Positions 1 to 64,000 of a DNA stretch of 64,000 bases are shown piece by piece. A program made the translations under genes and the position numbers. The stretch's first letter is position 1. Every line of letters starts with the position of its first letter. The notes beneath the pieces were generated by a model. It ran no database searches. It was not told where the DNA came from and saw only the letters and a list, made by a program, of their open reading frames with translations. This DNA is from Rhodothermales bacterium (GTDB lineage: Bacteria; Bacteroidota; Rhodothermia; Rhodothermales; Bin80): assembly GCA_965116685.1 (NCBI GenBank), contig OZ220707.1, positions 16,714-80,713 of the forward strand, given 5' to 3'.

Positions 1-117
1 CGCAAGCTGTCCGCTACTGAGATTATCGAATGGCTTACAAACGGGACGATCAGTACAGATTCCTGGCTTGAGTACATACGTCAAAAGTATAGTGCTATTT
101 ATGGGAATCTGCCTTAG
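1..117 (+). CDS. 3' end of an unidentified CDS entering from the left edge
   Basis: Frame 1 is open from base 1 to TAG at 115-117 (...SATEIIEWLTNGTISTDSWLEYIRQKYSAIYGNLP*). Too short to assign a family. Confidence 0.3.
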   Translation, partial: RKLSATEIIEWLTNGTISTDSWLEYIRQKYSAIYGNLP

Positions 118-148
118 GTTATATTCATCACTAACTTAATTCTATCAT

Positions 149-514
149 ATGGCATCCAACACAGTTAGCGAACGCACCCATTCACCCCAATTCCCAATTG
201 AGTATTATGCAGACAGTGCGCATCTTCGTCAGCGGGACAAAAATGCGATTGAAACACGAATTCATAAGTTGGCGCGTGGTCACCGCGATATTGCCGGTGC
301 TTCCGTTGCTATCGAGTGTGTCAGTGGTGCCAATAAGCACGCAGAGTATAAGGCCCGCGTGGTAGTGTACTGTAAGCCGGCAAATATTGCAGCATCCCGG
401 ACACAGGATTCTGTTCGCTCAGCAGTGAGCGAGGCTCTTGAGGCGATTGAACGCCAGATCCGCGAACAACGCGAGCGCATGCGTGATCGTCATCGGGCAG
501 CCCGCGCAATCTAG
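149..514 (+). CDS. Ribosome hibernation factor (HPF/RaiA)-like protein
   Basis: 121-aa ORF. The spacing of hydrophobic strands and the C-terminal helix ...AVSEALEAIERQIREQRERMRD follow the HPF/YfiA pattern (ldkLerQlrk). Assigned by eye only. Confidence 0.5.
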   Translation: MASNTVSERTHSPQFPIEYYADSAHLRQRDKNAIETRIHKLARGHRDIAGASVAIECVSGANKHAEYKARVVVYCKPANIAASRTQDSVRSAVSEALEAIERQIREQRERMRDRHRAARAI

Positions 515-590
515 GATACGACTTCCATTTCTGGCCACGACCTCGTTGTCATAAAACAGTCATTCTTTGCTAGGTGCCCCGACTTCATTT

Positions 591-1973
591 ATGGAAGAGA
601 CAAAACGAAAACAGATGGAAGGCTTGCTGTCAGACTGGTCTCCTGCATCCTGGCGAAAAAAGAATGCCATTCAGCAGGTTGCCTATGCGGATGAGGAGCA
701 CCTCACAAGCGTTCTCAATCAGTTAAAACAGCAGCCTGCCTTGGTTACTTCCTGGGAGATTGAAGCCTTGCGTAACCGACTCGCAGAGGCCGCTGCCGGG
801 CGTAGATTCCTCCTTCAGGGCGGAGATTGTGCAGAGCGATTTGAGGATTGCAGAGCGGAATTGATCAAGAATCGCCTCAAGATTCTGCTTCAGATGAGTG
901 TGATCCTAATCTATGGCCTGCAGATGCCGGTTCTTCGGATCGGACGCTTTGCCGGTCAGTATGCGAAGCCCCGGAGTGATTCACACGAAACCCGCAATGG
1001 AGTCTCGCTCCCTTCGTATCGGGGAGATAATATTAATGCACCTGCATTTACCGCAGAAGCACGAATACCGGACCCCCAGCGCCTCATGCAGGCATATCAC
1101 TGCTCTGCAGTTCAACTCAACTTTGTACGTGCATTGGCAGATGCGGGGTTTGCTGATCTTCATAATGCAGAAAACTGGAACCTGAGCTTTGTCCAGGAAG
1201 CCCCTTACATCCAGAGCTATCTGACGATTATCAGCAAAATTCGCAAAGCATTGGATTTTGCCAAAGTGGTATCCGACCATCCGATTGGTGGATTGGGGCG
1301 TGTTACCTTCTATACGAGCCATGAGGCACTCCACCTTCCGTATGAGGAAGCGCTCACGAGAGAGGTTCCGTATGCCAAAGGAGTCTACAACTTATCAACA
1401 CATTTGCCCTGGATTGGGAAACGGACACTCTTTGAGGATAGTGCACATGTAGAGTATATGCGAGGGATACGCAACCCGATTGGAATTAAGGTCAGCAATG
1501 AGGTAGCCCCTAGTGACCTGATTCCCCTGGCGCGGTTCTTGAATCCTCTGAATGACCCCGGACGCCTGACCATGATCACGCGGATGGGAGCTGCAAAAGT
1601 CGAGGATGCCTTGCCTCGTTTGGTTGAGGCCGTCCAGCGTGCAGGGTTGAATGTATTATGGTGCTGTGATCCAATGCATGGAAATACAGAAACGGCATCC
1701 AGTGGAATAAAGACGCGAAAATTTGAGAATATCTTAGCTGAGCTGGAAGCAGTAATTGACATGCATGCTCGCATGAAAACCATTTTAGGGGGTGTTCATT
1801 TTGAACTGACTGGAGAAGACGTTACCGAATGTGTCGGAGGAGCGAGTGGTGTAGAGGAAGAAGATTTGAATCAGCGTTATCATTCGACGGTAGATCCCCG
1901 ATTGAATGTGAGTCAGTCACTGGAGATGGCCCTGCGGATCGCGGAGAAGTATCAAAATATGGAGAGTGCCTAA
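591..1973 (+). CDS. 3-deoxy-7-phosphoheptulonate (DAHP) synthase, class II
   Basis: Class II hallmarks are present: WSPASWR...QQ near the N-terminus, LLQGGDCAERF, IGRFAGQYAKPRS, WCCDPMHGNT. The ATG at 591 is preferred over the TTG at 567. Confidence 0.88.
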   Translation: MEETKRKQMEGLLSDWSPASWRKKNAIQQVAYADEEHLTSVLNQLKQQPALVTSWEIEALRNRLAEAAAGRRFLLQGGDCAERFEDCRAELIKNRLKILLQMSVILIYGLQMPVLRIGRFAGQYAKPRSDSHETRNGVSLPSYRGDNINAPAFTAEARIPDPQRLMQAYHCSAVQLNFVRALADAGFADLHNAENWNLSFVQEAPYIQSYLTIISKIRKALDFAKVVSDHPIGGLGRVTFYTSHEALHLPYEEALTREVPYAKGVYNLSTHLPWIGKRTLFEDSAHVEYMRGIRNPIGIKVSNEVAPSDLIPLARFLNPLNDPGRLTMITRMGAAKVEDALPRLVEAVQRAGLNVLWCCDPMHGNTETASSGIKTRKFENILAELEAVIDMHARMKTILGGVHFELTGEDVTECVGGASGVEEEDLNQRYHSTVDPRLNVSQSLEMALRIAEKYQNMESA

Positions 1974-2078
1974 GACCTCGGAAGTGTGGCCCATAGAGTG
2001 ATCACCAGAATTAGCTTCTTTATGCTTCCGCCAGGAATAATCTGTTCCTTTGCCCGATGAACTTGATCAAGTACTTGG

Positions 2079-3083
2079 ATGCAGTATGATTTGATTGCGA
2101 TGGGGCGCTCATCCATTGACCTGTATTCGAAAGATATTGGGGCGCCATTCTCGCAGATATCCAGCTTTGCAGCCTATGTTGGAGGCTCGCCAACGAACAT
2201 TTCTGTAGGCACATGTCGACTCGGCTTGAGCGTCGCACTGCTCACCGCAGTCGGCGAAGATCCAGTTGGAGACTTTATACTGGACTTTCTGAAAGATGAG
2301 GGGGTGGAGACAAAATATATTCCCCGGAAACCCAACCGACGTACGAGTGCGGTCATCTTAGGGATTGAGCCACCGGATCGCTTTCCATTGGTCTATTACA
2401 GGGACAACTGTGCAGATAATGCGCTCAGCATTGATGATGTCCAAGCGGTTCCGATCACGCAGACGCGTGTCTTTGAGTTTGCAGGCACGAACCTTGCCCA
2501 GGAATCTAGTCGAAGTGCGACCTTGTATGCTGCGGAGCGGGCCAATGAATCGGGTGTATCCGTCATTCTGGACCTTGATTTTCGTCCAGATCAATGGCAC
2601 GATGCCCGGGCCTTTGGTGTTTCAATTCGAACGGCTATGCGCAATGTAGAGATCGTAATTGGTACCCAGGATGAAATCAACGCGGCAGTGCTGGAAAATC
2701 CGGACAAAGTTCAACTGACCGACCAACAAGTATCGGATGCCCGTGTGGAGGGGAATGTGGATCGTGCGATTTCCATTCTGTTAACCCTTGGCCCCCGACT
2801 TGTGATCGAAAAATGCGGGGCGGAAGGTGCACGGATTCATGAGCGGGGAGTGGCACCGGTTGAAGTGCCGGGGTTTCCCGTCGAAGTGCAGAATATTCTT
2901 GGGGCGGGCGATGCGTTTGCGGCAGGGTTTATCTACGGACTGGTCAAAGGCTGGCCCTGCGTTCGTGCCGTTCGTCTCGCCAATGCCTGTGGTGCAATGG
3001 TTGTGACCAGACATGGATGTGCCAATTTTATGCCTACGCTTGGAGAGGTCAAGGCAATGACTGCTCCACATGGGGGCCTGTAG
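2079..3083 (+). CDS. iolC: PfkB-family sugar kinase, 5-dehydro-2-deoxygluconokinase-like
   Basis: Collinear with IolC as I remember it: DLIAMGRSSIDL, YVGGSPTNIS, YYRDNCAD, LDLDFRPDQW, IVIGTQDE, GAGDAF. Confidence 0.65.
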   Translation: MQYDLIAMGRSSIDLYSKDIGAPFSQISSFAAYVGGSPTNISVGTCRLGLSVALLTAVGEDPVGDFILDFLKDEGVETKYIPRKPNRRTSAVILGIEPPDRFPLVYYRDNCADNALSIDDVQAVPITQTRVFEFAGTNLAQESSRSATLYAAERANESGVSVILDLDFRPDQWHDARAFGVSIRTAMRNVEIVIGTQDEINAAVLENPDKVQLTDQQVSDARVEGNVDRAISILLTLGPRLVIEKCGAEGARIHERGVAPVEVPGFPVEVQNILGAGDAFAAGFIYGLVKGWPCVRAVRLANACGAMVVTRHGCANFMPTLGEVKAMTAPHGGL

Positions 3084-3110
3084 CCTGAAGTCCAGGAGAC
3101 ATCTGGCCGA

Positions 3111-6100
3111 TTACGCGAGGAGTGGCGCGGCTGCGTCAGTGCCACTCGGCAGCGGTTTCCGTTTGAAAAGTGACAACATGGCAACGGAAGCCAGAGGAGA
3201 CAGCAGTGTGGATGCCAGAAGCCCCGCCGTGACCGTGACGGCCAGACCAATCCAGAAATCATCATTATTTGGAAAAACCAGAAGGGGTAACATTGCAGCG
3301 CCACTGGTCAAGGTCGTTGTCCACATCGGACGCAACCGTTCACGAACCGCTAAGCGGGCCAGGATGGAAGACTTCCCATAGGGGCGGGCTAGTTGTAATT
3401 GCCGAAAGCGATCTGTCAAAAGAATACTGTCGTTCACGGCAATCCCGATCAGGAGTACACTTCCAATGAAGGCACCCTCCACGAAGCTGGCCTCGGTAAT
3501 TATGAAGCCGAGACAGACCCCCACCGCAGCCAGCGGAACGCTCAGCATGACGACCAGAGGCAGACGCCAGGACTCAAACACGGATGCAGTGACCAGAAAC
3601 ACAAGTAAGATGGTTGCTGCAAATACCCAACCGAAAGCGCGCTTGGTCTCTTCGGTGAAAAAGTAGTCATATCCACTCTCAATTCGATATCCGGGCGGAA
3701 TGGGAAACGTAGCCAGTGCATTTTCGATAAACCTCCGCCTCATGTCGAATGGGCCGCGAAAATCCACGCTGATCCGCCGTATATACTGTTGATCTTCCCG
3801 TTCGATTTCCGCCGCCATCTCAACGATTTTGTAATCAGCTACTCCTGCAAGTCTGAGAAGGGAGCTATCGCTGACCACCAGGGGGCGTTGCGTAATGCGG
3901 TCAATGTCAAGATTCGCGGCATTATTGATGATCAGGCGAATGGGGACCCGTGAATCTCCTGCTATATCGGCTCGCCAGCGTGGATGTGTCGTTTCGAAGT
4001 AAGGCCGCATGCGATGATTAATCCAGTAGGCATTCGCCCCCGTCCTTGCAGTCGCATCTGCAGTCCATTCAAATTGAAGTACTTGGCGGGCCTGGCTCCG
4101 GATCCATGAACTCCCCATCGCATTCAGGTCAACCCCTTGAACCCGGCGACTCTTACGTTTGACAAAGTCTCCAAATTGATGAACGAGCAAATCCAGATCT
4201 TCATAATTGGGGCCATACAGGCGTACGCTTGCTCCACCGATTCCCCCACCTCCTCCACTGTAATATCCTGTATCGGGAATAATTTCCCCCACGGATACGG
4301 ACATGCCTCCGAGTAAAATGGCGCGTCCAACCAATTTTCGCTGGAGAATGTAGGGACCAGGGGTCGTTAAGGAGCCTTTTTCGAACTCTATATTCAAGTA
4401 GGCATAGTCTTCACTGATCCTTACATCGGTTCGATAGACACTCTCTTCCGCTAAGGCCATCTGTTCAAAGTTCGCAATGAGAGAGTCGCTTCGCTCAATG
4501 GTATTTCCCTTGGGAAAGCTTAGTCTCACGTAGATGCTTTTGCGTTCAGGATAACTCCAGGGCTTATAGAAGGACACTGTTCGAAAGAAAGGCCGCAGGA
4601 CTCCGCCCGTCAGTGGGTCAATGTACTGTCTGCCAGTTTGGAGGATGGGAGCCCCCAACGAAGCATTATAGATATTGGCAAAACGCTCCTTGACATCGCT
4701 TGACCATCCTAATCGAGGCTCGTTAAATTGCATGGGGAGCTTCCATATTGGAACCCCAAGCAGTAAAATCAAGGCAACCAGCGTACTCTTGGGGAAGCGT
4801 GCAACCAGACGGTAGGGCATGGCAACGGCTCGCCTGAGCCATTTCCATTCTGGTTTTTCAACTTTTGGTGATAGGAAACGCACCACCACCGGCACAAAAG
4901 CGACTGCACTGATTAACGAGATCAGAAGTGTAATACTCACTAGGACCCCAAAAGGCAAAAACAAATCACGCAAATCTCCGCTCAAATAAACCAGCGGAAG
5001 CATGACCGCCATGGTACTCAATGTGCCGCCCAGAAGTGGTAGCCAGACCGCTTTCAAGGCTGCTTGTGTGCGTGCGACATGCAACTCCAGTCCTCGCATT
5101 CCGCGTGCAAGGAGTTTTTGCTGTTGTAAAAGGAGTTGTTCAACGACGACGACACTGTTGTCAATGAGGAGGCCAAACACCAGCACCAGTCCCGCAAGTG
5201 TAATGATGTTCAGAGATAGATCAAAGAACCTGAATAATGCGAGGGAAGGTGCAAGGGCTACGGCAACGCTGAATAGCACAATGACCGTTGCACGCACGCT
5301 TTTGAGCATGAAGAGCAGCACGAGGGTTACCAGGATGAGTCCGATTCCGCCACGTAAGGTCAAGTCATCCAGTAATTCCCGGACATTTTCGGTGCGATCC
5401 AAGACCACTAGCAGTCTCCCTCCTTCCGGCAGAGATTCTCGTATATCCTCAATTCGATCATAGACCGTCTCTGCAACATCGACAATATGAGACCCGCGAG
5501 TACGCTCCAGATCCAATGCCACTGCATTGAGTCCGTCAATACGCCGAATACTGAGGCGGGGCGCGGGGCCCAGTTTCAGGTTGGCAACCTGATCAAGACG
5601 GACAGGGAGCTCCCCAGGCCTGCTTTGGCTGACGATGATGGAAGATAGGCGATTTAGGTCGAGCTCCGGTCGATTCATCATCAGATGCCCTCTGCCCTGA
5701 GCATCCATTCGACCAAACACATGATCTTGCAATGATGAGCCCACCTGCTGCATCACATCGCCATATTCAATCCCGTAGGCATCAAGTCGGTCCGGTTCCA
5801 ATGAAATCAAAAGCTCACGTTCACTACCACCGGTAACCTCAACCAAATCAATGCCAGGCAAACTCTCGAATTTGGGTTTCAGGAGCTCATCGGCCGTTTT
5901 TCTGAGTTCATCTGGGCTATAGGGGCCGATCAGCCGTAAGGTCATAAATCCCTGAAGATCACGAAATGCTTCCGGAATTTCCTTGGTCAGACGGGGAGAA
6001 ACGTTTTCGGGCAGCCGATCTCTGAGTAGGGTCAGGTTTTCTCCAATCTGCGTACTGAAGGTGCCCAAGTCAACATCTTCATCCACCTGAATTTGTATAT

Positions 6101-6374
6101 GGGAACGACCTTCGGATGAGATACTGTTGATTTCAGCGATCCCGGGGACCGTTTGGATCTCGCGCTCAATGGGTGCAGTGATATATCTCTCCACTTGCCT
6201 TGGTGAGGCCCCCGGCCAAATCGCTGAAATACTCACACGGGGCAGTTCCGTATTGGGAGAGTATTCAATTGGAATATCCAGAGCAGCCCAGATCCCGGCG
6301 AGGACGATGGCAGTACACCAGGAAATCACAGCGATGGGTCGTTTAAGAAGACCTGCTGTACCCTTACTGAGCAT
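3111..6374 (-). CDS. RND efflux transporter permease (AcrB/HAE1-like)
   Basis: 1087-aa ORF with an N-terminal TM then a periplasmic loop (PRVSISAIWPGASPRQVE), two TM bundles (LIDNSVVVVE, AVNDSILL) and typical length. Confidence 0.85.
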   Translation of the reverse strand: MLSKGTAGLLKRPIAVISWCTAIVLAGIWAALDIPIEYSPNTELPRVSISAIWPGASPRQVERYITAPIEREIQTVPGIAEINSISSEGRSHIQIQVDEDVDLGTFSTQIGENLTLLRDRLPENVSPRLTKEIPEAFRDLQGFMTLRLIGPYSPDELRKTADELLKPKFESLPGIDLVEVTGGSERELLISLEPDRLDAYGIEYGDVMQQVGSSLQDHVFGRMDAQGRGHLMMNRPELDLNRLSSIIVSQSRPGELPVRLDQVANLKLGPAPRLSIRRIDGLNAVALDLERTRGSHIVDVAETVYDRIEDIRESLPEGGRLLVVLDRTENVRELLDDLTLRGGIGLILVTLVLLFMLKSVRATVIVLFSVAVALAPSLALFRFFDLSLNIITLAGLVLVFGLLIDNSVVVVEQLLLQQQKLLARGMRGLELHVARTQAALKAVWLPLLGGTLSTMAVMLPLVYLSGDLRDLFLPFGVLVSITLLISLISAVAFVPVVVRFLSPKVEKPEWKWLRRAVAMPYRLVARFPKSTLVALILLLGVPIWKLPMQFNEPRLGWSSDVKERFANIYNASLGAPILQTGRQYIDPLTGGVLRPFFRTVSFYKPWSYPERKSIYVRLSFPKGNTIERSDSLIANFEQMALAEESVYRTDVRISEDYAYLNIEFEKGSLTTPGPYILQRKLVGRAILLGGMSVSVGEIIPDTGYYSGGGGGIGGASVRLYGPNYEDLDLLVHQFGDFVKRKSRRVQGVDLNAMGSSWIRSQARQVLQFEWTADATARTGANAYWINHRMRPYFETTHPRWRADIAGDSRVPIRLIINNAANLDIDRITQRPLVVSDSSLLRLAGVADYKIVEMAAEIEREDQQYIRRISVDFRGPFDMRRRFIENALATFPIPPGYRIESGYDYFFTEETKRAFGWVFAATILLVFLVTASVFESWRLPLVVMLSVPLAAVGVCLGFIITEASFVEGAFIGSVLLIGIAVNDSILLTDRFRQLQLARPYGKSSILARLAVRERLRPMWTTTLTSGAAMLPLLVFPNNDDFWIGLAVTVTAGLLASTLLSPLASVAMLSLFKRKPLPSGTDAAAPLLA

Positions 6375-6546
6375 GAGGGAGCAAATGGCGATAGTTCAGT
6401 AGGCTGAACCAACGGTGCTATAGATAGTAGAGTTCCTAGAGTGGCTAGCAACATAAATTAAATTATTCGTTTTACTCAATTCCTAGAACCTCGGGCATGT
6501 TTATTGTCCCGAGACACTTTGCTTGACCAGGAATCATTATTAGCAT

Positions 6547-7821
6547 ATGGCGGATAGATCTCGTTCACCACGCAGGATTAAGCCATGGCACATTTTCGGT
6601 CTGATCTTGGCATTGGCGATAACCGGCCTGGTTTTATATGGAGTATGGCCTGCTGTCGTTGGCGAGGGAGTAGATGATGATCGGGAACTGACCGAGGAAC
6701 CGGAACCCGCACGTGCCCCCGTTGAAGTCCTGGTATTGGAACGGGGAGAATTTCCTCTCCGCGCAGAAGCGACCGGGCACCTGGCACCATGGCGTGAATC
6801 TAAAATCAGTGCGGAGGTCAGTGGGTTAATTCTTGATCGGCCGGTAGAAGAAGGGCAGCGTGTACATGCTGGTCAGGTTTTGATGCGTCTCAATGATCGT
6901 GAAACGAAAATTCGCCTGGCCGCAGCCGAAGCAGCTCTTCTGAAGGCACGCGCAGACTATGCAGTCCAAATCAGCAATGCCGGGGAGGTGGAAGCGGCGG
7001 ATACGACAAAGCTTGCAGATGCCAGAATCCGGTTGAAAACCGCGGAGGAGGCATTTGCATCAGGGTCAATCACACAGACGGAGCTTGATAATGTTCGTCG
7101 CCATTTCGAAGCGATGGATGTGTTGGCCGGGAATCAACGTGAAGCTGTAACGGCCGTGTATACCAATTTGACACAACAGGAACAAGAGGTAGAGCAGGCA
7201 CGCCTGCAATTGGAGCGTACCCAGGTCATTGCCCCCTTTAATGGCCGGGTTGCAGATCTTCAAGTGGAGGAGGGACAGCATGTTGGAGCGGGCGTTCATC
7301 TTCTCACGCTGCTTCAAGATGACCGGATGAAAGTATCGGTTGATGTTCTTGAGGGGGATCTGGTGCATGTTACTCCTGGGGTTACCGCGAATGTGATTGT
7401 GCCAAGCTACAGCGATGAAGTATTCCAGGGCTATGTGCATGCAGTGAATCCTTCCGTGGATCCCAAGACCGGTTCCGGGCGCATTACCGTAGCGCTTCGA
7501 AATCCAGGTGGTCGACTCGTTTCCGGCCTATATGCGGATGTAGCTCTGGAAACGAATCGTTTGCAGGATCGGATGGTTGCTCCATCTGAAGCGGTCATCG
7601 TTCGGCAAGGCAGGGAAGTTGTTTTTCTGGTCAAAGGAGGACGGTCGTACTGGATGTATGTGGTTGTGGGAGAGCGTTCTGGTAATTTCACGGAAATTAT
7701 TGGTGGGGATTCCCCCAGTGTTGTGGAGCCGGGAGACTCCCTGGTCGTCCAGGGAAACTATGCATTGGCACATGATGTCCCCGTAGAAGTCACTGGAGTG
7801 GTGGAGTTAGGGCTTCGTTAA
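6547..7821 (+). CDS. Efflux RND periplasmic adaptor (membrane fusion protein, HlyD family)
   Basis: N-terminal TM anchor, lipoyl-like segment (GQRVHAGQVLMRL), long coiled-coil, then APFNGRVADLQVEEGQHV. Sits immediately upstream of an RND permease. Confidence 0.82.
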   Translation: MADRSRSPRRIKPWHIFGLILALAITGLVLYGVWPAVVGEGVDDDRELTEEPEPARAPVEVLVLERGEFPLRAEATGHLAPWRESKISAEVSGLILDRPVEEGQRVHAGQVLMRLNDRETKIRLAAAEAALLKARADYAVQISNAGEVEAADTTKLADARIRLKTAEEAFASGSITQTELDNVRRHFEAMDVLAGNQREAVTAVYTNLTQQEQEVEQARLQLERTQVIAPFNGRVADLQVEEGQHVGAGVHLLTLLQDDRMKVSVDVLEGDLVHVTPGVTANVIVPSYSDEVFQGYVHAVNPSVDPKTGSGRITVALRNPGGRLVSGLYADVALETNRLQDRMVAPSEAVIVRQGREVVFLVKGGRSYWMYVVVGERSGNFTEIIGGDSPSVVEPGDSLVVQGNYALAHDVPVEVTGVVELGLR

Positions 7822-7854
7822 AGCTTTGCTTCACTGGTCTATCTTTGATCAGGT

Positions 7855-10800
7855 ATGAAAACCTTCATTGCTTCCTGCCTGAATCGTCCAGTTGCCGTTA
7901 CAGCATTCTATGCCCTTCTGCTGGTATTGGCAGTCGTTGCTTATGTGCGATTACCTGTGGCATTGCTCCCGGACTTGCGCTATCCTGGACTGGTAGTATG
8001 GACCAGCTATCCTGATGTACCACCAGACAGGGTCGAACGAGCGGTCACCGAGCGAATCGAACAAGCGGTTGCTGGAACGGCAGGCCTTACACGAGTAACG
8101 TCACGTACCTTGCTCGGGGGGAGTCTTGTGCATATGCAGTTTGGGTGGAATTCAAACCTGGATTTGGCGTTACTGGATGTACGGGAGAACCTGGATCGGC
8201 TGGGGGACATGTTTCCAAGAGAGGCATCAAGGCCCGCAGTCCTTCATCTTGATCCAGGGGATCGTCCCATTATGGTGATCGCACTTCGTAACAGAGCAGA
8301 GCAGCAAGGCAATGACCGCCCAGAGGACCTGGTTGAACTCAAGCGTGTTGGTCGGGATTTGATTGCACGCCGGTTAGAGCAGCTCAGCGACGTCGCACGG
8401 GTTCAGGTAACAGGAGGGTTTGAGCGTCGGATTGAGGTTGAGGTTGATCCGGATCAGATGATCGCGTATGGGATCAGCCTCAGCCAGATCGCAAGTGAGC
8501 TTGAAGGATCAAACGTAGCGCTGCAGGGGGGTGTCATTCGGCGTGGACCGTTCCGTTATCCGGTGGAGATCAGCGGAGAGTTCAAAGACACGGGGGATAT
8601 CGCTCAGACGGTCATTTCTACGCGGAACAACACACCAATCCGACTTCGGGACGTTGCTCAAGTGCGGGATGGGGTTGCGGAGCGGCGTGGGATGGTTCGA
8701 CTTGATGGTGCCGAAACACTGCTGCTGCTTGTTGAGCGTAAAGCAGATGCAAATATCGTTCGGGCAGTGGAAGAAATCCGTACGGTCCTGGCTGCATTGG
8801 AAGGAGAATATGAGCAGATTTCTCTGGAGGTCGTGGTTGATGAGAGTGAGTTTATTCAGGCAGCTATTGGAGGGGTGACGCAGGCCGTACTCTTGGGTGG
8901 GCTACTGGCCATCCTCGTTTTGTTTGCGTTCCTGAAGCGGCTGCGAGCTCTTTTGGCTGCCGCGGTGGCGGTCCCGCTCTCTATGGCAGTAACGCTAGTT
9001 TTTTTCGAGCCTCTGGATGTCACCTTCAATTTGATCTCGCTCAGTGGCCTGGCATTAGGCGCAGGGATGCTCGTTGATAATGCCATTGTTGTTATTGAAA
9101 ATATTGCCCGATTACGTGAGCAGGGGCAGTCGCCACTGCAGGCCGCACGTAATGGTGCTTCAGAGGTGGCAGGTGCGATTATCGCAAGTACACTAACTAC
9201 GATTGCGGTTTTCTTGCCGATCACACTGGTGGAAGGTCTAGCGGGTAGGCTCTTCAGAGACCAATCTCTGGCCGTTGTCTGTTCACTTTTGGCTTCGTTA
9301 CTCGTGGCGTTAACCGTGGTCCCGCTCATCGTGTCCCGTGAACGGCAGACCACTAATCAGCCCGTCCACAAGCTTGGTGCTAGATCAAGGCTGTTGCCTC
9401 GGTATGAGCAGGCTCTTTCATGGAGTCTGGATCATCGCTGGACCGTCATGATGTTCTGTGCTTTTTTACTCATGGGTGCTGGTTTATTGATTTCAAACCT
9501 GCCTCGCGAGGTGATTCCCGAGACGGAACAGGGGCGTGTAGATGTGCGGATTACGTTGCCGACCGATGCAGATTTAACCATGATAGCCTCGCGGGCCTCA
9601 GAGATTGAATCGCAGGCCAAAGCCAGGGGCTGGGCAGATCGAGTGCTTGCAGATTTGGGGGAGCGGGATCAAGCGCGCCTGGACCTGGATCCGCGTCCCC
9701 CCTACGAGGGTGACATTACTCTGTTATTGCCGCCAGGGCAAAACGCGGATGAAGTGCTATTGGCCATACAATCACTGGATTTGCCGGATGATGTCTCAAT
9801 CAAGGCGCAGCGTGTGGAAACACAATTAGAGCAGCTATTGGCCGTCAGTGATGCGGATCTGCTGATTGATCTGATAAGCGAAGATCGCCGCGATGCAGAA
9901 CAGGTTGTGGGGCGTGTCCATCAGTTATTGGAGGCACGCCCGGAATTGGTGAATGTACGACGTACGGATGCCGCTTCCGTGCCAACCTACCAGTTGACCT
10001 TCAATCGAGACATGATGAACCGTTATGGTGTCCATGCCAGAACATTGACCTCATATCTTGAGGCAGGTGCTCGGGGAAGTGAGGCTACGACCCTTAAAAC
10101 CGTGAATGAGGAGGTCCCGATCGTATTGCGCTCACGTCATATTGATTCAATTGAACGGCTGTTGTCCGAACAGATTCCTGCACGTGATGGCTTGATGCCC
10201 ATCGGGACCTTTGTTACAGCAGAGTCAATCTCATTGCCTGCCGCTCTCGTACGGGTGGAACAGTCTTCCGTGGTACGGCTCACTGCCGACATTGGACAGG
10301 GATATGATCTGGGGCGGGCAATGCGTGCAGTTACCGATGTGACAAGCAGAACATTGCCGATTACGGTACGCAGTCGAGTAGGCGGCTCTGTTGAGGTATT
10401 CCAGCAAAGCCTGTTTGGTGTAGCCCTGAGCCTGACACTGAGCTTATTGCTCGTATATCTGATTCTTGCAGCACAGTTCGAAAACCTGGTTCAGCCGCTT
10501 ATCATCCTGATCTCTGTACCTCTTGCGGCAGCGGGAGTTGCCTTTGTGCTTGGACTCACGGGGCAATCAATCAACCTGATGAGTCTCATGGGGACCGTGG
10601 TACTTGTTGGGATTGTGGTGAATGATGCAATTATCAAGACGGATTTCATCAATCAGCGGCGTGCCGCGGGCAGTCCGATCCGTGAGGCTATTATGGCTGC
10701 TGGGCATGATCGTGTGCGGCCGATTCTCATGACAACCATCACAACGGTTCTGGGACTGTTGCCCTTGGCGATGGGGTTTGGCCAGGGGGCAGAGCTGCGT

Positions 10801-10902
10801 GCACCACTGGCCATTGCGATCATTGGTGGGCTAACCAGTGCGTCCGTGCTGACTCTCTTTGTCGTTCCGGTGCTTTACAGCATTTTCGCTCGCATGAAGT
10901 AA
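7855..10902 (+). CDS. RND efflux transporter permease (AcrB family)
   Basis: 1015-aa ORF with RPVAVTAFYALLLVL, YPDVPPDRVERAVTERIE, GMLVDNAIVVIENI, VVNDAIIKTDF and PILMTTITTVLGLLPLA. Confidence 0.88.
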   Translation: MKTFIASCLNRPVAVTAFYALLLVLAVVAYVRLPVALLPDLRYPGLVVWTSYPDVPPDRVERAVTERIEQAVAGTAGLTRVTSRTLLGGSLVHMQFGWNSNLDLALLDVRENLDRLGDMFPREASRPAVLHLDPGDRPIMVIALRNRAEQQGNDRPEDLVELKRVGRDLIARRLEQLSDVARVQVTGGFERRIEVEVDPDQMIAYGISLSQIASELEGSNVALQGGVIRRGPFRYPVEISGEFKDTGDIAQTVISTRNNTPIRLRDVAQVRDGVAERRGMVRLDGAETLLLLVERKADANIVRAVEEIRTVLAALEGEYEQISLEVVVDESEFIQAAIGGVTQAVLLGGLLAILVLFAFLKRLRALLAAAVAVPLSMAVTLVFFEPLDVTFNLISLSGLALGAGMLVDNAIVVIENIARLREQGQSPLQAARNGASEVAGAIIASTLTTIAVFLPITLVEGLAGRLFRDQSLAVVCSLLASLLVALTVVPLIVSRERQTTNQPVHKLGARSRLLPRYEQALSWSLDHRWTVMMFCAFLLMGAGLLISNLPREVIPETEQGRVDVRITLPTDADLTMIASRASEIESQAKARGWADRVLADLGERDQARLDLDPRPPYEGDITLLLPPGQNADEVLLAIQSLDLPDDVSIKAQRVETQLEQLLAVSDADLLIDLISEDRRDAEQVVGRVHQLLEARPELVNVRRTDAASVPTYQLTFNRDMMNRYGVHARTLTSYLEAGARGSEATTLKTVNEEVPIVLRSRHIDSIERLLSEQIPARDGLMPIGTFVTAESISLPAALVRVEQSSVVRLTADIGQGYDLGRAMRAVTDVTSRTLPITVRSRVGGSVEVFQQSLFGVALSLTLSLLLVYLILAAQFENLVQPLIILISVPLAAAGVAFVLGLTGQSINLMSLMGTVVLVGIVVNDAIIKTDFINQRRAAGSPIREAIMAAGHDRVRPILMTTITTVLGLLPLAMGFGQGAELRAPLAIAIIGGLTSASVLTLFVVPVLYSIFARMK

Positions 10903-22020: not shown

Positions 22021-22599
22021 ATGAGGAATACAGAGAAATCAACTATTGAAGATTTTGTTGTCATTGCATACCTGCTCAAGAAGGCAGAGAAAGAAGGAAG
22101 AGGACTGACACCATTACAAGTCAACAAGTTGGTTTATATCTGCCATGGGTGGGCATTGGGAAAGTTGAACCGACCACTGATTGATAATCGCTCGGGCCAA
22201 ATAGAGGCATGGAAATATGGTCCGGTGGTCCGGGGGGTGTACGACCGCCTGAAAGACTGGCAGGCAAAGGAGGTTACTTATAATTCTTTCTGCGAAAAAT
22301 TTGGCTCATACGGACTTGGCAAAGAACAGGCAAAGGAGTTTCTTTCTGGGGAGATAGCTGATCTTGAGGAGAAAGATCCTCAAATATGCAGATTATTGGA
22401 TGTGGTTTGGTACGTGTACAAAGATCTGACCGGGGGGCAGCTAATCACCATAACGCACAAGGAAGAAACTCCATGGCAAAAGCATGTGAAGTATGGGATG
22501 TTTCGCCGAGTAGTCCATGGAGTACATATTCCTGATTCAACGATAGCTGAGCATTATCAGATTAAGTTGGCAGACACACCGTCGCTATCTGATGTCTGA
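22021..22599 (+). CDS. Panacea/DUF4065 (SocA-like) antitoxin-domain protein
   Basis: LTPLQVNKLVYICHGWALGKLNRPLIDNRSGQIEAWKYGPVVRGVY follows the DUF4065 signature (LQKLLY..qGw.L...g.pLf.e.feAWkyGPVvp.vY). The ATG at 22021 is preferred over the TTG at 22015. Confidence 0.75.
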   Translation: MRNTEKSTIEDFVVIAYLLKKAEKEGRGLTPLQVNKLVYICHGWALGKLNRPLIDNRSGQIEAWKYGPVVRGVYDRLKDWQAKEVTYNSFCEKFGSYGLGKEQAKEFLSGEIADLEEKDPQICRLLDVVWYVYKDLTGGQLITITHKEETPWQKHVKYGMFRRVVHGVHIPDSTIAEHYQIKLADTPSLSDV

Positions 22600-22894
22600 A
22601 ATAACGCCATCGATGTCAGAGGGATTTGAGAGGTTTCGTGAAAAGGCCCTACCTGATACTCCCCCTAAGGGAGCCAAAGCAGACACGTTGACTCCACCCC
22701 AACACTGGACTACTCAAATCTATGAAGATGAGTACAAACCTTTACCCCGATGGGTCAAGTCTGACATCAGATACGGGATTCTTCTTCTGGCATTCTTTAT
22801 TGCCGTGAATCATGGCTCCAGACACGTACGAAGTTCATTGTGCCAGTGGGGATGGCAAAATTTCTGTGAGATAGAGCAAGTACGTTCCGAATAA
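22592..22894 (+). CDS. Small hypothetical protein with one predicted TM helix (candidate PanA-associated toxin)
   Basis: 100-aa ORF whose ATG overlaps the panA-like stop by 8 nt (ATGTCTGA). Hydrophobic stretch IRYGILLLAFFIAVNHG. No family recognised. Confidence 0.45.
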   Translation: MSEITPSMSEGFERFREKALPDTPPKGAKADTLTPPQHWTTQIYEDEYKPLPRWVKSDIRYGILLLAFFIAVNHGSRHVRSSLCQWGWQNFCEIEQVRSE

Positions 22895-23264
22895 TCTCGT
22901 TTTCCGGTATCGGAATTTTTTAATAGAATACGGTTATAGTATATGATGAAACAGGCTGGATGCCTTGAGTCAAGAACTGGTGAACAGGTTCCCCTGAAGT
23001 CATCATCCTGTTGATCGCCTGCTTCAGACCAATTTCGCGGCTATGGGATATTAGATGATCCGATCGCAAATCCTCATTATGGGAGGATTTTACATTGGGG
23101 AGGTGCTTCTGTTTATGAGGAAACCAAGTAAATCCAAACCTCCAGCCCGCTACCCCGAGAATAGGTTACAGCTTGGCATATAACTCCCAATTTTATATCC
23201 TGTCAGACAGTCTCTAAACAGAGCAGTAAGAATTTCCAGTTTGACCTTAAATACTTCTAAAAGG

Positions 23265-24743
23265 ATGAGTAGCACAGTCGAATTAAAACATTTTATTGGA
23301 GGGATATGGGAGCCCTCGAAGGCAGATGATATCCTGAAGGGTATCAATCCTGCAACCGGAGAAGCGATCAGCACCATCCCGATGGGCTCATCTGTGGAAG
23401 TAGATATGGCGGTACGAAAAGGGCAGGATGCCTTTGCAGAATGGCGGCGCACCCCGGTAACGGAGCGGGTTCAGTATCTCTTTGCATTCCGTCAGCTGCT
23501 TGAGCAGCATTTTGAGGAGATCGCATCTCTAATGACACAGGAATGTGGAAAAACCATTGTGGAAAGTAGGGGAGAACTGCGGCGCGGGGTCGAAAATGTT
23601 GAGGTTGCATGTGGCATGCCAAGTCTGATACAAGGCTACAATAATGAAGATGTTGCCAGTGGCATTGATGAGCACATGATCCGGCAGCCACTTGGTGTTG
23701 TCGTTGCGATTACCCCATTCAATTTCCCTGGCATGATCCCGTTGTGGTTTCTGCCCTATGCCATTGCGGCCGGTAATTGCTTTATCCTGAAGCCGAGTGA
23801 AAAAGTACCCCAGACCAGCGCCTGGTTGATGCGGCTGCTGGATGAGGTAGGATTACCCAAAGGGGTCGTACAAATGGTTCATGGTGGAAAAGAAGCGGTA
23901 GATGCGCTCATTGAGCATCCCTTGACACGAGCAATCAGCTTTGTAGGATCAACCAAGATTGCCCAGTATGTATATGCAAAAGCTGCCAAACATGGTAAGC
24001 GGGCTCAGTGTCAGGGAGGAGCCAAAAACGTAGCGGTCATTTTAGAGGATGCCGAAATGGACTTGACCTCGGAAATTCTGGCAGACTCGGCGTTTGGGTG
24101 TGCAGGCCAGCGATGTCTGGCAAACAGCCTGGCGGTAACCGTAGGAGGAGCACGGGATGTGTTTACGGAAGCAATGGCAGAAGCGGCCCGCATGCGCAAG
24201 GTCGGGTATGGATTGAATGAGAATTCAGAGATGGGACCGGTCATCACATCGGAAAGTCAATCAACAATTGAGAAGATGGTGGGCGTGAGCGAGAAAGAAG
24301 GTGCACGTATTCTGGTTGATGGGCGGGGGAGAACGGTAGATGGGTTTCAAAATGGGAATTGGGTGTTTCCCACGCTGATTGATGACGTGGATCCTAGTAG
24401 CACACTTGCGAAGACGGAAATATTTGGACCCGTATTCGGGTTGATGCACACGGCGAATCTGGACCATGCGATTGAGCTGATCAACTCGCAGGCGTACGGC
24501 AACATGGCCTGCCTGTTTACCAGGAGTGGCGCTGCAGCTCGAAAATTCCGTTATGAAGTGGACGCAGGCAATCTCGGAATTAATCTAGGTGTCGCTGCTC
24601 CAATGCCATTTTATCCGTTCAGTGGTTGGAAAGACAGCTTCTTCGGCTCCCTTCATGCCCAAGGCAAGCACGGGGTGGAATTCTATACACAGACCAAGGT
24701 CGTCGTTGAGCGTTGGCCAAGTATCTGGAGCCGAAAATTTTAG
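23265..24743 (+). CDS. mmsA: Methylmalonate-semialdehyde dehydrogenase (CoA-acylating)
   Basis: Typical MMSDH N-terminus (LKHFIGGIWEPS), PLGVVVAITPFNFPGMIPLW, FILKPSEKVP, FGCAGQRCLA. ATG at 23265 with an AAGG 5 nt upstream. Confidence 0.88.
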   Translation: MSSTVELKHFIGGIWEPSKADDILKGINPATGEAISTIPMGSSVEVDMAVRKGQDAFAEWRRTPVTERVQYLFAFRQLLEQHFEEIASLMTQECGKTIVESRGELRRGVENVEVACGMPSLIQGYNNEDVASGIDEHMIRQPLGVVVAITPFNFPGMIPLWFLPYAIAAGNCFILKPSEKVPQTSAWLMRLLDEVGLPKGVVQMVHGGKEAVDALIEHPLTRAISFVGSTKIAQYVYAKAAKHGKRAQCQGGAKNVAVILEDAEMDLTSEILADSAFGCAGQRCLANSLAVTVGGARDVFTEAMAEAARMRKVGYGLNENSEMGPVITSESQSTIEKMVGVSEKEGARILVDGRGRTVDGFQNGNWVFPTLIDDVDPSSTLAKTEIFGPVFGLMHTANLDHAIELINSQAYGNMACLFTRSGAAARKFRYEVDAGNLGINLGVAAPMPFYPFSGWKDSFFGSLHAQGKHGVEFYTQTKVVVERWPSIWSRKF

Positions 24744-26106
24744 CGGATTCAATTGATCCCCGCCTGAATTCCCGGGAAGTTCAGCTATAAACGAAAATCA
24801 TACACCTTCGGCCACAAGTTAGGGGACTCATTGGCACGGGCCATGAAAATGGGGGTATGCAGAAAATCACAAAAATACAAGAGATAATTTCTGTTTCAGC
24901 GTTATTGTATCTCCGGCTTCGATGGTTCATCAAATGGGGTGGTCGCGTGCTGGGAATGCAGATATCGCATCTGGAACCGCGGCATTCTGTGATCTGTTCA
25001 CTAGGGTAGTGTGTGTGCATTTCGACTGGCTGAACCCATTATCTCATGGCTATGCGTAAATCCCGGCATTCCGCTTCCCCTCCACTGACAGCAACGTTTG
25101 ATCGAGGCCCGGCGAAATATTTTCATGGGCGGAAAGAGATATTGACCAATTTTAATGAGCTTATAGAGAAGTCGGTGCAGGCGAAGTCGGGTACTATCTT
25201 TCTGATTCAAGGTGCCCCTGGTGCAGGGAAAAGTGCTCTGATGTATGAATGTGAGAGACAAGCAATAGATAGTGGATGGAAGGCTGTGAGGATGTCCGCG
25301 CGTGCCTTCTGGGATCCAGACAAATTGCGCCGAATCCTTGGGTTAGGGAAAATTCCCATAATTATAGGCGGAGCAGCAGAAATCAGCGTAGGTCCTTTTG
25401 CCAAGGGTGGGATTACAGTCGGGAAGGCCTCGCCTGAAACAGTGGATATTCTTAAGAGCGTAAAGCAGCCACTGCTGCTCAAGCTAGATGAAGCGCAAAC
25501 GCTGGGAACAACCAACACGCCCCCGCCTGACCAAGCCGGGACTGTAACCGAGACGCTGAATGAGATTCATAACGGCGAATTGAACTGGCCTGTCATTTTG
25601 GTCGCGGCGGGTTTGGAAACGACAGCGAAGGCCTTTGCGTCACTTGGAATTTCGAGGTTTTCGGGAAAATACTTTGTGGAATTGGGAACGTTGGAAAAGG
25701 AGTCTGAGCACGCGGTAATTCATGACTGGCTCACGAAGGAAGGCGGGGCGAAAGGAGATCCCGCGGAATGGATTGATGTTATTGCCCAAGAAACGCATGG
25801 CTGGCCGCAGCACATCTTATCGTATGTAGTGTCTGTCCCGGAATACCAGAACATCCTTAAAATGTGCCCTGTAGGCCTCCTACGGCCGCTTTTTGGCGTA
25901 ATCCTCTAGATTTTTCCTCCACGAGTTTCGAAAGCCCCCTCGGTGGTGGGCGATTTTCAGGAAACTCCACAATCCTGGTAAAAACTCGTACTGGAGGTCT
26001 TCAAAGACGGTTTTTTCTCTGAATTCATCCTTCAGATTTTCGATTCAAACCTGGCTCTGGGGAGTATAATGGAGAAATTGCCTGCCATCTTCAATTTTTT
26101 TTTGCT

Positions 26107-29100
26107 ATGAGAAAAGTGTATGACAATCAATTATCCATTGACACCATTCCCATGGAGAACATCAAGCTTGACCCGCGCGGCCGGCAGGCAGCTGAAGGTT
26201 TTCTGTATGGGATTCGAGAGATTTTCCTGGACGACCAGACCCGAGTGAAGCTGATGGCTCTTTTGGAGTCGTATCAACCGGGCAACCGTAAAAAGTTGGG
26301 GCGGTGCGCCAGGCTAACTGGTAAAATGTAGCGGGTGGAAGTCCCGTAGTATGAAGATGCAACCAGTTTAACCAATCACATACTTCCTCGAGCCGTGCGT
26401 TGTGCCCCGCGAGGGTCACGACGAAGCGTCGGCAGAGGTGCGTATGGCCGGAGCTATCGAGCATCGAAATCGTTATTATTTGAGTCGCCGAGGCGGTCGT
26501 CCCAGTCGAAGGCAACACGTAATCCATCGTCATGGTGAGACGGATTACGGGCTCACGGTGTCAAAGAACTCATGGACATACGTACGCATTTTGTCGGGAC
26601 CTGGGAGGTCTCCATCTTATCCTGTAGTCGTACAGGATTGCTTAGAGAAGGCGGAAGACGCCATAGCCTAAGATAGACGGGATGGAGAAGTCAGATAGAG
26701 ACATAGTAGCAATGAGGACAGCGAACAAGGAACCATCTGCGGAGCTGTTGGAGCGAAGGTCTCTACCCGAGGGGAATCTGGGAGATCCTACCACACACCA
26801 TGCGCAGAAATGGGCAAGTGTGCACCAGGGGATTGAGCGGATACGGGAAGTCGTACAACGGAACCCGAAGGAGAAACTTACAACGCTCTTGCACCACATC
26901 AGCGTGAAATCACTGACGGCGGCGTTTTTCGCATTAAAGCGAGAAGCGTCACCTGGGGTGGACAACGTGACGTGGGAGGAGTATAGCGTGGACTTGGACC
27001 GCAACCTTGCGGATCTCTGCACACGAGTACACCGTGGATCGTTTCGAGCGACCCCCAGCAGACGGGTAAATATACCCAAGCCTGATGGGGGCACACGACC
27101 GCTCGGGATCGCAGCTTTGGAGGATAAGATCGTCCAGACCGCGATGGTAAAATGTATTTTAGAGCCCATTTATGAAAATGAGTTCTGCGGGTTCAGCTAT
27201 GGATTCAGGCCGGGGCGCAGTGCCCATGATGCTTTGGATGCCTTAGCGTATGTGATCGAACGCCGGAAAGTAAATTTCGTGGTAGATGCGGACATTCGCA
27301 AATTCTTTGATCAGGTAGATCAGAAGTGGCTCATGCGCTTTCTTCGACACCGGATCGGAGACGAGCGAGTATTACGGATCATCATGAAGTTTCTAAAGGC
27401 GGGGGTGATGGAGGATGGAAGTTTACGGGACAGCGAGCTGGGTACGCCACAAGGTGCAGTCATCTCACCAATCCTGGCGAACATCTATCTTCACTATGTG
27501 CTGGATCTATGGTTTAGAGTCCAGCGCAAATCACGAAACATTGGCGGGGAGTCGTACATCGTCCGATATGCGGACGATTTCGTGGTCTGTTTCCAGTACA
27601 AGGCGGCGGCAGAACGTTTTCTACAAGATCTTCGGGCTCGGCTGGAGAAATTCGGTTTAAGCCTGCACCCTGACAAAACCCGTCTCATAGAGTTTGGACG
27701 TTTTGCAGAAGAAGGCTGTAAGAAGCGTAGAGAAAGCCGTCCCAAGACGTTTGACTTTCTGGGTTTTACACACTATTGTCGTAAGACACGGAAGGGGCGT
27801 TTTGGGTTAGGTCGCAAGCCAATTGCGAAGCGCATGGCGCGCTTTGTGATGCGTATTTATGTGGAGCTTCGGAAACGGATGCACCATTCGGTGCATCAAA
27901 CGGGGAAATGGCTTGGACAGGTGCTCAATGGGTGGCTGAATTATTACGCGGTACCATTGAGTATGCCGTATCTACAGAGGTGCTATGATCGTCTAAAACG
28001 AATTTGGTTGCGCGTACTACGTCGCCGATCCCAACGGGATCGAACGACCTGGGAGCAACTGTATGCGTTAATAGAACGCTATTGGCCGAAACTGACCATT
28101 CGCCACGACTGGCCGACAAGACGAATGACCGTTAGGCATGTCGATGCAACCCAAGGGAGGAGCCGGATGCGTTAACGCGCTCGTCCGGATCTGTGCGGGG
28201 GGCCCAGGGAAACCTGGGTCCCTACCGCGATTCGTGGGATGAGTATGTGGTGCATGATCGTTTTGGCCGGCTTAAAGCAAGCGATGAACTGTAGCTACGA
28301 CATGTTAGCCTTTTTGGCAAATCATGCGGATGTGGTGCGACAGGTGCTGAGACATGGCGCGGGCGATACGACGCGTTATACTCGTTCCACTCTCCATGCG
28401 AACCTATCGGAGTTGCCCCCCGAATTGCTGATGAAGGTCAATCAATTGGTGGTTGAATTTGGACACCGGATGGTGGGCACGAAACGGGGCGAGACGCTCA
28501 AGTGTCGGTGCGACTCAAAACCGGTGAAGACCAATATCCGTTTTCCAACCGATCTCCTCTTGCTCTGGGATTCGACCCGTTGTCTGATTCGTATCTGTGC
28601 GAAGGTCGCCAAACGATTCGGGCTGGAGGGTTGGCGGCAACACGCCGATCTTCGCGAGAAGGTCTACGAGAAGTATCAGGGCGCTCGAAAAGGGAAGAAG
28701 GGGGACTACAAAATGAAGCAGGTTCGCCGCTATCGGAGCAAATGTCGTCAGGTGTCGAAAAAAGCGCTAATACTCCTGGATGCGATAGAGAAGAAGATTT
28801 TGGCCTGTCCCAAAGAAGATTCGTCCACTTTGCAGGAACTATTTGAAGCAAAACAGGAAATGAATCTGTATTTAGAGTACCTTGAACGATTTTCCGACCA
28901 GATTCGGCGCCGCATCCTTAAAGGGCAGCAGATTCCGACCCATGAGAAAATCTATTCCATCTTCAAGCCCTTCACGCGATGGATCGTTAAGGGGAAGATG
29001 GGCATCCTGTGCGAGTTGGGGGTCCCGGTTGCGGTCGTGGAGGATTCGAATCAATTTATTTTAGGCTATGGGATTGTTTGGGAGGGGACGGACAAGGATA

Positions 29101-29516
29101 TTGCGGTTCCCCTGGTGGAGGCCATTGAGGCCCAGTATCCCGGGATCGTCATGAGTTGCTCGTATGACCGGGCGTTTTACAGTCCAGCGGTACGTGAGCA
29201 GTTGGACGAAAAGCTGGCGGTCGCGGCCATGCCAAAGAAAGGAAAGCGGACGAAAGAGGAACGAGAACGCCAAAATGATCCGGCCTACCAAGCCGCTCGG
29301 AAGGGACATTCGGGGATCGAATCCTGCCTGAACCATCTCAACAAACGGGGCTTGGATCTGGTGCGTGAGACCAGCGCGCAGAGCTTTGAACGTGTGGTGG
29401 CAACCTCGGTATTGGCTGCGAATATTATCCGGTTGGGAACGCTGATTCGAGAACAGGAACGAAAGCGTCTCAAACGTCTGGCCAAGCAACGCAGGCGATT
29501 GCGTCTCGCGGCGTAG
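26107..29516 (+). CDS. DDE transposase split by a group II intron (exon 1 26107-26303, exon 2 28232-29516; 493 aa if spliced)
   Basis: Exon 1 ends ...KKLGR(cg) and exon 2 starts (t)RGMSMWCMIVLAGLK. The join is in frame (197+1285=1482 nt). Exon 2 carries CDSKPVKTNIRFPTDLLLL, typical of IS4/IS5-superfamily DDE enzymes. Confidence 0.7.
26304..28231 (+). mobile_element. Full-length bacterial group II intron (1928 bp)
   Basis: 5' GTGCGCC. Domain V-like hairpin 28160-28191 (GAGCCGGAU...GUCCGGAUC). Domain VI 28195-28228 has a GAAA loop and a bulged A at 28224, 7 nt from the 3' end (...CGCGAT). An RT/maturase ORF lies inside. Confidence 0.85.
26682..28175 (+). CDS. Group II intron reverse transcriptase/maturase (no obvious HNH endonuclease domain)
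   Basis: RVNIPKPDGGTRPLGIAALEDKIVQ, SYGFRPGRSAHDAL, TPQGAVISPILANIYL, IVRYADDFVVCF, and an X/maturase-like LNGWLNYY. Confidence 0.9.
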   Translation: MEKSDRDIVAMRTANKEPSAELLERRSLPEGNLGDPTTHHAQKWASVHQGIERIREVVQRNPKEKLTTLLHHISVKSLTAAFFALKREASPGVDNVTWEEYSVDLDRNLADLCTRVHRGSFRATPSRRVNIPKPDGGTRPLGIAALEDKIVQTAMVKCILEPIYENEFCGFSYGFRPGRSAHDALDALAYVIERRKVNFVVDADIRKFFDQVDQKWLMRFLRHRIGDERVLRIIMKFLKAGVMEDGSLRDSELGTPQGAVISPILANIYLHYVLDLWFRVQRKSRNIGGESYIVRYADDFVVCFQYKAAAERFLQDLRARLEKFGLSLHPDKTRLIEFGRFAEEGCKKRRESRPKTFDFLGFTHYCRKTRKGRFGLGRKPIAKRMARFVMRIYVELRKRMHHSVHQTGKWLGQVLNGWLNYYAVPLSMPYLQRCYDRLKRIWLRVLRRRSQRDRTTWEQLYALIERYWPKLTIRHDWPTRRMTVRHVDATQGRSRMR

Positions 29517-29816
29517 CCAACCCACTCATTCAGGAAAGAAAATCAAGTGCTCATCTGGGCGGATTGGGGCAGTATGTCCAGGAGACACGAAATAGCACGC
29601 CGACGCCTCATCCAGTGCTCCCCAATCGTCTCATCTACGACTACTCCCACCAAAAAATAAAAAAGTTTCAACTGAAAATGAGGAAAATTTCCCAAGGTCT
29701 CGGAACAGATACCGCGCGAGGGTACTTTCTGGACGGACACTATGTAGATCCGGCGGTGCGTTATTTACGAGACAATTATGGTGTGATGAACGCAGACGGG
29801 TTGAATATCGTCTTGG

Positions 29817-30462
29817 GAGCGCCAGGCTAACTGGCAAAATGTAACGGGTGCAAGTCCCGTAGTATGAAGATGCAACCAATCACATACTTCCTCGAGCCGT
29901 GCGTTGTGCCCCGCGAGGGTCACGACGAAGCGTCGGTAGAGGTGCGTGTGGCCGGAGCTATAGAGCATCGAAATCGTTATCGTCTGGGTCGCCGAGGCTG
30001 TCCAAGTGGTCGAAGGCAACATGTATGTCACCGCCATGGCGAGGCGGCATACAGGCCCACGGTGTCTAAGAACTCAGGGACATATGTACGCATTTTGTCG
30101 GGACCTGTGAGGGCTCTATCCTGTCCTAAACGCAGAGTTGGGATCGCGCAGGGAAGGCGGAAGACGCCGAAGCCTGCGATGCACGGGATGGAGCAGTCAG
30201 ATGGGGACATAGTAGTGAAGAAGGCGGCGAACAAGGGGCGACCTGCGGAGTCGCTGGAGCGAAGGTCCCCACCCAAGGGGAAGCTGGGAGATCCGGGCTC
30301 ACGCCATACACAGAGATGGATCAGTGAGTTTATGGGATCAATCGGCTACGGCAATTCTGCCGTTATGCACGCCGGTGCGACCCGAGGGAGGAGCCGGATG
30401 CGTTAACGCGCACGTCCGGATCTGTGCGGGGGGCCCGGAGCAATCCGGGTCCCTACCGCGAT
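29817..30462 (+). mobile_element. ORF-less (RT-deleted) group II intron derivative, 646 bp
   Basis: Its 5' ~370 nt and 3' ~90 nt align with 26304-26680 and 28140-28231 of the full intron, including the domain V/VI hairpins. Only ~50 N-terminal and ~10 C-terminal RT codons remain. The 5' end reads GAGCG instead of GTGCG. Confidence 0.8.
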
Positions 30463-31081
30463 AAGCAGGGCGCCGATTTCGATCAGATTACTACAAACAA
30501 CGAGTAGATGATTTTCGTGGAGATCAGATCCGATGCCTGGCAAGCTCAATTGCGGGCACTCCACCAAGTGAACCTGTTGAGTATAAAGATATTATGTTAT
30601 CACTTAAGGAGGAATATAGCGCCAGCGAGGCGGAGCAACTGTTTCAACGCTTTCGGGAAAAGGGGGTACTGTGGAAGTGGGGGATAGGGTATGCCGTTCC
30701 GATCCCCTCTATGCATAATTGGCTAGTGAATGAATACGCCCCTACCTAGATTCAATTTCCCCATCAGACGGTGTGGCTTCGTGGAAGGGAACAGGAGCAG
30801 AGATAGGGCGGTAAGTGCCCCATTTTCATCCAAATATAGGATGGTATTTCCTTGTCCGAAGTAGATATTTCCTCTCCACGCCGCTGATAAACGAGCGGTA
30901 TTCCCAGTAGAGGTGCTGGGCGGAGTGATTTGCTGGATGTATAATTTTTCTCCATTGGTCCATAAAAATCAGCCCCCCAGAATTCAGAACTGGTGATTAC
31001 GACTCTGAGCCGTCCCCCTCAATATTCAGATATTGATATTAGTACGTAGTTTAGACCTTGGAGTCACGCAAGAACAGGACC

Positions 31082-34000
31082 ATGTTAATAAACAGGTACA
31101 TTGCCATTCTGCTTTTCGGACTTGGCTATATATATTCGAATGCTACAGTTGAAGCACAGACTGCAGAGCTCTTTGACGATCTGGAGTTTCGCTATATCGG
31201 CCCATCACGTGGTGGGAGGGTAACCACGGTAACAGGGCATAGAGATACTCCCGAAACGTTTTATATGGGGGCAACGGGTGGAGGAGTCTGGAAAACCACA
31301 GACTATGGAGCAAGTTGGGAAAATATTTCCGATGGATATTTTGAAACCGGCTCCATTGGTTCCATTGATGTAGCCGACAGTAACCCCCAGATCATCTATG
31401 TGGGAACGGGCTCAGATGGGATTCGCAGCAATGTGATCATTGGCCGGGGGATGTACAAGTCCATGAATGGTGGCGAGTCGTGGATGCATATTGGGCTTCG
31501 GGAGGCTGGGCAGATCGGTTCTGTCGTCATCCATCCCACCAATCCCGAGATGGTCTATGTGGCAGCATTAGGAAATCCATTTGGTCCAAACCCGGAGCGT
31601 GGCGTATTTAAGTCCATAGATGGCGGGGAAACCTGGGAGCATGTACTGTTTATTTCAGAGCAGACAGGGGCAGTAGATCTTGAGCTTGCACCGGAGAACC
31701 CAGATGTTATCTACGCTGCACTATGGCGGGCAGAACGCAAACCTTGGACGATCATCAGTGGAGATGATGGTTCTGAAAACGGTATTTATGTTTCGCGTGA
31801 TGCAGGTGAGACATGGTCCAAGAGCACGGATGGGTTACCCCAGGGGTTGATTGGAAAAATTGATTTTGCGGTAAGTCCTGCAGATCCCAGTCGGGTCTAT
31901 GCACTGGTTGAGGCGGTCCCGGAAGAAGAAGGCCTCTACCGATCCAATGATATGGGGGTGACTTGGGATGTAATCAGCACGGAAGGTTACCTGATGACCC
32001 GTCCTTTTTATTATACGAATGTGGATGCGGACCCGACAGATGCGGATGTGGTCTGGGTCAATAATCTTGCGTTTTGGCGTTCAGAGAATGGAGGGCAGGA
32101 GTGGACGAGAGTCAGAACCCCACATGGGGATAATCATGACATGTGGATCAATCCCGATGATCCGCTCATCATCGTTCAGTCAAACGACGGCGGGGCCAAC
32201 GTTACACGCGATGGCGGAAGAACATGGTCTACTCAGCATAATCAGCCCACAGCCGAACTCTATCAGGTTGATGTAGATGAACGGTTTCCATATTGGGCAT
32301 ATGCAGGGCAGCAGGATAATTCTACGGTTGCCGTTCCAAGCTTGCCGCCAGATTTTCGCCCAGGGGGAGCTACCGCATACTGGGAAGCAATTGGAGGATG
32401 TGAAACGGGACCGTCAGTCCCTCATCCGGTGAACCCCATGATCGTTTACAGCAATTGTAAGGGTACCTTTAGACGCTATAACCGTGCCACCGGGCAGCAG
32501 CAGGCCTATTATGTTGGGGGTGTCAACATGTATGGCGTGAATCCGCGTGAATTGCCGTACCGCTTCCAGCGCGTAGTCCCAATTGAAATCTCCCCACATG
32601 ATCCTAGTGTAATTTACCATGGATCACAGTTTGTGCATCGCACAACGGATGAGGGGCGAACATGGGAGACGATCAGCGATGACCTGACTGCGTTCAGGCC
32701 CGAGCGTCAGGTGATCAGCGGTGGTCCAATTACGAGAGATATCACCGGGGAAGAACACTACAGCGCGCTCTATGTGATTGAGGTTTCTCCAATGAATGAG
32801 CAGGCCATCTGGACAGGAGCCAACGATGGGCCAGTGCATGTGACGCAGGACGGTGGACAGACATGGACCAATGTGACCCCACCTGATATGCCTCCCGAAG
32901 GGCGGATCCAGACCATTGATCCCTCGCCACACGTCGAGGGCAAGGCATATGTGGCTGGGTATCGGTATTTACTCGGAGATTTTGAACCCTATATCTATCG
33001 GACGGACGATTTTGGGGCAACCTGGACGAGGTTGACGGACGGGACGAACGGGATCCCGGATGATTATCCAACACGCGTCATTCGAGAGGATCCGGGAAGA
33101 GAAGGACTACTCTATGCAGGAACGGAATTTGGACTGTTTATCTCATTTGATGATGGCAGGACTTGGGAGAAATTCCAGCAGGAACTGCCCGTCACGCCAA
33201 TCACGGACCTGAAAGTTCATCGTGAGGATCTGGTCTTGTCAACCATGGGCCGGGGATTCTGGATTCTGGATAATATCACCGCGCTGCATCATATCACCTC
33301 AGACATCATAAATTCCGATGTGCACCTGTTTCCGATACGTGATACATATCGGGCACGGTATTCTTCAAGTTCCGGTGGTGGTACTGCACCTACCTACCCC
33401 CGATCAGGTGTGGTCATTGATTACTACTTCAAAGAGGAGCAGACGAGGGAAGTAACATTGGAGATTTTAAATGATAAAGGAACGATCATTCGTACGGTTG
33501 AAGCTGAGGAGTTTCAACCCGAGTTAGCCGTAGCTCAGGGAATGCGTGCTTCTCCGCGACCGCGTGCTCCCGGGTCTGTGCTCGAGCGTGCTCCAGGTGT
33601 GAACAGATATACATGGGATATGCGTCACTCGGGATTGAGTGCGCCCGGCCTTCGGAATCTTCAAGGGCCATTGGTTCCGCCAGGCACTTATCAAGTGCGT
33701 CTGAACGTGGATGGAGAAACCTTCACTCAGGAAGCCGTACTTCGGATTGATCCACGTGTAGCTATGGATAACGTTGGAGAGAGCGACCTCCAGGCACAGT
33801 TTGAATTCGGGATGGAGCTCATGAAGACCCGTGGTGATGCTGCAGCTGCACTTCAACGGATTGATGCACTCATCGAAGATGCTACGGATGAAGCTACAGC
33901 GGAGACCGTAAAGCAGTTGCGAGCACTGCTCGTGACTGCGACCGGAGACAGTTACCCTCAGCCCATGCTGATAGATCAGTTGAGATATCTTGCCGGCTTT

Positions 34001-34102
34001 ACATCCCAGGGGGATTTTCGCCCTGGAAAAGATGCATATGAACGCCTTGCACAGTTGCAGAGTGATCTTGCTGCGATCATTCAACAACTGGGTGAACGGT
34101 AA
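31082..34102 (+). CDS. Secreted BNR/Asp-box repeat, sortilin(VPS10)-like beta-propeller protein (often annotated glycosyl hydrolase)
   Basis: Signal peptide (MLINRYIAILLFGLGYIYSNATVEAQ). Repeated S.DGG.TW Asp-box motifs (TDYGASW, SMNGGESW, SIDGGETW, SRDAGETW, SENGGQEW, TRDGGRTW, TQDGGQTW, FDDGRTW). Confidence 0.8.
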   Translation: MLINRYIAILLFGLGYIYSNATVEAQTAELFDDLEFRYIGPSRGGRVTTVTGHRDTPETFYMGATGGGVWKTTDYGASWENISDGYFETGSIGSIDVADSNPQIIYVGTGSDGIRSNVIIGRGMYKSMNGGESWMHIGLREAGQIGSVVIHPTNPEMVYVAALGNPFGPNPERGVFKSIDGGETWEHVLFISEQTGAVDLELAPENPDVIYAALWRAERKPWTIISGDDGSENGIYVSRDAGETWSKSTDGLPQGLIGKIDFAVSPADPSRVYALVEAVPEEEGLYRSNDMGVTWDVISTEGYLMTRPFYYTNVDADPTDADVVWVNNLAFWRSENGGQEWTRVRTPHGDNHDMWINPDDPLIIVQSNDGGANVTRDGGRTWSTQHNQPTAELYQVDVDERFPYWAYAGQQDNSTVAVPSLPPDFRPGGATAYWEAIGGCETGPSVPHPVNPMIVYSNCKGTFRRYNRATGQQQAYYVGGVNMYGVNPRELPYRFQRVVPIEISPHDPSVIYHGSQFVHRTTDEGRTWETISDDLTAFRPERQVISGGPITRDITGEEHYSALYVIEVSPMNEQAIWTGANDGPVHVTQDGGQTWTNVTPPDMPPEGRIQTIDPSPHVEGKAYVAGYRYLLGDFEPYIYRTDDFGATWTRLTDGTNGIPDDYPTRVIREDPGREGLLYAGTEFGLFISFDDGRTWEKFQQELPVTPITDLKVHREDLVLSTMGRGFWILDNITALHHITSDIINSDVHLFPIRDTYRARYSSSSGGGTAPTYPRSGVVIDYYFKEEQTREVTLEILNDKGTIIRTVEAEEFQPELAVAQGMRASPRPRAPGSVLERAPGVNRYTWDMRHSGLSAPGLRNLQGPLVPPGTYQVRLNVDGETFTQEAVLRIDPRVAMDNVGESDLQAQFEFGMELMKTRGDAAAALQRIDALIEDATDEATAETVKQLRALLVTATGDSYPQPMLIDQLRYLAGFTSQGDFRPGKDAYERLAQLQSDLAAIIQQLGER

Positions 34103-34218
34103 GGAGAACCGGGGTTGATTTAAAAATCAGGACTGGACTGCTCAACCGCTTCGGGCTGATATGATCACTCGGACGAGCATTGGCGTGTAAGACTTGCAGA
34201 GATTATCGTTACTCCGAG

Positions 34219-35274
34219 ATGATAGACACTACTGCGATCCTTGGAGCCGAGGCAGTTGATCTACTTCAGCATCGGTGCCAGCACGTACCGGCCTCCCTGA
34301 TCAGATTTCCTAGACCTGATTTCTTAGAGACGGCTGCAACCATTTCTGATCGCCCTCCGCATGTACTGAGATCACTCCAGAGATTGTATGGAGCGGGGCG
34401 TTTAGCCGGGACCGGGTATTTGAGCCTACTTCCTGTAGATCACGGGGTTGCACACACCGCAGGGATGGTCTTTGCCTCCAATCCCGTATATCTGGATCCG
34501 ACAGCAATTGTTGATCTGGCAGAACAGGGAGGTAGCAGTGGGCTTGTGACCACATACGGAGTTCTTGGGATGGTGGCCAGGGCAGCTCGCAGAGATTTAC
34601 CGCTCGTTCTAAAGTTGAATCATGACAATCAGTTCACCTGGCCTGCACGTTATGAGAATATTCTGTTCGGCCACGTCCATGAAGCCGCGGAGATCGGCTG
34701 TGTAGCGGTTGCGGCTACCGTGTATTTTGGCGGCCCCAACGCCCGCATGGAGTTGCAATTGGTGTCAGGATTGTTTACGGAAGCACACAGGTTGGGAATG
34801 GCCACGATATTGTTTAGCTATTTACATCCCACAGCACTTCAAAAAGGTGGGGATGAGATCATTTATTCGGCGGACCTCACGGCGGAAGCAAACCATCAGG
34901 CCGTAACGGTGCAAGCAGATCTGATCAAGCAGAAGCAACCATTATGGACGGGAGGGGCAAACGCTCTGGGGGCTGATTATGGGCCTATGGATACGCGAAT
35001 GTCCCAAGAGTTGTGCTCATCGCACCCCATTGATCTAACGAGATATCAGGTTCTGGCCTGCTATGCTGGCGGCATAGGCTTAATCCATTCGGGAGGGGCC
35101 AAGGGGGAGGATGATCTGGTGCAGTCGGTGCGGGCAGCTGTGATCAATAAGCGGGGTGGGGGAGTCGGCCTTATTGCAGGTCGCAAAGTATTCCAGAAGC
35201 CCTTGGCGGAAGGAGTTCAGCTTCTGCATGCAATTCAGGATGTTTATCGAAACCCTGATGTAACCGTGGCTTAA
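34219..35274 (+). CDS. fbaB: Class I fructose-bisphosphate aldolase (FbaB/DeoC-LacD family)
   Basis: Collinear with E. coli FbaB as I remember it: LLQHRC, LYGAGRLAGTGYLSLLPVDHGV, LVLKLNH, ADLIKQK, PIDLTRYQV, VINKRGGGVGLIAGRK. Confidence 0.8.
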   Translation: MIDTTAILGAEAVDLLQHRCQHVPASLIRFPRPDFLETAATISDRPPHVLRSLQRLYGAGRLAGTGYLSLLPVDHGVAHTAGMVFASNPVYLDPTAIVDLAEQGGSSGLVTTYGVLGMVARAARRDLPLVLKLNHDNQFTWPARYENILFGHVHEAAEIGCVAVAATVYFGGPNARMELQLVSGLFTEAHRLGMATILFSYLHPTALQKGGDEIIYSADLTAEANHQAVTVQADLIKQKQPLWTGGANALGADYGPMDTRMSQELCSSHPIDLTRYQVLACYAGGIGLIHSGGAKGEDDLVQSVRAAVINKRGGGVGLIAGRKVFQKPLAEGVQLLHAIQDVYRNPDVTVA

Positions 35275-35318
35275 GTGCTGAGAACGATCACGATGCAAGT
35301 CAGCACCGGAGCCGGATA

Positions 35319-35798
35319 TTACTGTGATTGTGCGTTGATCATCTCCACAACCGTGCCCAGAAGATCATTGGGTACAGGCACAGTTAGATGGTATTGAACG
35401 ATTCTCCATGTATCGCCTTCTAAAACTAGCGCTCCAGTTCCGCGAACCTCACCGTACTTCTCGTTGAGCAGAACCTCATCAAACCATGCGGCCCCACCGT
35501 CGGCACCTACATATACATAGCGTTCCTGCGGAACATACGTCCATCCACGCCCGGCACTGAAATGAGGTTCAGCATACCCTTGAAATTCAGATTTTGTCCA
35601 TCGTTCGGTCATATCGGTCCCCAGGAAAATACTTTCTTCCGCGAGGTGTCCAAAATATCGTTCGTAATCGGCCTCGGAGGCGGCGAGATGAAAATCATCA
35701 AGTACTGCTTCAATGTCAGAGTGCTGTGCGCTTGCGCTTGATACGGTAATCAAGCCAAAGAGAAGGAGAATGGGGAAAAGTCGAGTCATGGAAGTCAT
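35319..35798 (-). CDS. Secreted SnoaL/NTF2-like fold protein
   Basis: 159 aa with a signal peptide (LFPILLLFGLITVSSASA). Size and the W/Y pattern fit NTF2-like proteins. 4-nt overlap with the upstream GMC gene. Confidence 0.5.
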   Translation of the reverse strand: MTSMTRLFPILLLFGLITVSSASAQHSDIEAVLDDFHLAASEADYERYFGHLAEESIFLGTDMTERWTKSEFQGYAEPHFSAGRGWTYVPQERYVYVGADGGAAWFDEVLLNEKYGEVRGTGALVLEGDTWRIVQYHLTVPVPNDLLGTVVEMINAQSQ

Positions 35799-37261
35799 TT
35801 GATCATATGGTCGGCAACCCGAAGTGCCTGGGCTGCAATTGTAAGTGCTGGGTTCATGGCTCCAGAGGATGGAAAAAATGATGCATCGACAACCCGCAAG
35901 TTCGGAAGTTCATGCATTCGGCAATAGGGGTCCAATACGCTGTTCGCTGGGTCATTGCCCATTTTCAAGGTGCCGCACTGGTGCGAGTTGGTTTCAATTC
36001 CCATCTGTTGACTGAATGTGATTGGATATCCGGCTCGTTGTAACATGCGGCGTGCCCGCTTTAATAATTGCCGGTGGGCAGTTAGGTTATTTGGCTTCCA
36101 GTGAATTCGTATACGACCTTCGGATGTCAGTGAAACATGATTATTCGGGTCGGGCAGATCCTCGCTCATGACCCACCATTCGATACTTCGGTTTGCCAGA
36201 TATTTCAGTAGGGGCAGAGGCGCATTTGGTCGGGCGGACTTGAGCATGGATGCCTGCACTTTGCCAATCATCTGGAGATTCCCCATAGGCCAGGGCCACT
36301 CATCTGCCCCAAGGTACCAATCATTGATCGAAAGTGTTTTCTGAAAGGTTGTTGTATTGCGTTCCCATGGACGGATTGCCATCAATGCGCTGTTATTGTG
36401 CACCATGTAGTTGCGTCCAATCATACCGGAGGGATCTGGAATCCCATCAGATCTAAGAAGCAGTACTGCAGAATTCACCGCACCACAGCTGAGTACATAG
36501 GTGCTGGCTCGAATGGTTTTCAATTCACCTTTGTGGTCTAACTCTAATGAATCAACAGCGCCACTGCGTATCACAACTCGATGGACCTTTGCGTTTGTCC
36601 ATAGGGTGACATTTGGATGGTCAATAGCTGGGCGGACAGCACATACCTCAGCATCCGATTTTGCATGAACTCTACAGGGAAACCCATCACATGTGTGGCA
36701 GCGCAGGCATCGATTCCCCAGATCAATTCCGAGAGGTAAATGAAACGGATTCAGGCCCTGCTTCTGGAAGGAAGCCGCGAGGCGGGCGATTTGCGGCTCA
36801 TGCGGTACCACGTTGTGTGGATAGTCTTCCGAACGCGGGGATTCGGTAGGATCATCACCAGGATTTCCATGGACATGGTACAGCTTTTCAGCACGGCAGT
36901 AGTAGGCCTCCAGTTCATCATAAGTGACCGGCCAGCCGGGGCTCGTACCACTCTCATGTTCCAGTTCACTGAAATCTTCCTGCCGGAATCTGGGCAGAGC
37001 TGCTCCATAAACTTTCGAGTTGCCTCCGATACAATAATGCAGGCCAGGCTTGAAGGTCTGGCCATCTGCAGTCTCCCAGACTTCGTTTGCCTTGTAACGA
37101 TTCTCCCCAAAGACAGCTTTTGGGCTCCAATTCTCAGGCTCCTGGGGAAGAAAATCCCCACGCTCAATCAGCAGAATGCGTGCGCCGCTGTCACGCAGTC
37201 CCCAAGCCAGCGTACCTCCACCGATTCCAGTTCCGACAATGATAATATCAAAATCTGCCAT
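35795..37261 (-). CDS. GMC-family FAD-dependent oxidoreductase
   Basis: N-terminal FDIIIVGTGIGGGTLA dinucleotide fold and C-terminal NLRVVDASFFPSSGAMNPALTIAAQALR. Confidence 0.8.
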   Translation of the reverse strand: MADFDIIIVGTGIGGGTLAWGLRDSGARILLIERGDFLPQEPENWSPKAVFGENRYKANEVWETADGQTFKPGLHYCIGGNSKVYGAALPRFRQEDFSELEHESGTSPGWPVTYDELEAYYCRAEKLYHVHGNPGDDPTESPRSEDYPHNVVPHEPQIARLAASFQKQGLNPFHLPLGIDLGNRCLRCHTCDGFPCRVHAKSDAEVCAVRPAIDHPNVTLWTNAKVHRVVIRSGAVDSLELDHKGELKTIRASTYVLSCGAVNSAVLLLRSDGIPDPSGMIGRNYMVHNNSALMAIRPWERNTTTFQKTLSINDWYLGADEWPWPMGNLQMIGKVQASMLKSARPNAPLPLLKYLANRSIEWWVMSEDLPDPNNHVSLTSEGRIRIHWKPNNLTAHRQLLKRARRMLQRAGYPITFSQQMGIETNSHQCGTLKMGNDPANSVLDPYCRMHELPNLRVVDASFFPSSGAMNPALTIAAQALRVADHMIK

Positions 37262-37305
37262 AGCTTGATCCCCCGTGAATTATCTCCCACTGGTAAACAA
37301 ATATA

Positions 37306-38121
37306 TCATGCCTTGACTGCTCCAGAAACTAGCCCCCGTACAAAGAGCCTGCCCAGGCCAATATAAACAAGGGCAGTAGGCAGGGCAGCTACGATTGCAC
37401 CTGCCATAACAACGTTCCAATCCACAGAAAAAGATCCAGATAGATTGTTCAGTGCAATCGTTACCGGTTGAGACTGGGGGTTTGGGACGACTGTGATTCC
37501 AAAAAGAAAGTCATTCCAAATGTTGGTGAACTGGAATATTAGTGCAACAGCAAACGCGGGCAAAGACAGGGGGAGGATGACGCGCCAGAAAACCCCAATG
37601 ATGCCAGCTCCGTCAACGGTTGCTGCTTCCACGATAGAGCCGGGAATATTGATATAAAAATTCCTGAAAATGAGTGTCGTTACAGAAACTCCGTAAACGA
37701 CATGAGTGAGGACCAGCCCAGGAAGTGTGCCATACAGGTCAATCCATTGGAGAAAACGTACCAGGGGAAGCAGGATGGCCTGATAGGGGATAAAGAAACC
37801 AAAAAGCAATAGAGCGAAAAGAATCTCGGATCCACGAAAGCGCCATTTCGAGAAAATGTAACCATTCAGTGCCCCAATGATCGACGATAAGAGGGCCGCG
37901 GGAATCACCATGACAAGACTATTCTTCAAGTTGGGAGAAAGCATGCTCCACGCCTCGATAAACCCTTCTGCGGAGATCCGGCTGGGAAGCTGCCACATCG
38001 TTGCCAGGCTGACACTGGATGCATCCCTAAAACTGTTGACGAGCATCACATAAATCGGCAGCAGGTACAGAATCACGGCAAGCCCCAACCCAAACCAGAG
38101 AAGTCCGCGTTTAAAACTCAT
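37306..38121 (-). CDS. Carbohydrate (CUT1) ABC transporter permease, MalG-like
   Basis: Six TM segments and an EAA-type loop (EAATVDGAGIIGVFWRVILPLSLP). Confidence 0.85.
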   Translation of the reverse strand: MSFKRGLLWFGLGLAVILYLLPIYVMLVNSFRDASSVSLATMWQLPSRISAEGFIEAWSMLSPNLKNSLVMVIPAALLSSIIGALNGYIFSKWRFRGSEILFALLLFGFFIPYQAILLPLVRFLQWIDLYGTLPGLVLTHVVYGVSVTTLIFRNFYINIPGSIVEAATVDGAGIIGVFWRVILPLSLPAFAVALIFQFTNIWNDFLFGITVVPNPQSQPVTIALNNLSGSFSVDWNVVMAGAIVAALPTALVYIGLGRLFVRGLVSGAVKA

Positions 38122-39110
38122 GATTCACGGTTTTTGAATGTATGGACGAGATAAGGGACAATGATCAAAGAAGATGCAACCAACATCACGATCGAAGCAG
38201 CAGCTCCAAGGTTATAACGGGCCGCTTTGAACATCATTTCAAACACGAAAATTGCCGGGACATCGGTAGCGAAGCCCGGTCCAACCCCCGACATGGCAAA
38301 AACCAGGTCAAAAATCTTCAGTGAAACGTGCAGCAGAATAATAATGATGGAGATTGTGATGGGATTCAGCATGGGAATGATCACGGACCGGTATAGCCTC
38401 AACTCTCCTGCACCATCAATACGGGCAGCATCTCTGATTTGAGGGCTGATGCCACCAAGTCCCCCGAGATACATAGCCATGACAAATCCGGATAACTGCC
38501 AGGTCGCGGCAATGGCTACCGGGATAAGTGCCACCGGAATTCCCCATTCAATCTGAAAATCCATGCCCCCCGGCCAAATTTGCGACAGCAGTTGATTGAC
38601 CGAAAAAACAACTGCAGGGTCCGTTGTCCAGCCAGGAGCCAGAGGACTCATGCCAGCCGCTTCCAGAGCCTGGTTGATTCCAAGAAAGTCGAAGAACAGG
38701 TTGATCCCAGTCTCAGGGTTGAAAATCCATCGCCACACAACCCCGGTTACGATAAAGGACAGAGCATAGGGGAATAGAAACGTATTACGAAAGAACCCCT
38801 TTCCGGCAATTTGGCGGTCCAGTAGAATTGCGAGCCCAAGGCCAATGCTGATTGCCAGACCAATAAAAAGCACCGTGAATACAAGTGTATTCCTTAGATC
38901 CGCCTGGAAGCGTGGCATCGCCAACATATCTGCATACGTTTGCCAAAGCGGGTCACGCAGAGACAAATCTACCGCAAGAGTACGCCAGTTTGTGAGCGAG
39001 AAAAAGAAGCTTGTTCCGATAAACCCATAGACAAAGATGGCCGTCAATAGAAGTGATGGCAGCAGGATGAGAAGTCCTTTATGTCGGGACAGCCAGCGTG
39101 TATGGATCAT
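38118..39110 (-). CDS. Carbohydrate (CUT1) ABC transporter permease, MalF-like
   Basis: TM-rich with an EAA loop (DAARIDGAGELRLYRSVIIPML). 4-nt overlap with the downstream permease. Confidence 0.85.
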   Translation of the reverse strand: MIHTRWLSRHKGLLILLPSLLLTAIFVYGFIGTSFFFSLTNWRTLAVDLSLRDPLWQTYADMLAMPRFQADLRNTLVFTVLFIGLAISIGLGLAILLDRQIAGKGFFRNTFLFPYALSFIVTGVVWRWIFNPETGINLFFDFLGINQALEAAGMSPLAPGWTTDPAVVFSVNQLLSQIWPGGMDFQIEWGIPVALIPVAIAATWQLSGFVMAMYLGGLGGISPQIRDAARIDGAGELRLYRSVIIPMLNPITISIIIILLHVSLKIFDLVFAMSGVGPGFATDVPAIFVFEMMFKAARYNLGAAASIVMLVASSLIIVPYLVHTFKNRES

Positions 39111-39113
39111 ACG

Positions 39114-40373
39114 TTACATGCCAAACCCGGATGCCTTTGCTTCCCGCGCAAGCATTTCAGTGAAGGCATCCACATCGCGTCGAACAACAAAGTCTGTCAG
39201 CGCATCGTTGAGTGCCTGCTGGAAATCCGCCGGTGCGGCGGAACCGTGGATCACCGTTGGCACAGCAACACTCTTGGCGTACTCATCCATTGCCCACTGC
39301 AGGTACGGGCCGAAGCGGGAACGGTCGCAGTCATTGCGTGCGCAAATGGATCCCTTGATGAGATTAAAGTTCTCCTGAACGACACGATCTCCCATGATCT
39401 GGAGCATATTGAGGGTTTCTTCCGGGTGAGGTGCATTTTTGGCGAGAGTGAATCCATCGGTAACCAGTATATGAACCCCGTCTGTCCCAGGATGGGCAAC
39501 CCAGCCAAAGTCAATGTTTTCCTTCAGCCCATCACGGATTAACTCCCCATAGACCCAGTCTCCCATCGAATAGAAGGCACAGTCGCCATCTGCCATTTTA
39601 TCGGCTGCCTGATCCCATGAGAGTGCGGCATGATCGTCATTCAGATAATTGAGTAGTCGACCATAGATGTGCACGGCCTCCATCACATCGGGGTCTCTAA
39701 AACTGGTCGTCCCGTTCCACAGGCCTTGATAGCGTTCAGGTCCAATCGTGCCAGCAAGCGTATTTTCAAACATAATGCCGGTGGCCCAGATCCCCGTATC
39801 TCCCATGCATAGAGGAGCAATCTCCGTATTCTGGAGCTCTTCGGCAATCCCGAACAGTTCCTCAATACTTAATGCATCCCCAACAGAGATGCCGTGCTCT
39901 GCAAGTACAGGCTTATTGTACCAGAGTGTATTGCTGCGATGAAGATTCAAGACGACCAGATAGGGCTCACCATTTCTGCTTACCATATCAATTAGAGATG
40001 GCGAGAACAGTTCATACCATCCTTCGGCATCATAGAGGTCCTTCATCGATGCAGCAAACCCGGGAGTGATATATTGTCCCATGAGTTCTGCTCCATGGTG
40101 GGTTTGCCATGTATCGGGTGGATTTCCTCCTACAAGTCGGGTTTGAAGCACAGGGCGGGCAGCTGAACCACCGCCACCGGCGATGGAAGCATTGATCACC
40201 TCAACATCGGGATAACGGTTTTTGTAGGCTTCGAGTACGGTTTCCAGTGCAGATGCTTCGCTTCCCGAGGTCCACCAGGTAAAGACCTCAACCTGTTTCT
40301 CGGGACTGGTCTGGTTGTTGCCCTGACAGGCAGCCAGAAGTAGGGTCGAAAGAAGTAGGTAATTGATACGCAT
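39114..40373 (-). CDS. ABC transporter extracellular solute-binding protein (family 1, sugar type), lipoprotein
   Basis: Lipobox LLLAAC, then VEVFTWWTSGSEA typical of CUT1 binding proteins. The internal Met at 40373 is preferred over 40394. Confidence 0.8.
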   Translation of the reverse strand: MRINYLLLSTLLLAACQGNNQTSPEKQVEVFTWWTSGSEASALETVLEAYKNRYPDVEVINASIAGGGGSAARPVLQTRLVGGNPPDTWQTHHGAELMGQYITPGFAASMKDLYDAEGWYELFSPSLIDMVSRNGEPYLVVLNLHRSNTLWYNKPVLAEHGISVGDALSIEELFGIAEELQNTEIAPLCMGDTGIWATGIMFENTLAGTIGPERYQGLWNGTTSFRDPDVMEAVHIYGRLLNYLNDDHAALSWDQAADKMADGDCAFYSMGDWVYGELIRDGLKENIDFGWVAHPGTDGVHILVTDGFTLAKNAPHPEETLNMLQIMGDRVVQENFNLIKGSICARNDCDRSRFGPYLQWAMDEYAKSVAVPTVIHGSAAPADFQQALNDALTDFVVRRDVDAFTEMLAREAKASGFGM

Positions 40374-40384
40374 AGTGTAAAGTG

Positions 40385-41839
40385 TTACAGCCACGAGCTC
40401 TCATGCTCGCCGATGTGAAGCTGAACGGTTTTGAGTTCGGTAAACTCATCTGTAGAGAAGCGGCCCAGTTCCCGTCCGAGCCCACTATCTCGATAACCAC
40501 CAAAGGGAAGCTCAGCGTGCCCCTCCATGAAACAATTGATCCAAATCGTCCCCGCACGAACGTTACGACTCACTTCAAAGGCGGTATCCACGTTTGAAGT
40601 CCACAGGCCGGCGCTCAGTCCATAGAGAGTGTTGTTGGCAATCTGGATTGCCTCCTCTTTTGTCTTGAATGTCAGGATCGACAGTACTGGGCCGAAGATC
40701 TCTTCCCGTGCAATCGGCATCTCAGGTGTCACACCATCGAATATAGTAGGTTCAAAAAACCGTCCATTTAGAGTTGGCATCCTGTTTCCGCCGATCCGAA
40801 GCCGCGCACCAAAATCGGTACCAATCTGCACATATTGATGAATTTTTTCAAGTTGTGGTTCATTGATGATTGCTCCGACTTTCACATCTTCGGCCAGCGG
40901 ATCTCCAACAGGCACTGTGCGTGCCAGCTCAAGGACACGTTCGGTAAACTCTTCTGCTATGCTTTCCTGCAGCAGGAGGCGGCTGCCGCTGTTGCAGCAT
41001 TCTCCCATGTTAAAGTAAACCCCGAATACAACGGGATCCAGTGCCGCCTCTAAATCCGCATCTGCAAAGATGATATGGGGGTTCTTTCCACCCAGTTCCA
41101 GTGAGCAGCGTTTGAGGTTTTTTCCAGCGGCGGCAGCGACTTTACGCCCAACTGCAGTTGAGCCAGTGAATGAGATTACATCAACATCATTGTGTTCGGC
41201 AAGGCTTGCGCCAACTGGATCCCCAAACCCGGTGACAATATTAATCACCCCAGAAGGAACGCCGGCTTCATGCGCTAACGAAGCCAGTTTCATGGTTGTG
41301 CCCGGAGTCAATTCACTGGGTTTGATGACCGCCGTACAGCCAACTGCAAGCGCAAACGGCAACTTCTGGCTGATGATCAGTAGCGGAAAATTCCATGGTG
41401 TGATCAGTCCCGCGACCCCGGCAGGCTCACGTAACACCAACCCGAGCTTGTTTTCACCAAGGTTATTGTACGCTTCTCCTACGGTATGGCGAGCGAGTGT
41501 CGCTGCATAGCGCCACAGATCCACGGCCGTCTCCATTTCCCCCTTTGCCTGTGTGATTGGCTTTCCACTTTCGAGGGTTTCCAGTTTGGCCAGATCCTCA
41601 CAGTGGGAATGAATCAGGTCTGCCGTGGCATTCAGAACCTGTGCACGCTCCTGGCCGGACATGCGTGGCCAGGGACCGGAATCAAATGCTGCGCGTGCAG
41701 ACTGCACAGCCGTGTGCACATCCTGCTCCGTTCCAAGTGCATAGTCATCCACCGTCGTATCATGCGCGGGGCTGACTGTGGTAAATAGGTCTCCCCGTTC
41801 ACCACGAACAAATTTGCCGCCAATCCAATGTTTGCCCAT
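40385..41839 (-). CDS. NAD(P)-dependent aldehyde dehydrogenase (BetB-like)
   Basis: ITPWNFPLLI, VIKPSELTPGT, SLELGGKNP, GECCNSGSRLLL (catalytic Cys) and EEIFGPVL. Confidence 0.88.
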   Translation of the reverse strand: MGKHWIGGKFVRGERGDLFTTVSPAHDTTVDDYALGTEQDVHTAVQSARAAFDSGPWPRMSGQERAQVLNATADLIHSHCEDLAKLETLESGKPITQAKGEMETAVDLWRYAATLARHTVGEAYNNLGENKLGLVLREPAGVAGLITPWNFPLLIISQKLPFALAVGCTAVIKPSELTPGTTMKLASLAHEAGVPSGVINIVTGFGDPVGASLAEHNDVDVISFTGSTAVGRKVAAAAGKNLKRCSLELGGKNPHIIFADADLEAALDPVVFGVYFNMGECCNSGSRLLLQESIAEEFTERVLELARTVPVGDPLAEDVKVGAIINEPQLEKIHQYVQIGTDFGARLRIGGNRMPTLNGRFFEPTIFDGVTPEMPIAREEIFGPVLSILTFKTKEEAIQIANNTLYGLSAGLWTSNVDTAFEVSRNVRAGTIWINCFMEGHAELPFGGYRDSGLGRELGRFSTDEFTELKTVQLHIGEHESSWL

Positions 41840-43434
41840 CAGGTTTCTCCTTTGATCATCGCTGCTCCTTTTTCACCGATCATGATAGAAGTAGCTTGTG
41901 TATTACCGCTAATTAAGCGAGGCATGATGGATGCATCAATCACACGCAGGGACTCAATCCCGTGAACAGAAAGTTGCAAATCTACAACAGCCTGCTCATC
42001 CGTTCCCATTTTACAGGATCCTACAGGGTGGTAATCATTTTTTGACCACTTTCGAATGTAGGTTTTGATGTCTTCATCACTTTGCGCTTCCGGGCCCGGT
42101 AGTATTTCCCGGGAGATATATTGTTGAAAAGAGGGGGCAGACAGGATGCGTCTTCCCCATTTGAATCCTTCCATTGATACCTTGAGATCATAGGGGTCAT
42201 CAAGAAAATTTGGATCAATGGCAGGGTCTTCCAATGGATCATTGCTGCGTAGCGTGAGAGATCCAACACTGCGTGGGCGCAGATTACAGGTATTGATCGT
42301 AAGACCGTGCCCTTTAATGGACATACGGCCATGATCGACTACATATGCAGGCAGGCAATGAATTTGGATGTCTGGAGAGCGAACCTCAGGAGAGCTCTTC
42401 AGGAAGCATCCGGCTTCGCATACCGATGCCGTGACCGGCCCCGTTTTATATAACAAATACTGGATGCCGTGCAAAATTGCACGGTTCCATTGGTCATGTC
42501 CGTTGTAGCTGACCGGCTCGTTGGATTCTGCTGCCAGGTACACATCCATATGGTCCTGGAAATTTTTTCCCACTCCCGGCAGATCATGCTCGACTTGAAT
42601 TCCAAGGGGTTTCAATTCATCTGCCGGCCCAATTCCGGAGAGCAATAGAAGCTTTGGAGAGTTTACCGCCCCTCCACTCAGGATGACCTCCCGTTCAGCA
42701 TGGACGCGGACTTTGGCTTTGTTTTTGGCATACTCAATTCCGATTGCCCGTCCATTCTCAAGAAGGATGCATGTTGCCACTGCACGGGTCAGGATCGTAA
42801 GATTGGTTTTTTGAGGCCGCAGGAATGCAGTGGCTGCACTTTCTCTGCGTACATTGCGCTGCGTCACCTGGTAATAGCTTACCCCCGACTGGCGGGCACC
42901 ATTCAAGTCGGGGTTATAACGGATTCCCATTTCCTGTGCTGATCGCACAAATGCGCGGGATAATGGGTTCGACTGTACCTGATCCGCCACATTGAGTGGG
43001 CCGCCACGCCCATGATATTCGTCGACAAACCGCTCGTTGTTTTCGGATTTTTTGAAATAGGGAAGGACATCATCATATCCCCATCCCTGGCAGCCCAGGT
43101 CACGCCATTCTTCATAATCCAGGCGGTGTCCTCGAATATAGATCATCGCGTTAATGGATGTGCTTCCACCGAGCGTCCGTCCTTGTGGATAGTGCATCTC
43201 ACGATGATTCAGGTGTTTTTGAGGGACGGTTTTGAAGCACCAATTCACATTTTTCCCCGTCAACTTGGCAAAGCCCGCCGGCATATGAATCAGGGGAGAC
43301 TTGTCTGGAGGGCCTGCTTCAAGCAATAATACCCGAATATTCGGATCTTCAGCAAGACGGTGAGCGATAACACATCCAGCTGCTCCCGCCCCCACGATTA
43401 CATAATCAAATGACTCGGTCAAGGTCTTCATCAA
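41839..43434 (-). CDS. GMC oxidoreductase, choline-dehydrogenase (BetA)-like
   Basis: FDYVIVGAGAAGCVIAHRL, GRTLGGSTSINAMIY, HPVGSCKMG, LRVIDASIMPRLISGNTQATSIMIGEK. Confidence 0.85.
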   Translation of the reverse strand: MMKTLTESFDYVIVGAGAAGCVIAHRLAEDPNIRVLLLEAGPPDKSPLIHMPAGFAKLTGKNVNWCFKTVPQKHLNHREMHYPQGRTLGGSTSINAMIYIRGHRLDYEEWRDLGCQGWGYDDVLPYFKKSENNERFVDEYHGRGGPLNVADQVQSNPLSRAFVRSAQEMGIRYNPDLNGARQSGVSYYQVTQRNVRRESAATAFLRPQKTNLTILTRAVATCILLENGRAIGIEYAKNKAKVRVHAEREVILSGGAVNSPKLLLLSGIGPADELKPLGIQVEHDLPGVGKNFQDHMDVYLAAESNEPVSYNGHDQWNRAILHGIQYLLYKTGPVTASVCEAGCFLKSSPEVRSPDIQIHCLPAYVVDHGRMSIKGHGLTINTCNLRPRSVGSLTLRSNDPLEDPAIDPNFLDDPYDLKVSMEGFKWGRRILSAPSFQQYISREILPGPEAQSDEDIKTYIRKWSKNDYHPVGSCKMGTDEQAVVDLQLSVHGIESLRVIDASIMPRLISGNTQATSIMIGEKGAAMIKGET

Positions 43435-44189
43435 TCCCCTTTATACTCTGGATCTCTTCGCTCCAAGAAGCTATTCACGCCTTCCTGTCCATCGTTTGTA
43501 TATGCACTGAGGGAGCCAGCGATGGATTCAAGAGGAGCACAATCCCCATCCAGCATCTGTTTTGCGATTTGTACAGCGACAGGAGCATTCTTGGCAACCG
43601 CCCCGGCCAACTCGTCGCACGCAGAGGAGAGCTTATCTAATGGACATATCTCGGTTACCAGCCCCCAGGCTAATGCTGTTTGTGCGTCAATGGGGCTGCC
43701 TGTCAGGACCATTGCCTTGGCCCGGGCAATGCCGATGATTTTGGATAACCGCGCGGTACCGCCCCATCCGGGGACCGTCGCAATTTTCACTTCCGGCATT
43801 GCAAAGGAGGCATTGCTTGCGGCAATACGGATATCACATGCCAGAGCGAGTTCGAGTCCTCCACCGAATGCGTAGCCATTGAGGAGGGCAATCACCGGTG
43901 GTCGCAGATTTGCCAGCCGTTGCAGAATACGTTGCCCCCTCGGAATCCACTGGTTCCACATTCCAAGTGCATTTAACGCTGCCCACGCTTTGATATCCGC
44001 CCCGGCACAGAAAGCTTTTTCTCCTGTACCTGTGAGAATGACTACGCGAAGGTCGTTGTTTGACTCAAGGGTTGCAAGATGAGTATCAAGTGTTTCCAGC
44101 ATCGAAGGATCAATCGCATTGCGTTTTTCCGGGCGATTGAGAGTCAATGTTGCTAGGTGCCCTGTAATTTCAAGTTCAACGTGACTCAT
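43431..44189 (-). CDS. Enoyl-CoA hydratase/isomerase (crotonase) family protein
   Basis: LTLNRPEKRNA, FCAGADIKAW, ALLNGYAFGGGLELALACDIRIA. Confidence 0.85.
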   Translation of the reverse strand: MSHVELEITGHLATLTLNRPEKRNAIDPSMLETLDTHLATLESNNDLRVVILTGTGEKAFCAGADIKAWAALNALGMWNQWIPRGQRILQRLANLRPPVIALLNGYAFGGGLELALACDIRIAASNASFAMPEVKIATVPGWGGTARLSKIIGIARAKAMVLTGSPIDAQTALAWGLVTEICPLDKLSSACDELAGAVAKNAPVAVQIAKQMLDGDCAPLESIAGSLSAYTNDGQEGVNSFLERRDPEYKGD

Positions 44190-45769
44190 TTTTTGGAGGG
44201 TAGTTGAAGGTTCATTGATCCGGGGTCGAAGAGCCGCTTATCCATGACTTGCAAGGACGAACTCACTTGAAGGTTCAAACTGGTTTGTCCAAGCACATCG
44301 CGTTCCAGGTTAATTCCAGGTGCAATTTCAATGACAGTTAACCCCTCAGGCAATAGCTGCAGTACGCACCGCTCCGTAATATAGGTGATCTTCTGTCCTA
44401 AACGGAGGGCACGGCTCCCACTAAAGGAAACGTGTTCCACTTCAGGTACGAGCTTTTGTACTTTGCCTTCTTGAAGAATCTTTACCTGACCTTCTTCAAT
44501 TGCAAGCCGAAGTCCGCCAGTTGTATAAGTCCCAATAAATACAAGATGACGCGCATTGGCGGTGATATCAATGAATCCTCCCACACCTGCTGTGACATGT
44601 GGGCGAGCGGCTAGGCGTGAGACATTGACACATCCATGCTGATCAATTTGCATAAAGGACAAAAAGCTGCGATCAAATCCTCCACCCTGGAAATACGTGA
44701 ACTGATCGGGCGATCCAAGAATCGCCTGAGCACCGGATGCACAGCCAAACTGAAAATCCAGAAGTGGCATCCCTCCAACAGCCCCTTGTTCAATCACCCA
44801 GGTCACAGCATCCGACAGCCCTTCCTCTAGAAGAATACGGGGAACTTGTGCAGATACGCCAAACCCCAGATTAACCGCATCTTTTTGGCATAACTCCATG
44901 GCCGCGCGGCGGGCCATGGGTTTATAGGGCCCCCAGGGCATGAGGTCATAAATTTTTCCATCGGGGGAGAGTTCTCCACTGATGGTCGGATCATATTCTG
45001 TATTCGTGGTCTGCATCTGATCTGGCGCAGTGACCACATAGTCAACTACAACTCCGGGTACCCGGACATCCTGGGGTTTGAGTTCGCCTGATTTCACGAC
45101 ACGTTTGACCTGCGCGATGACAATTCCGCCATTATTATGGGCAGCCAGCGCCTGATCATAAATGCCTAAGCTGCTTCCCTCGTGTTCAGTAGTGATGTTG
45201 CCATGCTCATCGGCGGTGGTTCCACGGATCAGTGCGACATCAACGGGGATTGAGGGATAGAACAGCCACTCATCTCCCTCAAACGTAACCCTCTTCACGA
45301 CCTCTGGAGGGCTACAGTCATTCATGCATCCACCTAGAAGGCGAGGATCCACAAAGGTATCCATGCCAACCTTTGTCAGGACTCCGGGTCTGTGCGCCGC
45401 CGCTTCACGGTGCATGTGATACAAGACTCCACTGGGCAGGTTATAAGCTTCCACGCGGTTTTCACCGATCATCTGCCAGATTTTGGGGGAGGGCATGGAT
45501 GAGGGGCCACTTGGTAGAGAGCCGGCAATGACACGTTTGAGGAGCCCATCATGGGCGAGGTGATCAATCCCGGCAATGCCATACATATCTCCGGCAGCGA
45601 TCGGGTGCAGCGTTGTCAGTCTTCTTGGATGCCCTGAATGAGCAAAGCGTTGACCAATTGCGGCCAGCGTTGCATCTGGACAGCCCAGGCCGCTTGATGC
45701 GCTGACTGTCAGGACTGCATCATCATGAATTTGTTCGGCAGCAGCGGCCAATGAACAGAACTCAGGCAT
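44186..45769 (-). CDS. Family I CoA-transferase, fused alpha/beta (acyl-CoA:acetate/3-ketoacid type, YdiF-like)
   Basis: 527 aa with GGIVIAQVKR and TAGVGGFIDIT motifs. Length fits fused-subunit enzymes. Confidence 0.75.
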   Translation of the reverse strand: MPEFCSLAAAAEQIHDDAVLTVSASSGLGCPDATLAAIGQRFAHSGHPRRLTTLHPIAAGDMYGIAGIDHLAHDGLLKRVIAGSLPSGPSSMPSPKIWQMIGENRVEAYNLPSGVLYHMHREAAAHRPGVLTKVGMDTFVDPRLLGGCMNDCSPPEVVKRVTFEGDEWLFYPSIPVDVALIRGTTADEHGNITTEHEGSSLGIYDQALAAHNNGGIVIAQVKRVVKSGELKPQDVRVPGVVVDYVVTAPDQMQTTNTEYDPTISGELSPDGKIYDLMPWGPYKPMARRAAMELCQKDAVNLGFGVSAQVPRILLEEGLSDAVTWVIEQGAVGGMPLLDFQFGCASGAQAILGSPDQFTYFQGGGFDRSFLSFMQIDQHGCVNVSRLAARPHVTAGVGGFIDITANARHLVFIGTYTTGGLRLAIEEGQVKILQEGKVQKLVPEVEHVSFSGSRALRLGQKITYITERCVLQLLPEGLTVIEIAPGINLERDVLGQTSLNLQVSSSLQVMDKRLFDPGSMNLQLPSKK

Positions 45770-46766
45770 AGCTTAGCGTAACTTGTTTGCCTGTCTGTGC
45801 CGATTGTTGAACTGCCAGTGCAACTGCAAGCGAGCGAAGCCCATCTTCAGCGGTAGCCGCTGGCTCGCCAACTCCCTGAACTGCACGATTAAAACATTCG
45901 ACCGCCCGCTCGTACAGGTTTACAGGAGGCGGGAGCTCGACTTTTTCCACTTGATTCCCTCTACGGAGGGAGATTCTCCCGATGGGTTGCTGGGTCATGA
46001 CATCCTTGGCAATCAGGGACGCATCGGTGCCATGGACTTCTAGCCCTGTTCCGGCGTGACCAATCACAAATGAATCATGAAATTGTGCAAGGATGCCACG
46101 CTCAAAACGCATCACACCCATCACTGTATCATCAATTCCATGTTTTCCAAGGCCTTGGGAAGAGGTACAAGCCATGACGGATTCCACTTCATCGTTCAGG
46201 ATGAATCGAAGTGTGTCCGTATCATGGACAGTGATATCCAAAACCACCCCGGCCCCGGTTGAGGGGTCCTTGATTCGCCACGTTTGCAGATGTGGGGGTA
46301 GGAGGACGGCATGAAACACCCGAACTGCCAGGGGATCTCCGATCACGCCATCCTGAATAAGTTTGCGGAGTGTGCGGTGAGTAACTGCATTCCGGAGATG
46401 GTGATTGGTCCCCATGACGAGGCCAGCTTTTGAGCAGGCATGTACCATTTGCTTTGCATCTGCGAGTGAGAGTGCAAGAGGCTTTTCGCAAAGGACATGT
46501 TTTTGGGCAGCAGCAGCAGCAAGGGTTTGTGGCTTATGCAATTCATTCGTGGTGCTGACGTAGACAACATCAATGTCTGGATTTGCAAGAAATGCATCAA
46601 GCTCCGTATAGATGTGCTGAATTCCAAACTGATCTTGGAAACTTTCTCCCCGCTGTTGAGATCGGCTCAGAATCGCCGTTACCTGGCTGTTGGGGCTTGC
46701 GTTAATGGCATTGATCATCCATTCCTTTGCAATCGTACTTGCGCCTATAATTCCCCAGTTAATCAT
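45762..46766 (-). CDS. Gfo/Idh/MocA oxidoreductase, 1,5-anhydro-D-fructose reductase-like
   Basis: WGIIGASTIAKEW, VYVSTTNELH, KHVLCEKPLA, GTNHHLRN, RVFHAVLLPPHLQTWR and VLDITVHDTDTLRF parallel the Sinorhizobium AFR sequence as I recall it. Needs a real alignment. Confidence 0.7.
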   Translation of the reverse strand: MINWGIIGASTIAKEWMINAINASPNSQVTAILSRSQQRGESFQDQFGIQHIYTELDAFLANPDIDVVYVSTTNELHKPQTLAAAAAQKHVLCEKPLALSLADAKQMVHACSKAGLVMGTNHHLRNAVTHRTLRKLIQDGVIGDPLAVRVFHAVLLPPHLQTWRIKDPSTGAGVVLDITVHDTDTLRFILNDEVESVMACTSSQGLGKHGIDDTVMGVMRFERGILAQFHDSFVIGHAGTGLEVHGTDASLIAKDVMTQQPIGRISLRRGNQVEKVELPPPVNLYERAVECFNRAVQGVGEPAATAEDGLRSLAVALAVQQSAQTGKQVTLSYA

Positions 46767-46910
46767 AATTCTGAATCGGATCGTCTATGAACGTAAGCAA
46801 ATTTAACTAGTCCGTTGGAATTAACCTACTTGGGTATTTGGTCTGGTCAGGTGTATCCAAATGCCTAATCTACTTCAAGTAATGTGTCCGTCTAGAAGAT
46901 TCCACAGGGT

Positions 46911-48079
46911 ACTAGTGTAGTGTATCATTAATTCTTGTGTAGTAAGTTTTGATGGATTCCAGAATTTGGTCGGCAGATTTGGTCCAAATAAAGGGCTTGG
47001 GATCCTCGTTGTAGATTTTCAGATAGTCTTCAATTGCAGTTTCCAGTTCTCGGGTACTGCGATGCGTTCCCCGCCGTATTTGGTCATTGGTGATCATGGC
47101 AAACCAGCGTTCAACAAGATTCAGCCAGGAGGAACTGGTTGGCGTAAAATGAAGATGAAATCGTGGGCGCCGAAGCAGCCAGTTATGGATCAGCGCCGTT
47201 TTATGGGTGCTGTAGTTGTCCAACACGATATGGACCTCGGTGTCTTTTGGAACCGACCGGTCGATGACGCGCAAGAATTTGAGGAATTCGGTGGAGCGAT
47301 GTCGCCGGTAACAACGTCCGATCACTTCACCGGTAGCCACATTGAGCGCCGCAAACAGGGACGTTGTCCCACAGCGTTTATAGTCATGAGTACGACGTTC
47401 TGGCAACCCTGGCCGAAGGGGCAGGATGGGTTCGGTGCGATCCAAGGCCTGGATTTGGGATTTTTCATCGACACACAGCACCACGGCCCGCTCGGGCGGC
47501 GACAGGTATAACCCTACAATATCGCGCACCTTTTCAATGAACAGCGGATCCTTGGATAGCTTAAAGGTCTCAACCCGGTGCGGCTTGAGTCCAAAAGCAC
47601 GCCAGATTCGGCTAACGGTGCTCGTGCTTACGCCGCTGGCCTCTGACATCTTGCGTGTGCTCCAGTGCGTCGCATGGCGCGGCGTAGATTCCAGCGTCTT
47701 CGTGATTACCTGCTCCACTACTTCATCCGACACCGTCCGTGGTTTACCCGGACGCTGCAAGTCAATCAGCCCATCACAACGACGTTCCAAAAAGCGCCTT
47801 CGCCATTTGCCCGCGGTGATCCGGGACGTCCCCAGTGTCTCCGCGACGGTCTGATCACTGTGCCCCTCGGATGACTCAAGGATGATCCGAGCGCGCAAAG
47901 CGAGAGCCTGTGCAGTGTTTGGCCGGCGGATCCAACGTTCCAGTTCTGCTCGTTCTGAATCACTCAGCACGGGAATTTCACGAGTATAACGGTTTGGCAT
48001 CGGGGGTTCGCTTTTGACTTGAACCCAATATACAACAAAATATGTTACTGATAAAGCATTAACGATACACTACACTAGT
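46911..48079 (-). mobile_element. IS630-family insertion sequence, 1169 bp
   Basis: 22-bp terminal inverted repeats ACTAGTGTAGTGTATC(A/G)TTAAT (21/22 identical) at 46911-46932 and 48058-48079. The transposase stop codon lies inside the left repeat. Confidence 0.88.
46912..48000 (-). CDS. IS630-family DDE transposase
   Basis: N-terminal HTH ([16 protein letters not shown]...RARIIL), [38 protein letters not shown]. Confidence 0.9.
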
Positions 48080-48725
48080 TCAAGGCTCGATGTGACCTCA
48101 GGTAATACGACACTGACAGGACATATATTTCTGGAGCTTGCTGTCAGGCAACCGCATCAAACAAGCCCGCCACTTCCAGGTGGAGAAACTTATAGTTCTA
48201 GGAATGGATACTGGATTATTGGTGACGATGCGCTGGTGAATTCTCCCGATTTCCGAGATGATCCACAAACGACCAAAAAGCTAAAACAACTTTGAAGCTG
48301 GTGAGGATATCAAAGGAGAGTGACCCCAGAAGTACTTATCTGCTCCAGTCTATATCACCTCTCAACTGATCTTGTTTGTGTTGAGCAATCTGGACTGCGG
48401 AGAGCCAGAAATGGGGTGATATGGCAAAATCTATTCTATCTACCTAATCCAACTCCTCAAGTGCAGCGTCATTAAACTACAGATCTCCGGCATTCTCGTT
48501 TGTGGAGGGAATTATACGTTTGAGCCCATAAAATTCATGATGAATAATATGGGTAAATTTCGTCTGGGGGAGAGTTGTCTAGGTAAAAAATATACAGAGA
48601 GTTGGAACATTGTCAGTGGTTTTCCGTATATTTGATATCGTTGCCCGTTCTATTGGGCAACCTACTAGGGGGCCCCTGAGGGGGCCCTTGCTATTTGTCC
48701 ATTTCTTTCCTGTCGACGCACCGAT

Positions 48726-48900
48726 AAAGACGGCAACACGGCCCATACGGACAAAATAGTTAAGGATGGCCCCGGCAGAGGTTTCCCTTAATTTTGTTTG
48801 AGCCTCTCTATATCAAGGCCCTCTTTATGTCGTCCAACGGAATAACAGGGCGGGACAATACAACTTGTGCGTATGTCCAATAAGATGTTCCCGACGATTC
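48726..48900 (-). repeat. Degenerate second copy of the NYN-gene 5' module (promoter region + one hairpin unit + first 7 codons)
   Basis: Aligns with 49745-49985. The offset is 1019 bp at one end and 1085 bp at the other, a difference of 66 bp (two 33-bp units). Its ATG GGC CGT GTT GCC GTC TTT then diverges from the NYN sequence. Confidence 0.7.
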
Positions 48901-48955
48901 AAATTTAGAGCAACTCGCTCTACTCAATAGACGCTTTCGATAGACTTGAATCTAT

Positions 48956-49765
48956 TTACTTGATAGACTCAGGGTTTTTAGCTTTTCTGGCCTCGAGATG
49001 GGAGATAAAGGCATTTAATACCTCCTTTATCTGATCTTCGCCCAGCACTTTTTTCATTATGATTGAGCGTCCCCAGTGCATGAGCTGCCTGAAATATTCT
49101 GGCGGAATACGTTGATGCGCTCCTAAATTGCTTAGAATTTCTGAGACTTCCCCTTCGGGGACTCGGTTGGCTACTTTTATGCCAACTTCATTAAGAGAAG
49201 TGATGTTAGATGGCAGCTTTTTAGGGAAGGTCTGCACCCTGGAAAGGAATGATTTTATATCTGAGGATTTCCACTCATGAGTGATGTCGACTTCTTGGCG
49301 AAGGAGGTTCGATTGGCTCTTTTTGGCTGGTCTAATTCCCAAGAGATGAACCCGCACTCCTTGTTGCTGTGTCAACTGGACACCGACTCTTAGATCCTCA
49401 TCCCCTGCAAGCAAGACACACGAAACCATAGCTTTGTTTTGTGCGAGCGTGACCATATCCGTCACAATGAGAGAGTCAACCCCCTTTTGCTGGTTAAAGG
49501 AATTGATGAATCCAAGTCTCATTTTGACGTTTGGAAGCTCAGCTAACTCAATATGTTGTTGTGTTGGTTTTCCCGTAGTGCCATCATACCAATAGATTCT
49601 TAGCAAGTTAAGCCCCGTATTATCTTCCGCAAACATTTTCAACTTCGCGGTAACAGAAAGAGAGGCAAGCCTCACATGGTTACGAGGCAAATTTTCGCCA
49701 AATAATTCTTTGGATCCTTGGGCAAAAAGGTAACCAGCATCAACAAAGACGGCAACACGGCCCAT
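48956..49765 (-). CDS. NYN/LabA-like (PIN-related) domain protein
   Basis: MGRVAVFVDAGYLF...RIYWYDG...KGVDSLIVTDM...VLLAGDEDL follows the LabA/NYN pattern. The start is placed at 49765 because family members begin at M.RVAVF.D. The ORF track extends it to 50074. Confidence 0.75.
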   Translation of the reverse strand: MGRVAVFVDAGYLFAQGSKELFGENLPRNHVRLASLSVTAKLKMFAEDNTGLNLLRIYWYDGTTGKPTQQHIELAELPNVKMRLGFINSFNQQKGVDSLIVTDMVTLAQNKAMVSCVLLAGDEDLRVGVQLTQQQGVRVHLLGIRPAKKSQSNLLRQEVDITHEWKSSDIKSFLSRVQTFPKKLPSNITSLNEVGIKVANRVPEGEVSEILSNLGAHQRIPPEYFRQLMHWGRSIIMKKVLGEDQIKEVLNAFISHLEARKAKNPESIK

Positions 49766-49817
49766 ACGGATAAAATAATCAAGGGGGACCTCGGCAGAGA
49801 TCCCCCCTCCTTTTGTT

Positions 49818-49916
49818 TGGGCCTCTCTACATGGAGGCCCCCTTTGTGTTTGGGCCTCTCTACACGGAGGCCCCCTTTGTGTTTGGGCCTCTCTATACGG
49901 AGGCCCCCTTTGTGTT
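49818..49916. repeat. Three tandem 33-bp repeats, each a GGGCCTC-N8-GAGGCCC hairpin
   Basis: Units at 49818-49850, 49851-49883 and 49884-49916 (TGGGCCTCTCTACAYGGAGGCCCCCTTTGTGTT) differ at 1-2 positions. They lie 53-151 nt upstream of the NYN start codon. Confidence 0.9.
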
Positions 49917-50649
49917 GTCCAACGCAGTAGTAAGGCGGGACAACACGATTTGTACGTATGTCTAATAAAATGTTCCCGACAATTTATCACTCCGAAATGT
50001 GCTACTCTGCACGAGAAATGGATTCCGTCATTATCAGCACAAAACTCTAATCTGACCGCGGCAGAGTATAACAATTCCGTACTCTATTGTGGCACAGAAC
50101 GCAAGGCCGTTATGTCCACATGCATCTTGATCATCCCAATAGTCTTATCAGTACAGCATATGCCTATTTCTTGCCGGATTCAGGATCTATACGCAGCATA
50201 TTCCATTCATTATCTCCAGTAACCTAGAGGTTCTTGCAAAACTCTTCTACAATCCGCATAATATGCCCGTAGACGCCATCAGAGTAATATTTTTATCCAA
50301 ATGAGAGGGTTTTGCAAGAGGTTCACCTAGTTATTAATTGTCTAGGTTGGCTGTGTTCTTATCGATTCAATGTTTTCGGTTAACTTCATTTCTGAATGCT
50401 GGTCTTGAGGACTGGATGCATTCGGTCCCGCTTCGTGCGCTGTCCCTTTAAGAAAATTCGGGCCCCGGTCCAGAATGGTTGACGGGAACATGAATGTTGG
50501 ATAAAGACAATGGCATTGCGAGTATAAGCGTCTACTTCGCAGTTGTGTTAATTGCGAAACAAGGCCTGTAGATAAGTTTGTCGGGTTCTGATTCGCTTTC
50601 TTAGATATTCCTGCGAGGCACAATCCAAGCATCTTTCCTGGAAACACAT

Positions 50650-51399
50650 ATGAACATTGCCGTTTGTGTGAAACAGACCGCTGATACCGAGTCAAGGCCG
50701 AGACTGAGTGCTGATCAGTCCCATGTGACGGATGAAGGGTTAGTTTGGATTATTAATCCTCATGATGAGTCTGCCATTGAAATAGCTATCCGGCTGCGGG
50801 ATCAGTGCGGAGGTTCAGTTACGCTGATTGCCCTTGGGCCTGATCGGGTAGAAAGCTCTCTGAGACAGGGCTTGGCGATGGGGGCGGATCAGGCCGTCCA
50901 TCTTCAGTGTGATGCAATGCCGGATGATTCATTCATTGTGGCAGATATACTTGCAGGCCGTATTCGAGAACATGGTTTTGACTTGGTTATGACGGGGGAG
51001 GTTGCGATTGATGGGGCAGGGGGACAGGTACCTCAGAGGCTGGGAATCCTGCTTGACTGGCCGTGTGTGACGGGTGTAGAGGAGTTGAACATCGACTCCG
51101 GGGAATTGACGGCCAGGCATCCGGTTGAGCAGGGCGACGAAATTCATACATGTAAGCTTCCTGTGGTGATCGGAGTGAATCGGCGGATTGGTGAACCGCG
51201 GTATCCATCCTTCAAGGGTATCATGAAAGCAAAGCGGAAGTCAATTGAGAAAGAGGTAGTTACGCTGGAGTCTGCTCAACTCCATATTGAATCGTTGGAA
51301 TTGTCCGCATCACGGTCAGAAGGTAAGATCCTGGTTTACGAAGATGGGGTAGCAGCCGAAGTCGTGACTTTTTTGCGTGAAAAGTCGAAGGTTATCTGA
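50650..51399 (+). CDS. etfB: Electron transfer flavoprotein, beta subunit
   Basis: MNIAVCVKQ..D, INPHDESAIE, VMTGEVAIDG, PRYPSFKGIMKAKRK. Confidence 0.88.
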   Translation: MNIAVCVKQTADTESRPRLSADQSHVTDEGLVWIINPHDESAIEIAIRLRDQCGGSVTLIALGPDRVESSLRQGLAMGADQAVHLQCDAMPDDSFIVADILAGRIREHGFDLVMTGEVAIDGAGGQVPQRLGILLDWPCVTGVEELNIDSGELTARHPVEQGDEIHTCKLPVVIGVNRRIGEPRYPSFKGIMKAKRKSIEKEVVTLESAQLHIESLELSASRSEGKILVYEDGVAAEVVTFLREKSKVI

Positions 51400-51409
51400 G
51401 GAAATAGGC

Positions 51410-52363
51410 ATGTCCAAAATTCTGGTGATCGCGGAAACAGGTGGTTCGGATTTGTCGGCTTCAACCCTGGAAGTGTGTCAGGCGGCCTCTATACTCTCTA
51501 TCTCTCTGGGCGGGAGCTGGGGGATGCTTGTTCATGACTGCGCGGTGGAGGCTGCCGGCAAGGTTGCTCCTGAGGTGGTGCCATTTTCATTGAGTGAGGA
51601 TACCCATCAGGGAGCAGAGCTTGTGGCTTCAATTGCAGCACAGGTTGCAAAATCGGCTGATGTGGTCGTAATGGCTGCAACAAATACAGGGAAAGATGTG
51701 ATGGGCCGATTAGCCCAGCATCTTTCGGCTGCCTTGGCTCAGGACTGCATGGGATTTGAGGTGGTCTCTAATGAGATTATATTCAAGCGTGCACTGTATG
51801 GAGGCAAGGTAATCGCCGGGGTAAAGTTATCTGGAAAGCCGATGTTGGCAAGCTTTCGGCCCAGATCATTTACCCCGATTACTGAGTCAGACGGGTTTGT
51901 CAAGGTAGCAGCACATGCAGTCAACAGCGTTACCCCCAAAACGAATATCAACCTTCAAGCCAAGGCAGGAAGTGAGCGCCCTGATGTAACCGACGCGTCG
52001 ATCGTTGTGAGTGGGGGCAGAGGTTTGCAAGGCCCAGAGAACTGGTCTATACTCGAAGATCTTCTGGATGCACTTGGTCCGAATGCTGCCTTGGCCTGTT
52101 CACGTCCGGTGAGTGATGATCATTGGCGGCCTCACAGCGAGCATGTGGGGCAAACCGGTCGTGCCATTGCTCCAGACTTATATATTGCCGTTGGGATTTC
52201 GGGGGCGACGCAGCATGTAGCTGGCATTGCGGGGTCCAAGTGTATTCTTGCCATTAACAAGGACCCGGATGCCCCGATTTTCAAGGTTGCCGACTACGGT
52301 ATTGTTGGAGACTTATTTGAGGTCGTTCCTGCTCTTGCGGCTGCCATTCGGGATGCAGTGTAG
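51410..52363 (+). CDS. etfA: Electron transfer flavoprotein, alpha subunit
   Basis: MSKILVIAE start and the C-terminal FAD-binding region VVSGGRG...[28 protein letters not shown]...[13 protein letters not shown]. The ATG at 51410 is preferred. Confidence 0.88.
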
Positions 52364-52411
52364 TCCGATCCAGGGTGCTCCCTTGGGTTGCGTCGATTGT
52401 AGCAAAACCAA

Positions 52412-53515
52412 TTAGATCAATAACAGGCCAAGCAGGGCGCCGCCTGCAACAAGCCAAACAGCATTCACCTTAAAGCGCAAGCTCGCAACCGCAGCCAGTA
52501 AGAAGATCACAACAGGTGCCCAGCCAGTCAATACGCTGAGCCCCAGCCGTACCGTGACTACAAGCATCAGAGCAACTGCACTGACATTGACTGCATCTAA
52601 AAATGACCCCATCAGAGCTGATTTACGCAGGCGGGGGATGAGTGGGTTTAGAATGCTGACGAACACAAATGATGGAAGAAAGATTGCAACGGTGGCAATC
52701 AATCCACCTTGCCAGCCGTCCAGGAATACGCCGATGAATGTAGCTGTGCTGAGTACGGGGCCAGGAGTAAACTGGCCGATCGCAATTGCATCCAGCAACT
52801 GTTGCTCAGTCAGCCAGCCGTAGGTCTGCACCAGACCACCCTCCAGGAATGCAATCAAGACGTAACCACTTCCGTAGAGAACCGAACCAACCTTGAGAAA
52901 AAACCAGCCAAGCGTCCAGATACTATACTCCACCTTGGGGGTCTGCAAGAATCCAAGAAGGAAGGGGAGCACTGCACTAATGGTGGTCAGGCGGTGACGC
53001 CAAAAATAAAGACCACCAAGTCCCAATAGGCCTCCTGCTAACATGGCCAGAACCTCGTTGACACCAAGTAATAGTCCAATAGCCACCGCTGTACCAATTG
53101 GAACCAGTGACCAGGCTTTAACGGCAGATTTGCCCAAGCGCCAGAGAGCCCCCAGAATGATTGCCAGTACAGCCGGTTTGATGCCGCGAAGGAATGGCTC
53201 CACCTCAGGCACTGCACCATATTCGGCATACAGCCATCCGAGTGCACCCGTCATCAGTGCAGCGGGTAAGATGAAACAGAGACCAGCAACGACCATACCA
53301 CCAAAACCACGCTGCTCATAGCCAACATGCATGGCCATTTCGGTTGAGTTTGGTCCGGGAATCAGGTTGGTCGCACCGACCAAGTCCAGGAAATGCTCTC
53401 TGGTGAGCCATTTGCGGCGGGTAACGACTTCATCATCCATCATCGCAATGACTGCAGCAGGACCACCGAATCCGATAAAACCCAGCTTGAGAAAAAGTCG
53501 TATCAGTTCATTCAT
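52412..53515 (-). CDS. chrA: Chromate ion transporter (CHR family, two-domain)
   Basis: FLKLGFIGFGGPAAVIAMM...W, NLIPGPNSTE, and a second-half repeat GQFTPGPVLSTATFIG. Confidence 0.82.
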   Translation of the reverse strand: MNELIRLFLKLGFIGFGGPAAVIAMMDDEVVTRRKWLTREHFLDLVGATNLIPGPNSTEMAMHVGYEQRGFGGMVVAGLCFILPAALMTGALGWLYAEYGAVPEVEPFLRGIKPAVLAIILGALWRLGKSAVKAWSLVPIGTAVAIGLLLGVNEVLAMLAGGLLGLGGLYFWRHRLTTISAVLPFLLGFLQTPKVEYSIWTLGWFFLKVGSVLYGSGYVLIAFLEGGLVQTYGWLTEQQLLDAIAIGQFTPGPVLSTATFIGVFLDGWQGGLIATVAIFLPSFVFVSILNPLIPRLRKSALMGSFLDAVNVSAVALMLVVTVRLGLSVLTGWAPVVIFLLAAVASLRFKVNAVWLVAGGALLGLLLI

Positions 53516-53529
53516 GAAGGTGTGATCTC

Positions 53530-53862
53530 ATGGCGAAAAAGATCGAACTGGGTTATGATGGTGAGTGTGAATTCTGTAATTACTCTGTAGACTGGCTCCG
53601 TAGACATGATCGTCATAACCGTCTATCGTTTAAGGAACTTCCATCTGGATCCTCATGCGTCACTTTAAGTGATGAGAAAGGAACATGGGAAGCATCTACT
53701 GCTGCTCTTCGCGCGCTGAAGCATCTGGGAGGTCGATGGAGCATGGTGGCACAGGTGCTCATGGTCATTCCAAGGCCCCTCCGTGATTCAGCTTACCGAA
53801 TGGTTGCAATTCGCCGACACCTCATTACTGATTCTGGAGCAACTCGAAATACCGCTGAATGA
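53530..53862 (+). CDS. DCC1-like thiol-disulfide oxidoreductase (DUF393)
   Basis: YDGECEFCNYSVDWLRRHDRHNRLSF matches the DCC-family CxxC N-terminus. Confidence 0.7.
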   Translation: MAKKIELGYDGECEFCNYSVDWLRRHDRHNRLSFKELPSGSSCVTLSDEKGTWEASTAALRALKHLGGRWSMVAQVLMVIPRPLRDSAYRMVAIRRHLITDSGATRNTAE

Positions 53863-56800
53863 GTTCCTGGTAATCTTTTGCGTACCCGCTTTCAAGTGCA
53901 TTCATCAGTGCACGTTGCAGTTGGTCCTTGGTCATGTCTGGTTGTAGCGGTAGAGGACTCACATGTTCAGTCTCAGATCCTTGGCGACCTTCGCGTTTCC
54001 GTTCGCGCCCCCTTTCTTGAAGGCTGCGTGATGCATCAAGAAGTCTGGTCAGGATCTGTTGCTGACGCTGCTGTGTTGGGTGATTGACTTGACCGGACTG
54101 TAATTCCTGAATAGACTCTTCCATCTGCTGTGCGATACGTTCAAGGTCGCCCGCCAACTGACTGGCTATGTCACGCTCCTGTGCCATCTCGGTCAGTTGG
54201 CGTCGCATCGCTTCCTGCTGTCCAGCGATCTGTTGCAGACGCTCCTGCATATCTGGAGTCAATCGCTCACCTGGCTGCCGCCCAAAAAGCTCCTCAAGTG
54301 CTTGATTTAATTGCTCCTGTTGTGCGGCCATCTGTTGGAGCTGCTGGATCATTTGCTCCATGGACATCCCACCACCACTACTTGACGAAGAATTCATGAG
54401 TTGATCAAGGAGGTCACTCAGAAGCAGAGCCAGATCATTCAGGTTGGTCATTGCATGTGCAGCATAGGACTCGGCGAAGTTACTATTGCGCTCGGTTAGT
54501 GCTTCTGTAGTGGCGGACATATGAAAAATTGCATTCCCGGCAAACTGTTGCACATTCCGTGACAACTGTGGCAAGCTGCGGCCTAATGACTGAATCGAGT
54601 CAGCAACGACTGCACCACCTGTTTCAAGGATTGATTGCTCTTGTGCAAAATCACGTAATAATGGGCTTTCTTGTGTGGCGTTCGCAATCTTTCGACGTAG
54701 TTCTTCCTGATCTTGGGACAACCTGAGAACATTACTCAAAATCAATTTGAGTGCCGCGAGATTAATCTGCATTTGTTGTCCTTGCATCCCGCTCTGAATG
54801 TTCTGCAGATCCGATTGTAGCTGCTGCATGCTCTGACTCATCTGCTGCTGCCCCTGATTCGCCTGTTGCATCTGTCCAGACTGCATCTGCTGAGCATTTT
54901 GCTTCATATTCTCGGGCAGCTCCTTGGCTTGCGTTTGCTCGTTGAGCTGCTCCATTTGGCTCGTGGGAGCTTGCTGAAGCTCTTGCATCCGGTCAGAGAT
55001 TTCTTCCATCTTGTCCTCAAGGGCAGTCATCTCATCCGATGCCAGCAATTGCTCGTCGGATAGGGCTTCTGAATTCTCCTGAGCATCTTGGTCGCCGGTT
55101 TGCTCAGCAAGCCTCTCCTGTACCTGTTGTAGGTCTTCTGCTCGTCGGGCTGCTTCTTCGAGTTGTTGCTGCACTTGAAAATTTTTGAAGAGTTCCAATG
55201 TCCGCTCCATACGCTCTCGGAACATCTCTTCGTTGAACTCAAATTTTTCCAGTGATTCCTGCATCGCGGCAGGATCAAATTCGGAGAGTGCCTCTTGCAG
55301 TTCCTGCAATGCTTCCATGAGTTCTGGGGAACTGATCTCTTCGGTTACCTCCTGGAGTTCTTCAAATAGATCCAGTAATTCATTACTGACCAGATTGTGA
55401 TCTTCCATTTGCTGCACAGCGTCGGCCATATTACTGGCAAGTTCATCTATCCGGTTTTGAAGCTCTTCCTGTGCCTGACGCAACCCATCAAGGCTTTGGC
55501 GGTCATCCCAACTGGCATCCTGTTTTCTGCGCAGTTCATCCCTGAGCTCATCAAATTCCTCCCGCACCAATTCTGCTTCTTCTAAAAGCGATTCAAGTCC
55601 AGACTCGGTCTCATCCTGTGTAGCTTCAAGCGCTTCATATCGTTCAGTAATGGATGGAAGACGTAGCTCCTGGATCGTGCTTGAGTTCTTTTTGGGACCA
55701 TTGTATCCATCATTATCCCAGATCGTTACGAAATAGCTGATTACATCCCCAGGGACAATATCAAGACCAGTTGTTAGATCCAGATCCCAGAGGTATTGAA
55801 TTTCAGGGGTCATTGGAAGTGGGAGTTCCATTTCCTGGAAGGAATCCATCGTATCTCCAAAGCGACTCTCGGAATGGCGCCAGGAAAGGGTGAAACGTGA
55901 GAAACCAAAATCGTCCTGAACGCGAATGGTTAAAGGAACCAAAAGCTCAAAATCCATATCTGCCCGGGGATCTGGAGAGATGAGTTCAATGGAAGGGTAG
56001 CGGTCATACAGCGGGGTAATCGAATAGGTGATCGGGTCAAGATTACGGACACCACTGGAAGATTCAAGTAGTATACGGTAGCTGATTTCATCATGAACGG
56101 TGAGGGTTCCGGCCAAGTCGTTAAGAATGATCTCATCGCTATCCGAATCAAGCGAAAGCCAGCCTCGGGTACCAGGAATGCTGGATCGAATTTGGATATG
56201 TGCTGCAGTGCCCTGTAATGCGGTAATATTTCCTGTTCCGGGGGGCAATTCTTCGGCTGGAAGCTCTGAATAGGGTGGGGGATGCAGGGTGATTTGCAGG
56301 TTTCGAAGAACGGGTCGGTCGATGACGGTAACATCATACCAGTCGGATGTCACAGAACCGGATACTGCACGGTACCGAAATGGCAAACGCAGATTGTTTT
56401 CCTGATGAAGAAAACGACCGAGTGAATCGACCTTGACATTCTGTGACCGTACGCGGGTTTCTCCAATTACACCTAGTTCAAAGGTAACCATATCCGGCAT
56501 CGTAACTCCCGATGCATGGGCAATCATCACCAGTGAATCTCCTTTAGTCACTTCGGTATTACCGGGTGTAACCGAGAGAGAGAATGGGGCGGGGCGCTCA
56601 AAGGTTGTACCGGGAGAGAACAGGCGGACGGAAGCGTCCCGGAATCCCTGCGGAGCTGCGAGAACCAGCATGGCGATCAGCCCAAGCGGGATCACTGTAT
56701 ATCGGCTCCAAGCGATGGGTTGATGCCAGTTGACTTTCTCAAGCAGTGGTAATTTGGATACTTCTGCATCAAGTGATTGCACGGCATGATCAACCAAGGG

Positions 56801-57181
56801 CTGCGGAGCGGGGCTTGCATCTCCATTACACAGTTCAAGTAGGGACACCAACTGGTTTTGTAGAGCAGGTTGCTCCTGGGCCACCGTACGCGCAATATTT
56901 TTGTACTGTGAACGGCGGATCCATCCGGTGATCCAAGGATGAATGACAAGCCGGAAAAGCAGGGCAGTCGCTGCAACAACCCAGGCCCAAAAAAATATGC
57001 TGCGCCAAGAGGTTGGCATCCAGAAACGCATTTCCACCATCAACAGCAGGGCGAGACCACTGGCAACAGCAATAACCAGCAGAACAAGGCCAATGGCCAC
57101 GCGTTCGGTGATTAGACGATTCCAGCACGCTCGAAGCCGGCTCTGGATCCCATTCAGAATATATCTGGACTCATTGCTCAT
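53825..57181 (-). CDS. DUF4175-like giant membrane-anchored protein with a long Q/E-rich coiled-coil
   Basis: Two N-terminal TM segments, a beta-rich central region, ~500 aa of heptad-like E/Q/L sequence, and a C-terminal ...GYAKDYQELIQRYFELLQNQ tail typical of this family as I recall it. Confidence 0.6.
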   Translation of the reverse strand: MSNESRYILNGIQSRLRACWNRLITERVAIGLVLLVIAVASGLALLLMVEMRFWMPTSWRSIFFWAWVVAATALLFRLVIHPWITGWIRRSQYKNIARTVAQEQPALQNQLVSLLELCNGDASPAPQPLVDHAVQSLDAEVSKLPLLEKVNWHQPIAWSRYTVIPLGLIAMLVLAAPQGFRDASVRLFSPGTTFERPAPFSLSVTPGNTEVTKGDSLVMIAHASGVTMPDMVTFELGVIGETRVRSQNVKVDSLGRFLHQENNLRLPFRYRAVSGSVTSDWYDVTVIDRPVLRNLQITLHPPPYSELPAEELPPGTGNITALQGTAAHIQIRSSIPGTRGWLSLDSDSDEIILNDLAGTLTVHDEISYRILLESSSGVRNLDPITYSITPLYDRYPSIELISPDPRADMDFELLVPLTIRVQDDFGFSRFTLSWRHSESRFGDTMDSFQEMELPLPMTPEIQYLWDLDLTTGLDIVPGDVISYFVTIWDNDGYNGPKKNSSTIQELRLPSITERYEALEATQDETESGLESLLEEAELVREEFDELRDELRRKQDASWDDRQSLDGLRQAQEELQNRIDELASNMADAVQQMEDHNLVSNELLDLFEELQEVTEEISSPELMEALQELQEALSEFDPAAMQESLEKFEFNEEMFRERMERTLELFKNFQVQQQLEEAARRAEDLQQVQERLAEQTGDQDAQENSEALSDEQLLASDEMTALEDKMEEISDRMQELQQAPTSQMEQLNEQTQAKELPENMKQNAQQMQSGQMQQANQGQQQMSQSMQQLQSDLQNIQSGMQGQQMQINLAALKLILSNVLRLSQDQEELRRKIANATQESPLLRDFAQEQSILETGGAVVADSIQSLGRSLPQLSRNVQQFAGNAIFHMSATTEALTERNSNFAESYAAHAMTNLNDLALLLSDLLDQLMNSSSSSGGGMSMEQMIQQLQQMAAQQEQLNQALEELFGRQPGERLTPDMQERLQQIAGQQEAMRRQLTEMAQERDIASQLAGDLERIAQQMEESIQELQSGQVNHPTQQRQQQILTRLLDASRSLQERGRERKREGRQGSETEHVSPLPLQPDMTKDQLQRALMNALESGYAKDYQELIQRYFELLQNQ

Positions 57182-57279
57182 CAGGGTAGTTTACCAAGCA
57201 TCATTCTAGCGGTTTCGCAGTCATTCATATTAATTCATCGCAGTATAGTCCTATCTTTCTATGAATCACCTCAATTCAA

Positions 57280-58542
57280 ATGACTGATTGTATTGCCATT
57301 ATCCTCGGCGGTGGAGCGGGATCGCGTCTATTTCCACTCACGTTTCTTCGCTCAAAGCCTGCGGTGCCGCTTGCCGGCAAGTACCGGCTGATTGACGTTC
57401 CAGTCTCCAACTGCATTAATTCCAACATCAACAAGATCTTTGTTCTGACACAATTCAATTCTGCCAGTTTGAATCGTCATCTTGCTCATACCTACCGGTT
57501 CGATAATTATCGGCGGGGCTTTGTTACGGTCATGGCTGCTGAGCAGACACAGCGTTCAGCAAACTGGTTTCAGGGGACCGCGGATGCCGTACGTCAATGT
57601 ATCCCTCACGTTTCAATTTACCGCCAGAAATATGTGCTGATTCTATCAGGAGATCAACTCTATTCGATGGATTATCGAAAGATTATTGATCACCATGCAG
57701 CCAATGATGCGGCAGTCACTGTCGCGACGATTCCAGTTACGGCAGAAGAGGCCTCTGGTTTTGGTATTCTCAAAACCGATGAACATCAGGAGATCACCGA
57801 GTTCTATGAAAAGCCCGAGGACCTCACCGGAAAGTCAAGTATGGTTAGTGAATCGATGGAGGCTGCTGGACGTGTATATCTGGCATCCATGGGTATTTAT
57901 GTGTTCAACAGCGAACTTCTCTTCAAGGCACTTGATCAACATCCGAATGACCATGATTTTGGGAAGCAGATTATTCCCCGAGCGATTGATAAAGTAAAGG
58001 TGGTCAGTTATCCGTTCGAAGGATACTGGAGTGATATTGGTACGATCCGCTCCTACTATGATGCCAGCCTGATGCTAACGGACCCTCTACCGGGATTCAA
58101 TATCTACGATACAAACAAGAGATTGTACACAAATGCACGGATGCTCCCACCTGCAAAAATGTCAGGGGCTAAATTCACGGACAGTCTTGTATCCGAGGGA
58201 AGTGTAATTGGTGATAGTTCCATCACCAGATCTGTGATCGGAATCCGCTCACGCATTGGCAACCATACGACAATCCGTGACTCAGTTCTGCTGGGTGCGG
58301 ACTATTATCCGTTGCATGGATTGGCATCCAGCGACCGTACTGAAGGTCCGGAACAGCCCGGCGTAGGAGATCACACATTTATTGAGGGCACCATCGTAGA
58401 CAAGAATGTGCGTATTGGCAATAAGTGCATCATACGCAACAAGGAAAGCGTACAAGAGCACGATGGGGATAGTTTTTATATCCGGGATGGAGTCGTCGTG
58501 ATTCCGAAGAATGCCACAATTCCAGATGAAACCGTGATCTGA
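57280..58542 (+). CDS. glgC: Glucose-1-phosphate adenylyltransferase
   Basis: AIILGGGAGSRLFPLTFLRSKPAVPLAGKYRLIDVPVSNCINS, FQGTADAV, GYWSDIGTI. Confidence 0.9.
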   Translation: MTDCIAIILGGGAGSRLFPLTFLRSKPAVPLAGKYRLIDVPVSNCINSNINKIFVLTQFNSASLNRHLAHTYRFDNYRRGFVTVMAAEQTQRSANWFQGTADAVRQCIPHVSIYRQKYVLILSGDQLYSMDYRKIIDHHAANDAAVTVATIPVTAEEASGFGILKTDEHQEITEFYEKPEDLTGKSSMVSESMEAAGRVYLASMGIYVFNSELLFKALDQHPNDHDFGKQIIPRAIDKVKVVSYPFEGYWSDIGTIRSYYDASLMLTDPLPGFNIYDTNKRLYTNARMLPPAKMSGAKFTDSLVSEGSVIGDSSITRSVIGIRSRIGNHTTIRDSVLLGADYYPLHGLASSDRTEGPEQPGVGDHTFIEGTIVDKNVRIGNKCIIRNKESVQEHDGDSFYIRDGVVVIPKNATIPDETVI

Positions 58543-59111
58543 TGCAATTGGCCGAGAGCAGATACTGGTGGACTCCACCGTTGATTGGGCTTTTGATTTT
58601 AACAGGATGTCGAACCTATGGCAGCAGCGCTGATGATCAGATTGCTGCGAGCGTGCTCACGGCTGCTCAGCAGATAGCCGCCGAGGCTTCAATGATCGAA
58701 GTTGAATTAGCGATGCTGACGGAGGCCGCAGCAATTTATCCTGAATTAATTCCTTTCAGTGAGCGTATGCAGGCCATCGTAGATGGGTACATGGAGATGA
58801 AAGAGAAGCAGAAGAAACTGGCAGAGGAGGTCATTTCTATTCAGGACAATTTCGTTACGAACTGGGTTGGCCAGGATCGCTACAGAGCATTACATCGTGC
58901 ACTTGGCACAATCATCAGCGAAAGAGAATTGAAGCAGCATCAAATAAATTTGGTTGTTCAAGATCTAGGAAGGCATCTTGGGGTTACAGCAGAGAGGCAG
59001 CCAGCCGAGGAAGGTCGCTTACAAATTCGGCCCCATCATTACAACCGGTCATGGTCAGTTACAGAACTCCAGGATCTATTGGCCGATATAGAATCGGAAC
59101 CCACTGAATAG
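58542..59111 (+). CDS. Hypothetical lipoprotein (helical)
   Basis: Lipobox LLILTGC. The ATG overlaps the glgC stop (TGATG). No family recognised. Confidence 0.45.
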   Translation: MQLAESRYWWTPPLIGLLILTGCRTYGSSADDQIAASVLTAAQQIAAEASMIEVELAMLTEAAAIYPELIPFSERMQAIVDGYMEMKEKQKKLAEEVISIQDNFVTNWVGQDRYRALHRALGTIISERELKQHQINLVVQDLGRHLGVTAERQPAEEGRLQIRPHHYNRSWSVTELQDLLADIESEPTE

Positions 59112-59151
59112 TACCCTTGAATCGGGCTACAGGTTGATCACTCATGGACAT

Positions 59152-61131
59152 ATGATCCTGAGGATACTCTTTTTTTTGTGTGTAGCCGGAACAGCGCAGG
59201 CTCAAGTGCCGACGGATTCACTCATCCACTATGAGCTAGGAGATATTGTTGTACGCTCATCAGGGGATTTTCCTGATATATCGTCCATATCCACCATGCA
59301 GCAGGTTCGTCTGGCAGGGATTGCCCAAGCGGATGCGGCTTCCATTAACCCTGTCCTCCGGCAGATTCCATCGGCACATCTTCAGACGAACTCCAGGGGA
59401 GAATCGCTTATCTATTTGCGGGGGGCGGGCGAGCGGCAGGTGAGTTTATTTTTTGATGGAGCCTTGCTCAATATTCCCTGGGATAATCGAATAGATCTAA
59501 GCCTGATCCCCTCAGAGGTGGTAGGAGAAATTTCGATTGCCAAAGGTGTCCCATCCGTTCTTTATGGAGCGAATGTTCTCGGCGGGGCGATCAGTATGAC
59601 CTCCAGGCAGCTTCGTAATCCAGGGAGTTTTTCACAGGTATCAGGGATTCTGGGTTCGTATGGTTCACAGCAGGCCCGGATGACCTGGCTTCGCCGTACG
59701 GAACACTTCCAGTCCACGGTTTTTGTGGGAATCTCGGATCAAGACGGCTTTCGTCTTCCACGAAAGGCTGATCTGCCATACAGCCAAGACTCGAATGACC
59801 TTCGAACCAATACCGACCGCCAGATGCGATCCGTATTCGGGCAATTCTCTTTCAATGTTGCGGGGGAGGGGAGTATTGGAGTTTCATTCTTGCGTTTTGA
59901 TGGCAAGAAGGGAATCGCGCCAGAAGGGCATCTGGATCCACGAAACGCAAACGTGCGCTACTGGCGATATCCAGACTGGGGCACGAATATGGCGATCCTC
60001 AGCAGTAAATTCCCTTTTCTGGACGGAACCTTGCGCGGTACAGCATGGCTCGGCAGATTTGGCCAAACTATCGCACAGTACTCTGATAAATCCTACTCCG
60101 AACAGCTGGAAACCCAGATCGATAAGGATGATACGTACGGTGCACGACTCACGTATTTACGTGATTTTTCGGACTCTGGATCACTCCGGGCGGCGGTCAA
60201 TCTTCTTTCATCAAGCCATAAACAGGAAGATCTTGAAACGCAGGGATCATCGCTGTACAGAGTTTTTTCGCAGCGCATTCTCAGTAATGGGATTGAGTAT
60301 ACTAGGTCTGGCCTAGTGAATGTGATGGTTGGTGCAAGTATGGATGTTCTCGCAACTCCCAAGACAGGCGATAAGCCTGACCGCGGTCCGCAGACAGGGC
60401 TGGGGATAACCATGGGGCTATCCCATGAATTCCATTCCGGTGTAAGGATCAGGGGGATAGTCGGACGCAAGACGCGTTTTCCAACCATGCGGGAGTTATT
60501 TGGAGAGGCTCTGGGGCGTTTCCTTGTCAATCCGGAACTAAAGCCTGAATCTTCTCTTCTCACCGAGGCAGCGATTGAGTTTGAGCGCGGTGAAACCACC
60601 GCGGAGGCCATTGCCTTCTTTAACCGGACCTACAATACGATTGGCCAGGAGATGGTGTTGCTTGAAGGGGAAACCAGGGCAAGGCGCCAGCGAGTCAATC
60701 TTGAAGGGAGCCGCGTATTCGGGCTCGAGGCCACCGTCACTTCCAGAATGATCCCAAGCCTGCTGCTCAGTTGTAGTCTGACGGGAATGCGCGCTCGTGA
60801 ACTTAGTCCGAATGGGACTCAGCCGCTTGTGGAAAAGCCATCCTGGATTGGAGGATGCAATGTGAATTATCGACTTGGGGTAGGGATTTCGGTCGTATTA
60901 GAGAGTTCCTATTCCGGCCAAGCGTATGGATTGGGAGAAGAGAATGATCTGATTGCACTTCCGAATTCGCTGGTAATGAATTCTCGTGTTGCATGGCTGA
61001 TTCTCTACGGGGAGTATTCGGCGGAACTATTCGCAAGAGTAAACAATCTCACCGATGAGGTCGTCCTACCCCAGTTGGGGCTTCCGGGGCCGGGTAGGGC
61101 CTTACACGCTGGCCTTCAAGTGACGTTTTGA
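59152..61131 (+). CDS. TonB-dependent receptor
   Basis: Signal peptide, plug-domain motifs (IYLRGAGERQVSLFFDGALLNIPWDN, VLYGANVLGGAISM), and a C-terminal beta-barrel ending ...LQVTF. Confidence 0.85.
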   Translation: MILRILFFLCVAGTAQAQVPTDSLIHYELGDIVVRSSGDFPDISSISTMQQVRLAGIAQADAASINPVLRQIPSAHLQTNSRGESLIYLRGAGERQVSLFFDGALLNIPWDNRIDLSLIPSEVVGEISIAKGVPSVLYGANVLGGAISMTSRQLRNPGSFSQVSGILGSYGSQQARMTWLRRTEHFQSTVFVGISDQDGFRLPRKADLPYSQDSNDLRTNTDRQMRSVFGQFSFNVAGEGSIGVSFLRFDGKKGIAPEGHLDPRNANVRYWRYPDWGTNMAILSSKFPFLDGTLRGTAWLGRFGQTIAQYSDKSYSEQLETQIDKDDTYGARLTYLRDFSDSGSLRAAVNLLSSSHKQEDLETQGSSLYRVFSQRILSNGIEYTRSGLVNVMVGASMDVLATPKTGDKPDRGPQTGLGITMGLSHEFHSGVRIRGIVGRKTRFPTMRELFGEALGRFLVNPELKPESSLLTEAAIEFERGETTAEAIAFFNRTYNTIGQEMVLLEGETRARRQRVNLEGSRVFGLEATVTSRMIPSLLLSCSLTGMRARELSPNGTQPLVEKPSWIGGCNVNYRLGVGISVVLESSYSGQAYGLGEENDLIALPNSLVMNSRVAWLILYGEYSAELFARVNNLTDEVVLPQLGLPGPGRALHAGLQVTF

Positions 61132-61256
61132 GAGCGACTGGATCGTGAGGCAGGTTCTCCCAGGTTACGTCAGAGGTTGGGTAAAGAATGTTAGCAGATC
61201 GGATGTGAATATTTCAGTAATTCGCTGTCTCGACTTGAATGGTAAGGTTGAGGAGC

Positions 61257-62219
61257 TTATTGGTTGTTATGTGCAGATTGAATACGACGGAGGATTTCGA
61301 TTACTAAGTTTTGTGCCTCAGCTATTTGATTGGCTGTCATGTGCGACTCACGGAGTAAAGTTTTTTGAGCAAGTGCTAATTGGTGTCCTTCCGTGGCAGC
61401 AATACTTAACCACGCATAGGCTCTTACGTTGAAATAATTGCAATCACTGCAATGCTTGTAATCATCCCCATCATTTGGGAATTGCCGTTTACTCAGATAC
61501 TTCATTCCCAAGGAATAATGATCACTGGCATCTCCCTGCTCGGCCATTAATTCATACCATTTCATTGCCTCTTGCTCGTTTTTCGGAACTCCCTTTCCAT
61601 CGTCATACATATTTCCAAGGCTGCGTTGAGCTGTGGTGTCTCCCTGCCCCGCTGCTCGTCGATACCATTTCATTGCTTCCTGGTAGTTCTCCGGTACGCC
61701 AAGGCCATTTTCGTACATAATTCCAAGATTCTTTTGTGCTCTGGCGTGTCCTTGCTCAGCGGTGAGTTTCCACCATCTCAAAGCTTCCTGATAGTTTTTC
61801 GGCCCTCCCTCTCCGTTGTAGTACATATATCCAAGGCTGCCTTGGGCGTGCCCTTGCTCAGCTGCGAGTCGAAACCATTTCAAAGCCTCCAGATAGTTTC
61901 GCGAAACCCCCTTCGCGTTGTAGTACATTCCTCCAAGGTTGTATTGTGCATCGGCGAGTCCTTGCTCAGCTGCAAGTAAGAACCATTTCAATGCCATTTT
62001 ATGGTTCTCCTTAATTCCGTGACCATTTGCATAAGCAACTCCTAGCTGCCATTGGGCCTCAACATTGCCTGACTCTGCTGCCTGATATAATTGATCAATA
62101 TCCTGTGCTGCGATATAGCCGGAATTCCCTGACGCTAGAAGTATCAAAGAGAAAAGAAAAAGTAAGAATCTCATGGTGGTACATACTTGGTTCAGAGATA
62201 CTGTTACGGATTCGTTCAT
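61257..62219 (-). CDS. SEL1/TPR-like repeat protein, secreted
   Basis: About six repeats of A..WF..AAEQG.A.AQ..LG.MY..G.GV..N. The likely true start is the internal MRFLLFLFSLILLA signal peptide (62174). Confidence 0.8.
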   Translation of the reverse strand: MNESVTVSLNQVCTTMRFLLFLFSLILLASGNSGYIAAQDIDQLYQAAESGNVEAQWQLGVAYANGHGIKENHKMALKWFLLAAEQGLADAQYNLGGMYYNAKGVSRNYLEALKWFRLAAEQGHAQGSLGYMYYNGEGGPKNYQEALRWWKLTAEQGHARAQKNLGIMYENGLGVPENYQEAMKWYRRAAGQGDTTAQRSLGNMYDDGKGVPKNEQEAMKWYELMAEQGDASDHYSLGMKYLSKRQFPNDGDDYKHCSDCNYFNVRAYAWLSIAATEGHQLALAQKTLLRESHMTANQIAEAQNLVIEILRRIQSAHNNQ

Positions 62220-62527
62220 CCATTCAGTTGAGCAAGGTAGTAGCTATATGCCATGGCCGGGGCCGCAAATAATGGTTTGACCTCGGCCCAGGTCTCTTTG
62301 AATAGATCCGACTCCCGATAAGACTTTAGGCTTGATTCCGATTCCCATTCGCTATAGGTGGTGAATATGTTTGCCGACGTGCTATCCACCCATAGCTCAA
62401 GTCGTTTACATCCCTGTACCTGTCGAATTTTTGGAGCAACGGCCTGGAACAGTTGCTCAAATGATTTTGTGGCATCCGGTTGTAGCGTAAGCCGAACGAT
62501 TCTAATCAGCATGGGAATTGATTGCAC
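62216..62527 (-). CDS. Antibiotic-biosynthesis-monooxygenase (ABM) fold protein
   Basis: ~100 aa with IVRLTLQPD...F...GC.RLELW....ANIFTTYSEWESESSLKSY, a ferredoxin-like ABM pattern. Confidence 0.6.
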   Translation of the reverse strand: MQSIPMLIRIVRLTLQPDATKSFEQLFQAVAPKIRQVQGCKRLELWVDSTSANIFTTYSEWESESSLKSYRESDLFKETWAEVKPLFAAPAMAYSYYLAQLNG

Positions 62528-63365
62528 GATTCAGTTCATCACGCAGCTGTCGTGCGGCATTTGCAGCCATCGCGTCAAAATCTCCGTCGGAGGAAGCATA
62601 GAGGATGCCACGGCTGCTGTTTACAAGAACAAGCCCGTTGGAAGTCGCTACATTTGCCACGGCATCGATAGAACCTCTCTGTGCTCCGATGCCAGGGATC
62701 AGAAAAGGTGTGCTTGGATATAGTTTGCGCAGATGGAGTAATTCTGTTGGATTGGTTGCGCCCACAACAAATCCAATGGATCCTGGGAACTCTTCTCCCC
62801 ATGTAAAGGCAAGATGAGCAACATGTGCATATAAAGGCTCCCCGTAAATCATCAGGGATTGCAGTTGATCACTGCTGGGGTTCGAGGTCCGAACCAGAAC
62901 GAATACCGCGCGGTCTTTGTATGCCAGAAATGGTTCCACGGCATCCAAACCCATGTATGGCGCAACCGTGCAGCCATCCGCTTCCAGTAAACCGAAGATG
63001 CTATCAGCGTATTTCGAGGCTGTATTGCCAATATCACCACGCTTTGCATCAATAATTCGAATCTTATCCTTGGGAATGAAGTCAACGGTGGTTTTCAATA
63101 CGTCAAAACCGCAACTCCCAAGACTCTCATAGAATGCAGCATTGAGTTTGTAGGCACAGGCATAGGGAACTGTAGCTTGAATGATCGCCTCATTGAACGC
63201 CAGGACAGCAGACTGGTGGGATCTATATTTTTTGCGCAGAGATTTCGGCAGCTTGTTCAGATCTGGATCCAATCCCACACAAACCACACTGTCAGAGATG
63301 GTCTGAGCATCCTGCAGTCGTTGAATGAAGTAAGGCTTCATCATCAGGGAGAGGTTGAAGATCAA
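62502..63365 (-). CDS. pyrF: Orotidine-5'-phosphate decarboxylase (type 2)
   Basis: VCVGLDPDLNKLP, IIDAKRGDIGNTA, LVRTSNP, PGIGAQRG. Confidence 0.85.
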   Translation of the reverse strand: MIFNLSLMMKPYFIQRLQDAQTISDSVVCVGLDPDLNKLPKSLRKKYRSHQSAVLAFNEAIIQATVPYACAYKLNAAFYESLGSCGFDVLKTTVDFIPKDKIRIIDAKRGDIGNTASKYADSIFGLLEADGCTVAPYMGLDAVEPFLAYKDRAVFVLVRTSNPSSDQLQSLMIYGEPLYAHVAHLAFTWGEEFPGSIGFVVGATNPTELLHLRKLYPSTPFLIPGIGAQRGSIDAVANVATSNGLVLVNSSRGILYASSDGDFDAMAANAARQLRDELNRAINSHAD

Positions 63366-63549
63366 CGATGGCCTCTATGATACGAATAGGGGGTGGTTTT
63401 GCTCGGAACACATATGAATCGTATCATAGAGGTGCTGCGAAATGCAAACAGGGCTCATATCAGTGAACCAGAACCAAGTATAGGCATATTCGAGTTGTAG
63501 TCTCATACAGCTGAATTGTCCATTCATGTAAACTGAATCATTACCATCT

Positions 63550-64000
63550 ATGTCTGCTGCCACTGAAATCTTAAAAATACCTTCACTCAGTTTGGGTATT
63601 GAAGAAGAATACCTGATTGTAGATCGAGATACAGGCAAGTTGATCCGTGAAGCATCCCCAATGATGTTGAAGGATGCCCGGTTCGCACTTGGCGAGCAGG
63701 TTTCACAAGAATTTTTTCAGTCCCAAATCGAAGTGGGCACAAATGTCTGTAAAACAGTCCAGGAGGCCCGCGAAGAACTGGTTCGACTACGCAGAACGGT
63801 ATCCGATGTGGTTGATCCCTATGGGCTTGCAATCATTGCCGCCTCATCGCATCCGAATGCATCCTATATCACACAGAGACATACCCCTCGGGAACGCTAT
63901 GAAATTCTGGCTCAAAACATGCAAGTCATTGCCCAGAGAATGGTGATTTGTGGAATGCATATACATGCCGGGATTGAGGATGCGAATTTGAGGATTGATT
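63550..64000 (+). CDS. Carboxylate-amine ligase (YbdK/GCS2 family), 5' partial, runs off the right edge
   Basis: From the ATG at 63550: MSAATEILKIPSLSLGIEEEYLIVDRDTGKL...FQSQIEVGT...ICGMHIHAGI, typical of GCS2. Open to the window end, so absent from the ORF track. Confidence 0.75.
   Translation, partial: MSAATEILKIPSLSLGIEEEYLIVDRDTGKLIREASPMMLKDARFALGEQVSQEFFQSQIEVGTNVCKTVQEAREELVRLRRTVSDVVDPYGLAIIAASSHPNASYITQRHTPRERYEILAQNMQVIAQRMVICGMHIHAGIEDANLRID

What the first reader, a model, noticed from the sequence alone, without database searches (positions are those of the whole stretch)
35319..46766. Tightly coupled 10-gene operon joining sugar-type ABC import to CoA-transferase/crotonase chemistry (candidate undescribed catabolic route)
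Ten minus-strand genes are packed with start/stop overlaps at 45762-45769, 44186-44189, 43431-43434, 41839, 38118-38121 and 35795-35798.

Gene order:
- a Gfo/Idh/MocA enzyme that looks like 1,5-anhydro-D-fructose reductase (memory-based);
- a fused family-I CoA-transferase;
- a crotonase;
- a BetA-like GMC alcohol oxidase and a BetB-like ALDH;
- a CUT1 binding lipoprotein and two permeases, with no ATPase gene;
- a second GMC flavoprotein;
- a signal-peptide NTF2/SnoaL-like protein.

The implied sequence is import of a neutral sugar, polyol or anhydro-sugar, then alcohol to aldehyde to acid oxidation, then CoA activation and hydration or elimination. I do not recognise this as a textbook sugar pathway. 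Etf genes 4 kb away could serve as the electron sink.
Basis: partly seen in the sequence, partly recalled or inferred. Interest (0 to 1): 0.6.

Follow-up and report, generated by a model that had tools for sequence, protein, structure and literature searches.

The report
Conserved anhydro-sugar operon using CoA chemistry
This ten-gene operon in a Rhodothermales bacterium is the counterpart of the Sinorhizobium gene cluster that holds the known 1,5-anhydro-fructose reductase; the cluster recurs in at least six bacterial lineages, its other genes have never been assigned, and it probably encodes the missing oxygen-tolerant route for breaking down 1,5-anhydro sugars through a coenzyme-A-bound sugar acid.

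Summary
Ten intact, co-directional minus-strand genes lie at 35319-46766, with the reported start/stop overlaps, and every domain call was verified.

The first gene is about 57% identical to the crystallised 1,5-anhydro-D-fructose reductase (AFR) and keeps its cofactor and catalytic motifs.

The key new result concerns Sinorhizobium meliloti. There the characterised afr gene sits in the same cluster: LacI-AFR-CoA-transferase-crotonase-ALDH-CUT1 ABC-GMC-SDR-GMC-glycerate kinase.

AFR-CoA-transferase-crotonase occurs in 33 of 57 genome loci with enough flank, and the near-full set in 19. These span Rhodothermales, Verrucomicrobiota, Chloroflexota, Alpha- and Betaproteobacteria. Variants add a true GH88 unsaturated-glucuronyl hydrolase or a DUF993 protein.

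I found no paper that assigns the non-AFR genes. A 2025 review calls the step after AFR "still unidentified".

Best model (inferred, confidence about 0.4):
- uptake of a 1,5-anhydro-hexose or -hexitol;
- AFR, with GMC2 where present, funnels it to anhydromannitol;
- GMC1 and ALDH make the 6-carboxylate;
- CoA-transferase plus crotonase remove the 4-OH;
- the vinyl ether is hydrated and the ring opens to a 2-keto-3-deoxy-hexonate.

Eight genes are core. GMC2 and the SnoaL-like gene are accessory. Interest is moderate to high.

The parts
45762..46766 (-). AFR-like Gfo/Idh/MocA NADP(H) oxidoreductase (334 aa), first gene of the operon
   Evidence: Pfam GFO_IDH_MocA N and C domains. It scores 397 bits (E 4e-118) to S. 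morelense AFR 2GLX and 385 bits to S. meliloti AFR 4KOA, full length, about 57% identity. Motifs GASTIA (8-13), EKP (K95) and DITVH (D177, H181) are conserved. It is syntenic with the S. meliloti afr gene.
44186..45769 (-). Fused (alpha+beta) family I CoA-transferase, YdiF type (527 aa)
   Evidence: Pfam CoA_trans. It scores 366 bits to E. coli YdiF 2AHU over residues 8-525. Homologues are 60-98% identical across phyla, and E327-Q-G is invariant.
43431..44189 (-). Crotonase-fold enoyl-CoA hydratase/dehydratase (252 aa)
   Evidence: Pfam ECH_1, 201 bits. It falls below every NCBIfam equivalog cut-off. Both canonical catalytic glutamates are present, E113 in GGGLE and E133 in MPE, 20 residues apart. 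It follows the CoA-transferase in 67 of 84 loci.
41839..43434 (-). GMC1: choline-dehydrogenase-like FAD alcohol dehydrogenase/oxidase (531 aa)
   Evidence: Pfam GMC_oxred_N and C domains. NCBIfam choline dehydrogenase subfamily NF002550 scores 624 bits, above its 605 cut-off. It scores 406 bits to PDB 9LQ0. It is 49% identical to S. meliloti SMc04390.
40385..41839 (-). NAD(P)-dependent aldehyde dehydrogenase (484 aa)
   Evidence: Pfam Aldedh, 569 bits. ELGGK (248) and GECC (279) are present. It is not the CoA-acylating MMSDH type: 271 bits against a 448.5 cut-off. It is 54% identical to the S. meliloti cluster ALDH.
39114..40394 (-). CUT1 solute-binding lipoprotein (426 aa)
   Evidence: Pfam SBP_bac_1. 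A lipobox LLLAAC lies near the N-terminus. It scores 285 bits to the Thermus thermophilus glucose/galactose-binding protein 2B3B and 151 bits to a sugar ABC binding component 5DVF.
38118..39110 (-). ABC permease 1 (GlcT/UgpA-like, 330 aa)
   Evidence: Pfam BPD_transp_1 and NCBIfam GlcT-like.
37306..38121 (-). ABC permease 2 (GlcU/UgpE-like, 271 aa)
   Evidence: Pfam BPD_transp_1, and NCBIfam GlcU at 189 bits.
35795..37261 (-). GMC2: flavoprotein sugar dehydrogenase with a Cys-rich motif like the Fe-S-type GMC enzymes (488 aa); accessory gene
   Evidence: Pfam GMC N and C domains. Best PDB matches are the Burkholderia FAD-glucose dehydrogenase catalytic subunit 6A2U_B and the fructose dehydrogenase large subunit 7W2J. 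It carries C185xxCxxCxxxxC. It is 43% identical to S. meliloti SMc04392. It is absent from the closest relatives L004-L007.
35319..35798 (-). SnoaL_3/NTF2-like protein with an N-terminal signal peptide (159 aa); accessory, function unknown
   Evidence: Pfam SnoaL_3, 91 bits. There is no NCBIfam or PDB sequence match. Orthologues with conserved signal peptides occur only in L010-L012, always after GMC2.
46912..48000 (-). IS630-family transposase; the element spans about 46916-48073 and is inserted about 150 bp upstream of the operon
   Evidence: NCBIfam transpos_IS630, 269 bits. The relative L004 (94-96% nucleotide identity) has the empty CTAG site. About 20-bp terminal inverted repeats are present.
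50650..52363 (+). Electron transfer flavoprotein beta and alpha genes (50650-51399 and 51377-52363), possibly linked to the operon
   Evidence: Pfam ETF and ETF_alpha. These genes are immediately divergent from the AFR gene in L009, L010, L011, L014 and L020. ETF genes lie inside the paralogous pSymA and Paracoccus clusters.
34180..35274 (+). DeoC/LacD class I aldolase, convergent neighbour; its link to the operon is uncertain
   Evidence: NCBIfam class I fructose-bisphosphate aldolase NF006707, 449 bits against a 327 cut-off. A homologue holds the same position in L011 and L012.

Best explanation
The operon is the Rhodothermales orthologue of the Sinorhizobium afr locus. It most likely takes up and catabolises a 1,5-anhydro-hexose or -hexitol (1,5-anhydrofructose, -mannitol or -glucitol) without oxygen-sensitive radical chemistry.

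Shown:
- the enzyme families;
- orthology and synteny with the locus that contains the biochemically characterised AFR;
- conservation across phyla.

Inferred pathway:
1. A glucose-type CUT1 binding protein and two permeases import the neutral sugar. The ATPase is borrowed from elsewhere in the genome.
2. AFR reduces 1,5-anhydrofructose to 1,5-anhydromannitol. Where present, GMC2 oxidises anhydroglucitol to anhydrofructose and so widens the input.
3. GMC1 oxidises the C6 primary alcohol to the aldehyde, and the ALDH makes the 6-carboxylate (a 1,5-anhydro-uronate).
4. The YdiF-type CoA-transferase makes the thioester. This acidifies H-5.
5. The crotonase, which has both catalytic Glu, eliminates the beta (C4) hydroxyl to give a 4,5-unsaturated 5-alkoxy-enoyl-CoA.
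6. The CoA is passed to the next substrate molecule, so no thiolase or ligase is needed.
7. The vinyl ether is hydrated and the ring opens to a 2-keto-3-deoxy-hexonate. GH88 would do this in the Verrucomicrobial and Chloroflexal versions. The enzyme in Rhodothermales is unknown.
8. The 2-keto-3-deoxy-hexonate enters Entner-Doudoroff-type cleavage. In proteobacteria the cluster adds a DUF993 protein, annotated as DHDPS family, and a glycerate 2-kinase.

Electrons from the flavoproteins may go to the adjacent ETF.
For: - AFR identity and motifs.
- The S. meliloti gene in the syntenic cluster is 332/333 identical to crystallised AFR 4KOA.
- Window proteins are 41-62% identical to the S. meliloti enzymes.
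- AFR-CoAT-ECH occurs in 33 of 57 loci, and the near-full set in 19 of 57 from Rhodothermales, Verrucomicrobiae, Alphaproteobacteria and Paraburkholderia. An unbiased neighbour clustering recovers only these families.
- The binding protein resembles a glucose/galactose-binding protein. One Rhodothermales variant (L002 and L017 are the same contig) uses an SSF (SGLT-family) symporter instead.
- The regulator is LacI-type in 45 loci.
- There is a single transferase and a single bona fide hydratase/dehydratase, with no thiolase, ligase or ACAD.
- A true GH88 unsaturated glucuronyl hydrolase (185 bits to 1VD5) lies inside 11 clusters, and it never occurs together with DUF993. From established knowledge, GH88 hydrates exactly this kind of C4=C5 vinyl ether next to a carboxylate.
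- DUF993, annotated as DHDPS family, and an MOFRL glycerate 2-kinase are in the S. meliloti cluster.
- The E. coli B2 variant has an organic-acid MHS transporter and lacks GMC and ALDH. This is expected if GMC and ALDH only serve to make the acid.
- The S. meliloti binding-protein gene is reported as induced by dextrin.
- The review PMC12441222 says Rhizobiaceae grow on anhydrofructose via AFR and that the next enzyme is unidentified.
Against: - No substrate, transcript or enzyme activity was measured for any gene here.
- The published proposal for Sinorhizobium is C-1 hydroxylation of anhydromannitol to mannose, which needs none of these genes.
- Rhodothermales clusters have neither GH88 nor DUF993, so the ring-opening step has no candidate in the window.
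- The ALDH could instead act downstream, for example on glyceraldehyde.
- AFR also reduces 2-keto-aldoses (my recollection of Kuhn et al. 2006), so anhydrofructose may not be its physiological substrate.
- CoA thioesters of uronic acids are not an established metabolite class.
- The Rhodothermales and S. meliloti binding proteins are only 25% identical.
Confidence: 0.4

Rival explanations
1. A CoA-dependent sugar-acid dehydratase route for a different sugar or polyol. An ordinary hexose, alditol or glycoside fragment is oxidised (GMC, Gfo/Idh/MocA, ALDH) to an aldonic or uronic acid. CoA-transferase plus crotonase then replace the usual enolase- or IlvD-type sugar-acid dehydratase and yield a 2-keto-3-deoxy acid. 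A DHDPS-like enzyme, the ALDH and glycerate kinase finish a non-phosphorylative Entner-Doudoroff-like path. One version starts from GH88-released 4-deoxy-5-hexosulose-uronate. On this reading the anhydrofructose activity of AFR is a side activity.
For: - The regulator is LacI-type, the binding protein is glucose-type, and GMC2 belongs to the sugar-dehydrogenase class.
- DUF993, annotated as DHDPS family, and glycerate 2-kinase are in proteobacterial clusters.
- GH88 normally acts on lyase-derived unsaturated uronides.
- A sulfatase follows CoAT-GMC1 in L003.
- The paralogous pSymA and Paracoccus cluster has the same module with a CUT2 sugar transporter.
Against: - AFR orthologues are co-conserved with the CoA module in 49 of 84 loci. 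AFR is reported to be inactive on common aldoses and ketoses (my recollection of Kuhn et al. 2006).
- A plain aldonate would need neither GH88 nor a primary-alcohol oxidase.
- The binding proteins look monosaccharide-sized, not fitted to unsaturated oligosaccharides.
Confidence: 0.25
2. The published Sinorhizobium model is complete. AFR makes anhydromannitol, and an unlinked P450-like hydroxylase (or GMC2 acting at C-1) converts it to mannose. The CoA-transferase, crotonase, GMC1 and ALDH genes merely share the operon and handle another compound.
For: The review summary of Kuhn et al. 2006. GMC2's nearest solved relative oxidises the anomeric carbon of glucose.
Against: - The hydroxylase has never been identified, and no P450 is in any of the 84 loci.
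- AFR-CoAT-ECH are adjacent in 33 of 57 loci across distant phyla, often with overlapping stop and start codons. That is hard to explain without a shared pathway.
Confidence: 0.15
3. A beta-oxidation-like breakdown of a deoxy-sugar acid, analogous to the proposed Klebsiella michiganensis deoxyribonate route. The acid is activated with CoA, hydrated or dehydrated and oxidised at C3, then cleaved to acetyl-CoA plus glyceryl-CoA. The transferase releases glycerate for glycerate kinase.
For: - Glycerate kinase follows the module in S. meliloti, pSymA and Paracoccus.
- SDR, ACAD and ETF accompany the module in proteobacterial variants.
- There is precedent in PMC6365646.
Against: [quoted passage not shown] The window cluster has no SDR or ACAD. 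This model does not explain AFR or GH88.
Confidence: 0.1
4. A C3 hydroxy-acid/acrylate module like Halomonas AcuN-AcuK plus DddA-DddC: acrylate goes to 3-hydroxypropionate, then malonate semialdehyde, then acetyl-CoA.
For: The same four activities (CoA-transferase, hydratase, alcohol dehydrogenase, aldehyde dehydrogenase) are co-transcribed as dddC-dddA-acuN-acuK.
Against: - The ALDH is not the CoA-acylating MMSDH type: 271 bits against a 448.5 cut-off.
- A sugar-type ABC or SSF transporter, a LacI regulator, AFR, GMC2 and GH88 are all co-conserved.
- No DMSP lyase or acuI is nearby.
Confidence: 0.05

Closest known systems
Sinorhizobium morelense / S. meliloti afr locus (AFR, SMc04400; PDB 2GLX, 4KOA)
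   Same: The first gene is a clear AFR orthologue. The following genes match in family and nearly in order: CoA-transferase, crotonase, ALDH, CUT1 ABC, GMC2 and GMC1.
   Different: In the literature I could search, only AFR has been characterised in Sinorhizobium. The S. meliloti cluster also has a LacI regulator, an ABC ATPase, an SDR, a glycerate kinase and a divergent DUF993 gene. The window version lacks all of these. It places GMC1 between the crotonase and the ALDH, and it adds a SnoaL-like gene.
Anaerobic 'anhydroglycolysis' (PTS plus glycyl-radical C-O lyases YbiW/PflD) of gut bacteria
   Same: If the model is right, the substrates are the same (1,5-anhydroglucitol and 1,5-anhydromannitol) and so is the task: opening the 1,5-ether ring.
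   Different: That route uses phosphorylated intermediates and oxygen-sensitive radical enzymes. This cluster has no PTS, kinase or glycyl-radical enzyme, and instead has flavoprotein, ALDH and CoA-thioester enzymes.
Halomonas AcuN-AcuK / DddA-DddC acrylate and 3-hydroxypropionate genes
   Same: A CoA-transferase and a crotonase work as a pair that recycles CoA, next to an alcohol dehydrogenase and an aldehyde dehydrogenase in one transcript.
   Different: That system has a C3 substrate, a BCCT transporter, LysR/TetR regulators and an MMSDH-type DddC. Here there are sugar transporters, LacI, AFR and a non-acylating ALDH. I could not check whether AcuN belongs to the same CoA-transferase family.
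Klebsiella michiganensis deoxyribonate pathway with acyl-CoA intermediates (proposed, PMC6365646)
   Same: It is a sugar-acid catabolic pathway that runs through CoA thioesters and ends, in proteobacterial versions, at glycerate kinase.
   Different: That route uses a CoA synthetase, a 3-hydroxyacyl-CoA dehydrogenase and a thiolase. None of these is present here.
Unsaturated-uronate route (GH88/GH105, then KduI/KduD, then KDG) and the non-phosphorylative Entner-Doudoroff pathway
   Same: Vinyl-ether hydration by GH88, and 2-keto-3-deoxy acid, aldolase, ALDH and glycerate 2-kinase logic, appear in variant clusters.
   Different: In the known route the double bond is made outside the cell by polysaccharide lyases. 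Here it would be made inside the cell on a CoA thioester. No KduI, KduD, KdgK or Eda is in the clusters.
E. coli YdiF (acetate/short-chain acyl-CoA transferase, PDB 2AHU)
   Same: The fused family I architecture is the same, and the alignment is full length at 366 bits.
   Different: YdiF lies with ACAD, ETF and fadK genes (my own knowledge). This subfamily is 60-70% identical across phyla and is tied to LacI regulators and crotonases.

Membership tests
1,5-anhydro-D-fructose reductase (AFR, Gfo/Idh/MocA family) | Two-domain Gfo/Idh/MocA fold with full-length similarity to characterised AFR | tested here: met
   Pfam N and C domains. It scores 397 and 385 bits to 2GLX and 4KOA over residues 1-330.
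1,5-anhydro-D-fructose reductase (AFR, Gfo/Idh/MocA family) | NADP(H) motif G-A-S-T-I-A and the catalytic Lys/Asp/His of AFR (K94, D176, H180 in 2GLX numbering, recalled from Dambe et al. 2006) | tested here: met
   G8ASTIA13, K95, D177 and H181 align with the identical residues of 2GLX and 4KOA.
1,5-anhydro-D-fructose reductase (AFR, Gfo/Idh/MocA family) | Same genomic context as the characterised gene | tested here: met
   The S. meliloti gene that is 332/333 identical to 4KOA heads the same cluster.
1,5-anhydro-D-fructose reductase (AFR, Gfo/Idh/MocA family) | Stereoselective reduction of 1,5-anhydrofructose to 1,5-anhydromannitol | not testable with these tools
   This needs an enzyme assay.
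Family I CoA-transferase, fused YdiF type | Alpha- and beta-like CoA_trans halves in one polypeptide | tested here: met
   NCBIfam subunit A model matches residues 6-248 and subunit B model matches 284-496. The YdiF alignment covers 8-525.
Family I CoA-transferase, fused YdiF type | Catalytic glutamate that forms the enzyme-CoA thioester | tested here: inconclusive
   E327-Q-G is invariant in 20 homologues and lies where YdiF's catalytic Glu is expected. I did not inspect a residue-level alignment to YdiF.
Crotonase-superfamily enoyl-CoA hydratase | ECH_1 fold with the two catalytic glutamates, spaced about 20 residues apart | tested here: met
   ECH_1 scores 201 bits. E113 (GGGLE) and E133 (MPE) are present.
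Crotonase-superfamily enoyl-CoA hydratase | Assignment to a named equivalog (for example PaaF, CaiD or short-chain ECH) | tested here: not met
   All 73 NCBIfam matches fall below their curated cut-offs. The best is 221 bits against a cut-off of 363.
GMC oxidoreductases (GMC1, choline-dehydrogenase subfamily) | GMC N and C domains, an FAD GxGxxG motif and a C-terminal His/Asn pair | tested here: met
   Pfam. NF002550 scores 624 bits, above its 605 cut-off, but the BetA equivalog scores 542, below 732. GAGAAG is at 15, YHPVGS at 468 and GNT at 510. It is therefore choline-dehydrogenase-like, not BetA itself.
Fe-S-containing GMC sugar dehydrogenases (FAD-GDH / fructose dehydrogenase class; GMC2) | GMC catalytic subunit with a Cys-rich cluster motif, a small Tat-signal subunit and a cytochrome c subunit | tested here: inconclusive
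   The best PDB hits are 6A2U_B and 7W2J, and a CxxCxxCxxxxC motif is present. However, there is no cytochrome or Gluconate_2-dh3 subunit gene in the window, and no signal peptide on GMC2. Verrucomicrobial homologues are fused to a Gluconate_2-dh3 domain that lacks a Tat signal.
CUT1 (carbohydrate uptake 1) ABC importer | SBP_bac_1 binding protein, two BPD_transp_1 permeases and a MalK-type ATPase | tested here: inconclusive
   The binding protein and both permeases are present. No ATPase gene is in the window. Proteobacterial clusters do carry a MalK-like ATPase. CUT1 systems are known to share an ATPase encoded elsewhere (my own knowledge).
AcuN-AcuK / DddA-DddC acrylate/3-hydroxypropionate system | CoA-acylating malonate/methylmalonate-semialdehyde dehydrogenase (DddC) | tested here: not met
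   The cluster ALDH scores 271 bits against the MMSDH cut-off of 448.5. A true MMSDH lies elsewhere in the window, at 23241-24743.
AcuN-AcuK / DddA-DddC acrylate/3-hydroxypropionate system | Link to DMSP or acrylate genes (dddD/dddY, dddT, acuI, LysR/TetR regulators) | tested here: not met
   None of these is among the conserved neighbour families.

The most novel reading that the evidence does not exclude
The cluster encodes a previously undescribed, oxygen-tolerant way to open the ether ring of 1,5-anhydro sugars. The sugar's C6 is oxidised to a carboxylate and activated as a CoA thioester. A crotonase dehydrates it to a vinyl ether, which is then hydrated to a 2-keto-3-deoxy-hexonate. This would be the first pathway to use uronyl-CoA intermediates. 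It would supply the 'still unidentified' step after AFR. It would also provide an aerobic enzyme set for removing 1,5-anhydroglucitol, which a 2025 review names as a prerequisite for a probiotic approach to GSD-Ib/G6PC3 neutropenia.
Probability: 0.3. Interest if true: 0.8.

Novelty: new variant of a known kind. Interest (0 to 1): 0.62.

Why it matters
1,5-Anhydroglucitol, -mannitol and -fructose are widespread. They occur in foods, plants, red algae and fungi, and in human blood.

The only fully described bacterial route for the anhydro-hexitols is strictly anaerobic and radical-based. For aerobes, the literature stops after the AFR step, with an enzyme that was never found.

This work shows that afr is the first gene of a cluster conserved from sponge- and coral-associated Rhodothermales to rhizobia, Verrucomicrobia and Chloroflexi. 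That gives a concrete set of candidate genes and a chemically explicit, testable pathway.

If the model is right, three things follow:
- It adds CoA-thioester activation of a sugar acid as a way to do beta-elimination inside the cell.
- It assigns functions to a very large, highly conserved CoA-transferase subfamily. At least 7,990 database proteins matched (a capped search), and a version is present in 827 of 5,426 complete E. coli genomes.
- It offers oxygen-tolerant enzymes for lowering 1,5-anhydroglucitol.

If the anhydro-sugar part is wrong, the cluster still marks an unassigned, widely distributed sugar-acid route.

Tried and rejected
- I first thought the IS630 element upstream had displaced a LacI regulator gene, because L002 and L003 have LacI there. 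This is rejected. The 94-96% identical relative L004 has the empty CTAG site and no LacI, and L001/L006 also lack it.
- AcuNK/DddAC identity is rejected on ALDH type and context.
- The sigma-70 promoter and intrinsic terminator scan of 34900-48300 gave no more sites than shuffles: 13 against 14.1, and 12 against 12.5. It is uninformative for this phylum.
- Literature searches turned up nothing that assigns the non-AFR genes. The terms covered AFR, anhydro-sugar catabolism, SMc04392-SMc04400, DUF993/PF06187 and enzyme combinations.
- The original Kuhn et al. 2006 paper could not be opened by PubMed id, DOI or PMC id. What I say about it rests on the review and on my memory.
- The SnoaL-like protein has no sequence match in the PDB or NCBIfam, so its role stays open.
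- The context of CoA-transferase-only loci in Caldilineaceae was uninformative: Fe-ADH, PAPS reductase and glycosyltransferases.
- I did not run structure prediction, fold search or the large representative search. They would not have discriminated between the substrate hypotheses.

Full report
**Observation.**
- The ORF list reproduces the ten minus-strand genes at the stated coordinates.
- The stated junction overlaps are 8, 4, 4, 1, 4 and 4 nt. A 10-nt overlap also exists at 40385-40394 if the GTG start of the binding protein is used.
- The only gaps are 3 nt and 44 nt.
- All ten ORFs are intact. The eight shared genes have nearly the same lengths as in a 91%-identical relative.
- A sigma-70 promoter and terminator scan found no more sites than shuffled sequence. 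It says nothing either way for this phylum.

**What the genes are.**

| Gene | Coordinates | Identity | Key evidence |
|---|---|---|---|
| 1 | 45762-46766 | Gfo/Idh/MocA enzyme, AFR-like | 397 and 385 bits, full length, to the two crystallised 1,5-anhydro-D-fructose reductases 2GLX and 4KOA; about 57% identity; keeps G8ASTIA13, K95, D177 and H181 |
| 2 | 44186-45769 | Fused family I CoA-transferase | 366 bits to E. coli YdiF |
| 3 | 43431-44189 | Crotonase | Both canonical glutamates, E113 and E133; no named equivalog |
| 4 | 41839-43434 | GMC1, choline-dehydrogenase-like flavoprotein | Passes the subfamily cut-off but not the BetA cut-off |
| 5 | 40385-41839 | Ordinary NAD(P) aldehyde dehydrogenase | Not the CoA-acylating MMSDH type |
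| 6-8 | 37306-40394 | CUT1 binding lipoprotein and two permeases | Binding protein scores 285 bits to the Thermus glucose/galactose-binding protein 2B3B |
| 9 | 35795-37261 | GMC2 | Nearest solved relatives are the catalytic subunits of Burkholderia FAD-glucose dehydrogenase and Gluconobacter fructose dehydrogenase; carries CxxCxxCxxxxC |
| 10 | 35319-35798 | SnoaL_3 protein with a signal peptide | No closer match anywhere |

No ABC ATPase gene is in the window.

**Origin and immediate surroundings.**
- The window comes from a Rhodothermales genome. The nearest public loci are metagenome-assembled Rhodothermales genomes at 97-98% protein identity for the CoA-transferase.
- Some more distant Rhodothermales relatives carry isolate names that suggest sponge or coral samples. 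That is only an inference from the names.
- Upstream of the operon lies an IS630 element, at about 46916-48073. The relative L004 has the empty CTAG site, so this is a recent insertion about 150 bp before the first start codon.
- L004 has no LacI gene there, so my first idea that the IS had displaced a regulator is wrong.
- Homology to L004-L006 stops exactly at the end of the second permease (window 37297-37299). GMC2 and the SnoaL-like gene are therefore absent from the closest relatives, yet they hold the same position in more distant Rhodothermales (L008-L012, L020).
- The core is thus eight genes, and GMC2 and SnoaL are accessory.
In the window they are separated from it by an NYN-domain gene and the IS.

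**Conservation.**
- A search of about 5.8 billion proteins showed the CoA-transferase belongs to a very conserved subfamily. All 120 listed hits are at least 66% identical, and 7,990 of the 8,000 scored candidates pass E <= 1e-20.
- A scan of one genome per species returned 80 loci.
- Mapping the ten window proteins onto them gave these counts for the 57 loci with enough flanking DNA:
  - 48 have the crotonase next to the transferase;
  - 33 have AFR-transferase-crotonase;
  - 28 have the crotonase, the CUT1 transporter and a GMC enzyme;
  - 19 have the near-complete set.
- The loci with the near-complete set are Rhodothermales, Verrucomicrobiae, Alphaproteobacteria (Mesorhizobium, Phyllobacterium, Labrys, Paramesorhizobium) and Paraburkholderia. 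Partial versions occur in Chloroflexota and Trueperaceae.
- An unbiased clustering of all ORFs in the loci, with antisense shadows removed, recovers only the following neighbour families:

| Family | Loci |
|---|---|
| CoA-transferase | 84 |
| Crotonase | 67 |
| AFR | 49 |
| LacI regulator | 45 |
| Binding protein | 41 |
| GMC2 | 40 |
| Permeases | 36 and 35 |
| ALDH | 35 |
| GMC1 | 29 |
| MalK-type ATPase | 29 |
| SDR | 25 |
| DUF993 | 21 |
| ETF | 12 |
| GH88 | 11 |
| Acyl-CoA dehydrogenase | 10 |

**The link to a characterised gene.**
- A protein search of the plasmid collection hit a 3.7-Mb Sinorhizobium meliloti record. It is deposited as pSymB but is evidently the chromosome, because it carries leuB and asd.
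- Its annotation reads as follows: DUF993 (called 'dihydrodipicolinate synthase family', divergent) | LacI - 1,5-anhydro-D-fructose reductase - CoA-transferase - enoyl-CoA hydratase - aldehyde dehydrogenase - ABC binding protein - two permeases - ATPase - GMC oxidoreductase - SDR - GMC oxidoreductase - glycerate kinase.
- The reductase gene is 332/333 identical to the crystallised S. meliloti AFR 4KOA.
- Window proteins are 55% (AFR), 62% (transferase), 41% (crotonase), 54% (ALDH), 49% (GMC1) and 43% (GMC2) identical to these. The transporter parts are more distant, at 25-48%.
- Two papers confirm my recollection of the S. meliloti 1021 locus tags:
  - SMc04396 is the binding protein, reported as induced by dextrin.
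  - SMc04390-04392 are the two GMC enzymes and the SDR.
- So the window operon is an orthologue of the afr locus.

**What is known about that locus.**
- I found nothing beyond AFR itself.
- A 2025 review (PMC12441222) summarises the state of knowledge:
  - Rhizobiaceae reduce 1,5-anhydrofructose to 1,5-anhydromannitol with AFR.
  - The next step is thought to be C-1 hydroxylation by a P450-like enzyme 'still unidentified', giving mannose.
  - No aerobic pathway for 1,5-anhydroglucitol has been described.
  - The only complete bacterial route is the anaerobic glycyl-radical 'anhydroglycolysis'.
- No P450 occurs in any of the 84 loci.

**Informative variants.**
1. Verrucomicrobial, Chloroflexal and Trueperaceae clusters carry a genuine GH88 unsaturated glucuronyl hydrolase (185 bits to 1VD5), in most cases just after the crotonase or ALDH. 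Most of them, though not Trueperaceae, also carry a cytoplasmic Gluconate_2-dh3-GMC fusion between the transferase and the crotonase.
2. Proteobacterial clusters carry DUF993 instead. GH88 and DUF993 never occur together.
3. One Rhodothermales variant replaces the ABC system by an SSF (SGLT-family) symporter.
4. S. meliloti pSymA and a Paracoccus plasmid hold a paralogous cluster: CUT2 sugar ABC - Zn-ADH - ALDH - GMC - CoA-transferase - crotonase - glycerate kinase - ACAD - SDR - DUF993 - TIM-barrel isomerase - ETF.
5. In 827 of 5,426 complete E. coli genomes, including strains ATCC 25922 and ABU 83972, a small island lies between dnaB and qorA. It reads LacI | CoA-transferase - crotonase - MHS organic-acid transporter - FAD-binding protein, without any GMC or ALDH.

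**Mechanistic reading.** Everything in this section is inferred.
- The constant pair is one CoA-transferase plus one true hydratase/dehydratase under a sugar-type repressor, without ligase, thiolase or (in most versions) acyl-CoA dehydrogenase.
- That is the signature of transient CoA activation to make an alpha-proton acidic, as in the AcuN/AcuK pair or CaiB/CaiD (my own knowledge).
- Where the transporter imports a neutral sugar, a primary-alcohol oxidase (GMC1) and an ALDH are present. Where it imports an acid (E. coli), they are absent. GMC1 and ALDH therefore most simply make the carboxylate.
- With AFR as guide, the substrate is a 1,5-anhydro-hexitol, and the steps would be:
  1. Oxidation at C6 gives a 1,5-anhydro-uronate.
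  2. In its CoA ester, the C4 hydroxyl is the beta-leaving group.
  3. Crotonase-type dehydration gives a C4=C5 vinyl ether next to the carboxyl. This is exactly the structure that GH88 enzymes hydrate.
  4. Because C1 carries no glycosidic oxygen, ring opening yields a 2-keto-3-deoxy-hexonate directly.
- The DUF993 protein (annotated as DHDPS family), the ALDH and the MOFRL glycerate 2-kinase of the proteobacterial clusters fit a non-phosphorylative Entner-Doudoroff ending.
- GMC2, a sugar secondary-alcohol dehydrogenase type, could feed anhydroglucitol into the AFR step.
- This model gives every core gene a role and explains the variants.
- Its weak points:
  - no candidate for the hydration step in Rhodothermales;
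  - the alternative published fate of anhydromannitol;
  - the lack of precedent for uronyl-CoA.
- I put the specific model at about 0.4. The general statement has my confidence of about 0.85: an orthologue of the afr cluster, acting on a sugar derivative oxidised to an acid and processed as a CoA thioester.

**Rivals.**

| Rival | Confidence |
|---|---|
| The same CoA-dependent dehydration applied to another sugar acid, including GH88-released hexosulose-uronate, with AFR's anhydrofructose activity incidental | 0.25 |
| The published mannose route is complete and the CoA genes are unrelated passengers | 0.15 |
| A beta-oxidation-like deoxy-sugar-acid route ending in glyceryl-CoA, as proposed for Klebsiella deoxyribonate | 0.10 |
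| An acrylate/3-hydroxypropionate module like AcuNK/DddAC, disfavoured by ALDH type and context | 0.05 |

**Novelty and verdict.**
- The window instance is a new member of a conserved cluster. The cluster itself is an unassigned pathway built from familiar enzyme families, so I rate it as a new variant of a known kind.
- It is worth following up for three reasons:
  - it gives concrete candidates for a step that has been open since 2006;
  - it points to an oxygen-tolerant anhydroglucitol route that a recent review explicitly asks for;
  - it would annotate a very large CoA-transferase subfamily.
- Interest: 0.62.

Noticed in passing
window 46916-48073 (transposase ORF 46912-48000, minus strand): A recent IS630-family insertion at a CTAG site about 150 bp upstream of the operon's first start codon, with about 20-bp terminal inverted repeats. 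The 94-96% identical relative L004 has the empty site. It may alter regulation of the operon.
   Followed up: yes
window 11549-29516: A dense patch of mobile and defence genes: a DruA-like/DDE transposase fusion (11549-13912), a ResIII helicase (14795-16792), IS110 (18140-19441), an N6/N4 DNA methylase (19730-21481), a SocA/Panacea antitoxin domain (22015-22599), a group II intron reverse transcriptase (26682-28175) and an ISNCY transposase (28239-29516).
   Followed up: partly
window 2079-3083, 23241-24743 and 34180-35274: Scattered inositol-type catabolic genes. An IolC-like 5-dehydro-2-deoxygluconokinase scores 383 bits against a cut-off of 300. A CoA-acylating (methyl)malonate-semialdehyde dehydrogenase scores 562 bits against 448.5. 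A DeoC/LacD class I aldolase is convergent with the operon, and a homologue holds the same position in L011 and L012. Whether any of them serves the operon is unknown.
   Followed up: partly
window 50650-52363; L009, L010, L011, L014 and L020 at about 6800-8950: ETF beta and alpha genes are immediately divergent from the AFR gene in five other Rhodothermales loci. In the window they are separated from it by an NYN-domain gene (48956-50074) and the IS630 element. ETF genes also lie inside the paralogous pSymA and Paracoccus clusters.
   Followed up: partly
L088 9001-16163 (E. coli ABU 83972; also ATCC 25922 and UPEC 26-1): 827 of 5,426 complete E. coli genomes match an island between dnaB and qorA, and 280 cover at least 80% of it. 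It reads LacI | CoA-transferase (61% identical to the window protein) - crotonase - MHS organic-acid transporter - FAD-binding protein, the last a pseudogene in ABU 83972. Its function appears to be undescribed.
   Followed up: partly
L086 1232-22555 (S. meliloti pSymA) and L087 (Paracoccus kondratievae plasmid): A paralogous, larger cluster: TetR | CUT2 sugar ABC - Zn-ADH - ALDH - GMC - AKR - CoA-transferase - crotonase - glycerate kinase - AKR - ACAD - SDR - DUF993 - TIM-barrel isomerase - ETF beta/alpha. It looks like a second CoA-dependent sugar or polyol route.
   Followed up: no
L084 (record CP090106.1): This 3.72-Mb S. meliloti record is deposited as 'plasmid pSymB' but carries chromosomal genes (leuB, asd, the afr locus). 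It appears to be the mislabelled chromosome.
   Followed up: no
L029 11573-13840 and homologues in L015, L016, L018, L019 and L024-L028: In Verrucomicrobia and Chloroflexi a 755-aa protein fuses a Gluconate_2-dh3 (small-subunit) domain to a GMC catalytic domain, with no Tat or Sec signal. This suggests a cytoplasmic version of enzymes that are normally periplasmic and membrane-bound.
   Followed up: partly
window 46798-46805 (minus strand): A TAAATTTG match to the Bacteroidetes-type -7 promoter box (TAnnTTTG, recalled from memory) lies 32-39 nt upstream of the AFR start codon, in the native DNA left between the IS and the operon. This is a consensus match only.
   Followed up: no
window 31058-34102 and 53825-57181: Two very large ORFs: a 1014-aa BNR/Sortilin-Vps10-repeat protein with a glycosylhydrolase F510_1955-like region, and an 1118-aa protein with no Pfam match at all.
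   Followed up: no
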